From the NCBI GenBank assembly GCA_003554145.1, contig PWFS01000009.1:1-55475 (forward strand): a DNA stretch of 55,475 nt. The letters are read 5' to 3'. The translations under genes were made by a program, and so were the position numbers. Source of the stretch: Halobacteroidaceae bacterium (GTDB taxonomy: Bacteria > Bacillota > Halanaerobiia > B1SED10-174). Shown here in pieces: positions 1 through 55,475 of this stretch. Within the stretch, counting starts at the first letter, position 1. Each line of letters starts with the position of its first letter. The notes under the pieces were generated by a model. The model did no database searches. It worked only from the letters and a program-made list of their open reading frames with translations, and was not told the origin of the DNA.

Positions 1-2
1 AA

Positions 3-1424
3 GAAAAAGAAGAACTCGAAGAAACAGCCCTGGAAGAAAAAACTGAAGAATCTGCTCCGGAAACAGCTGCTGTACAGGAAACAGAGCCGGAGGCAACTCC
101 AGAAAAGGCTGTTGAAGAAGAAGCAACTCCTGAAGAGGAAGAGGGGGATGTTGCTGCCGAAGAAGAAGAAATTCAAAGCCAGCAGGAAGGAGACCCTTCT
201 CCTTCTGAAGATATAGCCACTGAGGAGGAGCCTGAGGAAGAAGCGCCCCATCCAATGGAAGAGGAAGAGGCCATGCAGTATGGTCAGGATATTCAGGCCT
301 TTTCCCGGGGGCAGATAATTGACGGGAAAGTTATCGAAGTAACTGATGAAGGACTTTTTGTCGACATAGGTTCCAAAACCGAAGGATTTGTTCCTCGAAG
401 AGAAGTAGCTCAGGATCCCGTGGAAAATATTGCTGATCACGTGCAGCCTGGCCAGGATATTAAGGTTTTTTTCCTGGGAACTGATGATGATGGGGCAGCC
501 CGCCTATCCAAAAAACGTGCAGATATTGAAGAAGCCTGGAACAGGGTTACCCAGGCCCAGAAGGATCAGTCAGTAATAACCGGCAAAGCTACCAAAGTAG
601 TTAAAGGCGGTCTGGTTGTTGATGTAGGTCTCCGGGGTTTCATTCCTGCTTCCCATATCGCTATTGAGTATGTGGAGGACCTGGAGCAGTTTGTAGGCCA
701 GGAACTGGAGATGAAAGTTCTGGAGGTTGAAAAGAAGAACAATAATGTGGTTCTTTCACGGCGCAAGGTTCTGGAACAGGATCAGGAAAAGAAAAAGGGT
801 GAAACCCTGGACAGTATTGGCCAGGGCGATGTTGTAGACGGCCGTGTAACCAAGATTGTTGACTTTGGAGCTTTTATTGATATTGGCGGCATTGAAGGAT
901 TATTGCACATTTCGGAAATGTCCTGGGGAAGAATTGAGCATCCCTCCCGGGTTTTAAAAGAGGGGCAGGAAACCGAAGTTAAAGTTCTCAGCGTGGACAA
1001 AGAAGCCGAAAGAATTTCCCTTGGCCTGAAGCAAATTTTACCGGATCCCTGGGATGAGTTTGTTGATAAATACAGCGTTGGGGATCACGTGGAAGGAACT
1101 ATTACTAAAACCGTTAGCTTTGGAGCCTTTATGGAAATTGAAAATGGGATAGAAGGACTCATTCATATCTCCCAGTTGGCCCAGCGCCATGTGGAAACTC
1201 CTGATGAAGTGGTGAAAAAAGGAGATAAAGTAACTGCCAAGATAATTAATATTAATGAAAACGAGCGAAAAGTAGGGCTCAGTCTCAAGGAAATGGAAGA
1301 GGAAAAACAGAAAAAAGAAGCCAAAGAAATTACCGATCAGGCCAAAGAAGAAGGCAATATAACCATAGGAGATATGGTCGGGGATTTATTTGAAAAGGAT
1401 GAGGATGAAGAAGAAGAAAAATAG
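3..1424 (+). CDS. rpsA: 30S ribosomal protein S1 (four S1/OB repeats), 5'-partial at the window edge, preceded in frame by an acidic Glu/Pro/Ala-rich tract
   Basis: The frame of the 255..1424 ORF stays open back to nt 3 (EKEELEETALEEKTEE...). It contains four S1-type repeats: GKVIEVTDEGLFVDIGSKTEGFVP, GKATKVVKGGLVVDVGLRGFIP, GRVTKIVDFGAFIDIGGIEGLLH and GTITKTVSFGAFMEIENGIEGLIH. No good SD precedes the ATG at 255. Confidence 0.9.
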   Translation, partial: EKEELEETALEEKTEESAPETAAVQETEPEATPEKAVEEEATPEEEEGDVAAEEEEIQSQQEGDPSPSEDIATEEEPEEEAPHPMEEEEAMQYGQDIQAFSRGQIIDGKVIEVTDEGLFVDIGSKTEGFVPRREVAQDPVENIADHVQPGQDIKVFFLGTDDDGAARLSKKRADIEEAWNRVTQAQKDQSVITGKATKVVKGGLVVDVGLRGFIPASHIAIEYVEDLEQFVGQELEMKVLEVEKKNNNVVLSRRKVLEQDQEKKKGETLDSIGQGDVVDGRVTKIVDFGAFIDIGGIEGLLHISEMSWGRIEHPSRVLKEGQETEVKVLSVDKEAERISLGLKQILPDPWDEFVDKYSVGDHVEGTITKTVSFGAFMEIENGIEGLIHISQLAQRHVETPDEVVKKGDKVTAKIININENERKVGLSLKEMEEEKQKKEAKEITDQAKEEGNITIGDMVGDLFEKDEDEEEEK

Positions 1425-1450
1425 AGCCTGTAAAAGGGTTTTAACCACAA

Positions 1451-1481
1451 AAAACACCCGGGTTTAATCCGGGTGTTTTTT
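1451..1481 (+). terminator. Rho-independent terminator after rpsA
   Basis: Hairpin aaaacacccgg / gtttaat / ccgggtgtttt (11-bp stem) followed by a T-run. Confidence 0.8.
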
Positions 1482-1608
1482 ATGGAAGGGACGGAAGTCT
1501 TCCTGTAGTAAGAAAAAGCAGCAGGATTTCCGGGCAGCCTTCCTTGACGGAAAGGTTTTTTTAATTCATAATTTATTTTAAGGGAGTAAGTCAAGGGAGG
1601 AAACTACT

Positions 1609-2910
1609 GTGCCCAAAATTAAAGAGGTTTTTGCCGGGGGAACAGGGGCCAGTTATGGCCTCAAACCCGGCGATGAAATTCTAGAGATAAATGAAAAGCC
1701 TGTTCGCGATTACATCGATTTCCTTTACAGAACTGCGGAGGAAGAAATTTCCCTGCAGGTAAAAAAAGTGAATTCGGGGAAAAAAGAAAATATCAGGATA
1801 AAAAATCAAGAAGATAACCTGGGGATTACCCTGGAAGGGATCTGTTTTGATCATTTTCAGACCTGTTGCAACAAATGTATTTTTTGTTTTATCGATCAGG
1901 GAGGACCGGTCAGCCGGAAAACCTTGAAAATTAAAGATGATGATTATCGCTTTTCCTTCCTGCAGGGGAGTTTTATTACCCTGACCAACCTAAAACCCAC
2001 TGATTGGAAGCGAATTAAGGACTTAAAAATCAGCCCATTATATATTTCTGTTCACTCCACCTCGCCCGAAATTAGAGCCAGGCTGATGGGTAATGAGCAG
2101 GCAGGGAATATTAAGTCCCAGCTGGAAGATTTAACCTCTGCCGGGATTGCCCTGCACACGCAAATAGTGATTTGCCCCGGGTATAATGATGGTCCGGAAC
2201 TGGAAAAAACTTTAAAAGATCTTTATTCACTGGGAGCCAATATTCTCTCCATTGGCATAGTTCCAGTGGGACTTACCAGGTATCGGCAGGGGCTGGAAAA
2301 ACTGGAACCGGTTAAACCAGGGGAGGCCCGGAAAATTCTGGAGACAATTGACCGCTGGCAGCCTCGCTTTAAGGAGGCGACAGGTAGTCGCGTGGTTTTT
2401 GGAGCAGATGAGCTCCTGGCCCTGGCCGGAAGGGAGATTCCTTCCCCTGATTATTATGAAGATTTTCCTCAACTGGAAAATGGAATTGGAATGGCCTGCC
2501 TTTTCCGGGAGGAGAGTGAAAAAACCCTCAGGAACATTCCCAACTTAAAAGAAGCCCGGGTAGGGCTTATAACCGGGAAACTGGGGGCCTGGGCCTGGCG
2601 GCCGATCCTGGAAAAATTGCAGCAACGGGGCCTGAGCATTATTCCCCTGGTAGTAAATGAGCATTATTTTGGTGATCATATTAGTGTTTCCGGATTGATT
2701 ACGGGGAAGGATGTTTTGCTATGGGAAAAAGAAAACCTGCCCTCCTGGGTCTTCCTGCCCCGCTCCATGTTCAATGATGATCTGGAAACCCTTGATGGCT
2801 ATAAGTTTTCAGAGCTTGATAGTATTTTTGAATCCGCCCAGTTAAAACTGGCTGGGGACCTGGAGGAAATCTTGAAAAAAATTAATTTAAGTAGAGGGGA
2901 ATTGCAATGA
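1609..2910 (+). CDS. PDZ-domain plus radical-SAM-like Fe-S protein (DUF512 family), the conserved neighbour upstream of der
   Basis: GTG start 9 nt after AGGGAGG. N-terminal PDZ-like GLKPGDEILEINEKPV. CxxxCxxC motif (CCNKCIFC). The stop overlaps the der start (ATGA). Confidence 0.8.
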   Translation: MPKIKEVFAGGTGASYGLKPGDEILEINEKPVRDYIDFLYRTAEEEISLQVKKVNSGKKENIRIKNQEDNLGITLEGICFDHFQTCCNKCIFCFIDQGGPVSRKTLKIKDDDYRFSFLQGSFITLTNLKPTDWKRIKDLKISPLYISVHSTSPEIRARLMGNEQAGNIKSQLEDLTSAGIALHTQIVICPGYNDGPELEKTLKDLYSLGANILSIGIVPVGLTRYRQGLEKLEPVKPGEARKILETIDRWQPRFKEATGSRVVFGADELLALAGREIPSPDYYEDFPQLENGIGMACLFREESEKTLRNIPNLKEARVGLITGKLGAWAWRPILEKLQQRGLSIIPLVVNEHYFGDHISVSGLITGKDVLLWEKENLPSWVFLPRSMFNDDLETLDGYKFSELDSIFESAQLKLAGDLEEILKKINLSRGELQ

Positions 2911-4220
2911 AACCTGTAGTGGCAATAGTTGGGAGACCTAATGTAGGGAAATCAACTCTTTTTAACCGTCTGATCGGAGAAAGAACAGCCATTGTTGATA
3001 ATGAACCGGGCTTAACCCGGGACAGAATTTATGGAGAAGTTTTATGGAATGGAAAAAACTTTTCGATAATCGATACCGGAGGCCTCAGCCACAGTCCCCT
3101 CACCGAAATTGAACATGGGATTTATGAACAGGTTATGCTTGCTATTGCTGAAGCGGATTTTATTGTTTTCCTGGTTGACGGAAGGGCAGGAATTTTGCCC
3201 GAGGATTATGAAATTGCTTCTTTGTTGAGAAAAAAGCAAAAGAAAAACCTGCTGGTGGTTAATAAGATTGACGACTATGTGAAACAAAAAAAAGATTTAT
3301 GGGAATTTTATAACCTTGGTCTGGGGGATCCACAGGCTATTTCTGCCGAGCACGGGCAGGGGACCGGCGATATCCTGGATCTAATTGTTGAGGAAATCCC
3401 AGATAAGGAGGAAATAGAAGAGGAAGACGATTCCCTGAAAATGGCAATTATTGGACGACCTAATGTTGGGAAATCATCCCTGGTTAATTGTATCCTGGGA
3501 GAAAAAAGGGTGCTGGTTGATTCGACTCCTGGCACAACCAGGGATGCAGTAGACAGCATTTTTTCCTGGGAAGACAGGAAGTTTACCATTATTGATACAG
3601 CTGGTTTGCGCCGGCGGGGAAAAGTTGACAGGGGAGTGGAAAAGTATAGTGTTCTTCGTTCTTATCAGGCTGTTTCTCGGTCCCAGGTAGCAATTGTGGT
3701 TCTTGATGCTGGTACTGGATTAATTGAACAGGATAAAAAAGTGATCAGCGTTGCTCTGGAACAGGGTAAAGCAATTGTTCTGGCCCTTAATAAATGGGAT
3801 TTACAGCAGGGGGATAAAGATAAGATTGGAAGGAAGATTCTGGAGGATATGCCCTTTATCTCCTATGCCCCCCTGGTCTATACTTCTGCTGTTACCGGAC
3901 AGGGAATTCATTCCCTCCTGGAAACTGCAGAACTGGTAGAAGAGGAGGGGAAAAAGAGAATTAAAACCGGGGTTTTGAATGAAATACTGCAGGATGCAAT
4001 GGCCATTACTCCGCCACCCAGTAAAAAAGGCCGGGTTCCCAAAATATATTTTGGAACACAGGTAGCAGTAGGTCCACCAACTTTTGTTTTGTTTTCCAAT
4101 GAACCTCGCCTCATTCATTTTTCCTACCTGCGGTATCTGGAAAATCAAATCAGGCAGGCTTTTGGTTTTACGGGGAGTCCCATCTGGATAAAAGTCAGAA
4201 AAAGAGGTGAGGGGCGGTAA
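2907..4220 (+). CDS. der: Ribosome-associated GTPase Der/EngA (two tandem G domains plus a KH-like C-terminus)
   Basis: Two P-loops (GRPNVGKSTLFN and GRPNVGKSSLVN), two DTAG/DTGG motifs and two NKxD motifs (NKID, NKWD). Confidence 0.95.
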   Translation: MKPVVAIVGRPNVGKSTLFNRLIGERTAIVDNEPGLTRDRIYGEVLWNGKNFSIIDTGGLSHSPLTEIEHGIYEQVMLAIAEADFIVFLVDGRAGILPEDYEIASLLRKKQKKNLLVVNKIDDYVKQKKDLWEFYNLGLGDPQAISAEHGQGTGDILDLIVEEIPDKEEIEEEDDSLKMAIIGRPNVGKSSLVNCILGEKRVLVDSTPGTTRDAVDSIFSWEDRKFTIIDTAGLRRRGKVDRGVEKYSVLRSYQAVSRSQVAIVVLDAGTGLIEQDKKVISVALEQGKAIVLALNKWDLQQGDKDKIGRKILEDMPFISYAPLVYTSAVTGQGIHSLLETAELVEEEGKKRIKTGVLNEILQDAMAITPPPSKKGRVPKIYFGTQVAVGPPTFVLFSNEPRLIHFSYLRYLENQIRQAFGFTGSPIWIKVRKRGEGR

Positions 4221-5251
4221 TGAAGACAATTGCTGTTTTAGGAGGAGGAAGCTGGGGCTCTGCTCTGGCTCTGCACCTGGCCCGTCAGGGGAATAATATA
4301 AGGATTTATGAACCGGTGGCCGAACAGGTTGAGGAGATTAACCAAGAGCGAACCAATTCCCGCTATTTGAAGGGACAGAAATTCCCTGCGGGTATTGAAG
4401 CTTCAACCAAACTGGAATGGGTGACGAATAAAGCTGAAGCCATTTTGCTGGTAGTTCCCTCCCACGTGTTGGGGGAGGTAATGGATCAACTCAGTCCTCT
4501 GTTGCAAGAGGATCAGTATCTTCTTAACTGTAGTAAAGGGCTTGATGAAAAAACCCTGGAACCATTGTCCCGACTGATCAGGAGCAGGGTTTCTGCTGCC
4601 AACCAGGACCTGATAGCAGTTTTATCCGGGCCTACCCATGCGGAAGAGGTCAGCAGGGGCCTGCCTTCAGCTGCAGTTGTTGCCAGTAATAATGAACATG
4701 TGGCTCGTTATTTTCAGAATTTAATTATTGACAGTAATTTTCGAATTTATTCCAGTCCCGATGTGGTGGGGGTAGAACTGGGAGGGGCGGTCAAAAATAT
4801 AATTGCCATTGCTGCGGGTATTTGCGATGGAATGGGCTTTGGGGATAACACCAGAGCTGCTTTAATTACCCGGGGCCTCAGTGAGATAAGTCGATTGGGC
4901 CTGGCGGAGGGAGCTCAACCCCATACTTTTTCCGGACTGGCTGGCCTGGGTGATTTAATTGTAACCTGTGCCAGCAAGCATTCCCGTAACTGGAACTTCG
5001 GATTTCTCGTTGGAAAAGGAAAAACAACCGAGCAGGCATTAAAAGAGATAGATCAGACCGTGGAGGGGCTCCGGACAACAAAAAGCGTTTATCAGCTTTC
5101 CCAAAAGATTGGCGTGGAAATGCCCATTACCAAAAAGGTCTATCAGGTCTTATTTGAAGACCTTTCTCCCCGGGAAGGGGTTTATCAGTTAATGGGCCGA
5201 TTGCCCAAAGTGGAGATGGAAAACAGGAGGGATGGAACGGAGTACTGGTAA
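4220..5251 (+). CDS. gpsA: NAD(P)H-dependent glycerol-3-phosphate dehydrogenase
   Basis: N-terminal Rossmann GGGSWGSALA. Also GAVKNIIAIAAGICDG and GLGDLIVTC motifs. TAATG overlap with der. Confidence 0.95.
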   Translation: MKTIAVLGGGSWGSALALHLARQGNNIRIYEPVAEQVEEINQERTNSRYLKGQKFPAGIEASTKLEWVTNKAEAILLVVPSHVLGEVMDQLSPLLQEDQYLLNCSKGLDEKTLEPLSRLIRSRVSAANQDLIAVLSGPTHAEEVSRGLPSAAVVASNNEHVARYFQNLIIDSNFRIYSSPDVVGVELGGAVKNIIAIAAGICDGMGFGDNTRAALITRGLSEISRLGLAEGAQPHTFSGLAGLGDLIVTCASKHSRNWNFGFLVGKGKTTEQALKEIDQTVEGLRTTKSVYQLSQKIGVEMPITKKVYQVLFEDLSPREGVYQLMGRLPKVEMENRRDGTEYW

Positions 5252-5678
5252 TAAATGGAATTGAATTCTGGTTTTGGGGTTCAGATTTTTAAAAAACTGA
5301 ATTGAAAATTGTTTAATCTAATTTCAGATAGTAGGGGTTATCAGCAGATAGAAAGAAAAAAAATGTTTTTTTTTAAAAAAAATCGGGAAATTTTGGTATG
5401 GAGCGCCAATTATAATATAAGGAAGCCTTGATTTTTTTCAATGAGGTATAAAAACTTAAAAAGCCTCTTCAATAAAGGGTTTTCGGCTTTTCGAATAAAC
5501 CTTGATTCCTGAAAATTTGGTTTTATTTTTTTAAAAAAGCGGTTTTTTATGCCTGTTTTTTTTGAAAAAAACCCGGGATTGTTGAAATTATGGGATTTTT
5601 TCGCCTTTCCTTGCAGGAGTTTCCCGCCCTGTCACGAATTTTAAAGTTGGAATGGATAATTTAAGGAGGTGTAATTGC

Positions 5679-5978
5679 TTGACCAAAACAGATTTGATTG
5701 AAAAGGTTGCTGAGAAAGCTGGGATGACCAAAAAAGACGCAGGCGAAGTAGTAAACATTGTATTCGATTCTATCACTGATTTCCTGGCTGGGGAAGCCAA
5801 AAAGGCTGAGAACAAGAGAAAGAAAGTTCAAATTATCGGGTTCGGAAGCTTTGATGTAAGAGACCGGAAGCCGAGGAAAGGCCTTAACCCCCGCACTAAA
5901 GCCGAAATTAGCATTCCTGCAAAAAAGGTTCCCAATTTCAAACCTGGAAAAGCACTAAAAGAGTCAGTAGATATTTAA
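5679..5978 (+). CDS. hup: HU-family nucleoid protein; probable TTG start rather than the upstream ATG at 5652
   Basis: [21 protein letters not shown]...[43 protein letters not shown] matches the HU fold. AAGGAGG at 5663-5669 lies 9 nt upstream of the TTG at 5679. Confidence 0.9.
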
Positions 5979-6054
5979 TCGCTTTATTCCTTATTACTTA
6001 TCCGGTTGTTTTTGGGGGGGGAATCCTCCTGATCAGTAGGACTGTTTTCACTGA

Positions 6055-6090
6055 GGAGGCCTCTTGGGAAAGAGAGGCCTCTTTTCTTTT
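6055..6090 (+). terminator. Rho-independent terminator after hup
   Basis: ggaggcctct / tgggaa / agaggcctc hairpin followed by ttttctttt. Confidence 0.8.
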
Positions 6091-6101
6091 CCAGCAGGAT
6101 T

Positions 6102-6130
6102 TTCAATCCAGCATATGGAATAGCTAAAAT
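6102..6130 (+). promoter_or_regulatory. Possible sigma-A promoter for the outer-membrane barrel gene
   Basis: TTCAAT, 17-nt spacer, TAAAAT. Confidence 0.35.
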
Positions 6131-6217
6131 AGTCTTGAAGAAAGGAGAAAGGGGTCAATAACCCATCACGTATGCCCTTAAGGACATTCCAGTTGGGTTT
6201 TCTGGCAAAAAAAGAAG

Positions 6218-7228
6218 ATGAAAAAATCCAGTTTTCTCATTTTGATTTTTGTTTTTTTCTGTATTATGCTTTCCTCATCTTTTTCGGCCCGGGCATTTTC
6301 TTTTTATCACGGCCGGGCTTTTGCCCTGGGGGGAGCTTACACCGGCCTGGTTGATGATTATTCTGCAATTTTATATAATCCAGCGGCACTGGGGCTTTAT
6401 GATCAAACCGGGCTGGAAATTGGATCCGCACTGGGAGGCAGGAGTAATAACCTTGTAGGAATTGTTTCCAACATCAGGAGGGTTATAGACTCCCCTCAGA
6501 AAATCATACATAAAGACTGGGGTCCGGCTACCCTGGAATACGGACATTTAACCGGTTTACGTTTCGGTCCTCTGGGGGCCGGTATATCTTTTCAGGGTAA
6601 AGGAAGCCTGGTGGATAACGAATTGCAGATCAATAATTTTTTGTCCTATAATCTGGCTTTTGCCTATCAAATTTTGGAGCCTTTTGCGGATATTGGAGCC
6701 CTGGCGGTAGGGATTAACGCCCGTTATGTTGAAGGGGTCAACCATAGTTACTGGCTGGAGGAGGAAACTGGTGATTACGGAGAGAAAATCACCACCCTGG
6801 GCAGTGGACTTGGCGCCGATCTGGGGATTATGATCAAATTAACCGATATGATAAATATTGGAGCCCGGATTGAAAATGCAATTAAGCCTTTTTCTTCCGC
6901 CAGTAACGAATACAATAGAGGATTAGAAAGGATCTTTACAGTAGGAGCAGGGATCAATTTGCCCCTGGTTGGTTTAACTGCTACCACCGATATCAGCACC
7001 ATCCCCCACAGTAGTGGAACTGCTTTTCGAGGTGGGGTAGAGCAAAGGTTGTTATTTGGGCTGCTGGCTCTGCGAGCAGGCCTGGCCCAGGAGGGCCCGG
7101 GTCAGCGCTTTTACTCTGGAGGGTTAGGGTTAAAAGTGGGGCCCCTGCAGGCGGATCTGGCCCTGGGATTTGAAGAAGGGGCCTGGAGAGAACCCAGCGC
7201 TGTTCTGGGGGTCAGCGCCAGTTTTTAA
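6218..7228 (+). CDS. Secreted FadL/PorV-like outer-membrane beta-barrel protein
   Basis: Signal peptide MKKSSFLILIFVFFCIMLSSSFSARA. N-terminal ALGGAYTGLVDDYSAILYNPAAL (NPA hatch-like motif). Gly/aromatic-rich alternating strands. C-terminal beta-signal ...AVLGVSASF ending in Phe. Confidence 0.7.
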   Translation: MKKSSFLILIFVFFCIMLSSSFSARAFSFYHGRAFALGGAYTGLVDDYSAILYNPAALGLYDQTGLEIGSALGGRSNNLVGIVSNIRRVIDSPQKIIHKDWGPATLEYGHLTGLRFGPLGAGISFQGKGSLVDNELQINNFLSYNLAFAYQILEPFADIGALAVGINARYVEGVNHSYWLEEETGDYGEKITTLGSGLGADLGIMIKLTDMINIGARIENAIKPFSSASNEYNRGLERIFTVGAGINLPLVGLTATTDISTIPHSSGTAFRGGVEQRLLFGLLALRAGLAQEGPGQRFYSGGLGLKVGPLQADLALGFEEGAWREPSAVLGVSASF

Positions 7229-7255
7229 GACAAATTTAAGGAGGGAATTGACTTA

Positions 7256-8329
7256 ATGAAAGCCAACATGGAATTACTGCAGAAAATTACCACCGTTCCC
7301 GGGGTTCCGGGTTATGAGGATCAGGTCCGGGGGTTAATCAGCCGGGAAATGGAAGGCTGGGCTGAAATATCTACCGATAAATTGGGAAGTATTATCTGTA
7401 AAAAAGAAGGGCAAAAAAAAGCCCCCCGTATTATGATCAGCGGGCACATGGATGAAGTTGGTTTTATGGTAAAGAATATTAATGAAAAAGGATTTCTTTC
7501 ATTTTCACCCCTGGGGGGCTGGTGGAATCAGGTTCTTCTGGCTCAACAGGTGCAGGTTTTTTCCCATAAAGGACCGGTAGTTGGGATAATCGGATCTAAA
7601 CCACCTCATGTTCTGGAAGATGAAGAAAAAAAGAAACCTGTTGAAATCAAGGACATGTTTATTGATGTGGGAACCACCAGTAAAGAGGAAACCCTGGAAC
7701 TGGGAATAAAACCCGGGGATCCTATTGTCCCCTACAGCGAATTTAAGGTTATGGGAAACGGGGATTCCCTGATGGCCAAAGCCTGGGATGACAGGGTTGG
7801 CTGTGCTCTTTTTATGCAACTAATTAAGGAGTTGAAAGATAGAGAGCATCCCAATACTGTTCTGGGAGTAGGTTCAGTACAGGAGGAAGTGGGCCTGCGC
7901 GGGGCACAGACCAGCGCTCAGCTTCTTCAGCCCGATCTGGGCTTTGCCCTGGAAGTTGGAATTGCCGGGGATGTTCCCGGGGTAAAAGAATATCAGGCCC
8001 AGGAAAAATTAGGCCAGGGACCGGTTGTTTTTTTACTGGACCGTTCTATGATACCCAATACCCGTCTGCGGGATTTTGTAATGGAAACTTCTGGGGAACT
8101 GGGAATTCCATATCAGGTGGATATTATGGAGAGGGGCGGAACTGATGCAGGAAAAATTCACCTGGTAGGTCAGGGAATACCTTCTCTGGTTTTAGCAGTT
8201 CCATCCCGGCATATTCACAGCCACTATAGTATTATCAGCAAAAAGGACTATGAGTTGACTCTGCAATTGCTGGTGGAAGTTGTTTGCCGCCTGGATGAAA
8301 AACAGGTAGCCAGTTTTACCTCCTATTGA
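7256..8329 (+). CDS. M42 family metallo-aminopeptidase (FrvX/YsdC/TET-like)
   Basis: Motifs HMDEVGF, WDDRVGC, QEEVGLRGA, GGTDAG and RHIHS. AAGGAGGG RBS. Confidence 0.9.
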   Translation: MKANMELLQKITTVPGVPGYEDQVRGLISREMEGWAEISTDKLGSIICKKEGQKKAPRIMISGHMDEVGFMVKNINEKGFLSFSPLGGWWNQVLLAQQVQVFSHKGPVVGIIGSKPPHVLEDEEKKKPVEIKDMFIDVGTTSKEETLELGIKPGDPIVPYSEFKVMGNGDSLMAKAWDDRVGCALFMQLIKELKDREHPNTVLGVGSVQEEVGLRGAQTSAQLLQPDLGFALEVGIAGDVPGVKEYQAQEKLGQGPVVFLLDRSMIPNTRLRDFVMETSGELGIPYQVDIMERGGTDAGKIHLVGQGIPSLVLAVPSRHIHSHYSIISKKDYELTLQLLVEVVCRLDEKQVASFTSY

Positions 8330-8358
8330 ATTGATTATTTGGGAGGGAGGAGTTTGGA

Positions 8359-8883
8359 ATGAATGCTGCTAATTTTTTAACCGGCCTGCGCCTGGCCCTG
8401 ATCCCGGTCCTGGTTTATATTTTGATGGCTGAAGTGGGAAATTACCGCCTTATTGCCGGTATTCTCCTGGTCTTTTCAGCCCTGACCGACCTTTTTGATG
8501 GGATTGTGGCCCGCAAATATAATATGGTTACTGATCTGGGTCGGATTCTTGATCCCATTGCAGATAAATTAACCCTGATTGCAATTTTCTTTGTCCTGCT
8601 TTTTAAGGAAATAATTCCCCTGGGGGCAGGAGTGGTTATTATTATCCGGGAGGGGGGGCTTTTTCTGGCCTCTTCCATTCTTTTTCTTACCGGAAAAGAT
8701 ATGATTCACCCCACCAGCTTTGGAAAATTTACTGCACTGTTCCTGTATGTGGTGGCAGTCATAAATATTTTTGATTTACCTGCCCTGGGTACCCCGCTGA
8801 TCTGGATAGCTGCAGTGCTGGCAGTTGCTTCAGCCCTTGATTATTTTCGTATCGCCTGGCTGAAACTGCGAAAAGCCCGATAA
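8359..8883 (+). CDS. pgsA: CDP-alcohol phosphatidyltransferase (phosphatidylglycerophosphate synthase-like)
   Basis: DLFDGIVARKYNMVTDLGRILDPIADK matches D-G-x2-A-R-x8-G-x3-D-x3-D. Polytopic membrane protein. Confidence 0.85.
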   Translation: MNAANFLTGLRLALIPVLVYILMAEVGNYRLIAGILLVFSALTDLFDGIVARKYNMVTDLGRILDPIADKLTLIAIFFVLLFKEIIPLGAGVVIIIREGGLFLASSILFLTGKDMIHPTSFGKFTALFLYVVAVINIFDLPALGTPLIWIAAVLAVASALDYFRIAWLKLRKAR

Positions 8884-8901
8884 AAAAATCGGGCTTTTTT
8901 T
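8872..8901 (+). terminator. Rho-independent terminator after pgsA
   Basis: aaagcccga / taaaaaaa / tcgggcttt followed by a T-run. Confidence 0.75.
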
Positions 8902-8908
8902 ATTTCCC

Positions 8909-8937
8909 TTGAAGGAAAAAAATGGAATTAATAGAAT
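8909..8937 (+). promoter_or_regulatory. Possible sigma-A promoter firing into the pgsA-mtaD gap
   Basis: TTGAAG, 17-nt spacer, TAGAAT. No ORF with a canonical start and SD follows. Confidence 0.35.
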
Positions 8938-9050
8938 ATATTAGTAGAGGCTTCAAAAGTTGGGTCTTCAGGGCAGACTGGGAAAGGGATCAGGAGGGGG
9001 TCTTTTTCCCGGCCAGGCTAAAATTACTGGGGACCCTTCTTTTTTCCCCG

Positions 9051-9078
9051 AAAAAAAAAGGACCCCTTTTGCAAGGGG
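9051..9078 (-). terminator. Minus-strand Rho-independent terminator (second, backup)
   Basis: Minus strand reads cccctt-gcaa-aagggg, then tcc, then T9. Confidence 0.5.
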
Positions 9079-9122
9079 CTTAGAAAGGAGGATTGATAAG
9101 GAGGAATTAATTCTTTTAAATT

Positions 9123-9164
9123 CCAACAAAACAAAAGCCTGTTTCTCACCTCTGAGAAAAAGGC
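9123..9164 (-). terminator. Minus-strand Rho-independent terminator of the candidate sRNA
   Basis: Minus strand reads gcctttttctca-gagg-tgagaaacaggc (11 bp plus one mismatch) followed by ttttgttttgtt. Confidence 0.6.
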
Positions 9165-9272
9165 AAATTCTTAATTTCTCCAGCAGCCCGACAGTCCTGG
9201 GATTTATCCTGGACTCGAGGCTTTGCGTCCCTGCTTTTCAACAGGTTTGCCCTTTCTAGAGGTTGTTTTTCA
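9125..9272 (-). ncRNA. Candidate orphan sRNA (~150 nt), class unknown
   Basis: Bounded by a near-consensus promoter (9279-9307) and an intrinsic terminator (9123-9164). It has no ATG and no SD. Internal irregular hairpin gcct..agtcc-a-gga-taaa-tcc-ca-ggact..gggc. Confidence 0.45.
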
Positions 9273-9278
9273 AGTCTA

Positions 9279-9307
9279 ATTATAGCATAAGGGTCAGCCC
9301 GGGTCAA
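9279..9307 (-). promoter_or_regulatory. Near-consensus sigma-A promoter on the minus strand
   Basis: Minus strand reads TTGACC, 17-nt spacer (cgggctgacccttatgc), TATAAT, with an extended -10 TGc. Confidence 0.6.
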
Positions 9308-9699
9308 TAAAAAGCTGATTTGATTTTCTTTCAACTGAACCCGGGTAAGCCCGAGATCTTTTGAAGTGGGGACTTGAAAGTGTTTGGCGGGCCCGGTTGA
9401 TTGGCCACAATCAAAAAATGAACTTATAATCTATAACAGCAAGAAATATCAGATTGCAGAAGTTCAAAACAAAGATAACTGGGGCAGGGAAAAGGATAAA
9501 AAAGGGCAGAGATAGATTTAGTTGAACCATACAGGTCTGGCAGGTCTGGGGAGTGATAAGAAGCGGTAATCATCCACCTGTAGAGAATGGAGAAATTATG
9601 GTTATAATCGCTAAAGAATGATTTTATGCGGCAGGTAAGTTAGAGGTTATTATAGAAAAAAAAGGTAGGTGCAAAAAGAAAAAATGGAGGAATTAGATA

Positions 9700-10980
9700 A
9701 TGAGATTAAAAATAAAAAATGGAAAAATCATGCATCAGGAAAAAGGGATTATTGCCGGAGATATCCTTATTGAGAATGGGGTTATTGTTTCCTGTGGTGA
9801 TGAAGATTCTCGGGATTATTCAGCGGATCGGGAATTAGAGGCGGAAAATTGCCTGGCCCTTCCTGGTTTAGTTAACTGCCATACCCACGCTGGAATGGTT
9901 TACACCAGGGGTTATGCAGATGATCTCCCCCTGATGACCTGGCTGGAGGATTATATCTGGCCCCTGGAGGCAAAGCTTACGCCGGAGGATATCTACTGGG
10001 GCTCCCTGCTGGCTATTGCAGAAATGATTTCCTCGGGGACCACCACCTTTGCTGATATGTATTTTGCCATGGATCAGGTGGGGAAAGCGGTTCAGGAATC
10101 AGGAATAAGGGCTGTATTGAGCTGGGGGTTGGTAGGCCTTCAGCCGGAGGCGGAGCAGCAGTTGGATAAAACTGTGGAGTTTGCCCGGAACTGGCAGGGA
10201 GCAGCACAGGGTCGGATTAGAACCATGCTGGCTCCTCATGCCCCCTATACCTGTCCCCCGCCCTTCATGAAAAAAGTTCTGGCCCAGGCCGAAAAACATG
10301 AGCTGCCAGTTCACATTCATCTGGCTGAAACCCGGGATGAAATTGAACAAATACAGGGTGAATTTGGAAAAACCCCGGTGCGGTGGGCGCTGGATCTGGG
10401 AATTTTTGAACACAAAACTCTGGCGGCTCACTGCGTGCACCTGGAGGAGGAGGATATAGAGATTTTAAGGGAAAATCAGGTGGGAGTAGCCTACAATCCC
10501 CAGAGCAATATGAAACTGGCCAGTGGAATTGCTCCTGTTTCCCGGCTCCTGGGCCAGGGTGTTCAGGTGGGCCTGGGAACTGATGGTCCGGGCAGTAATA
10601 ATTCTCTGGATCTTTTTTCCGAAATGAAAGCGGGCTCCCTTTTGCAGAAAGTTAGCGGGAGCAATGCCCAGGATCTTCCTGCAGGAACGGTTCTTGATAT
10701 GGGTACCAGGATGGGGGCAGGAATTCTGGGCCTGGAATCGGAGATTGGCGGTTTGCAAAAAGGCAAAAAAGCTGATATAATTCTTCTCAACCTTGATAGT
10801 CCACATCTGACTCCGGTATTTGATCCTACTGCGCATGTGATTTACAGTGCCCGGGGCAGCGATGTGCAAACTACTCTGGTTGACGGTCAGGTGATTTATG
10901 ACCGAGGAGAGTTTCCTACAATTGACCTGGAGAAAGTTAAGTGGGAGGTCAGAAAAAGGACCGAGCGGCTGGCCCGGTAG
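9700..10980 (+). CDS. mtaD: 5-methylthioadenosine/S-adenosylhomocysteine deaminase (amidohydrolase superfamily)
   Basis: NCHTHAGMVYTRGYADDLPLMTWL, HIHLAET and GLGTDGPGSNNSLD motifs. Confidence 0.85.
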   Translation: MRLKIKNGKIMHQEKGIIAGDILIENGVIVSCGDEDSRDYSADRELEAENCLALPGLVNCHTHAGMVYTRGYADDLPLMTWLEDYIWPLEAKLTPEDIYWGSLLAIAEMISSGTTTFADMYFAMDQVGKAVQESGIRAVLSWGLVGLQPEAEQQLDKTVEFARNWQGAAQGRIRTMLAPHAPYTCPPPFMKKVLAQAEKHELPVHIHLAETRDEIEQIQGEFGKTPVRWALDLGIFEHKTLAAHCVHLEEEDIEILRENQVGVAYNPQSNMKLASGIAPVSRLLGQGVQVGLGTDGPGSNNSLDLFSEMKAGSLLQKVSGSNAQDLPAGTVLDMGTRMGAGILGLESEIGGLQKGKKADIILLNLDSPHLTPVFDPTAHVIYSARGSDVQTTLVDGQVIYDRGEFPTIDLEKVKWEVRKRTERLAR

Positions 10981-11067
10981 AAAATTCCTGACCTTCTTTA
11001 AAAGGGTTTACGGGTTTTATAGCGAAGTAGGAAGTAATAAAAAGAGAGTGAAAGGGGGTAGACTTCC

Positions 11068-11805
11068 ATGAAAATATTTTGTTCCCAGTGTGGTGCAGAA
11101 GTTAGGGAAAAAGATATCCTTGGCGTGGGAACTTTTGATCAGAATATAGGAAAATATGCAGGCACAACCTTTGTGACTTTTGAATGTTCCTCCTGTCACC
11201 GCAAGGAATACCAGCTTTTGAGTCAAAACCCTTTCCAGAAAGATCAACCGGCGGATATTTCCGATCACCCGGAGCTGACCCCCGAGGAAATCATGCTGGC
11301 CCAGCGACAGTCCAATTTTCAGCCTGATGACCTGATAGATTTTCACAGCCGTCTGGAGGAAATTTCTACGGTTAAAGAATTTTTGACTGTTTGCTCACTT
11401 CAGAGGAAGGCCTTAATTGAAGATCATGGGCAGCTAATCAAGCAACCCCAGGATGTCTATAACCTCTTCCGAAAATATAATGAACCGGAAAAAAAGCGGT
11501 TGATGATTTTCCTGGTTGATGAGGACAATCGCCTCCTAACCTGGGAAACCATCGGGGAGGGAACCAGACAGCAGCTTTCCTTTGATCCCCAGGTAATTTT
11601 CCGACTGCCCATACTGTTTAAGGGGGAGACTTCCCTGATTATTGCCCAAAATGTAAATTCCATTCAAAATCACCCCAATAAAAAAGACGTTCTTCGAACC
11701 AAGCGGCTGGTAAAAGCGGGGGAAATTCTGGGAATTGAAATTCTGGATCACGTGGTTATACACAAAAAAGGGTTTTTTAGTTTTGATGAACTCAACCTAT
11801 TATAA
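11068..11805 (+). CDS. RadC-like JAB/MPN-domain protein with an N-terminal CxxC...CxxC zinc ribbon and a degenerate metal motif
   Basis: N-terminus has CSQC...CSSC. C-terminus IIAQNVNSIQNHPNKKDVLRTKRLVKAGEILGIEILDHVVIHKKGFFSF resembles the RadC HNHPSG...D...T.RL...L.I.LLDHIII region, but with Q in place of the first His. Confidence 0.7.
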   Translation: MKIFCSQCGAEVREKDILGVGTFDQNIGKYAGTTFVTFECSSCHRKEYQLLSQNPFQKDQPADISDHPELTPEEIMLAQRQSNFQPDDLIDFHSRLEEISTVKEFLTVCSLQRKALIEDHGQLIKQPQDVYNLFRKYNEPEKKRLMIFLVDEDNRLLTWETIGEGTRQQLSFDPQVIFRLPILFKGETSLIIAQNVNSIQNHPNKKDVLRTKRLVKAGEILGIEILDHVVIHKKGFFSFDELNLL

Positions 11806-11826
11806 AGGCCCTAGGGCCTTTTTTTA
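11804..11826 (+). terminator. Rho-independent terminator
   Basis: aaaggcc-ctag-ggccttt followed by a T-run. Confidence 0.65.
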
Positions 11827-11857
11827 TGTTTGAACAATTAGAAGCGGAGGGAGATTA

Positions 11858-14677
11858 ATGGGCAAAAAAGTAAAACTTCGATGGTTTTTTCTGGCTGTAT
11901 TACTTGGTTTGATCTTTTTTGGTGGGGTTTTGATTAATTTTTATGTGGATATTCTGTGGTTTCAGGAGGGGGGTTACCTCAGTACTTTTTTGAAAATACT
12001 CGGAACTAACTGGGGTATCAGGATTATTCAGGTTGCCATCCACTTTTTGTTTTTCCTGGTAAATTTTATGATTTTAAAAAAGGTTATTTACCAGAAATTT
12101 GTTCAGCAGGCTGCTTCCAATGTTATTGATATCGGGGGGCAGGAAGCGGACCTTTCTTTTCTGGAGAATCTTTCCCGACGTTCTTTAACCCTGATAACCG
12201 CCGCGTTTTCTCTTTTCCTGGCAATTGTTTTCAGTGCTGTTAATCCTGAAGCCTGGCGGCAGTTTCTTTTTTTCCTGAATGGAACCAGCTTTGATCTTGC
12301 AGATCCTATCCTGGGGCGGGATGCCGGGTTTTATGTGTTTGAACTGCCTTTTCTCCGCTTCTTATTTGATTCCGGCCTGTTAATGGTAGTGATTACCCTG
12401 GTGGTAGTGGGAGCAGGTTATTTTTTCCTGGCCCGGCCTTCAATTCGCTCCCTGCGTTTGCCGCCCCTGGCCCAGAAGCATTTACTGGGTCTGGGTGCAA
12501 TCTTAATGTTTTTGCGGGCCTGGGGCTATCGGCTGGATATTTACCGGTTGATGTTTTCTGAAGATGGTGTGGTCTTTGGCCCGGGCTATGTTGATGCAAC
12601 GGTGCGTCTTCCGGTTTATAATATTTTAAGTGTAGCCCTGATAATAATTGGGGTCATTACTCTATTTTCTATTTTTATTCGCTCCAAAAAACACGTGCTG
12701 TACCTGGTTGTGGGCTGGCTGGTTGTTGCTTTTGCCCTGACTACCATTTATCCCAACGTGGTGCAGCGGCTGCGGGTGGAACCCAATGAAATAGCCATGG
12801 AAGAAGAATATATCAGTAACAATATAGAGATGACTAATTTTGCTTTTAATCTGCATCAGATAGAGGAGAGGGATTTTTCCTTTACCGGAGAATTGGATTG
12901 GGAAGTAGTTGATCAGTATTCAGATACCATTAATAATGTCCGGATCTGGGACTGGAGACCGATACTGGAAACCTATCGTCAGCTGGAAGAAAGACGACCC
13001 TATTATGTATTTAATCGGATTGATATTGATCGCTATAAGATTGATGGAGAATACCGGCAGGTCATGCTGGCTCCCCGGGAACTGGATCAGAGACAACTCC
13101 CCGAAAGAGCAAAGACCTGGGTTAATCAGGCCCTGCGTTATACCCACGGCCTGGGTATGGCTATGAGTCCGGTTAATATGGCTACACCAGAAGGGTTTCC
13201 TGAAATGATAATTCGGGATATACCTCCTGTTTTTCCCGAGGATATTCCTCTGAATAACCCGGCCATTTATTTTGGGGAAATGGAAAATGAATTTGTGGTG
13301 GCCAGAAATGAAGGCGAAGAATTCCATTATCCCAGTGGGGATCAGAACATTTATTATGATTACACTGGAGAGGGAGGGATTCCCGTAGGAAACAGACTGC
13401 AGCGCCTCTTATTGGCCCTGCGTTTCAATAGTTTTCAATTGTTTTTAGCCGGGGATATTAATGCGGAAAGCCGCTTGATGTTTGATCGATCAATCCACGA
13501 TAGGGTCCGGAAAATTGCTCCTTTCCTGGCCTATGATGGTGATCCCTATACTGTTATTCATGATGGAAGAATTGTGTGGGTTCAGGATGCCTATACCATC
13601 AGCGACATGTTCCCCTATTCCGAAACCTCCCGGGGAGGATTGAATTATATTCGAAACTCGGTTAAGATAGTTATTGATGCCTATCATGGTAGTGTTGATT
13701 TTTACGTGGTAGATGACGATGATCCCATAATTCAAACCTATCAGAAGATTTTCCCCGATATGTTTCAGCCTCTGGAGGATTTTCCCCCAGGGCTGGAAAA
13801 ACATTTCCGCTACCCTGAGGACATTTTTAGCATACAGAGTGAAATGTTAACCACCTATCATATGCGGAATGCCCGGGTTTTCTATAACCGGGAAGATCAA
13901 TGGGATCTACCCCAGGAAAGATATGGCGGTTCCACTATTCAGATGACCCCCTACTATACCATGATGCAGTTGCCGGGGGAGGAAGAAGCCAATTTTATTT
14001 TGATGACACCGTTTACCCCGGTGGGAAGAAATAACATGGTGGCCTGGCTTGCTGCCCGCTGCGATCCGGACAATTATGGCCAGATAATCCAGTACAACTT
14101 CCCCAAGGACCGGCTGGTTTTTGGTCCAATGCAGATTGAGGCCCAGATCGACCAGAATGATGCTATATCCCAGTTGATTTCTCTCTGGGATCAACATGGT
14201 TCCCGGGTCATCCGGGGCAATCTCATGGTGTTACCCATTGGAGATACAGTTCTTTATGTAGAGCCGGTCTTTTTGCAGTCAGAACAGGCGGAAATACCCC
14301 AGTTGCGGAGGGTAATTATGACCACTGGAGAAAGGGTGGTTATGGAACCCACAGTTGAACTGGCCCTGCAGGCTCTTCTGGGTGAAAAAACCCAGGAAGA
14401 ACTGGATCAATTGATAGAAGAAGATGAACTGTTGGAGGAAGAAATTGCGATGGAGGAAGAAGTTATAATTGAAGAGGAGCTTCCGGTTCCAGATGAGCCT
14501 CTATCCCGCGATTTAAACGATTTAATAATTCAGGCCCAGGAGGCTTATGAGCTGGGCCAGGAAGCTTTAAGAGAGGGTGATTGGAACCTGTACGGAGAAA
14601 AACAGGAAGAACTCCAGCAAATTCTGGAACAGATGGGGGCCATAATCGAGGAGGAAGGTCTTGATGAACAATTTTAA
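11858..14677 (+). CDS. UPF0182-family large polytopic membrane protein (function unknown)
   Basis: 939 aa. About seven N-terminal TM helices, then a large soluble domain. YVDILWFQEGGY start typical of the family. Acidic C-terminal tail. Confidence 0.85.
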   Translation: MGKKVKLRWFFLAVLLGLIFFGGVLINFYVDILWFQEGGYLSTFLKILGTNWGIRIIQVAIHFLFFLVNFMILKKVIYQKFVQQAASNVIDIGGQEADLSFLENLSRRSLTLITAAFSLFLAIVFSAVNPEAWRQFLFFLNGTSFDLADPILGRDAGFYVFELPFLRFLFDSGLLMVVITLVVVGAGYFFLARPSIRSLRLPPLAQKHLLGLGAILMFLRAWGYRLDIYRLMFSEDGVVFGPGYVDATVRLPVYNILSVALIIIGVITLFSIFIRSKKHVLYLVVGWLVVAFALTTIYPNVVQRLRVEPNEIAMEEEYISNNIEMTNFAFNLHQIEERDFSFTGELDWEVVDQYSDTINNVRIWDWRPILETYRQLEERRPYYVFNRIDIDRYKIDGEYRQVMLAPRELDQRQLPERAKTWVNQALRYTHGLGMAMSPVNMATPEGFPEMIIRDIPPVFPEDIPLNNPAIYFGEMENEFVVARNEGEEFHYPSGDQNIYYDYTGEGGIPVGNRLQRLLLALRFNSFQLFLAGDINAESRLMFDRSIHDRVRKIAPFLAYDGDPYTVIHDGRIVWVQDAYTISDMFPYSETSRGGLNYIRNSVKIVIDAYHGSVDFYVVDDDDPIIQTYQKIFPDMFQPLEDFPPGLEKHFRYPEDIFSIQSEMLTTYHMRNARVFYNREDQWDLPQERYGGSTIQMTPYYTMMQLPGEEEANFILMTPFTPVGRNNMVAWLAARCDPDNYGQIIQYNFPKDRLVFGPMQIEAQIDQNDAISQLISLWDQHGSRVIRGNLMVLPIGDTVLYVEPVFLQSEQAEIPQLRRVIMTTGERVVMEPTVELALQALLGEKTQEELDQLIEEDELLEEEIAMEEEVIIEEELPVPDEPLSRDLNDLIIQAQEAYELGQEALREGDWNLYGEKQEELQQILEQMGAIIEEEGLDEQF

Positions 14678-15950
14678 TTTTTCCCGGCATTTTCTGCCAG
14701 AGGTTGGCCTGTATCTCTATCACCTGCCCACGGATAAGTTTAAAACCAACACCCTGAAATGCATAATGCCCCTGCCTCTTGAGGCGGAAAAAGCTTCGGC
14801 CAATGCCCTCCTGCCATTTGTGCTTTACCGGGGTTCCGCTGAATACCCGGAAAGCATGGCCCTGATTCGGCGCCTGGAAGAACTTTTCGGGACCGATCTG
14901 GCGGTCGATGTTCGCAAAAGAGGGGAATGGCAGCTGATTGATTTTACCCTGGAAACGGTAAAAAACTCTTTTTTGCCCATGAAGGAGGATATTTTCCCCG
15001 CTGCCCTGGATATTTTACAGGGGATTATCTTTGATCCCTTTCTTCCGGGTGGCAGTTTTAAACAACAGTACCTGGAAAGTGAAAAAAGGACCCTGGAAGA
15101 AGAAATAATTAACCTGAAAAACAATAAAATGGAATATGCCCTGGAGAGATGTTTTCAGGAAATGTGCCAGGGAGAACCCTTTTCCATTTTTCGTTATGGA
15201 AACAGGGAGGCTCTCCAGAAAATTACCGGTGAACAACTGATGCAGCATTATCTGGAAGTACGAAATCAGGCCCCCCTATATTTATTTTTTGTGGGAAATA
15301 TCGGGGCAGAGAAGATCATAGAATGGATCAGAGAAAAATTTCCTCCCCGGGAAAATATTTATTCCATTGAACCCAATGGTGTTTTTATTCCCAACCGTCC
15401 GGAGAAAATTGTGGTGGAAAAGGACATCATATCCCAGGGCAAATTGAATATTGGTTTCAGAACCGGAATTAACAGGCAGAGCCCTGATTTCGCTACCCTC
15501 CTGGTAGCAAATGGTCTCCTTGCTGGTTTTCCCCATTCTCGACTGTTTAGAAAAGTCAGGGAGGAGCAGGGCCTTGCTTATTATATTTTCTCCCGGGTGG
15601 AATCAACCAAGGGTTTAATGACTGTTTCTGCCGGAATAGATGGGGAGCAGCTGGAGGAAACTCTGGATATTATTGAAGGAGAATGGGCCAAAATTGTTAA
15701 TGGGAAAATTAAATCAGAAGAATTGAGCTTTACCAAAAAAGCCCTGGGCAGTCAGTTAAAAATAATTGAGGATGATGCCCTGGAGTTGATTGGGGTTGAA
15801 CTGATCAATGCCATTAACTCCCTGCAGCAGAACCGCAGGGAGTTAATGGAGCAGATTGAAAAGGTGGAGAAAAACGATGTGGCCCGGGTTATGAGTGAAG
15901 TGAAAAAGGATACCCTATTTTTTCTGGAGCCCGACGAGGAGGGAAGCTAA
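14661..15950 (+). CDS. M16-family peptidase-like subunit lacking the HxxEH zinc motif (non-catalytic partner)
   Basis: Pitrilysin-like fold signatures, but no HxxEH. The start (TTG 14661 or ATG 14664) overlaps the UPF0182 stop. RBS GAGGAGGAAGG. Confidence 0.75.
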   Translation: MMNNFNFSRHFLPEVGLYLYHLPTDKFKTNTLKCIMPLPLEAEKASANALLPFVLYRGSAEYPESMALIRRLEELFGTDLAVDVRKRGEWQLIDFTLETVKNSFLPMKEDIFPAALDILQGIIFDPFLPGGSFKQQYLESEKRTLEEEIINLKNNKMEYALERCFQEMCQGEPFSIFRYGNREALQKITGEQLMQHYLEVRNQAPLYLFFVGNIGAEKIIEWIREKFPPRENIYSIEPNGVFIPNRPEKIVVEKDIISQGKLNIGFRTGINRQSPDFATLLVANGLLAGFPHSRLFRKVREEQGLAYYIFSRVESTKGLMTVSAGIDGEQLEETLDIIEGEWAKIVNGKIKSEELSFTKKALGSQLKIIEDDALELIGVELINAINSLQQNRRELMEQIEKVEKNDVARVMSEVKKDTLFFLEPDEEGS

Positions 15951-17233
15951 TGGTAGATTTAAAAGAAACTCTCCTACGGGAAAAACCGGTACTCAAAAAG
16001 TTTTCTAATGGTCTGGCGGCTGCTTTCTGGAATATCCCCGGCTATCAAAAGAAATATGCCATCCTGGAATCCCCTTTGGGTTCCATTCAGGTCCGGGTTA
16101 AGGTGGAGGGTAGAGAAGTGGAAATACCCGAAGGAACAGCCCATTTCCTGGAGCATAAACTATTTGCTGATAAAGAAGGAGGCAGTGTTTTTGATCATTT
16201 TGCCTCCCTGGGTGCTTCCTGTAATGCCTATACCAGCTTTGTTGGTACCAGTTATCTTTTTTCTACCACTGAAAACCTGGAAAAATGCCTTGATTTGCTC
16301 CTGGATTTTGTCCAAAACCTTTATATGACACCCGAATCCATTGCCCGGGAGAAAAAGGTAATAGCCCAGGAGATTTCTATGTATAAAGATCATCCTGGCT
16401 GGCGGGTGTTTTTCAACCTGCTGCAGAACCTTTATTTTCAACATCCAGTCCGTAATGATATTGCCGGAACCAGAGATAGTATTGGTATTATTGATCAGGA
16501 CCTGCTCCGTTTTTGTCATGACACTTTTTATCACCCGGAAAACCTGGTTCTGGCAGTGATTGGAGATATCAATATCGAAGAAATATGCGATTCTATTGCT
16601 CGAAACCAGGCCCGGCAGTGGTCCGGAGAGACCCCCAGTATATCCTTTATGAGTCCCGAAGAGCCCTCCCGGGTAAAAAAGAAAGAAAGCCGGGAACAAT
16701 TCAGCCTGGGCCAGCCAATAATGCAGCTGGGTTTTAAAATTAATGAGCAGCCCCGTCAGAGCAGGGAACTATTAGCCCGGGAACTTTCTTTTGCCCTCCT
16801 GGCTGACATCCTTTTTGGAACAGGTTCCCCGGCGTTTTACGAGTTGTATGATGAAGGTTTAATTGATGATGGGTTTGCAGCTGGTTTTTCCGGGGAAAAA
16901 AGCTTCGGTTATTTTGTAATCGGGGGGGGAACCAATCATCCACAGGAACTGGTAGAAAGGATTTTCAAAGTTCTGGAAAAAACAAAAAAGGAAGGGATAG
17001 ATCCCGCTGACCTGGACCGGGCCCGGAAAAAAATCTGGGGGGGGTTTGTTGCGGGCCTGAATTCTCTGGAGGTTCTTGCCGGCCAGTTTGTTAAAGACTA
17101 TCGCCGCGGTCTGGAACTGGTGGATCATTTTTCCGCCCTGGAGAGAATAACTCCCTCCCACCTGGAGATGTTGCTCCACGATTTTTTACAGGGAGAATAT
17201 TCCAGCATATCAATTGTGGAACCACCATCATGA
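15950..17233 (+). CDS. M16-family zinc peptidase, catalytic subunit
   Basis: Inverted zinc motif HFLEH in GTAHFLEHKLF. TAATG overlap with the upstream M16 gene. Confidence 0.85.
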   Translation: MVDLKETLLREKPVLKKFSNGLAAAFWNIPGYQKKYAILESPLGSIQVRVKVEGREVEIPEGTAHFLEHKLFADKEGGSVFDHFASLGASCNAYTSFVGTSYLFSTTENLEKCLDLLLDFVQNLYMTPESIAREKKVIAQEISMYKDHPGWRVFFNLLQNLYFQHPVRNDIAGTRDSIGIIDQDLLRFCHDTFYHPENLVLAVIGDINIEEICDSIARNQARQWSGETPSISFMSPEEPSRVKKKESREQFSLGQPIMQLGFKINEQPRQSRELLARELSFALLADILFGTGSPAFYELYDEGLIDDGFAAGFSGEKSFGYFVIGGGTNHPQELVERIFKVLEKTKKEGIDPADLDRARKKIWGGFVAGLNSLEVLAGQFVKDYRRGLELVDHFSALERITPSHLEMLLHDFLQGEYSSISIVEPPS

Positions 17234-18291
17234 AACCCATTTCCTTTGCAGCCAGCCTGGAAATACAAAGGCCAGGATTTATTGACCTCCGCACGCCCGG
17301 AGAATTTGGTGAAGGGTCCATCCCCGGGGCAATAAATATTCCCCTTTTCGGAGATGAAGAGTATGCATGCCTGGGAAAGGTCTACCGGGAAGAAGATCCC
17401 ACCCGGGCCCGTTTTTTGGGCTTAAAATTCATAACCCCCCGCCTGTCCGAATTAATGGAGGACCTGGCCGCAATTATTCCTATAAAGACCCCGGTATTAT
17501 TCTGTGCCCGGGGCGGACTGCGCAGTCTGGCAGTATGCCAAATCAGTGAGTTTTTAGATATTCCCGGTTATCGCCTGGAGGGAGGGTACCGGGAATTTCG
17601 ACGTTTTATCCTGGAATTTTTGAAAAACTATAATTGTTCCGGTCCCCTGATTACCCTGCACGGCCTGGCCGGTGCGGGTAAAACTGAAGTTCTGCGTTTA
17701 CTGGATCGAGAAGGATTTCCCGTCCTGAATCTGGAACAGTTGGCCGGACACCGAGGCTCTGTTTTTGGGCACCTGGGGTTTTCCGGCAGGGTGGGGCAGA
17801 AAAAATTTGACGCCCTTTTGTGGAAAAAAATGGAACAACTGGGTTCTTATCCTTTGCTTTTAGTTGAAGGGGAATCAAAACGTGTGGGGGATGTTTATCT
17901 GCCAGAATTTCTTTTAGAGGGAGAGCGGGAAGCAGGGATAAATATTTTCCTGGATACTCCCCGGGAAGAAAGGGTGGAATGGATTGTTCATAATTATTGT
18001 TCCCCGGTAGAAGAAGAGGAATTGCTGGCTCAGGCGCGAAAAGGTTTATATAAAATAGAAAAAAACCTGATTAAAAGAGCAGGAAAAAAAACCTGGCTTG
18101 AACTGCAAAAAGCCCTGGACCGGAAAGATTTTTTCAACTTTACTTTTATTTTATTAAGAGATTATTACGATCCCCTTTACTCCAGTTACTTGAAGAAAAT
18201 TCCTGCTTTTGACCTGATAATTGAGGGAAAAAATCCGGCGGGGTCTGCGAAAAAATTAAGTTCCTTTTTGCAAAACAAATTTTTCACCTGA
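17230..18291 (+). CDS. selU: tRNA 2-selenouridine synthase (rhodanese plus P-loop)
   Basis: Rhodanese active-site loop CARGGLRS. P-loop GLAGAGKTEVL. ATGA overlap with the M16 gene. Confidence 0.8.
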   Translation: MKPISFAASLEIQRPGFIDLRTPGEFGEGSIPGAINIPLFGDEEYACLGKVYREEDPTRARFLGLKFITPRLSELMEDLAAIIPIKTPVLFCARGGLRSLAVCQISEFLDIPGYRLEGGYREFRRFILEFLKNYNCSGPLITLHGLAGAGKTEVLRLLDREGFPVLNLEQLAGHRGSVFGHLGFSGRVGQKKFDALLWKKMEQLGSYPLLLVEGESKRVGDVYLPEFLLEGEREAGINIFLDTPREERVEWIVHNYCSPVEEEELLAQARKGLYKIEKNLIKRAGKKTWLELQKALDRKDFFNFTFILLRDYYDPLYSSYLKKIPAFDLIIEGKNPAGSAKKLSSFLQNKFFT

Positions 18292-18305
18292 AAGGAAGTG
18301 GTTTT

Positions 18306-20720
18306 ATGGCCAAAAAGATAGGTTTTTCCGATTTGGAAAGCAAGTTTGAAAAATTATTAACTCCTTTCCAGTCAACCAATGAGATTATTCCCCTGCAGGA
18401 AATGATCGGACAGAACCGGGCGGTAAAAGCTGTAGAATTTGGGCTATCGGTAAAAAAGACCGGATATAACGTGTTTGTTTCCGGAGCACCGGGAACCGGG
18501 AAAATTACTTACATTAAAAACTATACCAACCGCCTGGCCAAAAAAGAAGAAACTCCCGAGGACTGGATTTATGTTCATAACTTCCATATGGCCGATCAAC
18601 CGATGGCCATCAACCTTCCCCCGGGGGAGGGTAGAAATTTCAGCAAGAAAATGGACCAGTTAATTGAAGAGGTTCAGGCTGAAATTAAGAAAACTTTTGA
18701 GGGTGAAGATTATGAACGCCAGAAAAGTGATCTATTAAAAAAATATAAGGATAAACAGCAGTCCATAATGAGCCAGCTGGATCAATCGGCCCGGGAAAAG
18801 GGTTTTATTATCCAGAAAAAAAGCACCGGGATTTTTACCATCCCTGCAAAAGATGGCCAGCCCATGAAACAGGAGGACTATGATCAGCTGAGCAAAGAAG
18901 AAAAGGATCGGCTTTCCCAGGTATCCCAGGAAGTCCAGGAAGAAGTTTCAGATGCCATGCGTCAGGTCCGCCAGATAGATCAGGAAGCCAAAAAAGCTCT
19001 TCAGGATCTGGATAAAAATATAGCCCATATGGCTGTAGACGATCCAATTAATGAACTGAAAGAAGAGAATTCCCAGTATGAAAAACTGGTTAAATACCTG
19101 GAAGCAGTCCGGGAGGATATCATTGAAAATATTGATGACTTTAAAGAAGGTGATGAGGAAGAGCCCCAACTGCCTTTCCTGAGCCGGCGCCAGGAGGATC
19201 CCCGTCGCAAATACCGGGTTAACCTGTTTATTGACAATTCCGAGCTGGAGGGGGCGCCAGTTATTCAGGAGAGCAACCCGACCTACACCAACCTGACAGG
19301 AAAAGCCGAATACCGGAACAGGATGGGAACGATGGAAACCGAATTCACCCTGCTTAAACCGGGCAGTCTGCATCAAGCCAATGGAGGTTATCTGATTATT
19401 CAGGCCCGGGATATTCTCAGCCATTATCAGGCCTGGGATGCTTTAAAAAGATCACTAAAAAATCAACGGGTAAAAATTGAAAATATTGGTGAGCATCTGG
19501 GTTACATGACCATGGCTACCTTAAAGCCCGAGGCCATCCCCCTGCGGGTTAAAGTAATACTGATTGGCAGCCCCTTATTTTACAATATCCTTTATCATTA
19601 TGATGAGGATTTTGGCAAGCTTTTTAAAATTAAAGCAGATTTTGACATTGAAATGGAAGCTGACCGGGAAAATGTTAACAAACTGGCTTCTTTTATTGCT
19701 ACCCACTGTCATCAGGAAGATCTGCTTCATTTTAACCGGGAGGGAGTTATAGCTATTGCGGAATACAGTTCGCGGATAGCCAGTCATCATGGCCGACTTT
19801 CCACCCGCTTTAATGAACTGGTGGAAATTATTTATGAAGCAGAGACCTATGCCCGACAGGAGGGCAAAAAAATCGTGGATCAGCAGGATGTACAGAAAGC
19901 AATTAAGGAAAAAACCTATCGTTTTAACCGGGTTGAATCCAAACTGCATACCATGATTGAAGAGGGGACCCTGCTTTTTGATTTTGATCAGGAAAAAGTG
20001 GGGCAGATCAATGGACTTTCGGTAAGCAACATGGGCGATTATCAATTTGGTCACCCGGTAAAAATTACCGCTAACACCTTTCTGGGTAAGGCAGGAATAG
20101 TAAATATTGAACGGGAAGTTAAAATGAGCGGGCAGATTCACAGCAAGGGAGTATTAATCTTAAGCGGTTACCTGGGTTACAGGTATGCCCAGGATACCCC
20201 CCTATCCCTTTCCGCCAGCCTTACCTTTGAGCAGATGTATTCGGGAATTGAAGGCGACAGTGCTTCAGCAGCGGAATTGTTTGCCCTGCTATCCAGCCTT
20301 TCTCAGACCCCAATCCAACAGAATTTTGCTGTAACGGGTTCGGTCAATCAAAAGGGAGAAATTCAACCTGTGGGTGGTATCACAGAAAAAGTTGAAGGCT
20401 TTTTCAATGCAACCCGGGTTCGGGGAATAAAGGAAGGGGCAGCGGTTATTATTCCCGAGGCCAATCGGAAAAACCTCCTCCTTTCTGAAGAAGTTAAAGA
20501 AGCAATTGCTGAAGATAAGTTTTCCATCCACTCCATAAAAACCGTTGATGAGGGAATTGAGCTGTTGACCGGAGAGAAGGCCGGTAAAATAAACAGTAAA
20601 GGACATTATCCCCGGGGAACTATTAATCTAAAAGTTCAGGAAAAATTGAGGGAAATGGCTCGTTATCATGAGAAACAAAAAGAGCTGACAGGAGAAGAGG
20701 AGGAAGAAGATCAAGAATAA
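18306..20720 (+). CDS. Lon-like serine protease with a coiled-coil insertion and degenerate AAA+ motifs (LonC-like)
   Basis: GAPGTGKITY, a non-canonical Walker A. About 180 aa of E/K/Q-rich coiled coil inserted after it. GGYLIIQARD where Walker B hhhhDE is expected. C-terminal Lon protease domain with GDSASAAE (Ser) and GGITEKVEGF (Lys). Confidence 0.8.
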   Translation: MAKKIGFSDLESKFEKLLTPFQSTNEIIPLQEMIGQNRAVKAVEFGLSVKKTGYNVFVSGAPGTGKITYIKNYTNRLAKKEETPEDWIYVHNFHMADQPMAINLPPGEGRNFSKKMDQLIEEVQAEIKKTFEGEDYERQKSDLLKKYKDKQQSIMSQLDQSAREKGFIIQKKSTGIFTIPAKDGQPMKQEDYDQLSKEEKDRLSQVSQEVQEEVSDAMRQVRQIDQEAKKALQDLDKNIAHMAVDDPINELKEENSQYEKLVKYLEAVREDIIENIDDFKEGDEEEPQLPFLSRRQEDPRRKYRVNLFIDNSELEGAPVIQESNPTYTNLTGKAEYRNRMGTMETEFTLLKPGSLHQANGGYLIIQARDILSHYQAWDALKRSLKNQRVKIENIGEHLGYMTMATLKPEAIPLRVKVILIGSPLFYNILYHYDEDFGKLFKIKADFDIEMEADRENVNKLASFIATHCHQEDLLHFNREGVIAIAEYSSRIASHHGRLSTRFNELVEIIYEAETYARQEGKKIVDQQDVQKAIKEKTYRFNRVESKLHTMIEEGTLLFDFDQEKVGQINGLSVSNMGDYQFGHPVKITANTFLGKAGIVNIEREVKMSGQIHSKGVLILSGYLGYRYAQDTPLSLSASLTFEQMYSGIEGDSASAAELFALLSSLSQTPIQQNFAVTGSVNQKGEIQPVGGITEKVEGFFNATRVRGIKEGAAVIIPEANRKNLLLSEEVKEAIAEDKFSIHSIKTVDEGIELLTGEKAGKINSKGHYPRGTINLKVQEKLREMARYHEKQKELTGEEEEEDQE

Positions 20721-20731
20721 GAGGGTGAAAA

Positions 20732-20757
20732 CCGCGGGGGTTATTTTTCCCCCGCGG
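20732..20757. other. GC-rich hairpin after the lon-like gene (terminator-like, but no T-run on the + strand)
   Basis: ccgcggggg / ttattttt / cccccgcgg. Confidence 0.4.
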
Positions 20758-20815
20758 CCTTAGCCGGAGAATTAAGCCTTTTCGGTTGGAGACTGGCCTG
20801 GAAGGAGGGAAAATC

Positions 20816-21295
20816 ATGGAAGAACTTATTATTATTGTGATTATTCTGGTCCTTGTCTTTGGCCTGGGAACGATACAACTGCTTCCTGAGAGAGAAATTC
20901 TCCCTGAGGAAGAAATTGCTGTTGGAAATATTGGTGGCGATGAAAACTTTGATTTTGCTGAAAAAGGGGATATCAATTTAGATTTCCGGGGGCATATCAG
21001 CGGCAACGCAACGGTCAATATTGAATCCGAGCGGGGAAATATCTATCTGCGCTTTAGAGAGCACATTACTGGGAACCCAGATTTGAATATAAAAGCCAGT
21101 CAAGGGCATATCTTTATCGGGTTTGAAAGTTTAGTTGAAGGCAATCCCAGTATCAGTATTGAAAGCCACGGGGATATTATTTTTGCCAATGACCGGTCGA
21201 CAATTGACGAATACAGGGAAAAAAATCTCCTGCAAGTAAAGGCGGGAGGTAGGATTTACTACGGGGACGATTCTTTTTTCCGCCGTTTCCGTTAA
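20816..21295 (+). CDS. Hypothetical membrane-anchored protein with three ~22-aa beta-solenoid-like repeats
   Basis: ATG at 20816 lies 7 nt after GGAGGG; the track start at 20786 is a TTG without an SD. TM helix LIIIVIILVLVFGLG. Repeats GHISGNATVNIESERGNIYLRF, EHITGNPDLNIKASQGHIFIGF and SLVEGNPSISIESHGDIIFAN. Confidence 0.6.
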   Translation: MEELIIIVIILVLVFGLGTIQLLPEREILPEEEIAVGNIGGDENFDFAEKGDINLDFRGHISGNATVNIESERGNIYLRFREHITGNPDLNIKASQGHIFIGFESLVEGNPSISIESHGDIIFANDRSTIDEYREKNLLQVKAGGRIYYGDDSFFRRFR

Positions 21296-21338
21296 GATTT
21301 TTGAAATTAATTAATTCGGGAAAACCCGGGGTGAAAAA

Positions 21339-21968
21339 ATGGCCAGAGAAAAAGCAGACTTTTTTATCCAGAGATTGAGGTCCTACTATGGTGAACCGAC
21401 AACCGCACTGGAATACTCCAGCCCTTTTCAACTTTTGCTGGCAGTAATTCTCTCGGCCCAGACCACTGATAAACAGGTTAACAAAGTTACTCCCCGGCTA
21501 TTTGCCCAATATCCCACTCCGGAAAAACTTGCTGCTGCCCACCCGGATGAACTGGAAAAATTAATCAGGGGGATTGGCCTTTTTAGGAATAAGGCTCGGG
21601 CCTTAATAAATACTGCCCAGATGCTTTTAAGAGATTTCAATGGTCAGGTTCCGGGAAGCAGAGAAGAGTTAATGTCCCTGCCGGGTGTGGGCAGGAAAAG
21701 TGCCAATGTGGTTCTGGCAGTTGCTTTTGCCCGGGCCAGCTTTCCCGTTGATACCCATGTTTTCCGGGTTTCCCGCCGCCTGGGTTTGAGCCAGGGGCAG
21801 ACCCCCGAACAGGTGGAAAAGGATGTTACCGCAATTTATCCGGAAAAAGAGTGGATAAAATTCCATCACCTTTTGATTTCCCATGGACGTGAAATATGTA
21901 AGGCGCGGCGTCCTCTCTGTTCCAGGTGCCCTGTCCAGAAAGAATGTCCCAGTTCTATTGCTGTATAA
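21339..21968 (+). CDS. nth: Endonuclease III (HhH-GPD DNA glycosylase with a 4Fe-4S cluster)
   Basis: LPGVGRKSANVVL HhH motif. C-terminal CKARRPLCSRCPVQKEC. Confidence 0.95.
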   Translation: MAREKADFFIQRLRSYYGEPTTALEYSSPFQLLLAVILSAQTTDKQVNKVTPRLFAQYPTPEKLAAAHPDELEKLIRGIGLFRNKARALINTAQMLLRDFNGQVPGSREELMSLPGVGRKSANVVLAVAFARASFPVDTHVFRVSRRLGLSQGQTPEQVEKDVTAIYPEKEWIKFHHLLISHGREICKARRPLCSRCPVQKECPSSIAV

Positions 21969-21969
21969 T

Positions 21970-21998
21970 TTGCCACAGAAATAAAAATATGGTATACT
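21970..21998 (+). promoter_or_regulatory. Sigma-A promoter of the gcv operon
   Basis: TTGCCA, 17-nt spacer, TATACT, with an extended -10 TGg. Confidence 0.7.
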
Positions 21999-22029
21999 TT
22001 TTCTGGATGTATTTATAAAGTTGGATGAA

Positions 22030-22194
22030 AGAAGCGGGAGAGTTCCCTCGAGGACACCGAAGGCGTAATTCAAAGATAGGCCAATTTTGAAGAAACGCTC
22101 AGGTCCAAGGACCGTTTCTGGACAGAACTCTGGAGAGACCAGGCAGCTGGTCACCGAAGGGGTAATTATAATCTCTCAGGTACCGGGGACAGAG
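22030..22194 (+). promoter_or_regulatory. Tandem glycine riboswitch (two aptamers)
   Basis: Aptamer 1 (22030-22119): GGAGAG...CACCGAAGG...CUCAGG..AAGGAC, with P1 agaagcg/cgtttct. Aptamer 2 (22128-22194): CUCUGGAGAG...CACCGAAGGGGUAA...CUCAGG...GGGGACAGAG. Located directly upstream of gcvT. Confidence 0.9.
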
Positions 22195-22231
22195 TGGTCG
22201 GCCAATAAGCCTGCTGTGTCCAATTTTATTT
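22187..22231 (+). terminator. Expression-platform terminator of the glycine riboswitch
   Basis: ggacagagtgg pairs with ctgctgtgtcc (one mismatch), followed by aattttattt. Its 5' arm overlaps the aptamer-2 P1 3' strand, consistent with ON-switch logic. Confidence 0.6.
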
Positions 22232-22246
22232 ATGGAGGTGTTTTTA

Positions 22247-23338
22247 TTGACCCGTAAAACCCCTCTTTACGACTGGCACGTGGAGCTGGGAGGGAAGGTA
22301 GTTGATTTTGCCGGCTATAAGCTGCCGGTGCAGTTTGATGGGATTATTGAAGAACATAAAGCAGTTCGGAATGGGGTGGGAATTTTTGATGTGTCCCACA
22401 TGGGAGAATTTGAATTCAAGGGCCCCCAGGCGCTGGAGGCGGTGCAAAAACTGATAGCCAACAATGCCGCCCGGCTAAAAGTGAATCAGATTCTTTATAC
22501 CCCCATGTGCTATCCCGATGGTGGAGTGGTTGATGATTTCCTGGTTTACCGCCTGGGGGAAGCTCGCTTCTTATTTGTAGTTAATGCTGCCAACCAGGAT
22601 AAGGACTGGGAATGGGTTCAGGAAAACACCGGGGAATTTGATGTGCAGATCACCAATCAATCCCTGGCCACCGGGCAGTTAGCCCTGCAGGGGCCCCGGG
22701 CCCAGGAACTTTTGCAAAAAGTTTATGATCACAACCTCGAGGAAATTAAGTTTTTCTGGGGTAATTCTGAGGGGCGAATTGCAGGGCAGGAATGCCTTGT
22801 TTCCCGCACCGGCTATACTGGAGAAGACGGTTTTGAAATTTATGCTCCCAATGACGGTATTGTGACGATTTTTGAAGCCATATGGGAGGCAGGAAAAGAG
22901 TTTGACCTGCAGCCCTGCGGTCTGGGGGCCCGTGATACACTTCGTTTTGAGGCTGGTTTGCCCCTGTACGGCCATGAACTGGGGCCCAAAATCAATCCCT
23001 TGGAGGCCCGCTTGAAAATATTTGTTGACCTGGAGAAGGATGATTTCATTGGTCGCGATGCCCTCCTGGAGGTAGCGGAAAAAGGCGTTGAAAGAAGAAT
23101 TGCAGGAATTGAAATGAAAGATAAAGGCATTCCCCGCCAGGGGTATCCTGTAGAGGTCAACGGGGAAGAAGTTGGATTTGTTACCAGCGGCACCTATTCG
23201 CCAACCCTGGAAAAAAATATGGGAATTGTGATGGTGAAAAAGGAATTTGCTAAAGCAGGTAGTAAATTAGATATTAGAATCAGAAAAAGGCTCCTGGGGG
23301 CCGAGGTAGTAAAAATACCATTTTACAAAAGGAGGTAG
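22247..23338 (+). CDS. gcvT: Glycine cleavage system T protein (aminomethyltransferase)
   Basis: TRKTPLYDWH...GIFDVSHMGE. The TTG at 22247 lies 8 nt after GGAGG; the ATG at 22232 sits inside the SD. Confidence 0.95.
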   Translation: MTRKTPLYDWHVELGGKVVDFAGYKLPVQFDGIIEEHKAVRNGVGIFDVSHMGEFEFKGPQALEAVQKLIANNAARLKVNQILYTPMCYPDGGVVDDFLVYRLGEARFLFVVNAANQDKDWEWVQENTGEFDVQITNQSLATGQLALQGPRAQELLQKVYDHNLEEIKFFWGNSEGRIAGQECLVSRTGYTGEDGFEIYAPNDGIVTIFEAIWEAGKEFDLQPCGLGARDTLRFEAGLPLYGHELGPKINPLEARLKIFVDLEKDDFIGRDALLEVAEKGVERRIAGIEMKDKGIPRQGYPVEVNGEEVGFVTSGTYSPTLEKNMGIVMVKKEFAKAGSKLDIRIRKRLLGAEVVKIPFYKRR

Positions 23339-23345
23339 TTGATTT

Positions 23346-23720
23346 ATGTATCCGGAGGAATTAAAGTACACTGAAGATCATGAATGGGTTCGAGTAGAGG
23401 ACGGCAAAGCTTATGTGGGGGTAACTCATTATGCCCAGGAACAGCTGGGAGACATTGTTTTTGTTGAGTTGCCCGATTTGGACGAAGAGTTTGAAATGGG
23501 CGATACCTTTGGGGTAGTGGAGTCAGTGAAAACTGTTTCCGACCTTTTCATGCCTTTGTCCGGAAAAGTAGTTGAGATTAATGAAGATCTTGAGGATTCT
23601 CCCGAGGTGGTTAATGAAGATCCGCACGGGGCAGGCTGGATTATTGCCATTGAGCTATCGGATAAGAGTCAACTGGATCAATTAATGGACAGTGAAACCT
23701 ATAAAAAAACTCTGGAGTAG
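23346..23720 (+). CDS. gcvH: Glycine cleavage system H protein (lipoyl carrier)
   Basis: YTEDHEWV...ESVKTVSD lipoyl-lysine motif. Confidence 0.95.
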   Translation: MYPEELKYTEDHEWVRVEDGKAYVGVTHYAQEQLGDIVFVELPDLDEEFEMGDTFGVVESVKTVSDLFMPLSGKVVEINEDLEDSPEVVNEDPHGAGWIIAIELSDKSQLDQLMDSETYKKTLE

Positions 23721-23728
23721 GTGGTAAA

Positions 23729-25078
23729 ATGAATCATCAATTTTTGCCCAACAACGAGGCTTCTCGCAAAGAAATGTTGGAGTCCATCGGGCTCAGTTCT
23801 ATTGAAGAACTTTTTGGATGTTGTATCCCGGAACAGGTACGTTTTAAGGGGGAGCTGGACCTGCCTGAACCCCTTTCCGAAATGGAAGCTCGCCGGCTTT
23901 TAACCCAGATTGCCAATGTTAATCGGCCTGCTTCTTCCATGGTTTCCTTTTTGGGAGGCGGGGTTGCTGACCACTATATTCCAGCAGCCATTGATCATAT
24001 TGTATCCCGCAGCGAATTCTACACCGCGTATACCCCTTATCAGGCCGAGGTTAGTCAGGGAACCCTGCAGAATATTTTTGAATTTCAGACCCTGATCTGC
24101 ATGCTGACCGGAATGGATGTGGCCAATGCGTCCATGTATGATGGAGCTTCAGCTCTGGCGGAGGGAGTTTTAATGGCTTCCGCCACCACCCGCCTGGATA
24201 AAATTGTTATCAGCCAGACTGTAAATCCCCAGTACCGGGAAACTGTGCAAACCTATGCTCAGGCTACCGGACTGGAGGTAGTAGAAATCCCCCATAAAGA
24301 GGGCCTGACTGATGTTGAAGCCATGGGGGAAGAAGTAGATGATCAGACAGCAGCAATTGTATTCCAGAACCCCAACTTTTTTGGTCAGGTTGAGGATCCT
24401 TTTCCCATCAGTGAACTAAAAGAAAAGGGCAAGAAAACCCTCCTGATCAGCGTAGTTGATCCAATTTCCCTGGGGGTGTTAGTTCCCCCGGGTGATTATG
24501 ATTGTGATATTGCCCTGGGTGAAGGGCAGCCTCTGGGCAATCCCGTCTCCTTTGGAGGTCCGCACCTGGGCTTTTTTGCGGCCACGCAAAAGCTGGTCCG
24601 AAAAATGCCAGGACGCTTGATTGGTCAGACCAAGGATGTTGATGGTCAGAGGGGTTTTGTTATGACCCTCCAGACCCGGGAGCAGCATATTCGCCGCCAC
24701 CGGGCTACCTCAAATATCTGCACCAATCAGGCCTTAAATGCCCTGGCTGCAGCAGCTTATCTTAATCTTATGGGCAAAGAAGGCCTGCAGGAGGTAGCTC
24801 AACATTGCCTGCAGAAGGCCAATTATCTCAAGGAGAAAATTGCAGCCCTGCCGGGGTACACTGTTCCCTTTGAAGGACCCAGTTTTAAGGAATTTGTGGT
24901 AAAGGCCAATCGTCCCTTTACTTCTATCCAGGAAAAGATGGTGGATCGCGGCTTCCTGCCCGGCATTCACCTTCAGCCCTATTATGAAGGCATGGAAGAC
25001 TGGTTCTTGGTCTGTGTAACAGAGAGCAGGACCCGGGATGAGTTAGATCGATTTGCTGCCGGATTGGAGGGAGTTTAG
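23729..25078 (+). CDS. gcvPA: Glycine dehydrogenase (decarboxylating) subunit 1
   Basis: FLGGGVADHYIPAAI and YTPYQAEVSQGTLQ motifs. Confidence 0.95.
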   Translation: MNHQFLPNNEASRKEMLESIGLSSIEELFGCCIPEQVRFKGELDLPEPLSEMEARRLLTQIANVNRPASSMVSFLGGGVADHYIPAAIDHIVSRSEFYTAYTPYQAEVSQGTLQNIFEFQTLICMLTGMDVANASMYDGASALAEGVLMASATTRLDKIVISQTVNPQYRETVQTYAQATGLEVVEIPHKEGLTDVEAMGEEVDDQTAAIVFQNPNFFGQVEDPFPISELKEKGKKTLLISVVDPISLGVLVPPGDYDCDIALGEGQPLGNPVSFGGPHLGFFAATQKLVRKMPGRLIGQTKDVDGQRGFVMTLQTREQHIRRHRATSNICTNQALNALAAAAYLNLMGKEGLQEVAQHCLQKANYLKEKIAALPGYTVPFEGPSFKEFVVKANRPFTSIQEKMVDRGFLPGIHLQPYYEGMEDWFLVCVTESRTRDELDRFAAGLEGV

Positions 25079-26533
25079 ATGAAGAATAAAGATCTGATTT
25101 TTGAAAAAAGCCGTCCGGGAAAAATTGGCTATTCCCTACCAGGACTTGATGTTCCCTCGAAAAATGATATCCTGCCGGAAAAGGTGCAGAGAAAAAACCC
25201 GGCCCCGCTGCCTGAAGTTGCAGAAGGAGAGGTTTTGCGCCACTATATTAATCTCTCTCAGTTAAATCACAGTGTGGATAACGGTTTTTATCCCCTGGGT
25301 TCCTGTACCATGAAATATAATCCCAAGATTAATGAAGATGTTTCCCGCCTGCCGGGTCTGGCCGGACTGCACCCCTATCAGAGTGAAGAAATGACCCAGG
25401 GTGCCCTGAAAATGATGCATGATCTGGAGAAGTACCTCTGTGAAATCGCAGGAATGGATCGACTTACTCTGCAACCTGCCGCCGGAGCCCACGGTGAACT
25501 AACCGGGCTGATGCTGATGCGGGCCTATCACCGCCACCGGGGCCAGGAGCAACGCAAGAAAATAATTATTCCTGATTCCGGCCATGGGACCAACCCGGCT
25601 TCGGTTACCATGGTTGACTATGAAACAGTGGAAATCCCCTCTTCTGAAACAGGCTGTGTTGATCTTGAAGCGCTGAAGGAAGTTCTGGATGATCAGGTGG
25701 CGGGTTTGATGATTACCAACCCCAATACCCTTGGGTTTTATGAATCCAATATTACCGAGATTTGCCGATTGGTTCGTGAGGCGGGAGGTCTCCTCTATTA
25801 TGATGGAGCCAATGCCAATGCGATAATGGGCTATTCTCGCCCGGGTGATATGGGTTTTGATATTATCCACTACAACCTGCACAAAACATTTGGAACTCCT
25901 CACGGAGGCGGAGGTCCCGGGTCGGGACCGGTAGGAGTCAAGGATAAGCTGATTCCCTTCCTGCCCTGTCCTTTAATTGAAGAAGAAGATGGACAGTATT
26001 TCTTCGATTATGACCGTCCCCAGTCCATTGGCCGGGTTCGCTCCTTTTTCGGTAATTTTGGAGTCCTGATTAAGGCCTACACCTATATAAGAATGATGGG
26101 GGCCCAGGGCTTGAAGCAGGTCAGCGAGGATGCAGTACTCAATGCCAATTATATAATGGAGAATCTGGCGGACACTTATTACCTGAAGTACCATCGCAAC
26201 TGCATGCACGAATTTGTCCTGTCGGGTAAAAAACAAAAAGATGAGCATGGAGTTACCACCACCGATATTGTTAAAAACCTCCTGGACCATGGAATACATC
26301 CCCCGACGGTATACTTCCCACTGATTGTGGAAGAGGCCATGATGATTGAGCCCACCGAGACTGAAAGCAAAGAAACATTGGATAGATTTATCGAAGTCAT
26401 GGAGGAAATCGCAAAAATGGCGGAGGAGGATCCGGAAAAATTAAAAGGAGCCCCTTATACTACCCCAGTTCGTCGTCTGGATGAAGCCGGGGCCGCCCGC
26501 AACCCCATTTTAAAGTGGGAACCAGAACAGTGA
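25079..26533 (+). CDS. gcvPB: Glycine dehydrogenase (decarboxylating) subunit 2
   Basis: [14 protein letters not shown]-lysine context HYNLHKTF. Confidence 0.95.
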
Positions 26534-27384
26534 TTAAAAACAGGGAACCGGCCGCAGACAACAGACTGCGGCCGGCTTCTTTAATTACCGGTACCCCTCC
26601 CCCCATATTTTTTTATCCGGAAAGAACCCGAACGGTCTCGGTCTCGGGAGGAGCATGTGCTTTAAATTGTGAACACTGCCGGGGCCATTTTTTGCAAAAC
26701 ATGACTCCTCTAAAAGAAGTACCCCCAAAAAGCGAAACTGATTATAACAGTCTGTTGATCAGTGGGGGCTGCGATAAAAATGGGCAGGTTTATTTGCCCT
26801 CAAAAGAAGACCTGGCCTGGCTGCAGGGGCAGGGCCCTCTGAACTTTCATGTGACCCTGCTTGACCGGAAGGGGCTGGATTTAATTGAGCCCTATGCTCA
26901 CACCATTTCTCATGATCTACACGGAAGTAACCGGGTAATTAAAAAAGTACTGGGACTTAAGAACCACTCTTTTTTAGATTATGCCCATTCCTATAAGCGG
27001 GTCTGGAGTCGGACCAGGGTCATTCCCCATATCCTGATCGGCCTGGAGGGAACTGATTTTTCCGGGGAAAAACTTGTTATTAAGCTCCTGGAAGAATATC
27101 CTCCTCCTGCTGTAGTTTTTCTGGTGTACATGCCCCGACTCCAATCTCCATTATTGCCCTCTCGGGTCCCGAACCTGGATGGAGTTCTTGAGTTTCTCCA
27201 GGAAGCCAAACAGAGCCTGTCTGGCCTTCCCCTGATTCTGGGCTGTATGCGCCCCGGGGGGAAATACCGGGTAGAACTGGATCGAAGGGCCCTGGCCCTG
27301 GGTTTTGCCGGGATAGTGCAACCGGCAATTCCTGGCCAAAACCCGATCATCAGCGAGGAGTGCTGTGCTTTATGGGAATGGTAG
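26515..27384 (+). CDS. Radical SAM protein, BioB/LipA-related (LipS1/LipS2-type lipoyl synthase component candidate)
   Basis: CxxxCxxC motif in [19 protein letters not shown] start at 26515, or at 26530 as a GTGA overlap with the gcvPB stop. No in-frame start lies between the hairpin and the Cys motif. Confidence 0.75.
26548..26575 (+). other. Perfect 10-bp GC-rich hairpin just past the gcvPB stop, inside the 5' end of the next CDS
   Basis: ccggccgcag / acaacaga / ctgcggccgg followed by cttctttaatt. Confidence 0.6.
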
Positions 27385-28373
27385 GTGTGTCCAGTGGAAC
27401 TGCAGCGGTTTTGGGCTTAAGTCAGAACAGGAATGACACCCTTCCCACAACGGCTTATTTGCTTCTGGGAGAAAGCTGTCGCAATTCCTGCAGCTTTTGC
27501 CCGCGGGGGGCCCATAATGATGGAGGGAGCAGGTATCTATCCCGGGTAACCTGGCCCCTTTACAGCTGGGAAGAAGTTTTTCCCCGCCTAATTTTTGCCT
27601 GCCGGGAGGGTTTACTGGGAAGGGTCTGTTTTCAGGTTACCGATGCCCCCGGCAATCATAAACAGCTCCTTGCTTATGGAAGAAGCCTGGCGGAGGAGGG
27701 TGTTGCGGTTAATACCTCCTGCGTGATCCATGGGGAAAAAGAGGGGCGGGAATTACTGGATGCTGGATTTGCCAGGATTGCCTTAGCCCTGGATGCTGCT
27801 TCACCGGATATCTATGCCCGGGTTAAGGGTGACCGCTGGCAAAAAACCTGGGAATTATTGTCTCGACTTAATACTGATTATCCCGGCCAGGTGGGGACTC
27901 ACCTCATCGCAGGGTTGGGGGAACAACCCCAGGAAATGTTTACAGTCCTTTTTAAGCTGATTCGGGAAAAAATTGGGGTTGGGCTTTTTGCCTTTACTCC
28001 AGTGCGGGGAACTCCCCTGGCCGGTTACTCACCTCCCCCCCTGAACTATTATCGACAGTTGCAACTGGCCAGCCAACTCTTTCAGTCAGGGGAAATTGAG
28101 TTGCAGAATCTTTCTTTTCAGGGCAATCAACTCCGGGACTGGGGTCTTTCCCCCCTGGAGCTGGCTCGAGCCATTCGGCCTCAACATTTTCAGACTCCGG
28201 GCTGCCTTCACTGTAATAGACCATATTATAATGAGCGGCCAGGGGGAACAATTTATAATTATCCCCGACCCCTGACCCCTGCCGAGTTCGTGCAGGCCAC
28301 CCGGGAAGCTTTAATCGGGACTGAACAGGAGGGAGTTTTGGATGAAAAACAAATCCTGGCGACTTATTGTTGA
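27360..28373 (+). CDS. Radical SAM protein, biotin-synthase-related (second LipS1/LipS2-type component candidate)
   Basis: GESCRNSCSFCPRG CxxxCxxC motif. LALDAASPDIY and HLIAGLGE BioB-like strands. C-terminal CLHC. Overlaps the upstream rSAM gene (alternative ATG at 27372). Confidence 0.75.
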   Translation: MLCFMGMVGVSSGTAAVLGLSQNRNDTLPTTAYLLLGESCRNSCSFCPRGAHNDGGSRYLSRVTWPLYSWEEVFPRLIFACREGLLGRVCFQVTDAPGNHKQLLAYGRSLAEEGVAVNTSCVIHGEKEGRELLDAGFARIALALDAASPDIYARVKGDRWQKTWELLSRLNTDYPGQVGTHLIAGLGEQPQEMFTVLFKLIREKIGVGLFAFTPVRGTPLAGYSPPPLNYYRQLQLASQLFQSGEIELQNLSFQGNQLRDWGLSPLELARAIRPQHFQTPGCLHCNRPYYNERPGGTIYNYPRPLTPAEFVQATREALIGTEQEGVLDEKQILATYC

Positions 28374-29178
28374 CGGCCCGCTAACCGGGCAACGCAATAT
28401 GGCTGTTGATGAGAGTATTTTAATAAATTGTAATAAAAGGGAGCAGCCAACCCTGCGCTTTTACAAATGGGATCCAACCTGTTTAAGCCTGGGGTATTTT
28501 CAAAAGACCGGGGAAATTGACCTCCATACCTGTGCAGAAAAGGGTATAGATGTGGTCCGACGCCCCACCGGGGGACGGGCTGTTCTGCACAAAAATGAAT
28601 TAACCTACAGTGTTATTCTGCCCCTGTCTATTTTACCGGGAAAACTTTTAGAGACCTATAAAATTATCAGCTCTGCCCTGACTGCAGGATTGCAGAAACT
28701 GGGTATTAAAGCCCGGTTGACTCCAGCCAGAAAACAACTTCCCACCAGCAGTGCTGCCTGCTTTGATGTTTCCAGTTCTTATGAGATTAACTGGGAGGGC
28801 AAAAAATTAATTGGCAGTGCCCAGACCCGCAGGGATTCAGCTCTTCTCCAGCATGGTTCCATTCCAATATTTGATTACAGTCAGGAATTAATTTCCCTTC
28901 TAAACCTTGATTCGGATCGACGCCAGGCTTTAAACCGGGTTCTCAACCGCAAGGCTTCATCTCTTACCGGAGCAGGTCTAACCTGGTCAGAAGAGGAGTA
29001 CCTGCAGGGAATTCAAAAACTGGAAAAAGCATTTCAGGCCGGTTTTGAACAGGAGCTGGGCCTGGATTTTTGGTCAGGGGATTTAACCCCGGAGGAGAAA
29101 AAACTGGCCTGTGAACTGGAGGAAAGCAAGTACGGCAGCCTTAATTGGCGACCGGAAAAAACTCCTTCCTCACAATAG
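28342..29178 (+). CDS. Lipoate-protein ligase / octanoyltransferase family protein (LplA catalytic-domain or LipM type)
   Basis: LRFYKWDPTCLSLGYFQ, RRPTGGRAVLH, AACFDVSSSYEI..GKKLIGSAQTR. RBS GGAGGG. Overlaps the upstream gene by 32 nt. Confidence 0.85.
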   Translation: MKNKSWRLIVDGPLTGQRNMAVDESILINCNKREQPTLRFYKWDPTCLSLGYFQKTGEIDLHTCAEKGIDVVRRPTGGRAVLHKNELTYSVILPLSILPGKLLETYKIISSALTAGLQKLGIKARLTPARKQLPTSSAACFDVSSSYEINWEGKKLIGSAQTRRDSALLQHGSIPIFDYSQELISLLNLDSDRRQALNRVLNRKASSLTGAGLTWSEEEYLQGIQKLEKAFQAGFEQELGLDFWSGDLTPEEKKLACELEESKYGSLNWRPEKTPSSQ

Positions 29179-29334
29179 AAAATGAATGCAGGGAATTCTG
29201 GCTTTTTGATTTCTCCGGGGCCAAATTAGCTTCTTTTCTTCTTGATGGTGGCTACACCCGGTAAAAGCAATGCCTCCAATAATCCCGGTGCAGAGAAATA
29301 TTATTCTCCGTACCTTTTTTGAAGGGAGAAAGCT

Positions 29335-30192
29335 TTGAACTATCAAGAATTAAAAACTAAAACAGCCCTTAATCCTTTAAAAAGAAAGGGCCTGCCCTAT
29401 AAGTTTGATTTAAATATTTATCAGGGCTGTTCCCATGGTTGTAAGTACTGCTATGGGTCCAGCAACCAGAAGTACCTGGGGAATAATCTTTTTTCGAGTG
29501 AGATATCGGTCAAAAGTAATATTGCACAGATTCTGGACCAGGAGCTAAGTTCCTCAACCTGGAAAGGGGATATTATTAATATTGGGGGAGTTTGTGATAG
29601 TTATCAGGCCGCAGAAAAGCAATTTATGATTATGCGCTCGGTCCTGGAGGTGCTGATCAGGCATAAAAACCCGGTTATTATCAGCACCAAGTCCGACCTT
29701 ATTTTGCGTGACCTGGATTTAATTAATGAATTGGGACAACAGGCCTATGTTAATATTGCTGCCTGCATTACTACTGTGGATGATGAAATGTCCCGTTCAA
29801 TAGAGCCGGGAGCAAGCTTGCCCCACTCCAGGCTAAATGTTCTGCGGGAATTTTCCCGGTCCACAGCTTTTACGGGTTTTCATTTTATGCCGATTTTACC
29901 CTATCTGGCTGATGATGAGCCAGTTCTGGAAGAAATGGTTAAGTGGGCCGCCTCTGCAGAAGTAGATTATATGCTGACCGGAGTTCTATATTTAACCGGG
30001 GGAATAAAAAAGAAGTTTTTCTCTTTTCTGGAGGAGGAATATCCAGAGTTACTGGGGGATTATCAGAGGCTATACCCCCGGGGTGGAGCAGATCCAGAGT
30101 ATAAAGCGGGGGTGCATAAATTTTTGGGGCAAATGAGAAAAAAGTACCGGGTGAACAATAATTATAGCCAATTTCTGCCCTCGAAAAATTAA
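29335..30192 (+). CDS. Radical SAM protein of the SplB/Rv2578c-like (COG1533-type) family
   Basis: TTG start after GAAGGGAG. FDLNIYQGCSHGCKYCYG. Confidence 0.75.
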   Translation: MNYQELKTKTALNPLKRKGLPYKFDLNIYQGCSHGCKYCYGSSNQKYLGNNLFSSEISVKSNIAQILDQELSSSTWKGDIINIGGVCDSYQAAEKQFMIMRSVLEVLIRHKNPVIISTKSDLILRDLDLINELGQQAYVNIAACITTVDDEMSRSIEPGASLPHSRLNVLREFSRSTAFTGFHFMPILPYLADDEPVLEEMVKWAASAEVDYMLTGVLYLTGGIKKKFFSFLEEEYPELLGDYQRLYPRGGADPEYKAGVHKFLGQMRKKYRVNNNYSQFLPSKN

Positions 30193-30268
30193 TTTTCCAG
30201 GGTGAATAAAAAAGGTAAGCCTTTTTTGCAGATAGGGCAGGTTATAAATGAAAATAAGGAGGAGTGGA

Positions 30269-30835
30269 ATGGAACCTAAAATTTATGCTATTGATACTCA
30301 GCGGGTTGACTTAAGTGAAATTGATTTTCCCGGGCCTACCCTGGATATTGGGGGCGGAGGTGAAGGGGTAATAGGGCAGATCAATGACGAGGAATTAATT
30401 GTCATTGATCAGAGGGAGGATGAACTCCGGGAAGCTCCTTCAGGGGGAATAAAACTGGTTATGGATGCGGGAGATTTGAAATTCCTGGATAATTCCTTTG
30501 CTCATGCTACTTCCTTTTTTACCTTCATGTATATTCCGCCTGAGGAGCATCAGCAGGTTTTTGCGCAGATATTCCGGGTCTTAAAAGAGGGCGGACAGTT
30601 CTGGATCTGGGATGTAAAAATGCCAGATAAGGGCGCGAGGGAAGAAAATGTTTTTGTGGTCCCCCTGCAGGTTAAATTAAAAGGCAAAGAGATTGAAACC
30701 GGGTACGGGGTGCCCTGGAACAGGGAACAGGACCTTAATTATTACCGGGATCTCGGAGAAAATAATGGCTTTGCTGTCCTGGAAGCGAGTCAGTTCGGGG
30801 AAACTTTTTTCCTGCGACTGCAAAAGAAAAAATGA
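30269..30835 (+). CDS. Class I SAM-dependent methyltransferase (small, Methyltransf_11-like)
   Basis: Motif I LDIGGGGEGV. Motif post-II MDAGDLKF. ATG at 30269 lies 6 nt after AAGGAGG; the track start is 30248. Confidence 0.75.
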   Translation: MEPKIYAIDTQRVDLSEIDFPGPTLDIGGGGEGVIGQINDEELIVIDQREDELREAPSGGIKLVMDAGDLKFLDNSFAHATSFFTFMYIPPEEHQQVFAQIFRVLKEGGQFWIWDVKMPDKGAREENVFVVPLQVKLKGKEIETGYGVPWNREQDLNYYRDLGENNGFAVLEASQFGETFFLRLQKKK

Positions 30836-31179
30836 GGATTGGGTTCTGCGAGTAGGATCTGGAGAGAGGGCTTAGCTGAAACGGGCATTTTCTCTTTGGG
30901 GAGTAAATTGCGGAAATAATAGAAAAGTAACTGGGATTTCTCGCCCGGGAGTTTAACCCTGAACCAATACTCTTTAATCCCAAATATGATTTCCTTAAAT
31001 CTATACCATTCCAGATTTTCCTGGAGCCTGGAGGCCGAGACAATTCCGAAATATGGCGGGCTTTTATTAGGTTTTTTGCAGAATTGTTTTTATGTCAAGC
31101 ATATAGTTGTTCCCATAAATCCTGGTAGGGGAAAAGGGGAAAAAACAGTCAAACAAAACTTTTGGAGGTGGGTTTAGTT

Positions 31180-32556
31180 ATGAGTACCTATGATATTTTG
31201 ATTTTAGGCGGGGGGCCCGCAGGTTACATGGCAGCCCTGCATGGGGCCCAAAAAGGAGCCCGGGTGGCTCTGGTGGAGAAGAAATACCTGGGGGGGACCT
31301 GTCTCAACTGGGGTTGTATTCCGACCAAAACGATGGTTGAAGGAGCTCACCTGAAAGCGGCAATGGAAAAGGGCCGGGATTATGGCCTCAACGTGGGAGA
31401 TTATGATTTTAACCTGGAGAGGCTGGTCCATAAAAAAGATGAAGTAGTTCAGAATCTACGCCAGGGCATCGCCGGGCTGATCAAGGCCAATAAAATTGAT
31501 TTCTTTTCCCAGGAGGGACGGGTCACGGCTACCGGGGAAGAAAAGGAACTGACCCTGGCTGATGGGACCACCATCCAGGGGAAAAAACTGCTTCTGGCTA
31601 CCGGCAGTAAAGTTTTTAATCCCCCCATTCCCGGGCTGGAGGAGGTTCCTTTTCTTACCAGCGATACCATTCTGGATCTGAAAGAATTACCTTCCGAGCT
31701 TATTATCATTGGTGCAGGAGTTATAGGACTGGAAATGGCCAGTATTTTTAATAATCTGGGAGCAAAAGTGACTGTTATTGAAATGATGGACCAGATTCTG
31801 CCCGGTCTGGATAAAGAGCTGGCTCAAAGGGCCAGGATTTTCCTCAAGAAAAAAGGTATTGAGCTGGAAACTAAAACCCAGGTGCAAAAGCTGGAAAAAA
31901 GAGGAGAAGAGATTGCAGTTAAGTACCTGCGGCGCAATAAGGAAGCAGAAAAAACTGGATCCCACCTACTAATGGCCACAGGGCGCCATCCGGTTTATAC
32001 CGGGCTTGAATTCCTGGGGGAGGAACCGGAGATAAAAGTAGATGAGTACCTGGAAACCCCTTATCCTGGAATTTATGCTGCTGGAGACCTAATCGGTGGA
32101 TATCAACTGGCCCATGTGGCCTATCATGAAGGAATTGTTGCGGTAAATAATATGCTGGGGGAAAAGGAAAAGGCCTGTTATTCAGGTATTCCCAACTGTG
32201 TTTTCTCCGATCCTCAGATTGCCACTACCGGGTGGAGTGAGGAAGAGGTAAAAGAGCAGGGAGTTGAGTTTGAGGTAGTTAAGTTCCCCTTCAGTGCCCT
32301 GGGTAAAGCAGTTGCTTCTTCTGACCCTGAAGGTCTGGTTAAGGTGATTTATAGTAAGGAACAGGGACAGTTGCTGGGGGTTCATATTATTGGCCGGGAG
32401 GCCACGGAAATAATTCATCAAGGAGCATATGCAGTTAGAATGGGACATACGGTAGGGCAGCTGGCCCGGACAATATTTGCCCATCCTACCTATAGTGAGG
32501 GGTTAGGGGAGGCCTATCATATGACCCAGGGCCATTTTTATCATACTACCCCCTAG
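31180..32556 (+). CDS. lpdA: Dihydrolipoyl dehydrogenase (E3 / GCS L-protein)
   Basis: GGGPAGY...GGTCLNWGCIPTK redox disulfide. C-terminal HAHPTYSE. The ATG at 31180 follows GGAGGTG. Confidence 0.95.
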   Translation: MSTYDILILGGGPAGYMAALHGAQKGARVALVEKKYLGGTCLNWGCIPTKTMVEGAHLKAAMEKGRDYGLNVGDYDFNLERLVHKKDEVVQNLRQGIAGLIKANKIDFFSQEGRVTATGEEKELTLADGTTIQGKKLLLATGSKVFNPPIPGLEEVPFLTSDTILDLKELPSELIIIGAGVIGLEMASIFNNLGAKVTVIEMMDQILPGLDKELAQRARIFLKKKGIELETKTQVQKLEKRGEEIAVKYLRRNKEAEKTGSHLLMATGRHPVYTGLEFLGEEPEIKVDEYLETPYPGIYAAGDLIGGYQLAHVAYHEGIVAVNNMLGEKEKACYSGIPNCVFSDPQIATTGWSEEEVKEQGVEFEVVKFPFSALGKAVASSDPEGLVKVIYSKEQGQLLGVHIIGREATEIIHQGAYAVRMGHTVGQLARTIFAHPTYSEGLGEAYHMTQGHFYHTTP

Positions 32557-32633
32557 GTCTCCTTATTACCGGATAAAATTGGAGAAAGGTTTTAAGGGGA
32601 GTTCGTCGAATACTTTATAGTGGGGGTGGGGGC

Positions 32634-34640
32634 ATGAAACAAAAATGCCTGTTTTTGATTTTGATTTTAGCCTGTTCCAGCCTGATCTTTTTTCCCGGTT
32701 TATGCCGGGGCGAGGAAATACTGGATCAGGCCCTGGAAAACCTGAAAGACGCCTATGAGAAAGGGGAACTGGCTGCCAGCACCCTCCTGTTACAGTTTAT
32801 TCTGGAGCAAAAACCGGAAGGAACCCGTTACTACCTGGATCTGGCCGGGATATACCAGGAAAAAGGAGACTTTTACCGGGCCAGGACAACACTGGAAAGA
32901 GGCCTGGAAAAAGCGGATAATAGCGATCTTATTAAAGCTGAAATAGCCCGCCTGGAAGTTATAACCGAAAAAACCGGCCTGGAAATTGAACGGCTGGGTT
33001 CTGCTGATTCCCGCGATTTTTATTTCTACCGCGGCCTGCATTACAAGCAACTAAAACAGTGGCCCCAGAGTATTGCCGACCTGAAAAAGGCCATTGAACA
33101 TGACCCCAACCTCATTGCCGCCTATTATTTTCTGGGGTTGGTTCTAATTGAAACCGAAAGCTTGGAAGCCGCAGAAGATGTTTTGCAGGAAGGCCTGCGG
33201 CGAGATTCCAGTTTTACCGGGATTAATTTATTGCTGGGCCACCTGGCTTTTCAGCGGGATGATTATCATTCAGCCTATAATTATTATCTGCGGACCCCCG
33301 CCAATCTAAGGGATGATCAGGTCCGGAAGAGGATTTCTTTTATCCAGGAGTTATTGCCTCCGCCCCCGGAAAAACCAGAGCGAGAACTGAGGGAGGAAAC
33401 GGTTGATTTTCAAAGGGTTAAACCAATTGTTGATGAAAACATACCCCTGCTGCGGGTTGCTTTATTGACCCAGGGCCTGGAATTCAGCTTTCAAACTGAG
33501 GTCCCCTTCAACCTGAAGACCCTGGAGGGGCAGACCCTTTTTCAGGGAGAGCCCAGAAAAACCTATTTTATCGAATTTAAACAGGGGACATTTTTCCTGC
33601 GCAACCTGCAGGGGGAAAAACTTCTGTCAACTTCCAAAGCCCATCGCCTGGAAATTGCAGAACAGGATACGACCCTGCATCTCTTTGATGTTGAATACGG
33701 GGAAGGATATTTCTGGGCCGGGCGAGAAGACCGTCAGTACCGAGGATCATTTATAATCCAGCCCCGCAACGAAGAGCACTTTTACCTGATTAATGAGGTT
33801 AATGTAGAAGAGTACCTTTATTCTGTTGTTCCTTCGGAAATGCCTGCTTCCTGGCCCATGGAAGCTCTCAAAGCCCAGGCCATTGCTGCCCGCAGTTATA
33901 CCATGAACCGCTATTATCGGAATCCTGACAGCACTTATCACCTGGTGGCCTCGGTTATTAATGCTGCCTACAACGGAGTTAACTGGGAAAATGAAAGATC
34001 CCAGGAAGCTGTGGATAAAACCAGGGGGATAATTGCAACTCATGGAGGCCGGGCAATTGATGCTGTCTACAGTGCCAATTCCGGTGGATTTACCGAGGAT
34101 AGTTCGCTGGTCTGGGGAGGAGAGGTCCCTTACTTACAGGGACAGCCAGTTTTCCCCGAATATTTCGAGTTTGACCTATTACCTTCGGGATTGGCTGAAT
34201 GGTTGCGGGAAAGGCCCCCTTCTTTTTCCCGGGCAGAAAACTATGGTTCTGCAACCAGTTATCGGTGGACCCGGGTTCTGTTGCCCGAGGAACCCCCGGT
34301 GGCCAGTAGAGTCGGGCCCATTATAGAGATAGTTGCCCAGGACAGAGGAAAAAGCGGCTTTGTCAAATCAGTTTTGGTCCGGGGTGAGAGGGGAGAAGAA
34401 ATTCTTTCTGGAGATCGCATTCGCAGTCAACTGGGAGGTTTGAAAAGCAACCTTTTTATGGTTGAACCGGTTTTTGGTGATGATAATAAACCCCAGTATT
34501 TCCTGATCTGGGGCGGTGGCTGGGGTCATGGTGTTGGTATGGATCAGACTGCGGCAGCCCAGATGGCTGCTGATGGATTTAGCCATTCCGAGATAATTAA
34601 AACTTTTTATCAGGGAGTAGATCTGGAAAAAAGATATTAA
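32634..34640 (+). CDS. Secreted TPR-repeat plus SpoIID/LytB-domain protein
   Basis: Signal peptide, then N-terminal TPR-like repeats. The C-terminal half has AQAIAARSYT and YSANSGGFTEDSSLVWG signatures. Confidence 0.85.
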   Translation: MKQKCLFLILILACSSLIFFPGLCRGEEILDQALENLKDAYEKGELAASTLLLQFILEQKPEGTRYYLDLAGIYQEKGDFYRARTTLERGLEKADNSDLIKAEIARLEVITEKTGLEIERLGSADSRDFYFYRGLHYKQLKQWPQSIADLKKAIEHDPNLIAAYYFLGLVLIETESLEAAEDVLQEGLRRDSSFTGINLLLGHLAFQRDDYHSAYNYYLRTPANLRDDQVRKRISFIQELLPPPPEKPERELREETVDFQRVKPIVDENIPLLRVALLTQGLEFSFQTEVPFNLKTLEGQTLFQGEPRKTYFIEFKQGTFFLRNLQGEKLLSTSKAHRLEIAEQDTTLHLFDVEYGEGYFWAGREDRQYRGSFIIQPRNEEHFYLINEVNVEEYLYSVVPSEMPASWPMEALKAQAIAARSYTMNRYYRNPDSTYHLVASVINAAYNGVNWENERSQEAVDKTRGIIATHGGRAIDAVYSANSGGFTEDSSLVWGGEVPYLQGQPVFPEYFEFDLLPSGLAEWLRERPPSFSRAENYGSATSYRWTRVLLPEEPPVASRVGPIIEIVAQDRGKSGFVKSVLVRGERGEEILSGDRIRSQLGGLKSNLFMVEPVFGDDNKPQYFLIWGGGWGHGVGMDQTAAAQMAADGFSHSEIIKTFYQGVDLEKRY

Positions 34641-34656
34641 TCCGGAGGAGAGAACA

Positions 34657-36324
34657 ATGCATAAGTACCAGGCAATAGTGTTGTTTTTGGTGATTTTTTC
34701 CTTTTTATCCGGAGCAGTTTTGGCCGAGGGAGAATTACCGGTTTTGGAAAAGGGCATGACGGGCAGTGAAGTGGAAAAACTGCAATCCTTACTTAGAGAA
34801 ATTGGTTATAACATTGAGGTCGATGGTCATTTTGGGGAGGAAACTAGATCAGCTCTCCAGGCTTTTCAGACCAGCTTTTTCCTGGATAGCGATGGGGTTG
34901 CTGATGAGGAAACCTGGGAAATTCTGCAGGAAAGCGAGCCCTTTCTGGTTTTTGAAGTTGGCCCCGGGGAAACTCTGTCCCAGCTGGCCCGACAGTTCAA
35001 CACCACGGTAGAACTTATCAAGCAGTCCAACCGCCTGAGCAGTGACTTGATTATAGCCGGTGAGGAAATTCTTGTTCCCCCCTCCTGGATAGGGGAGGGC
35101 AATTCTTCAATTCTCACTAAAACAATTGAGTATCGAGTGGAGAGGGGAGACACCCTTATCAGTATTGCCTCTCGTTTTGGGGTTTTAGTAGAAGAAATTC
35201 GGTCCAAAAACAACTTAAAAAGTGATTTAATTCTCCAGGGTCAGAAACTGGAAATTCCCAACCCGGTAGGTAGTTCTGGCCTGGACAGCATTGATAGCTC
35301 TCTTTCCCCGATTGATCCGGAGCGAGAAGAAGATCCAGAGAAAATAACTGAATACCGGGTGAAGCCTGGAGATACCATTTCTGGGATTGCTGCGAGGTTT
35401 GGGGTGTCGATTGAAGAAATTCGTTCCCTTAATAATTTAAGCGGGCATTTGATTTTGCAGGGTCAGATCCTGGAAATTCCCGGGCAAAAAGTTGAACAGG
35501 AGCGGAGTGCACCCTCGGAGGAACGGGAAAAAGAAGAAAAAACACCAACTGGAACCATAGAATACCGGGTAGAAAAAGGGGATACTCTTTCCAGTATTGC
35601 CAGTCGTTTCGGGGTTTCGGTAGAGGAAATTCGTTCAGAAAATGAGCTGGGCGGGGACTTTATTGTCCAGGGACAGACCCTGGAAATCCCGGGACAACCC
35701 CAGGGCTCATCCAGGGATGATGACCGGGTATCTCCTGAAAGGGAAGAGGAATCCCCTGCTGCAACCCAGACCATTGAATATGAAATTCGCCGGGGAGACA
35801 CCCTTTCTGGAATTGCTCTGCGCTTTAATATCAGCGTAGAGGAAATAAGGGAAGAAAACAACCTGACCGGGGACATGATCTATCGAGGTCAGGAAATAAG
35901 AATTCCCAATCAACCCCGGGAGATCCAGACTGTTGATTTTAAGTGGCCTGTGGAAGGGGGCAAGATTACTTCTCCCTTTGGTTATCGGACCCACCCTGTG
36001 GATGGAACCCGGCAGTTTCATAGTGGAATTGACATTGCCCTACCCCGGGGAACACCAGTAAAGGCTGCAGCCTCCGGCAAGGTTATCTGCAGCGAATGGC
36101 AGACTGGATGGGGGCGGATCATTACTATTGATCACGGAGATGATTTAATTTCTCTTTATGCCCACAACGATAAGCTTTTGATTGAAGCAGGGACCCATGT
36201 TGCTCAAGGGCAGGTAATTGCACTTAGCGGCAATTCTGGTATTACTACCGGCCCGCACCTTCATTTTGAAATTCGCAGGGAGGGGGATCCTGTAGATCCC
36301 ATGCTTTATCTGCCTCCCCGTTAA
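34657..36324 (+). CDS. Secreted PG-binding-1 + 5x LysM + M23 metallopeptidase
   Basis: GSEVEKLQSLLREIGY (PG_binding_1). Five LysM modules. M23 motifs HSGIDIA and GPHLHFEI. Confidence 0.9.
   Translation: MHKYQAIVLFLVIFSFLSGAVLAEGELPVLEKGMTGSEVEKLQSLLREIGYNIEVDGHFGEETRSALQAFQTSFFLDSDGVADEETWEILQESEPFLVFEVGPGETLSQLARQFNTTVELIKQSNRLSSDLIIAGEEILVPPSWIGEGNSSILTKTIEYRVERGDTLISIASRFGVLVEEIRSKNNLKSDLILQGQKLEIPNPVGSSGLDSIDSSLSPIDPEREEDPEKITEYRVKPGDTISGIAARFGVSIEEIRSLNNLSGHLILQGQILEIPGQKVEQERSAPSEEREKEEKTPTGTIEYRVEKGDTLSSIASRFGVSVEEIRSENELGGDFIVQGQTLEIPGQPQGSSRDDDRVSPEREEESPAATQTIEYEIRRGDTLSGIALRFNISVEEIREENNLTGDMIYRGQEIRIPNQPREIQTVDFKWPVEGGKITSPFGYRTHPVDGTRQFHSGIDIALPRGTPVKAAASGKVICSEWQTGWGRIITIDHGDDLISLYAHNDKLLIEAGTHVAQGQVIALSGNSGITTGPHLHFEIRREGDPVDPMLYLPPR
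34945..35907 (+). repeat. Intragenic tandem LysM-module repeats (5 copies)
   Basis: Units start at about 34945, 35125, 35348, 35558 and 35773. Copies 2-5 share recognisable DNA identity (gaataccgggt...gaagaaattcg). Confidence 0.8.
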
Positions 36325-36327
36325 AGG

Positions 36328-37479
36328 ATGATTTCTATGGACAACAGAGTTGTAGTTCTGGATTGTGATTCTTATGAAGTCGGCCAGTTAAAAAAAGTAC
36401 TGCAAGAGGGTCTGAATGCTTTGCAACTGGACCCTCATCTTTTTTTTGGCGGTAAAAAAGTTGTACTGAAACCCAATCTTTTGCTTCCCAAAAAACCGGA
36501 AAACGGCGTGACCACCCACCCCAATCTGATGCAGGCCCTGGCGGAGATTGTCCGGGAAAATAAAGCCAGGGAAACTGTTATTGGAGATACTCCGGGGGGA
36601 CCGTTTAACCGCCCTTATCTTAAAGCCCTGTACCTGGCCACAGGAATGGAAAAGGCGGGACAGGCTGCCGGAGTTTCTTTAAACTACAATCTGAATGAAG
36701 TTGATACTCCTTTTCCCCAGGGTCGGGTTATGAAAAGGATCAATATTGCCGCTTTTATTCACGAGGCGGATCTCCTTATTAATGTGGCCAAATTAAAAAC
36801 CCATGGCCTGACCCGGATAACCGGGGGGGTGAAAAATCTCTTTGGGGCTGTCCCCGGGGTAAAAAAAGCAGAATTCCATATGAACATGAGCGAAGTTAAT
36901 GATTTCGCCATGTTGATGGTTGACCTGGCCCGGCTTTTGCAACCTGCCCTGACCATAATTGATGGGGTTCAGGCCATGGAGGGTAACGGTCCCTCCAGTG
37001 GAACTTTAAAAGGATTGGGTAAAATAATAATGGCCCCCAATGTTTTCGCTGCAGACGTGGCTATGGCCCGGATAATGGGCCTTAACCCCGGGGAAGTTCC
37101 CACCATAAAAATGGCCGAAAAAGTTGATTGTTTGGCTCGCCTGGCCGACCTGGATGTGGTGGGAGAACTGGGAGAGGAAAAATTTGAAGTTCCCGGAGGA
37201 AAAAGGGAGATTAAAAGATTGCGCAATCTGATTCCGAAAAGCTGGTTGCCCCGCTTTCAAACTATGGTTCAACCTACACCCCGCTTTAACTGGGACCTCT
37301 GCACGGGATGCGGGATGTGCGCTCAACACTGCCCTCCTGCAGTTATCAGCGGGGCTCCAGAAAAAAGACCTGTTATTGATCTGGAGGGGGGTATTCGCTG
37401 CTTTTGCTGCCAGGAACTCTGCCCCGAGAAGGCAGTGACTCTCTATCGCCCCCTGCTGGGCCGTATTATATTCCGTTAA
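36328..37479 (+). CDS. DUF362-domain protein with a C-terminal 2x[4Fe-4S] ferredoxin module
   Basis: DUF362-like core. CTGCGMCAQHCP and CFCCQELCP motifs. Alternative ATG at 36337 has better SD spacing. Confidence 0.8.
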   Translation: MISMDNRVVVLDCDSYEVGQLKKVLQEGLNALQLDPHLFFGGKKVVLKPNLLLPKKPENGVTTHPNLMQALAEIVRENKARETVIGDTPGGPFNRPYLKALYLATGMEKAGQAAGVSLNYNLNEVDTPFPQGRVMKRINIAAFIHEADLLINVAKLKTHGLTRITGGVKNLFGAVPGVKKAEFHMNMSEVNDFAMLMVDLARLLQPALTIIDGVQAMEGNGPSSGTLKGLGKIIMAPNVFAADVAMARIMGLNPGEVPTIKMAEKVDCLARLADLDVVGELGEEKFEVPGGKREIKRLRNLIPKSWLPRFQTMVQPTPRFNWDLCTGCGMCAQHCPPAVISGAPEKRPVIDLEGGIRCFCCQELCPEKAVTLYRPLLGRIIFR

Positions 37480-37498
37480 AAATAACCCACCGGGAATG

Positions 37499-37533
37499 AA
37501 AAAAACAGGGAGCGGGAGGCATCCCTGTTTTTT
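37499..37533. terminator. Bidirectional terminator between convergent DUF362 and pdxS genes
   Basis: A-run, then acaggga / gcgggaggca / tccctgt, then T-run. Confidence 0.75.
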
Positions 37534-37537
37534 AGGT

Positions 37538-38413
37538 TTAATCACCGCGGGCGGCTAATTTTTGCTCACCGGTGATTTCTTCTATGGGAATTCCCGCCAT
37601 TGCGGTTCCCAGGCCGGAGGAAATTCTGGCCAGGGCACCAGGCTGATCAAAATTCTGAACCGCCTCCACAATGGCCCGGGCTCTTTTTTCCGGTTCTTCT
37701 GATTTAAAAATTCCTGAACCAACAAAGACTCCGTCACAACCCAGTTGCATCATGAGAGCGGCATCAGCCGGGGTGGCAATACCTCCTGCTGCCAGGTTTA
37801 GAACCGGGAGCTGTCCCTCCTGATGGACCCTTCTAACCAGTTCCAGGGACACCTGCAGGTTGCGGGCCCGGACCGCCAGCTCATCCTGCCGCAGAGAAAT
37901 TAACTCTCCTATCTGGGTAGAGATAGTGCGCATATGGCGGACTGCCTCAACAATATTACCGGTACCAGCTTCTCCCTTGGTTCGAATAAACCCGGCCCCC
38001 TCGCCTATACGGCGCAGGGCTTCACCCAGGTTACGAGCTCCACAGACAAAGGGCAGGTGAAAATCATTTTTGTTAATGTGATTTTCTTCGTCAGCAGGAG
38101 TCAGGACTTCGCTTTCATCGATTACATCCACCTGCAGAGCCTGCAGGATCTGGGCTTCAACAAAATGACCAATGCGGACTTTGGCCATTACCGGAATGCT
38201 GACCTCCTCCATTATTTCTTTAATCATAGCCGGGTCCGACATTCGGGAAATGCCGCCCTCCTTCCTGATATCTGCGGGAACTCTTTCCAGGGCCATGACT
38301 GCCGCTGCTCCTGCCCTTTCTGCAATCTGGGCCTGCTGAACACTGGTAACATCCATTATTACGCCACCCCGGATCTTTTCCCGTAATTCATCTAAAGAAA
38401 ACCTACCCGTCAT
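37538..38413 (-). CDS. pdxS: Pyridoxal 5'-phosphate synthase lyase subunit
   Basis: [45 protein letters not shown]. Confidence 0.95.
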
Positions 38414-38438
38414 TTGCCAGAACCTCCTTTTAATGATA

Positions 38439-38493
38439 TATTATTGTTGGGGTACAATCTGGTTATTTAACCCCTAGAGCCGGTACAATAATA
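38439..38493. promoter_or_regulatory. Candidate PdxR operator (direct plus inverted repeats) in the pdxS/pdxR divergent region
   Basis: GGTACAAT at 38451-38458 and again at 38482-38489 (31-bp spacing). TATTATTGT (38439-38447) is the inverted repeat of ACAATAATA (38485-38493). Confidence 0.5.
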
Positions 38494-38530
38494 GCTTTTC
38501 CGGCCCATTAAGTCAAGGAGGAGACCATAA

Positions 38531-39976
38531 ATGGAAAAAAGCAACCCTATTGTGGGGATACAATTGGCGAGAAATGGTGAAAGACCCCTTTATTCCCAGC
38601 TGGCCCAGGCCTTAAAAGAGCTCATAATAAAAGGAGAATTATCCTCGGGTTCAAAAATCCCTCCCATTCGGCAACTGGCAGGGATCCTGGGAGTTAATAA
38701 CAGCACTGTGGTTCAGGCTCTGGAAGTTTTAAGCAGGGAAGGTCTGATTTATAAGCATGTGGGGCGGGGAACTTTTGTGGCCCCTTCCAGTCGGTCTCAG
38801 CCACCTGTGGAAGGTGGAGGCCATGTATATGATTTTTCTTCTTTAGCTCCCGCCACCGAGCTTTTCCCGGTTTTAGATTTCAAAAAAGCCCTGAATCGGG
38901 CCCTGGATTATTATGGAGGAGAAGCGTTAAATTATCAACCTCACCTTGGGTATCGCCCTCTGAGAGAAAAAATGGCGGCTTTACTAGGCCAGGAGGGGAT
39001 CAGTGTAAGCCCGGAAAGAATAATGGTGATTTCCGGAAGTCAGCAGGGCATTGATATTTCGGCCAAGGTTCTCCTGGAGCAGGGCGAAACAGTGTTTTTA
39101 GAAGAACCAACCTATCCTGGTTCCCTTTTAACTTTTCAGGGGCGAGGGGTTAGAATTATCAATATTCCCATTCGGCAGAGCGGGCTGGATTTTGTGGAAC
39201 TGGAAAAAAGGCTGGCTGATTTTCGCCCCCGACTTCTTTTTGTTATGACCCGCCTGCAGAACCCCACCGGCTACTCTTATACTCCGGAACAAAAAGCCCA
39301 TCTTCTGCAGCTTGCTTATAAATATAACTTTTATATCCTGGAAGACGATTATTTAAGTGCCCTCGATTACAGGGATTATCGATCCACTGATCCTCCTTTA
39401 AAGGCCATGGATCGCTGGGACCGGGTCATCCTTTTAAAAAGTTTTTCCAAGGTTTTGATGCCAGGTTTACGTCTCGGTTTTGTGATTCTGCCGGAAGGAT
39501 TACAGGAGGATTTTCTGGGGGCCAAATATGCTGCGGATATTTCCAGTTCTGGTTTAATGCAACGAGCTTTTTCTTTTTTCCTTCAGGATGATAGCTGGGA
39601 GGAACACCTGAAAACCATCCGCAGGGAATTTCGATCCCGTTATCAGCTGGTAAAAAAATTTTTGAAAGAACAATCACCCCTACTCTATTTCTGGGATCCC
39701 GAAGGCGGCCTCTTTTTCTGGGTTCGCCTGAATAGGGGAGGTTGGTCAGAAGATCTGGCTGTTTTGCTGCGCAGGCGAGGAGTGGATATTGCTCCCGGTT
39801 CCGCATTCTTTGCTGGAAAGAGGCAAACCCCCTGGTTTAGATTGAGTTTTGCTACCGGCAGTAAGAAAGATCTGGAGAGGGGACTGGACCTGTTAAAAGA
39901 TGGCCTGCAGGAACTGCAGACCGGCCAGGATCTGGATCGGATTCCCCAGGAGGAGCCAGAAAAGCGGTTATTTTAG
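38531..39976 (+). CDS. pdxR: MocR/PdxR-type regulator (GntR wHTH fused to a fold-type-I aminotransferase domain)
   Basis: N-terminal PLYSQLAQALKELI...IPPIRQLAGILGVNNSTVVQALEVL. PLP-lysine context SFSKVLMPGLRLGF. Divergent from pdxS. Confidence 0.8.
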   Translation: MEKSNPIVGIQLARNGERPLYSQLAQALKELIIKGELSSGSKIPPIRQLAGILGVNNSTVVQALEVLSREGLIYKHVGRGTFVAPSSRSQPPVEGGGHVYDFSSLAPATELFPVLDFKKALNRALDYYGGEALNYQPHLGYRPLREKMAALLGQEGISVSPERIMVISGSQQGIDISAKVLLEQGETVFLEEPTYPGSLLTFQGRGVRIINIPIRQSGLDFVELEKRLADFRPRLLFVMTRLQNPTGYSYTPEQKAHLLQLAYKYNFYILEDDYLSALDYRDYRSTDPPLKAMDRWDRVILLKSFSKVLMPGLRLGFVILPEGLQEDFLGAKYAADISSSGLMQRAFSFFLQDDSWEEHLKTIRREFRSRYQLVKKFLKEQSPLLYFWDPEGGLFFWVRLNRGGWSEDLAVLLRRRGVDIAPGSAFFAGKRQTPWFRLSFATGSKKDLERGLDLLKDGLQELQTGQDLDRIPQEEPEKRLF

Positions 39977-39991
39977 AAGGCTGAAAAGAAT

Positions 39992-40014
39992 AAAACAGGC
40001 GGGAAACCTGTTTT
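39992..40014 (+). terminator. Rho-independent terminator after pdxR
   Basis: aaaacagg / cgggaaa / cctgtttt. Confidence 0.65.
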
Positions 40015-40193
40015 AAAGGAAGTTTTGTTTAATTTTACCCAATAGATGGGGAAATCTTTGGAACGTTTTTTTCTTCAAAAGCTCAGACCAACCAGGAGGG
40101 AACAGAGGATCAGGAGAGAATTAATTCTGCGCCCCAATTGTTCCAGGGTGGTGATAATTTGAACAGTTTTTAAATATAGTTAATTTTAAGTTA

Positions 40194-40213
40194 AAAAGCT
40201 CCCGATTCGGGTC
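40194..40213 (-). terminator. Weak terminator-like hairpin after the 218-aa secreted protein gene
   Basis: Minus strand reads cccg-aat-cggg, then ag, then c-T5. Confidence 0.3.
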
Positions 40214-40222
40214 TTAAGTTTA

Positions 40223-40864
40223 TTAGTTCCGGGCAGTTATAACAATCAGGATATCATGGATCTGGGCCAGATAGTTGACATTATCCTGATAGTAACCGGA
40301 GAAAATTACTTCCTGAATATCTTTTCTAAAACCCTGGAAAATATAAATAGGTGTAAATTCTTCAGCTTTGAACTCAGGAGCAGAGGTAGGCCCAAAAGAC
40401 CAGTTATAATCAGAGGAGATCAACTCGGGGATAGTGATGGTATAAGATGAATGGCCAAAACCACTACTGGTTTCACCTGAGCGCCCCAGGCCCCAGTGGA
40501 TAAGGTATTCCCGTTCGCCTCGAACCCGTATTCGTTGCAGGGCAAAGGCCAGAAAAACTTCATCACCGGGTTCAGCGTGGAGAAACATACTCCCTATTGG
40601 ACTGGTCTGGTCCGGAGAAACCTGGAGGTCGGGGTCAATCTGTTCTCTTTTAACTGGATTTTCATTGCGGTAAATCTCTACCTGTAATTCCAGGTTGGGT
40701 TCTTCCAGGTTAAGCTTTAAAGGGTCAAAAATACCTACCATTTTTGCAATTTTTTCTGCACTCAGGGAATTGGCAGCAGTTGCCTGGACAGGGGCGCTAA
40801 CTAGTAGCGTCCCTAAACAAAACAGGATAAAAAGGGTATGGAGGGAAAATCTGGGGGACAACAT
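40223..40864 (-). CDS. Hypothetical secreted protein, no recognisable domain
   Basis: ATG at 40864 lies 5 nt after AAAGGTG; the track start at 40879 is a TTG. Signal peptide MLSPRFSLHTLFILFCLGTLLVSAPVQA. Confidence 0.6.
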   Translation of the reverse strand: MLSPRFSLHTLFILFCLGTLLVSAPVQATAANSLSAEKIAKMVGIFDPLKLNLEEPNLELQVEIYRNENPVKREQIDPDLQVSPDQTSPIGSMFLHAEPGDEVFLAFALQRIRVRGEREYLIHWGLGRSGETSSGFGHSSYTITIPELISSDYNWSFGPTSAPEFKAEEFTPIYIFQGFRKDIQEVIFSGYYQDNVNYLAQIHDILIVITARN

Positions 40865-40936
40865 TATCACACCTTTCAAAAAATTTGGGTTCAGTGCGCT
40901 TGAAAAAGTTGGAAAATAATTAACTCCACCCTTATA

Positions 40937-40965
40937 ATATTACGTCAAATTAATAAAAAAGTCAA
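40937..40965 (-). promoter_or_regulatory. Sigma-A promoter for the secreted-protein gene
   Basis: Minus strand reads TTGACT, 17-nt spacer, TAATAT. Confidence 0.6.
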
Positions 40966-41354
40966 GTTTTTTTGCTAAAAGGTTAAAAAATTTTAACCTC
41001 TATATTAATCCCCTGTTAGGTCCGGAATTTGTAAAATTGAATTCAGAATTTCAAAAACCCCTATAACTGAATCAGGAAAGAAGGGGGGAAGCCCAGGCCC
41101 GGATAATTTTTGTCCCCGGGGAGCATTCTCAAAAACAAGAAAACTCAATAAGAACTGTTTTTCTCTTGATAAAAATTTCTCCAGGAAAAGAAGAGCCGAA
41201 CCCATAATAAGAATTTTCACCCCCAGGGGCTTTCGCCCGGGAAAAATTGAACTCAAAAAACCGATTATATAGCTGAATTTATTTTATTGCGAGTATTATT
41301 TCTTGAATTCTTTTATCGGGAAACTTTTCCGAAATTGTTTAACACAGGGAAAAA

Positions 41355-41383
41355 TTGACTTTATCAAAATGCTATGCTATAAT
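41355..41383 (+). promoter_or_regulatory. Near-consensus sigma-A promoter with no adjacent ORF
   Basis: TTGACT, 17-nt spacer (ttatcaaaatgctatgc), TATAAT, with an extended -10 TGc. Confidence 0.65.
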
Positions 41384-41852
41384 TATTCTAACAATTCAAA
41401 ATATTCGAATAATACTGCTGGTGATGTAAATTGTTTGCGAAGGCAAAGGCTTCATATTCAACCGATTGGCCTGAAGCTTCCTGCGTATATTATTTCCAGC
41501 CGGCCTGTTGCCCCTGGTTTAAGAATTTATTCAAGGGGTTTTTTAGGTACTGGAAAAGTTGGGTTAGAGCTTATCGATATTCGGAGGAACAGTTTGGTTA
41601 ATTTAGACTGGTAAAAATCATAATAGTGGTTTAATAATAAAGTCATTATTAAGGTCAATCTCCACGAGGAACTCCAATTTTTAGAGTATTAAGGCTTTGT
41701 TTAGTGGGACCAGAAGAAGTGGATTTGCTCCTGGATTAGGTACATCGAGTTAAAAAAAATGAAAGGGGAGGTGATAAATGAGGGCTAAGCGGGAAGGAAA
41801 AGAGAAAAGAAAAGAAGTAAAAAAGAAAGGAAATTAAGAGGGAGGGAATTCA

Positions 41853-42341
41853 GTGAAAAAAACTTTAATCTTAATTGTTCTTGTCTTTTGTTTAGCTGTT
41901 TACTGTTCGCCTGTAGTCGGAGAGGGAAATTACCCCAGTCTGGAGGATACAAGGGAAGTTATCATGGGCTGGCTGGAAACACTTGATGCGAGCAAATTCA
42001 CCACAGAAGATGTAGTTTTCCTCGATATGGCAACAGGCGAGCCTCTGGCTACCAATAATGTTGAGCTGGGAGAAAACCTTTATTGGTTCTACAATGTTGC
42101 TTTTGAAGCAGAAATTGTGGATCCCTTTGTAATAATAGGTGAAGGAAAAGCTGTAGTTGAGTTTACCGTTTCCGGGGTTCACATCGGGGAATTTGCGGGT
42201 ATCATGGGCACGGGCAATAAGGTTCATTTCCCCAAAATTGTTACCTACGAACTGGAAGAGGAGTATCCTCATCGAATCAAAAACGCCCGGTTTTATATTA
42301 TGATGAACATACTGATGGATCAGATTGCGGCCGGGGACTAA
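41853..42341 (+). CDS. Secreted SnoaL/ester-cyclase-like (NTF2-fold) protein
   Basis: GTG start after AGAGGGAGGG. Signal peptide. GKAVVEFTVSGVHIGEFAGIMGTGNKVHFPKIVTYELEE resembles the SnoaL-like cyclase core. Confidence 0.65.
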   Translation: MKKTLILIVLVFCLAVYCSPVVGEGNYPSLEDTREVIMGWLETLDASKFTTEDVVFLDMATGEPLATNNVELGENLYWFYNVAFEAEIVDPFVIIGEGKAVVEFTVSGVHIGEFAGIMGTGNKVHFPKIVTYELEEEYPHRIKNARFYIMMNILMDQIAAGD

Positions 42342-42523
42342 AAAGTAATCTCTCTCCATTAACCTCAATTATCCAGGGGGAAAGGGGTGTTAATTCTTCT
42401 TTATAAGTTTAAACAGAGCAATCTTTCTTGTTCAAGCCCTGCAGAAATTTAAATGTTTCTTATTGGATATCATATCTGCAAACCACTCTCCTTTGTAATG
42501 GAGATGTTGGCCAGGCCAACACC

Positions 42524-42551
42524 AATCTCTGTTAAAAAGGAGATTTTTTTG
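42524..42551 (+). terminator. Terminator-like hairpin with a T-run, about 180 nt downstream of the SnoaL-like gene
   Basis: aatctct / gttaaaaa / ggagatt followed by T7. Confidence 0.5.
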
Positions 42552-42746
42552 CATTGGGAGAAAAGGATTTTTGGGTTAATCAATTGACAGGAAATGAGTT
42601 CCAAAATTTAAAATAATAATTTTCGGTACGGGCAATTGATTGTTAACCGTTATTCCCGGCAATTAATCTTCCTTATTTAATAATTTATATACCTGGCTTT
42701 AAAAATAAAAAAAACAATAAAAAAATTAATTATTTCAATTTTTGCA

Positions 42747-42775
42747 TTGACAAATGTATAGGTCGTTTATATAAT
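42747..42775 (+). promoter_or_regulatory. Perfect-consensus sigma-A promoter
   Basis: TTGACA, 17-nt spacer (aatgtataggtcgttta), TATAAT. Confidence 0.7.
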
Positions 42776-42929
42776 TGAGTTGGAAATAAAAAAAATCAAT
42801 TGAATTAAAAATAATTTTAAGGTTTTAAAATATTGGTCACAGGTTTTTTTGCCAACAGGATTATCAATTTAAAAAAAAGGTCTGTAATAATAGCAGGCAG
42901 GAATACAAAAATTAAAAGGAGGGAAAAAA

Positions 42930-43013
42930 ATGTACGACTTTGGTTTAGCTTCCTCGGAGACTATAATTGCACGGATGAAAAAAGAAAGTCGCCGCAAAAA
43001 TTATCGGAAGTAA
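42930..43013 (+). CDS. Candidate 27-aa basic micropeptide (MYDFGLASSETIIARMKKESRRKNYRK)
   Basis: ATG lies 7 nt after AAAGGAGGG, about 150 nt downstream of the consensus promoter and 300 nt upstream of the ABC-2 exporter. Not in the ORF track because it is shorter than 60 aa. Confidence 0.4.
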   Translation: MYDFGLASSETIIARMKKESRRKNYRK

Positions 43014-43315
43014 AAATCCTCTGGGACTGAAGTTAAGAAAAAACAGCCTACTGAAGAAAGAGTCTTTTTGGGGTTCTTATGGAGTACTTTAATGCATGAA
43101 TATCAAGAAAAATACCGGGTTTTTAGCAGGGAATAGTAAAAAACAAGTTAAGGTGATTAAGTTAGCGATGCATTTTATTTACATTTTTATCAGGAGAAAG
43201 CAACCTTTTATAAAAAGGCCTTTTTGGGTTTTCTTCCAATCCCGGTGTGCTATTGTGATCAGGCTGATCTGGTCCGGGGAAGCGACCTGTTAAGGAATTC
43301 AAAGGAGGTGTTTTT

Positions 43316-44305
43316 TTGGGAATCATTATTCAAGCCCGCAATATTTCTAAGACCTACCCCAAGAAAAAAGAGCGGGTTCGGGCTTTACAAGAAGTGAGTT
43401 TTCAAGTAAAAAAAGGCGAACTTGTAGGGCTTTTGGGTCCTAATGGGGCGGGAAAAACAACCATGGTTAAAATTATTGCCGGCCTGGTAGCTCCGGATCA
43501 GGGTGAAGTTGAGATAGCCGGCTATAATACCTGGAAAGAAAGAGGCCGCACCCTCCGAAAATTAAGTGCTGTCCTGGAAGGGAATCGCAATATATACTGG
43601 CCCCTTACTGTTAAAGAAAATTTGAATTTTTTTGCTTCTCTTAAGGGACAACCCCCACGGAAGGTCCAGCAAAGAATTGATTATTTAATCAGCAAGTTAA
43701 ATCTGGAGAAAAAAGTCAATGTTACTGCCCGGAGTCTGTCCCGGGGAATGCAGCAGAAACTGGCTCTGGCCGTGGCCCTGGTGGTGGATGTTCCTGTTTT
43801 GATTCTGGACGAGCCTACTCTGGGTCTTGATGTAGAATCGGCCCTGGAAATTCGCGAAATGCTGCAGGATGTAGTCTATCAGGAGAATAAAACAGTGCTT
43901 TTAACCACCCATGATATGCGCCTGGTCCGAGCAATTTGCCCCCGGGTAATTATTATCAATCAGGGACAGATTGTGACTGATGATCGAGTTGAGAATCTTC
44001 TGCGCCTGTTTGAGGCTAAATCATATCGTCTGAAACTAACCGGGCATCTAACCTCAAAACAGGAAGAAATGATTAGCCTTGTGGAAAATGCAATTATCCA
44101 TAATGACCGGCATAATGGAGTTTACATAGACTTACATCTGGAAAGTATGGACAGTTTGTATATTATCCTGGATATTCTGCGGGAAAATAACTCCCCCATA
44201 GAATCTATTGAGCGCCAGGAGATTGACCTGGAGCAGGTTTTTCTGGAAATAGTAGGAAGGAGGAGGAAAAATGGGCAGCCTGATTCTTTTGCAAGCACAG
44301 GTTAA
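43316..44305 (+). CDS. ABC transporter ATP-binding protein (ABC-2/DrrA-like, with a C-terminal extension)
   Basis: TTG start 7 nt after AAAGGAGG. Walker A GPNGAGKTT, signature LSRGMQQKL, Walker B VLILDEPT. Confidence 0.9.
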   Translation: MGIIIQARNISKTYPKKKERVRALQEVSFQVKKGELVGLLGPNGAGKTTMVKIIAGLVAPDQGEVEIAGYNTWKERGRTLRKLSAVLEGNRNIYWPLTVKENLNFFASLKGQPPRKVQQRIDYLISKLNLEKKVNVTARSLSRGMQQKLALAVALVVDVPVLILDEPTLGLDVESALEIREMLQDVVYQENKTVLLTTHDMRLVRAICPRVIIINQGQIVTDDRVENLLRLFEAKSYRLKLTGHLTSKQEEMISLVENAIIHNDRHNGVYIDLHLESMDSLYIILDILRENNSPIESIERQEIDLEQVFLEIVGRRRKNGQPDSFASTG

Positions 44306-45044
44306 AAAGGAATTTATTCTTCTTCGCCGCTATTTTTTTAATTTCCTGGGGGGATTTGCCACCCTGTACGTGGTATTCTTATTACTTTTCCTGGGCTATA
44401 GGGGGCTTGCGGCCGGGACAGATATGTATGGAACCGGGCTGGGCAACCTGATTGTGGGCTATATGCTCTGGATTTTTGCCATGACTATTTATCAGGACAT
44501 TTCCTATCACCTGTTCAATGAAGCCCGGGAGGGTATCCTGGAACAACTTTACATGTCCCCCTTCGGCTATATCCGGGTAACCGCCTTTCGCCTTATTGCC
44601 GGCCTGGTCCTTAATTTCGGCATGGCCTTCCTTATTTTAATGGCCATGATGTTATCCACTGGCCGTTATCTTAACCTGGATCTGATTTCTCTGGTGCCCC
44701 TGATAATATTGCTTCTCGTACCCATTGCTGGCCTGGGCTTTATTCTGGGCGGCCTGCAAATCCTTTACAAGAGGATTCAATCTATTCTGCAGATAGTTCA
44801 ATTTTTGCTGGTTGGAGTGGTTGTGGCCCCGATCAACCTGGGCTGGACTGTTTTTCTTCCTGGGACCATGGCGTCTCATCTGGTGCGGCAGGTAATGGTA
44901 GAAGAGGCTTTTATTACGGCTTTACCCTGGACTCAGTTTCTAATGGCCCTTGTTATGGCCGTGTTTTACTTGCTGCTGGGTCTGGCTATTTTTAAACTCT
45001 GCGAAAGGCGAGCAATGATTTCTGGCCGCCTGGGGCAGTTTTAA
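44271..45044 (+). CDS. ABC-2 type transporter permease
   Basis: Six predicted TM helices. Overlaps the ATPase gene by 35 nt. Confidence 0.8.
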   Translation: MGSLILLQAQVKKEFILLRRYFFNFLGGFATLYVVFLLLFLGYRGLAAGTDMYGTGLGNLIVGYMLWIFAMTIYQDISYHLFNEAREGILEQLYMSPFGYIRVTAFRLIAGLVLNFGMAFLILMAMMLSTGRYLNLDLISLVPLIILLLVPIAGLGFILGGLQILYKRIQSILQIVQFLLVGVVVAPINLGWTVFLPGTMASHLVRQVMVEEAFITALPWTQFLMALVMAVFYLLLGLAIFKLCERRAMISGRLGQF

Positions 45045-45088
45045 ATACGCCTTTAAATCTCCCCGGGTACTTTTTGTTCTGGTGAAAG

Positions 45089-45127
45089 CCCCAGAAGGGC
45101 ACAAACTTTGGGGGTTTGGATTTTTTT
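45089..45127 (+). terminator. Terminator after the ABC-2 operon
   Basis: ccccaga / agggcacaaac / tttgggg followed by gtttggattttttt. Confidence 0.55.
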
Positions 45128-45453
45128 GTTGTTCCCGCTACCGGAAATCAGGGTAGGACTGTTGGAAGGGGCGGGTTTCTTTTTTTTGCCCTTTTTGCAT
45201 CAAGTTAAAAAAGCAAAAGTTGATTGGAAGGTGGTACCAAATTGTTAAGAAGCAGGAGGGATGCAGGTAAAAGCAGGTAAGAAATCCCTTGACACCCCGA
45301 ATACCATTCTCCTGTATATCTCCGGGTAAAGGGGGTGATAGTAAATGCCACTGTCCTGCTCCCCCAAAAAATGTTTTTCATTGATTTATTTGCAGGGACT
45401 TGAATAATCTCCAAGAAACAAGTAATAACTGCCCAAAAACGAGGAGGTAAGCA

Positions 45454-46506
45454 ATGGATCTCAAATCATTTATCGAGCGTATCAGTAATTCTCTGGGGAT
45501 TTCCGGTTGCGAACAGGAGGTTGCTGGAGAAATTACCATGGCCTGGGAGCAAATTGCCGATGAGGTCAGAAGGGATAATCTTGGAAACGTAATTGCGCTG
45601 AAAAAAGGTAAGAACAGCCACAAACCACCCCTTATGCTTGCGGCCCATCAGGATGAAATTGGTTTTCTGGTTCGGGACATTGATAAGGATGGGTTTATCA
45701 GCCTGGATCCTATAGGGGGGATTGATCCTCGCCTGCTTCCCGGACAGGAAATTAAAATATGGGGTAGAGAAGAAACTCTGGGAGTAGTGGGGGCGCGGCC
45801 TCCGCACCTGCAAAAACCCCAGGACAGGGAAAAAGCAATTCCCCTGGAAAAAATATTTGTGGATTGTGGCCTGAAGAAAGAAGAACTGGAGAAAAAAATC
45901 CGGATTGGAGATGCGGTTACTTTTCATCAAAAAATGGGCTGGTTGAATGAAAATATTGGTTACGGCAAGGCCCTGGATGACCGGGCTGGTGTGGCAGCCC
46001 TGCATCAGGTTTTATTGGAATTGAAGGATCGCACCACTCCCCTTGATGTTGCAGTGGTGGCTACGGTACAGGAAGAGGTAGGCATCAGGGGGGCTATTAC
46101 CAGCTCCTTTGCCCTCAATCCCGATCTGGGACTGGCGGTTGATGTGGCCTTTGCCAGCAGGCCGGGCCTGGAAAAAGAAATGACCCTGAACTCTAATGGG
46201 GGACCTGGACTTGAAATAGGGCCTCATATGCATCCCGGGGTCCTGGAAAAATTAAAAGAAGTAGCCGGAGAAAAAGAAATCCCCATTCAACTGATCGGTG
46301 TTCCCCATCCCGGGGGTACTGATACCTATGTCATGCAGATGAACCGCTGTGGCATGGCAACCGGTCTATTATCCATTCCCCTGGCCAATATGCATTCTCC
46401 AGTTGAAGTAATTGATATCAGGGATGTTCGTAGGACCGGGCGTTTAATGGCCAGTTTCTGCCTGCAGGCCGATGTCGAATTCGTGGAGGGATTAAAATGC
46501 TTATAA
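45454..46506 (+). CDS. M42 family metallopeptidase paralog 1 of 3
   Basis: AHQDEIGF, LDDRAGV, QEEVGIRGA, GGTDTY and NMHSP motifs. Confidence 0.9.
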   Translation: MDLKSFIERISNSLGISGCEQEVAGEITMAWEQIADEVRRDNLGNVIALKKGKNSHKPPLMLAAHQDEIGFLVRDIDKDGFISLDPIGGIDPRLLPGQEIKIWGREETLGVVGARPPHLQKPQDREKAIPLEKIFVDCGLKKEELEKKIRIGDAVTFHQKMGWLNENIGYGKALDDRAGVAALHQVLLELKDRTTPLDVAVVATVQEEVGIRGAITSSFALNPDLGLAVDVAFASRPGLEKEMTLNSNGGPGLEIGPHMHPGVLEKLKEVAGEKEIPIQLIGVPHPGGTDTYVMQMNRCGMATGLLSIPLANMHSPVEVIDIRDVRRTGRLMASFCLQADVEFVEGLKCL

Positions 46507-47531
46507 AAGAGCTGACCGAAGTCCCGGGAATTGCCGGTCGGGAAGGGCAGGTGCGTGAATTAATTAAAGAACAATTAAAAGGTCAGGATCTGGCCCTATC
46601 CGGGGATGCCATGGGTAATTTTTACGCCCGTTGGGAAGGGGGACAAACTCCCCTGCTAATGCTGGCCAGCCACATGGATGAAGTTGGTTTCATGGTAATG
46701 GGTTATGACAACAGCGGGCTGATTAAGTTTGCCCCGGTGGGGGGTATTGACCTGCGGGTGGTTCCCGGCAAGAAAGTTTATCTGGGAGATGAAAAGACCC
46801 CCGGAGTTATTGGGGTTAAGCCCATCCATATGCAAAAAAAAGCAGAACAAAATAGACCTTTTTCCCGGCAGGATCTCCTGATTGATATTGGCGCCAGCAG
46901 TGAAAATGAAGCCCGAAAAAAAGTAAACATTGGTGATCAAATAACCTTTTCCACCACCACCGAATTTATTTCTGAAAGGGTAATGAAGGGGAAGGCTTTT
47001 GATGATCGAGCGGGGTGTGCCGCTATAATAGAAATATTGAAGAGCAGACCTCCGGTAAAGCTCTGCGGGGCTTTTACCGTTCAGGAGGAAGTAGGGCTGC
47101 GGGGAGCTGGAGTTGCCGCGAGTAATGTGGGTCCCGCCCTGGCCCTGGTTCTGGAGGGAACTACGGCCTCTGATGTTCCCGAAAGCCCGCCTCATCGCTA
47201 CTCAACTACAATGGGGGAAGGGCCGGCCCTTACTATTATGGACCGCTCTTTTCTGGCCAATCAGAAGCTTAATCAGCGGGTAATGGAACTGGCGGAAAGG
47301 GAAGGGATCAAATATCAACTGCGCCGGACCAGCATTGGTGGAACGGATTCCGGTCCTATTCACCTGCGGGAAGAAGGAATTCCCACCATCGGGCTTTCTC
47401 TGCCCTGCCGCTATATTCACAGCCCGGCTTCTCTTTTGAATATGGATGATTTGCAGAATATGATAGATCTGGTAAAAACAATTTTACAGGATATTGCTGA
47501 AGGAGGGTTCCCCATTGGAACAACTTATTAA
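46497..47531 (+). CDS. M42 family metallopeptidase paralog 2 of 3
   Basis: SHMDEVGF, FDDRAGC, QEEVGLRGA, GGTDSG and YIHSP motifs. 10-nt overlap with paralog 1. Confidence 0.9.
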   Translation: MLIKELTEVPGIAGREGQVRELIKEQLKGQDLALSGDAMGNFYARWEGGQTPLLMLASHMDEVGFMVMGYDNSGLIKFAPVGGIDLRVVPGKKVYLGDEKTPGVIGVKPIHMQKKAEQNRPFSRQDLLIDIGASSENEARKKVNIGDQITFSTTTEFISERVMKGKAFDDRAGCAAIIEILKSRPPVKLCGAFTVQEEVGLRGAGVAASNVGPALALVLEGTTASDVPESPPHRYSTTMGEGPALTIMDRSFLANQKLNQRVMELAEREGIKYQLRRTSIGGTDSGPIHLREEGIPTIGLSLPCRYIHSPASLLNMDDLQNMIDLVKTILQDIAEGGFPIGTTY

Positions 47532-48522
47532 AAAGCTAACTGAAGCTTATGGCCCATCGGGACGAGAGGAACAAATTCGGGAAGTGATCAGGGAGGAAAT
47601 TTCGGACCTGGCCGATGAGATTCGAGTTGATTATCTGGGTAATTTGATTGCGCTGAAGAAGGGAACTGCTTCGGGGAAAAAAAAGCCGATAATGCTGGCC
47701 GCCCACATGGATGAAATAGGGTTGATGATAACCCATATAGAGGAAAAAGGCTTTTTGAGATTTACCGGGGTCGGAGGTATTGCTCCTTCAAGGCTGACAG
47801 GAGCCCGCATGATTCTGCCTTCAGGTAGAAAGGGTTTAATTTATCATGAACCATTAAAGGATAGCTCCAAATTAACCCTGGAAAAAATGTACCTGGATAT
47901 TGGCGTCGAAACTGAAGAAGAGGCCCGGGAATTTGTAACAATTGGAGATATTGCTGTTGCCGACGAACCCTTTATCGTCCTGGGGAATCGTTTTCTGGCC
48001 AAAGCCCTGGACGATCGCATTGGCTGTGCGATATTAATCCTGGTCCTGCAGCAAATGGAAAAAACCTCGCGGGATCTTTATTTTGTTTTTACCTCCCAGG
48101 AAGAAGTTGGGCTGCGGGGGGCCAGAACCTCTGCCTTTGGAATTGACCCCGGGCTGGGACTGGCAGTTGATGTTACCATGGCAGGAGATACCCCTGAAGT
48201 GAAAAAAATGGATGTAAAACTGGGGGCGGGGGCAGCAATTAAAGTTAAGGACAGTTCCCTGATTACCAGCCCTCTGATCCGCGATAAAATGATAGAAATT
48301 GCAGAAAATGAAAAAATTCCCTATCAACTGGAGGTTTTGCCCCGGGGCGGAACCGATGCAGGAGGCATAAGCCTGACCAGGGAAGGGGTGCTGGCAGGGT
48401 GTGTTTCCATTCCCTGTCGTTATGTTCACAGCCCCGGAGAAATGGTTGATCGGCGCGATGTGGAGGGTGCGGTAAAATTGCTGGAAAAAATGCTGCAACA
48501 GGACCTGGAATTTCCAGGGTAA
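47515..48522 (+). CDS. M42 family metallopeptidase paralog 3 of 3
   Basis: AHMDEIGL, LDDRIGC, QEEVGLRGA, GGTDAG and YVHSP motifs. TTG at 47515 lies 7 nt after GGAGGG; the track start is 47494. Confidence 0.9.
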   Translation: MEQLIKKLTEAYGPSGREEQIREVIREEISDLADEIRVDYLGNLIALKKGTASGKKKPIMLAAHMDEIGLMITHIEEKGFLRFTGVGGIAPSRLTGARMILPSGRKGLIYHEPLKDSSKLTLEKMYLDIGVETEEEAREFVTIGDIAVADEPFIVLGNRFLAKALDDRIGCAILILVLQQMEKTSRDLYFVFTSQEEVGLRGARTSAFGIDPGLGLAVDVTMAGDTPEVKKMDVKLGAGAAIKVKDSSLITSPLIRDKMIEIAENEKIPYQLEVLPRGGTDAGGISLTREGVLAGCVSIPCRYVHSPGEMVDRRDVEGAVKLLEKMLQQDLEFPG

Positions 48523-48619
48523 GGAAGAAAACTGGGAGCTATTGATTGGAGGTCAGGAAAAGCTTTAAAATTAAAGGCCATTAATTAAGCTGGAATTTCC
48601 GGGCAGAGGAGGGGGCAAA

Positions 48620-50176
48620 TTGCAAAAATTATTTTTCAATGGTCAATTCTATGATGGAGTCAGGGAAGAACCCCGCAGGGGTAACCTGCTGGTTGAAGGG
48701 GAACGCATTAAAGGTTTTTTTGACTCCAGAGAATTACAACCAAATTTGGATCAAAAGGGGGAAAAAATAGATCTGGAGGGTGCCATAGTAACCCCTGGTC
48801 TGATCGACGGTCATACCCATTTTATGATGTTTTCCCAGCAGCTATTATCCTTTCGTTTCAGCCACTGTAAAAGCCTGCAGGAAGCCCTGGATGTAGTTGC
48901 AGCAGGGATAAAAGAAAACCCCCGTATCGGGGGCTGGCTATTGGGTGGTGGCTGGGATCATAATTTCTGGCCGGAGGGGCTTCCGGATCGACAGGTTCTG
49001 GATAAGGTAACCGGTGATATACCAGCTGCTTTTTTCAGCAAGGATCATCATAGCCTCTGGGTTAATTCTGCTGCTCTGGAAAGGGCTGGAATTGGTCCTG
49101 ATACACCAACCCCTGCCGGGGGAGAAATTGTTCGGGAGGAGGATGGCCGGCCAGCCGGGGTGTTGATGGAAAATGCCAACGATCTTATTCTGGAAATAAT
49201 TCCTCCCCCTTCCCTGGAGGTGGCCGTGGAGGCCTTAGAAAAGGGAATGGAGAATGCAGCAAGCCTGGGGCTGACCGGGGTGCATACCTTTGAGGGCTTC
49301 AGGGCTCTGCAGGCCCTACAGCAAATGCAGAGGCAGGGTCGTTTAAAGATGAGATTTCTCATGGGAATACCCACTCCGCAGTTGGAAGCGGCCCTGGAAG
49401 TTGGGCTGAGTTCCGGAATTGGCAATGAATACCTGCGCCTGGGCCACCTTAAAATGTTTCTGGATGGAGCCCTGGGCTCTCAGACTGCGGCCATGATTGA
49501 ACCATACACCTCCAATCCTGATTATCGGGGCATACCCACCATGGAGGAGGATGAATTTTCCCGAATAGCCAAAAAAGCCATTGATCACGGTCTGGGACTG
49601 GCTATTCATGCCATTGGGGACCGGGTCAACCGCCTGGCAGTTGATGTTCTGGAAAAAAATCAGGAGCAGACCCGTTACTATAATTTGCGGCATCGGATTG
49701 AACATGCCCAGTTATTGCAGCCCCGGGAAATCAAGAAAATAGGTGAACTGCAGATTATTCCCTCCATGCAACCGGTTCATCTCAAGAGCGATCAGGAATT
49801 GATCGAGCGACACTGGGGAGAAGAAAGGGGCCGGTGGGCCTACGCCTGCCGCAGCCTTCTGGATAGCGGGGCCCAACTGGTGCTGGGGACTGATGCCCCA
49901 GTGGAAACTATTGATCCCCGGGAGGGATTGTATTATGCAATTTTCCGCCGGGGCCAGAATATGGAGGAAGCCATTACCGCGCATCAGGCGCTGCGAGCCT
50001 ACACTTATGGTCCTGCCTACGCTGCGGGCGAAGAAAAGATTAAAGGAACACTGGAGAAGGGCAAGTTGGCGGATATGACCGTTTTTTCCTCGGATTTCCT
50101 GCAGGATCCTGAGCAATTAAAAAATGTGGAAATTCTGGGGACAGTTGTCGGGGGAGAGTTGGTTTACTGGAGATAA
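48620..50176 (+). CDS. Amidohydrolase-family metallohydrolase (Amidohydro_3 / YtcJ-like)
   Basis: TTG start after GAGGAGGGGG. PGLIDGHTHF. HAIGDR...IEHAQ. GTDAPVE. Confidence 0.8.
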   Translation: MQKLFFNGQFYDGVREEPRRGNLLVEGERIKGFFDSRELQPNLDQKGEKIDLEGAIVTPGLIDGHTHFMMFSQQLLSFRFSHCKSLQEALDVVAAGIKENPRIGGWLLGGGWDHNFWPEGLPDRQVLDKVTGDIPAAFFSKDHHSLWVNSAALERAGIGPDTPTPAGGEIVREEDGRPAGVLMENANDLILEIIPPPSLEVAVEALEKGMENAASLGLTGVHTFEGFRALQALQQMQRQGRLKMRFLMGIPTPQLEAALEVGLSSGIGNEYLRLGHLKMFLDGALGSQTAAMIEPYTSNPDYRGIPTMEEDEFSRIAKKAIDHGLGLAIHAIGDRVNRLAVDVLEKNQEQTRYYNLRHRIEHAQLLQPREIKKIGELQIIPSMQPVHLKSDQELIERHWGEERGRWAYACRSLLDSGAQLVLGTDAPVETIDPREGLYYAIFRRGQNMEEAITAHQALRAYTYGPAYAAGEEKIKGTLEKGKLADMTVFSSDFLQDPEQLKNVEILGTVVGGELVYWR

Positions 50177-50190
50177 ACAAAAAAGCGGGT

Positions 50191-51369
50191 TCAGGGGTTG
50201 CTTCCCATTATGATCGAAGCGCCCCTTTTTTTCTGGAGTTTTTCGGTCCGGTTTTGACACTGCTGACAGTTATCATTGCTGGCAACTATCAGGTGCCGGG
50301 TTTTATCCAGGTGGGAGTTTATGCTGAGAACTCCCGGGCAACGGGAGCAGGGGAAAAAAGCTTCCTGCCGTTTTTCCTGGAAAAACTCTTCATCATAGAA
50401 AAAAGAAACATTTCTTTTTTTGGGAACCGGGGAGCCCTCGAATTTTTCTGCTCCGGCCTGCCAGTCCGCCCTAATTTTTTGCAGGTGCTTGCTGATCCGG
50501 GAGGAAGAGGGAGGGGGCTGGGAGGTAAAACTGGTGATCAGAGAATTAAGGAGGGCCCCAAAGGATTGGGGGACTGCCCTCCTGCAATCATAGCCTCCGG
50601 CAATCACGGTAATATCAGGTTGGAGCAGGGTTGAAATCAGGCCCAGGGTGGTTTCAGAATAATTGAGGTGGGACAGAAAATCATCCTGATGACCGTCAAA
50701 GCCGGCCACATGGATAATCAAGTCTGGAGAAAAATCTTCAATTTCAGGAAGGACCAGTTCTTTAATGGCCTGGAACAGGTAAGAATCGCCTGCTCCCGGA
50801 GGCAGGGGAATATTTCTAATATTGTTAAAGGCCCCGGTAGTTTCTGCAAAACCAGAACCCGGAAAAATGGTGCGCCCATCCTGATGAATGGAAAAGTGTC
50901 GGATTCTGGGTTCGTAAAAAAATATATCCTCGGTCCCATCCCCGTGATGGGCATCTGTATCTATCAGGGCCAGTCGCAAATCCGGGTTTTCCTCAAGTAA
51001 AAATCTGAGTCCTATGGCCTCGTTATTAATGGTGCAAAAACCCCGGGTTCCATAACTGAGGCGGGGAGAGTGATGTCCGGGAGGGCGGGAGCATATCAAC
51101 GCCTGCTCCCCTTTTAAGGCTTTTTGGCAGCTCATTACCATGGCCCCGGCAGCCATATAATGGGCTTCTTTTAATTCCACCCGGGGCGATATAAACTGAT
51201 ACCTGCCAATTTGCTCCCGGGATAAAGGAAGGGGATTTTGAAGTTTTAGTCCCTTTTCCCGGATGATTTTTTCCATTGTTTCCATTCGAAAAGGGCTTTC
51301 CGGGTGTCCAGGTTGAATAATCCAGTCTGTCCCCGGTGCCCAGATGATATTTAAATCCTTTTTCTTCAC
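50191..51369 (-). CDS. Histone-deacetylase-family (AcuC/APAH-like) deacetylase with a C-terminal CxxC...CxxC extension
   Basis: RPPGHH and DTDAHHGDGT motifs, plus GGYD. C-terminal CSRC...CQQC. GTG start after GGGGGTGA. Confidence 0.85.
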   Translation of the reverse strand: MKKKDLNIIWAPGTDWIIQPGHPESPFRMETMEKIIREKGLKLQNPLPLSREQIGRYQFISPRVELKEAHYMAAGAMVMSCQKALKGEQALICSRPPGHHSPRLSYGTRGFCTINNEAIGLRFLLEENPDLRLALIDTDAHHGDGTEDIFFYEPRIRHFSIHQDGRTIFPGSGFAETTGAFNNIRNIPLPPGAGDSYLFQAIKELVLPEIEDFSPDLIIHVAGFDGHQDDFLSHLNYSETTLGLISTLLQPDITVIAGGYDCRRAVPQSFGALLNSLITSFTSQPPPSSSRISKHLQKIRADWQAGAEKFEGSPVPKKRNVSFFYDEEFFQEKRQEAFFPCSRCPGVLSINSHLDKTRHLIVASNDNCQQCQNRTEKLQKKRGASIIMGSNP

Positions 51370-51446
51370 AGAAGATCACCCCCAAAAATAGACAGGAGCC
51401 AGGATAAGTGATAAAATAATAACTTGGAAAATAAAATAGCGAAATT

Positions 51447-52856
51447 ATGATGGGATGCCCTGGCATGACCAAATTAACAGAAATGAACCTTAAAAAAAGT
51501 GTTTTAATCCTGGCTTTTCCGGTGGTGGCCAGGATGTCATTACAATCACTGGTAGGTCTGGTAGATACGGCCATGGTGGGCCGAATTGGTCCTGCAGCTA
51601 TTGCTGCGGTTGGAATTTCCAATCAGATAGTCTTTTTTTTGATTGGAATTATTACCGCTTTCTCCATTGGAACTACCACCCTGGTGGCTCAGTATATCGG
51701 GGCTGAAAGAAAAAGAAAAGCTCAGGAAATAGCAATGCAGTCTCTTTTGATAACCGTTTTTCTTTCTCTGATCATCGGGTTTTTGGGCTTTATTTTTTCC
51801 CGCGAAATTATCGGTTTTCTAATCGGGAGAATGGATGAGGCAGATCCAGAAATCCTGAACTTTGGCAGTACTTATCTCCGAATTATATCCCTTTCAACTC
51901 CATTCTTTTTCTCCCTGGTTCTCTTTAATGGGATTTTTCAGGGAGCAGGGGATATGAAAACCCCCTTATTTTTGATGGCCTGCACCAATATCTATAATGC
52001 GGTAATGGATTATTTTTTAATATTTGGAATTGGCTTTTTCCCCGAACTGGGGGTCACAGGAGCGGCAATTGCTACTGGATCTTCTCGAATTATTGCCGCG
52101 GTGGCTGCTTTTTTTCTTTTGTTGCGGGGCAACAGTTATTTTAAAATACGTCTGTCCCGGGCTTCTTTTCGCCTGCAGCTTCCCTTGATCCGGGATGTTT
52201 TGCGCATAGGGATTCCGGCAGCTATGGAGCATTTAATTCGCTCCAGTGGACAGACCCTGTTAACCATTCTGGTGGCAGGACTGGGAACAATACCTCTGGC
52301 AGCCCATCAGGTGGCTATGCGGGGTTTATCCCTGGCCTTCATGCCTGCTTTTGGGTTCGGCCTGGCTGCAACTACCCTGGTAGGGCAGAACCTGGGGGCT
52401 GGTTTTCTGGATCGGGCCCGGGAAAGTGGATATACTGCCAGCAGAATAGCGATGATGGGTATGGCAGTACTGGGGATAGCTCTTTTTGCCCTTGCTCCTC
52501 AGTTTACCCGGCTTTTTATAAAAGATGAACTGGTAATAGCCCAGGCCGCAGAAGCTCTGCGGGTAATTGCCCTGACCATGCCCTTCCTGGGATCAACCAT
52601 TACTTTATCGGGGGCCCTGCGGGGCGCTGGTGATACCCGCTGGGTTCTATATATTACAGCTCTGGGAGTCTGGGGAGGCCGAATTGGACTTTCCTATATC
52701 CTGGCCTTTACCTTTAATCTGGGATTAATCGGAGCCTGGCTGGGCCTCAGCATCGATTTTTTGGTTCGCTTTATTCTGACCACCATCCGCTTCGGTTCTG
52801 ATTACTGGCAGAAGAGAATTGTTAAGGTAAGGACCCGGGAAAAAACGGCAGGTTAG
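51447..52856 (+). CDS. MATE family efflux transporter
   Basis: 12-TM profile. LAFPVVARMSLQSLVGLVDTAMVGRIG N-terminal signature. Start uncertain (alternative ATG at 51465). Confidence 0.85.
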   Translation: MMGCPGMTKLTEMNLKKSVLILAFPVVARMSLQSLVGLVDTAMVGRIGPAAIAAVGISNQIVFFLIGIITAFSIGTTTLVAQYIGAERKRKAQEIAMQSLLITVFLSLIIGFLGFIFSREIIGFLIGRMDEADPEILNFGSTYLRIISLSTPFFFSLVLFNGIFQGAGDMKTPLFLMACTNIYNAVMDYFLIFGIGFFPELGVTGAAIATGSSRIIAAVAAFFLLLRGNSYFKIRLSRASFRLQLPLIRDVLRIGIPAAMEHLIRSSGQTLLTILVAGLGTIPLAAHQVAMRGLSLAFMPAFGFGLAATTLVGQNLGAGFLDRARESGYTASRIAMMGMAVLGIALFALAPQFTRLFIKDELVIAQAAEALRVIALTMPFLGSTITLSGALRGAGDTRWVLYITALGVWGGRIGLSYILAFTFNLGLIGAWLGLSIDFLVRFILTTIRFGSDYWQKRIVKVRTREKTAG

Positions 52857-52868
52857 GAGGACTGGAAA

Positions 52869-54116
52869 ATGGAACAACGCAAACTGGCTTTTTTAACCTG
52901 GGGAGCATTACTGGCAGGACTTTTTATTTCTTTTTTCCACCGCTTCGCCTTCGGGGTTGTTGCTTCGGATATTGGGGGAGCCCTGGAACTGTCGGGAGCG
53001 GCGGTGAGTAACCTGGGTGCTGTTTACTTTTATGTTTATGGTATAATGCAGATCCCCTCTGGAATTCTCATAGATAAAATTGGCCCCCGTCGCATTTCAG
53101 CCCTGGGTATGGCCATAACCGGGCTGGGTTCAATTATATTTGGATTTGCCGGTAGTTATTTCCCGGCTTTTGCGGGGCGATTGCTGGTTGGTCTGGGAGT
53201 TTCGGTGATTTTTCTGGCAGTACTTAAAGTGCAGTCCGGCTGGTTTCCCCCGGGTGATTTTTCCCGGCTGACAGGTATTACCTCTGCAGTGGGCAACACT
53301 GGAGCAGTTCTGGCCTCCGCTCCCTTTGCAATAGTTGCTATGGCCCTGGGCTGGCGGGGAACCTTCTTGCTGCTGGGGCTTATCTCCTGGGTGATAGCCC
53401 TGATTATTTTCAGGCTGGCTCGTTTTCCCAGGCCTGATGATGGGCCGGCCCGGAATCAGGAAAGCATGGGAAGCCTGGGCCGGGGTCTGCTGCAGGTTTT
53501 ATCCAATCCCCGGACCTGGCCCAACTTTTTTACCATATCCGGTTTAATGGGAACGAGCATGTCCCTGGCCGGAGTCTGGGGAGTTACCTATTTGATGCAG
53601 GTTCAAGATTGGAGCCAGGATCGGGCTTCTTCCCTGATTTTACTGGTTTTGCTGGGTCTTCTGGTAGGATCCCCGGTTTATGGAAGCCTGGCTTCTCGTT
53701 GGGGGAGGGTCAAGCCGATCATTAATTCAGGAGCTGCAATTGCCCTTATTTTCTGGCTTCTGGTCGTATTTTTCCCTGGTCTGCCCGGGTGGTTATGGCC
53801 TTTTCTTTATTTTGGAATCGGGTTTTTTTCCATTGTCTTTTTCCTCTGTTTTACCAATGTAACCGCAGTCAACCCCTCCCGTTATTCGGGCATTGCTACC
53901 AGCGTGATTAATTTTGGAGCCTTTATAATTAGTTCCCTGATCAGCCTTTTAATCGGCTATATGCTCGATCAGCGCTGGGAAGGGGAGTTAATAGATGGCT
54001 TCCGCCTATATCCTGTTGAAGCCTATCAAAGTGCTTTTTCGATTTTTATAATTTTTACCCTGATTAGCCTTATTGCCTCATTTTTTATTGTGGAAAAGAA
54101 GGAGGAAAAAAAATGA
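52869..54116 (+). CDS. MFS transporter
   Basis: 12-TM profile. GILIDKIGPRR loop 2-3 motif. Confidence 0.85.
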   Translation: MEQRKLAFLTWGALLAGLFISFFHRFAFGVVASDIGGALELSGAAVSNLGAVYFYVYGIMQIPSGILIDKIGPRRISALGMAITGLGSIIFGFAGSYFPAFAGRLLVGLGVSVIFLAVLKVQSGWFPPGDFSRLTGITSAVGNTGAVLASAPFAIVAMALGWRGTFLLLGLISWVIALIIFRLARFPRPDDGPARNQESMGSLGRGLLQVLSNPRTWPNFFTISGLMGTSMSLAGVWGVTYLMQVQDWSQDRASSLILLVLLGLLVGSPVYGSLASRWGRVKPIINSGAAIALIFWLLVVFFPGLPGWLWPFLYFGIGFFSIVFFLCFTNVTAVNPSRYSGIATSVINFGAFIISSLISLLIGYMLDQRWEGELIDGFRLYPVEAYQSAFSIFIIFTLISLIASFFIVEKKEEKK

Positions 54117-54790
54117 TTGCTCAACAGAAAAAGCTAATTGCTTTTGACCTGGATGGAACCATATTTGAAACGGAACCCCTGGCCGTAATCGCAGTGCAGA
54201 AGACTATTGAAAACCTGGCCCGGGAAAACCTTTATATCAGGTCTCTACCCTCCAAAAAAGAATGTCTGCACATCCTGGGCATGGTGCAACAGGAGATCTG
54301 GGATTATTTAATTCCCGGGGCCAGTTCTCAGGCTTTGGACCGGGCGGATCAACTGCTGGAGGAAATCGAAAAAGAATACCTGGAAAAAGGAACCGGGCAG
54401 CTCTACCCTGATGTTAGAACCACCCTGGAATTTTTAAAAAGAAATAACTGGGGCCTTTTAATTGCCTCCAATGGTGGAGAGGGTTATGTTAAAGCAGTAA
54501 TTGAAACCCGGGATTTAACCCCTTTATTTGACGGAATATACAGTGCGGGAGAATTTGCTACGGAAAATAAGGGGGAGCTTTTGCGTATTGCCCGGGGAAA
54601 ATTTCCCGGTTTACAGGCCATGGTGGGGGATCGCAGATCAGATATTGAGGCCGGCCGGGCCAACAATTTAATTACCGTGGGCTGTTCTTTTGGTTATGGA
54701 AGTAAAGAGGAAATAAGGGGAGCGGATTATTTAATCGATGATTTTTCCCAGATTAAGGGTTTATTTTCCCCGGAGCAAAAAGCTTTTTAA
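54113..54790 (+). CDS. HAD-superfamily hydrolase (phosphoglycolate-phosphatase-like)
   Basis: FDLDGTI motif I. ASNG motif II. GDRRSDIEAG motif IV. Confidence 0.85.
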   Translation: MIAQQKKLIAFDLDGTIFETEPLAVIAVQKTIENLARENLYIRSLPSKKECLHILGMVQQEIWDYLIPGASSQALDRADQLLEEIEKEYLEKGTGQLYPDVRTTLEFLKRNNWGLLIASNGGEGYVKAVIETRDLTPLFDGIYSAGEFATENKGELLRIARGKFPGLQAMVGDRRSDIEAGRANNLITVGCSFGYGSKEEIRGADYLIDDFSQIKGLFSPEQKAF

Positions 54791-55475
54791 TATCTTCCGG
54801 GGAAAAGGTGTTGATTAATGCCTGTGGAGGAAGGCCTGCCTTGCGAGCAACAGCCAGCCCATATTCCAGGTGCTCCAGGGCATCCAGCCGGTGGGCATCA
54901 GGATTAATAGCCAGCAGGGCCCCCTGCTCATAGGCAAAATCGGCCCATTCCCAGTTCAGGTCCAATCGATAAGGATTGGCATTTATCTCCAGGATAACTC
55001 CATATTCGGCTGCAACCCTGATTATTTCTTCCAGGTCCAGAGAATAGGCCTCTCGGGCCAGGAGCAATCGTCCCGTGGGATGGCCCAGCATGGTAACCCG
55101 GGGATGTTTTAAAGCTCGGATCAGGCGGCGGGTCATGTCCTCAGTGCTCATTTGAAAATGGGAATGGATCGAGGCAATTATAAAGTCGAGATCGAGTTCT
55201 TCCAGAATTGAATCGGGATAATCGAGACTGCCGTCGGGCAGAATATCGGATTCCACACCGTGGAAAATATGAATTTTGTCCCCATAAGACCTGCGCAGAC
55301 GGGCTATTTCTGAGGCCTGTCTTTCCAGGTCTTTTTTTTCCAACCCGTTGGCATAAAAAGCAGACTGACTGTGATCAGAAATCCCAATAAATTCCCATCC
55401 CAGTTGATAACAATCCTTAACAACTTTTTTCAGGGTTACCGCCCCATCACTATAGGTGGTGTGGATATGGAAAAT
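54753..55475 (-). CDS. PHP-domain phosphoesterase (PolX C-terminal-like), 5'-partial at the window edge
   Basis: The minus-strand frame is open to the window end and reads IFHIHTTYSDGAVTLKKVV...ISDHS...HGVESDI...ASIHS...GHPTGR...INPDAH. The track M at 55343 is an internal TTG. Confidence 0.85.
   Translation of the reverse strand: MFHIHTTYSDGAVTLKKVVKDCYQLGWEFIGISDHSQSAFYANGLEKKDLERQASEIARLRRSYGDKIHIFHGVESDILPDGSLDYPDSILEELDLDFIIASIHSHFQMSTEDMTRRLIRALKHPRVTMLGHPTGRLLLAREAYSLDLEEIIRVAAEYGVILEINANPYRLDLNWEWADFAYEQGALLAINPDAHRLDALEHLEYGLAVARKAGLPPQALINTFSPEDIKKLFAPGKINP

Follow-up and report, generated by a model that had tools for sequence, protein, structure and literature searches.

How does the glycine-cleavage H protein encoded at this locus obtain its lipoic-acid cofactor, and are the genes that build the cofactor controlled together with those that use it? 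The window, i.e., the whole stretch of 55,475 nucleotides that we analysed, carries an operon encoding the glycine cleavage enzymes and three enzymes that build lipoic acid on the H protein. Taken whole, our proposal is a riboswitch-driven gcv-lip operon in which octanoyl transfer of the LipM type is combined with sulfur insertion by LipS1/LipS2 and a hairpin serves as a valve, and we regard it as quite likely to be right.

Gene content of the operon

All features described here are on the forward strand. The first gene (22247..23338), which we take to be gcvT (aminomethyltransferase, T protein) from its synteny with four relatives (L001-L004) and from what is known of GcvT sequences in general rather than from a profile match, is 84-86% identical to the lead gene of the conserved gcvT-H-PA-PB cluster in those relatives. 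Its longest ORF runs from ATG 22232, but the likely start is TTG 22247, which sits behind GGAGGTG and has a Shine-Dalgarno duplex energy of -13.1 kcal/mol (-1.6 for ATG 22232). The H protein gene gcvH (23346..23720; Pfam GCV_H, E=1.5e-44) scores 168.8 bits against TIGR00527 (cutoff 115.85). Its product carries the lipoyl-lysine motif ESVK62T, which bears out the earlier suggestion that the substrate of the lipoylation enzymes is encoded in the same cluster. The two glycine dehydrogenase subunits were identified by ORF and homology: gcvPA (subunit 1; 23729..25078) is 84-87% identical to its L001-L004 orthologues and 46% to an annotated Brevibacillus gcvPA, and gcvPB (subunit 2; 25079..26533) is 88-89% identical to the same relatives and 62% to the Brevibacillus gene, with Pfam GDC-P and GcvP2_C found in the gcvPB orthologues of L081 and L082.

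Three overlapping ORFs lie directly 3' of gcvPB, where the first-pass annotation had placed them. Both start codons listed for the first, lipS1, are present (GTG 26515, with a 19-nt overlap, and GTG 26530, with a GTGA overlap). Its start is almost certainly GTG 26530, in a 4-nt overlap with the gcvPB stop: its nearest homologues are 283-284 aa long, an ATGA overlap with ATG as the start codon is found in the relatives, and the equivalent choice was made by gene callers in L081-L083. The second ORF, lipS2, ends at 28373 and could start at GTG 27360, ATG 27372 or ATG 27378; we retained ATG 27372 because the window's product is catalogued as 333 aa (P0214) and because the identical 13-nt overlap is called in L081-L083. 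The overlap between the two radical-SAM genes, previously put at about 25 nt, is thus present but is 13 nt long. The third ORF (28342-29178) has a strong Shine-Dalgarno sequence (AGGAGGG) and overlaps lipS2 by the 32 nt first reported. Through these 4-, 13- and 32-nt overlaps, transcription and translation would continue from gcvPB into lipS1, lipS2 and the third gene, and we infer that the gcv and lip genes are co-transcribed.

The L protein gene lpd (dihydrolipoyl dehydrogenase; 31180..32556; TIGR01350, 479 bits, cutoff 408.8) is also nearby; its longest ORF runs from TTG 31162, and the likelier start is ATG 31180, behind GGAGGTGGG. An lpd homologue follows the third gene in 47 of 80 related loci, mostly within about 100 nt (directly so in L083, with other ORFs downstream in L081). 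The window lpd is set apart by a gap of about 344 nt and two inserted genes identified by NCBIfam/Pfam, a Rv2578c/PA0069-family radical-SAM protein (29335-30192) and a class-I methyltransferase (30248-30835). No homologues of this pair were detected in the 80 related loci, and the two genes are probably outside the lipoylation module.

The two radical-SAM proteins belong to the LipS1 and LipS2 families

The proposal that the radical-SAM pair is a two-protein LipS1/LipS2 lipoyl synthase agrees with the profile searches. The only NCBIfam match of lipS1 (26530..27384) is the LipS1 model NF053742 (E=4.6e-58; 196.9 bits, under the equivalog cutoff of 230), and all 23 aligned homologues, archaeal ones included, match this model; we assign the gene to a divergent Bacillota clade of the family. 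The lipS2 product (27372..28373) exceeds the cutoff of the LipS2 model NF053743 (296.1 bits, cutoff 270) and also matches Pfam Radical_SAM. When tried as LipA or BioB, the proteins reached 18 bits (cutoff 203) and 21 bits (cutoff 225), respectively. The radical-SAM motifs CALNCEHC and CRNSCSFC occur in LipS1 and LipS2 as first described, and the Cx4Cx5C motif of LipA is missing from both. Each protein has three further family-invariant cysteines besides the CxxxCxxC triad (C43/C47/C50 with C239 and C278/C279 in LipS1; C36/C40/C43 with C86, C278 and C281 in LipS2), which presumably hold a sacrificial auxiliary Fe-S cluster. LipS2 and LipS1 would together insert both sulfur atoms into octanoyl-GcvH. 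In Thermococcus, LipS2 reportedly acts at C8 and LipS1 at C6, and the order of insertion here is inferred.

The predicted structures bear on whether the pair might instead catalyse another reaction of the BioB/HydE type (sulfur insertion or cofactor maturation) and merely travel with the gcv genes. The closest folds to the LipS1 model (AF2, pLDDT 90.5) are BioB and HydE, with TM about 0.6 against 0.47 for LipA, and those to the LipS2 model (pLDDT 90.3) are BioB, HydE and LIAS; the fold neighbours of the pair are BioB, HydE and PylB, with LipA farther away, in line with the earlier description of the second protein as BioB-like. That the closest solved folds of the pair are BioB, HydE and PylB rather than LipA favours such a reaction, as does the LipS1 score under the equivalog cutoff, and we know of no biochemistry for LipS1/LipS2 of any Bacillota member. 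Yet LipS1 and LipS2 are by far the top matches, with 23/23 homologues matching LipS1, so neither protein falls in a HydE- or PylB-type family by its best profile match. The pair is also locked between the GcvH operon and the octanoyltransferase, then lpd, in dozens of species, and a position between a lipoyl-carrier operon and an octanoyltransferase makes sense for lipoate assembly only. We thus consider a different reaction very improbable and retain the lipoyl synthase assignment.

The reference for this assignment is Thermococcus kodakarensis, which reportedly has a two-protein lipoyl synthase formed by LipS1 and LipS2 (TK2109/TK2248). The window proteins resemble that pair in belonging to both radical-SAM families by NCBIfam profile, in their BioB-like fold and in having CxxxCxxC and three extra conserved cysteines per protein without Cx4Cx5C. 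Unlike in T. kodakarensis, their genes overlap and lie within a gcv operon (archaeal LipS1 is a stand-alone gene in 3/3 archaeal genomes sampled), and their partner is of the LipM type instead of a split ATP-dependent Lpl-N/Lpl-C ligase; window LipS1 shares only 25-33% identity with the archaeal members that were found and is under the equivalog cutoff. With LipA (E. coli, M. tuberculosis, human LIAS) and BioB the proteins share a partial TIM-barrel fold, radical-SAM sulfur insertion at an unactivated C-H and, presumably, the sacrificial auxiliary cluster. They differ from LipA in being two polypeptides, in having no N-terminal Cx4Cx5C motif and in a TM of only 0.41-0.51 to it.

The third gene probably encodes an octanoyltransferase

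The product of the third gene (28342..29178) is a single-domain member of the LplA/LipB superfamily (Pfam LplA-B_cat, E=3e-29). The first-pass annotation called it an LplA/LipM-type ligase; the superfamily and the LipM type hold, but the first step is probably octanoyl transfer from ACP and not ligation. The protein scores far under the cutoffs of the NCBIfam LplA-type models. Its alignment with the Thermoplasma LplA catalytic subunit runs from one end to the other, so that an accessory domain is missing. Residues Cys140 and Lys155 are kept in 72 of 73 operon-linked orthologues. Over its full length it is 42% identical to a Brevibacillus and 37% to a Bacillus LipM-type protein, with CFD...K...QHGS motifs in common, and the Brevibacillus gene adjoins gcvT-PA-PB. 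From the single domain, the Cys140/Lys155 pair and these identities, the protein probably acts as an octanoyl-ACP:GcvH octanoyltransferase rather than as an ATP-dependent ligase; a curated LipM model is missing from the libraries searched, and the call was made from pairwise comparisons, from the domain content and from the Cys-Lys pair. The enzyme would move octanoyl, most likely from octanoyl-ACP, through an acyl-thioester on Cys140 and with Lys155 to Lys62 of apo-GcvH. Lipoyl-GcvH would be the end product, to be re-oxidised by the nearby Lpd.

Alternatively, the gene could encode the catalytic subunit of a split ATP-dependent lipoate/octanoate ligase (LplA large), with an LplB-like subunit encoded elsewhere, in which case the pathway would be of the archaeal/sulfur-oxidiser type, i.e., ligation of free octanoate and then LipS1/S2. 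The top solved relative is indeed the Thermoplasma acidophilum LplA catalytic subunit (E=5e-17), and to our knowledge all characterised LipS1/S2 systems use ATP-dependent ligases. The top NCBIfam match is likewise LplA_large, but its 88.7 bits are far under the cutoff of 480. The cysteine found in 72/73 orthologues has no counterpart in Thermoplasma LplA, and LipM-type proteins match at 156-194 bits (tblastn) against 65 bits for Thermoplasma (phmmer). In L081-L083 no gene is called between lipS2, the third gene and lpd, and an LplB-like gene would not fit into the gaps seen in the 80 loci. We therefore judge a split ligase improbable, together with the pathway that it implies, and keep the LipM-type reading.

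Two bacterial systems help to place this enzyme. Sulfur-oxidising bacteria (Hyphomicrobium, Thioalkalivibrio) are said to use an sLpl(AB)-LipS1/LipS2 pathway, and the window resembles it in setting bacterial LipS1/LipS2 beside an LplA-superfamily enzyme and the lipoyl carrier that is served. Unlike in that pathway, the target is a genuine GcvH (over the TIGR00527 cutoff) and not the LbpA of the sHdr system, the cluster is under a glycine riboswitch, and the enzyme has no fused accessory domain (its match to the LplAB model is confined to positions 97-227 of 348, with 69.5 bits, cutoff 550). In Bacillus subtilis, lipoylation follows a LipM-LipA-LipL relay in which GcvH is an obligate intermediate, and gcvT-gcvPA-gcvPB is under a glycine riboswitch. 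The window shares with it a LipM-type enzyme with a Cys-Lys pair, GcvH as acceptor and a glycine riboswitch upstream of gcvT, and with Brevibacillus the proximity of lipM to gcv genes. It differs from B. subtilis in that LipS1/LipS2 fill the position of the lipoyl synthase, the cluster has no LipL, and gcvH, the synthase and lipM are joined into the riboswitch operon.

Profiling of 27 ORFs of the window, which take in all but about ten of those of at least 150 aa, revealed no LipA or LipB domain. The first-pass description of the module as LipA-independent goes further than a 55-kb contig allows: the rest of the genome may encode a canonical route through LipA/LipB, or else a partner of the LplB kind. 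The region is best explained as a glycine-cleavage operon that is self-contained and supplies its own cofactor.

A tandem glycine riboswitch precedes a widespread gene order

The glycine riboswitch that the first-pass annotation implied is real. It consists of two tandem aptamers upstream of gcvT (22025-22195), both above the Rfam RF00504 gathering score of 32: the first (22025..22124) is a full-length model match with 65.4 bits and the second (22127..22195) scores 43.2 bits. The tandem pair is also found in relatives L001 and L044, and a glycine riboswitch occurs in 7/7 diverse relatives tested besides the window. Upstream of it, a promoter-like site known by consensus match only (TTGCCA-17 nt-TG-n-TATACT; 21970..21998) is the top-scoring sigma-70-type match in 21000-33000, with 10/12 hexamer positions and an extended -10 TG. 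Between riboswitch and gcvT, a hairpin followed by AAUUUUAUUUA is a putative expression platform (22187..22231), whose 5' arm overlaps the 3' end of aptamer 2 and whose terminator-like fold is not statistically distinctive (z=-0.8). A sigma-70-type promoter and the tandem riboswitch, probably a glycine-ON antiterminator, would thus drive gcvT-gcvH-gcvPA-gcvPB.

The gcv-lip wiring, which the first-pass annotation considered worth testing, is not unusual: of the 80 loci examined from related species, 52 have the order gcvT-H-PA-PB-lipS1-lipS2-ligase(-lpd), 68 have one or more gcv genes adjacent, and at least 78 have a LipS2 homologue after lipS1. A gene order common to dozens of species is not due to chance. 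The gcv-linked arrangement is the commonest LipS1 context in Bacillota and is common in anaerobic Bacillota. The enzyme families are already known, LipS1 and LipS2 both having curated NCBIfam models, and the 52/80 loci and 7/7 riboswitches show that such families are widely arranged in this way.

A conserved hairpin at the gcvPB/lipS1 junction

The sole unexpected feature of the operon is a conserved stem-loop at the gcvPB/lipS1 junction (26530..26588; MFE -37.8 kcal/mol, z=-4.1). Its core is a 10-bp GC stem (26548-26575; CCGGCCGCAG-N8-CTGCGGCCGG) inside lipS1 codons 7-19, and its lower stem extends to the GUGA stop/start overlap. No other invariant runs of nucleotides in lipS1 are as long as the two arms, which are unchanged in 8/8 orthologues while the loop has 7 different sequences. 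Synonymous change is suppressed in the arms, with 9/10 codons identical against a background of 20% (P=4e-6), i.e., the nucleotides themselves are under selection. In L044 a 19-bp hairpin is retained with a different lower-stem sequence and one G.U pair. The window has a single copy of the motif, and the remaining 75 of the 80 loci lack it. In other lineages, hairpins of -30 kcal/mol or below are found at 13/62 gcvPB/lipS1 junctions, against 2/61, 7/78 and 4/71 at control junctions, and they adjoin the gcvPB stop even where lipS1 follows only after a spacer of about 170 nt.

The hairpin could end transcription completely and so free the lip genes from riboswitch control, or it could have some other purpose. 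In the fuller form of this alternative, transcripts would be terminated or processed efficiently at the hairpin, and the lip genes would be regulated independently by a constitutive promoter of their own within gcvPB. In its favour, the stem is highly stable and selected for, with an A-rich tract upstream and CUUCUUUAAU downstream; several lineages have a 170-600 nt spacer with strong hairpins between gcvPB and lipS1; and lipS1-lipS2-ligase lacks nearby gcv genes in L022, L025 and L041. Against this, a sigma-70-type scan found no promoter-like site on the + strand within gcvPB, the U-tract at the hairpin is poor (L044 has none), the genes overlap by 4 nt in the window clade, and the conserved ATGA/GTGA overlaps favour a transfer of ribosomes from gene to gene. 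We consider independent regulation unlikely.

In the reading that we prefer, the hairpin probably lowers the expression of the lip genes relative to gcv. It would act on the gcv segment as a 3'-end stabiliser or leaky terminator and/or hinder the initiation of lipS1, which has the weakest initiation signals of the cluster (GTG start, weak Shine-Dalgarno). The claim that the lip genes are coupled to gcv under the riboswitch is therefore upheld in part: riboswitch and overlaps are there, but the conserved hairpin, the GTG start and the weak Shine-Dalgarno sequence suggest a coupling that is deliberately damped rather than stoichiometric. Together these three elements would most likely act as a valve within the operon. 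If this is true, the catalytic lipoylation enzymes would be produced at a much lower level than the Gcv proteins, which are abundant.

Gene organisation of the gcv-lip locus

The gcv segment comprises gcvT, gcvH (23346-23720), gcvPA (23729-25078) and gcvPB (25079-26533), spans 22232/22247-26533 and runs without a gap into lipS1. The ORF map and the junction sequences agree with the first-pass annotation, in which gcvPB is followed by two radical-SAM ORFs and a ligase ORF. The first radical-SAM ORF (lipS1, 26530-27384) encodes 284 or 289 aa with the motif CALNCEHC, the second (lipS2, 27372-28373) 333 or 337 aa with the motif CRNSCSFC, and the third lip gene (28342-29178) a 278-aa protein of the lipoate/biotin ligase superfamily.

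We assign the start of lipS1 to GTG 26530, in a 4-nt overlap with gcvPB, because the nearest homologues of the protein have 283-284 aa, because in relatives the start is the ATG of an ATGA shared with the gcvPB stop, and because gene callers also picked a start at the ATGA/GTGA overlap position in three further contigs. The start of lipS2 is placed at ATG 27372, overlapping lipS1 by 13 nt, since the window's own protein is recorded in the database with 333 aa. For the ligase gene the start is ATG 28342, preceded by AGGAGGG, which gives a 32-nt overlap with lipS2. The starts of the longest ORFs of gcvT (ATG 22232) and lpd (TTG 31162) have no Shine-Dalgarno sequence; TTG 22247 (behind GGAGGTG) and ATG 31180 (behind GGAGGTGGG) are the more likely starts.

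The lpd gene (31180-32556; TIGR01350, 479 bits) is found about 2 kb downstream of the ligase gene, and in related loci it is usually close behind it. The intervening segment (29335-30835) encodes a radical-SAM protein of the Rv2578c/PA0069 family and a class-I methyltransferase, and homologues of these two were detected in none of 80 related loci. The two genes look as if they were inserted in this lineage alone, cutting lpd off from the operon, with a gap of about 344 nt remaining in front of lpd. For this gap and the 156-nt gap, both downstream of the ligase gene, a permissive Rfam scan gave chance-level matches only.

Elsewhere in the window there are four paralogous genes of M42 glutamyl-aminopeptidases (7256-8329 and 45454-48522), three of which form a tandem array at 45454-48522 and overlap at their ends.

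The radical-SAM proteins match the LipS1 and LipS2 families

The only NCBIfam family matched by the first radical-SAM protein is NF053742, "LipS1 family lipoyl synthase" (E = 4.6e-58, 249 of 268 model positions), with a score of 196.9 bits that does not reach the equivalog cutoff of 230 bits. Since all 23 members of our alignment of LipS1 homologues, archaeal ones included, match the same model (best E-value 3.6e-90), we classify the protein as a divergent member of a Bacillota clade of LipS1, in the broad sense and not as an equivalog. The second protein matches NF053743, "LipS2 family lipoyl synthase", above its cutoff (296.1 bits against 270, E = 2.9e-88, model positions 3-292 of 292).

The LipA model (PRK05481) gives the second protein 18.1 bits against a cutoff of 203, the BioB model (TIGR00433) gives it 21.4 bits against 225, and neither model matches the first protein. 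The N-terminal Cx4Cx5C motif of LipA is absent from both proteins, as the first-pass annotation had noticed. AlphaFold models (pLDDT 90.5 for LipS1 and 90.3 for LipS2) have BioB, HydE and PylB as their nearest solved folds, with TM scores of 0.5-0.6, and LipA/LIAS at 0.41-0.51; the likeness to BioB is at the level of the fold only. A PDB sequence search revealed no solved structure of LipS1 or LipS2: LipS2 had no match, and the LipS1 profile had one weak match to BioB. The best profile matches are LipS1 and LipS2 themselves, as first proposed, and not unrelated radical-SAM families; the scores for LipA and BioB are negligible.

Beyond the CxxxCxxC motif, each protein has three further invariant cysteines. 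In LipS1 these are C239, C278 and C279 (motif C43/C47/C50; 23 sequences, including the archaeal ones), and in LipS2 they are C86, C278 and C281 (motif C36/C40/C43; 26 sequences). They are the obvious candidates for ligands of auxiliary Fe-S clusters. The predicted function of the pair is the conversion of octanoyl-lysine to lipoyl-lysine, for which the support is contextual: in dozens of species, genes for GcvH, the octanoyltransferase and Lpd lie beside those of the pair. Taken together, we hold the identity of the module with good confidence.

The third gene resembles LipM

The third gene had been described as an LplA/LipM-type ligase. The superfamily assignment holds, and the type is LipM-like instead of LplA-like. 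The only Pfam domains of the protein are LplA-B_cat and BPL_LplA_LipB, i.e., the catalytic domain alone, and over residues 8-270 it is matched by the whole catalytic subunit (262 aa) of Thermoplasma LplA, so that it has no C-terminal accessory (LplB-like) domain. The median length of its orthologues is 273 aa. The LplA-type models all score far below their cutoffs (LplA_large 88.7 of 480 bits, LplAB 69.5 of 550, TIGR00545 51 of 280).

A cysteine, C140 (in "AACFD"), precedes K155 by 15 residues, and both are kept in 72 of 73 operon-linked orthologues by an alignment-based count. They are also invariant in the alignment with homologues from Bacillus and Brevibacillus, whereas Thermoplasma LplA has no cysteine at the position equivalent to C140. 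Full-length identity is 42% with a protein of Brevibacillus laterosporus and 37% with one of Bacillus, and the motifs CFD, K and QHGS do not vary between the protein and the compared LipM-type sequences. In what we take to be the sequence of B. subtilis LipM, which is 67% and 60% identical to the Brevibacillus and Bacillus proteins, respectively, C150 and K165 align with C140 and K155. This C150 is reportedly the acyl-enzyme cysteine of B. subtilis LipM, a result ascribed to Christensen & Cronan 2010. The sequence that we presume to be LipL matched weakly.

The most economical reading is that the protein is an octanoyl-ACP:GcvH octanoyltransferase. LipM-type chemistry, with octanoyl-ACP as donor and not ATP plus free acid, is probable; Pfam and NCBIfam contain no curated LipM profile.

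In Brevibacillus laterosporus (NZ_CP011075.1, 339326-352147) a LipM-type gene lies just 3' of gcvT-gcvPA-gcvPB, with a gene for a chemotaxis receptor in between. Linkage of gcv and lipM therefore exists also in Bacilli that lack LipS1/LipS2 at that locus.

The association with gcv genes is common in Bacillota

A pattern scan with one genome per species found 464 genomes that encode a LipS1 relative. Relatives were gathered with a 12-sequence LipS1 alignment, and the proteins of the window were mapped onto the best 80 loci. These come from Halanaerobiales, Negativicutes (Sporomusa, Pelosinus, Propionispora, Acidaminococcaceae), Peptococcaceae, Carboxydothermus, Thermincola and some Chloroflexota. 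The complete order gcvT-H-PA-PB-lipS1-lipS2-ligase-lpd was observed in 39 of these best 80 loci and the same order without lpd in 13; gcvPB lies directly 5' of lipS1 in 62, and at least one gcv gene is adjacent in 68. A LipS2 homologue follows lipS1 immediately in at least 78 of the 80. The nearest relatives among these loci are metagenome-assembled genomes (MAGs) of Halobacteroidaceae, with 60-62% identity in LipS1 and 84-90% in the Gcv proteins. In three archaeal genomes LipS1 is a stand-alone gene. The regulatory wiring that the first-pass annotation had singled out is thus real but not unusual, since the 80-locus counts make it commonplace: it is the normal state of the LipS1 family in Bacillota.

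Some loci carry lipS1-lipS2-ligase without gcv genes nearby, or with only gcvH on the 5' side (gcvH-lipS1-lipS2-ligase-lpd): L022, L025 and L041 (Desulfosporosinus), and L027, L046 and L056. This suggests that a minimal cassette of carrier and lipoylation genes is separable from the P and T proteins. In L060, a PYLIS_3 element (20697-20796) was found about 8 kb downstream of the cluster.

The riboswitch and predicted co-regulation

Two tandem glycine aptamers (Rfam RF00504, 65.4 and 43.2 bits, gathering score 32) precede gcvT by 37 to 52 nt, depending on the start codon chosen; the glycine riboswitch implied by the earlier sequence reading is thereby substantiated. The best promoter-like site of the region is upstream of the aptamers. 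On their 3' side there is a hairpin with a U-tract behind it, and the second aptamer shares its end with the 5' arm of this hairpin. The fold is not statistically distinctive, and the arrangement is consistent with a glycine-ON antiterminator. There is no promoter-like site on the + strand within gcvPB. A glycine riboswitch was also present 5' of gcvT in all seven diverse loci tested. We consider it likely that glycine co-regulates the lip genes.

The carrier itself has the expected lipoyl-lysine motif (ESVK62T) and passes the GcvH models. Pfam and NCBIfam scans of 27 of the ORFs of the window, a stand-alone 55-kb contig, detected no LipA, LipB, LplB or E2 lipoyl-domain protein, and the 20 of these ORFs that lie outside the cluster region and were scanned with Pfam gave no LipL either. 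The LipA-independence proposed in the first-pass annotation is a possibility.

Other riboswitch types also occur. In Carboxydothermus islandicus (L005; 201-291 and 2418-2598), a glycine-GGAnGA variant riboswitch (RF03166) takes the place of the classic aptamer ahead of the operon, and there is a tRNA-Sec gene nearby. In the window, a c-di-GMP-I-GGC variant aptamer (RF03167, 67.6 bits against a gathering score of 59) is found on the - strand at 9178-9260; on that strand no ORF of any size follows it, only ORFs of 41-53 aa before a convergent CDP-alcohol phosphatidyltransferase gene.

A conserved hairpin at the gcvPB-lipS1 junction

The one unexpected feature of the locus is a stem-loop on the + strand (26530-26588, core 26548-26575), directly after the gcvPB stop and within the first 20 codons of lipS1. 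Its core is a perfect 10-bp GC stem over lipS1 codons 7-19, and the lower stem extends to the GUGA stop/start overlap (minimum free energy -37.8 kcal/mol, z = -4.1). It matches no Rfam family.

The conservation of the stem-loop is at the nucleotide level. Among five orthologues with only about 61% identity in the LipS1 protein, no unchanged nucleotide stretches in lipS1 are longer than its two arms, and in eight orthologues the arms are invariant while the 8-nt loop has seven different sequences. Among codons with a conserved amino acid in the five sequences, 9 of 10 are identical in the arms, as compared with 20% elsewhere in lipS1 (binomial P = 4e-6). The encoded peptide falls in the low-confidence N-terminal tail of the AlphaFold model and outside the match to the LipS1 profile. 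A hairpin occupies this position also in a more distant genome of Halanaerobiales (L044); it is 19 bp long, its core is unchanged, its lower stem differs in sequence, and one pair is G.U.

Three other explanations were considered. We rejected a dispersed REP-like repeat, because the motif occurs once in the window and nowhere beyond the orthologous position in the related loci. A DNA operator is less likely, given a loop of 8 nt in the close clade and of 3 nt in L044, where one pair is G.U. A pure intrinsic terminator is not favoured either, the U-tract being weak in the window and absent in L044. More broadly, hairpins at or below -30 kcal/mol occur at 13 of 62 gcvPB-lipS1 junctions, compared with 2 of 61, 7 of 78 and 4 of 71 at three control junctions. 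Where there is a spacer, they adjoin the gcvPB stop and not lipS1, and most are without a U-tract. The initiation signals of lipS1 are also the weakest in the cluster (GTG start, Shine-Dalgarno duplex energy of -5.1 kcal/mol, where the gcv genes have -9.6 to -13.6).

Our reading, at about even odds, is that the hairpin acts as an intra-operon expression valve, which would keep the lipoylation enzymes down to catalytic amounts while the Gcv proteins are abundant. Such a valve might stabilise the 3' end of the gcv segment or act there as a leaky terminator, hinder the initiation of lipS1, or do both.

In two MAGs of other Bacillota, the gcvPB-lipS1 spacer has long, near-perfect hairpins of about 32 bp (L075, ~5556-5660) and 19 bp (L032, ~5145-5230). 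These could be either palindromic elements, mobile or repetitive, or RNA structures of high stability.

Discussion

In the mechanism that we propose, glycine would open the riboswitch and the operon would be transcribed; the LipM-type enzyme would octanoylate K62 of GcvH, LipS2 and LipS1 would insert sulfur at C8 and C6, an order said to come from work on Thermococcus, and Lpd would recycle the lipoyl cofactor. In this the module resembles the LipS1/LipS2 pathway known from Thermococcus and from sulfur oxidisers, from which it differs in three respects: a LipM-type transferase takes the place of an ATP-dependent ligase, the protein served is a genuine GcvH, and the genes are fused into a riboswitch-controlled gcv operon. 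It is also like the LipM/GcvH relay of B. subtilis together with the gcvT riboswitch operon, with LipS1/LipS2 in place of LipA. Both LipS families are already known and have curated NCBIfam models. A phylogenomic survey from 2023 is said to have found "unforeseen combinations" of lipoate-assembly enzymes. The parts that might be new are the combination with LipM and the hairpin.

The elements can be joined in a single reading, which we offer tentatively and consider rather doubtful as a whole. Anaerobic Bacillota would use a third, uncharacterised version of the LipS pathway, LipM-LipS1/LipS2, which depends on octanoyl-ACP and not on ATP. It would be hard-wired into the glycine-riboswitch gcv operon, and the assembly of the cofactor would therefore be induced by the enzyme's own substrate. 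An undescribed cis-element, the hairpin, would set the ratio of cofactor enzymes to apo-protein, its sequence being more constrained than the protein that it encodes.

Current understanding stands, and what the locus adds is an extension of known families and of a known riboswitch regulon. Most database homologues of the lip genes are unnamed or have generic names ("radical SAM protein", "biotin synthase", "lipoate-protein ligase family protein"), and these annotations could be corrected. The junction hairpin provides a testable example of how one operon might yield some proteins in structural and others in catalytic amounts. The set LipM plus LipS1/LipS2 would offer a convenient bacterial experimental system for the two-protein lipoyl synthase, and the cluster would help when a functional glycine cleavage or reductive-glycine module is to be moved to other hosts. 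If confirmed, many anaerobic Bacillota, including acetogens and other possible users of the glycine cleavage/synthase system, would need no LipA for that system and would carry a compact, substrate-induced package of the enzyme and the assembly of its cofactor.
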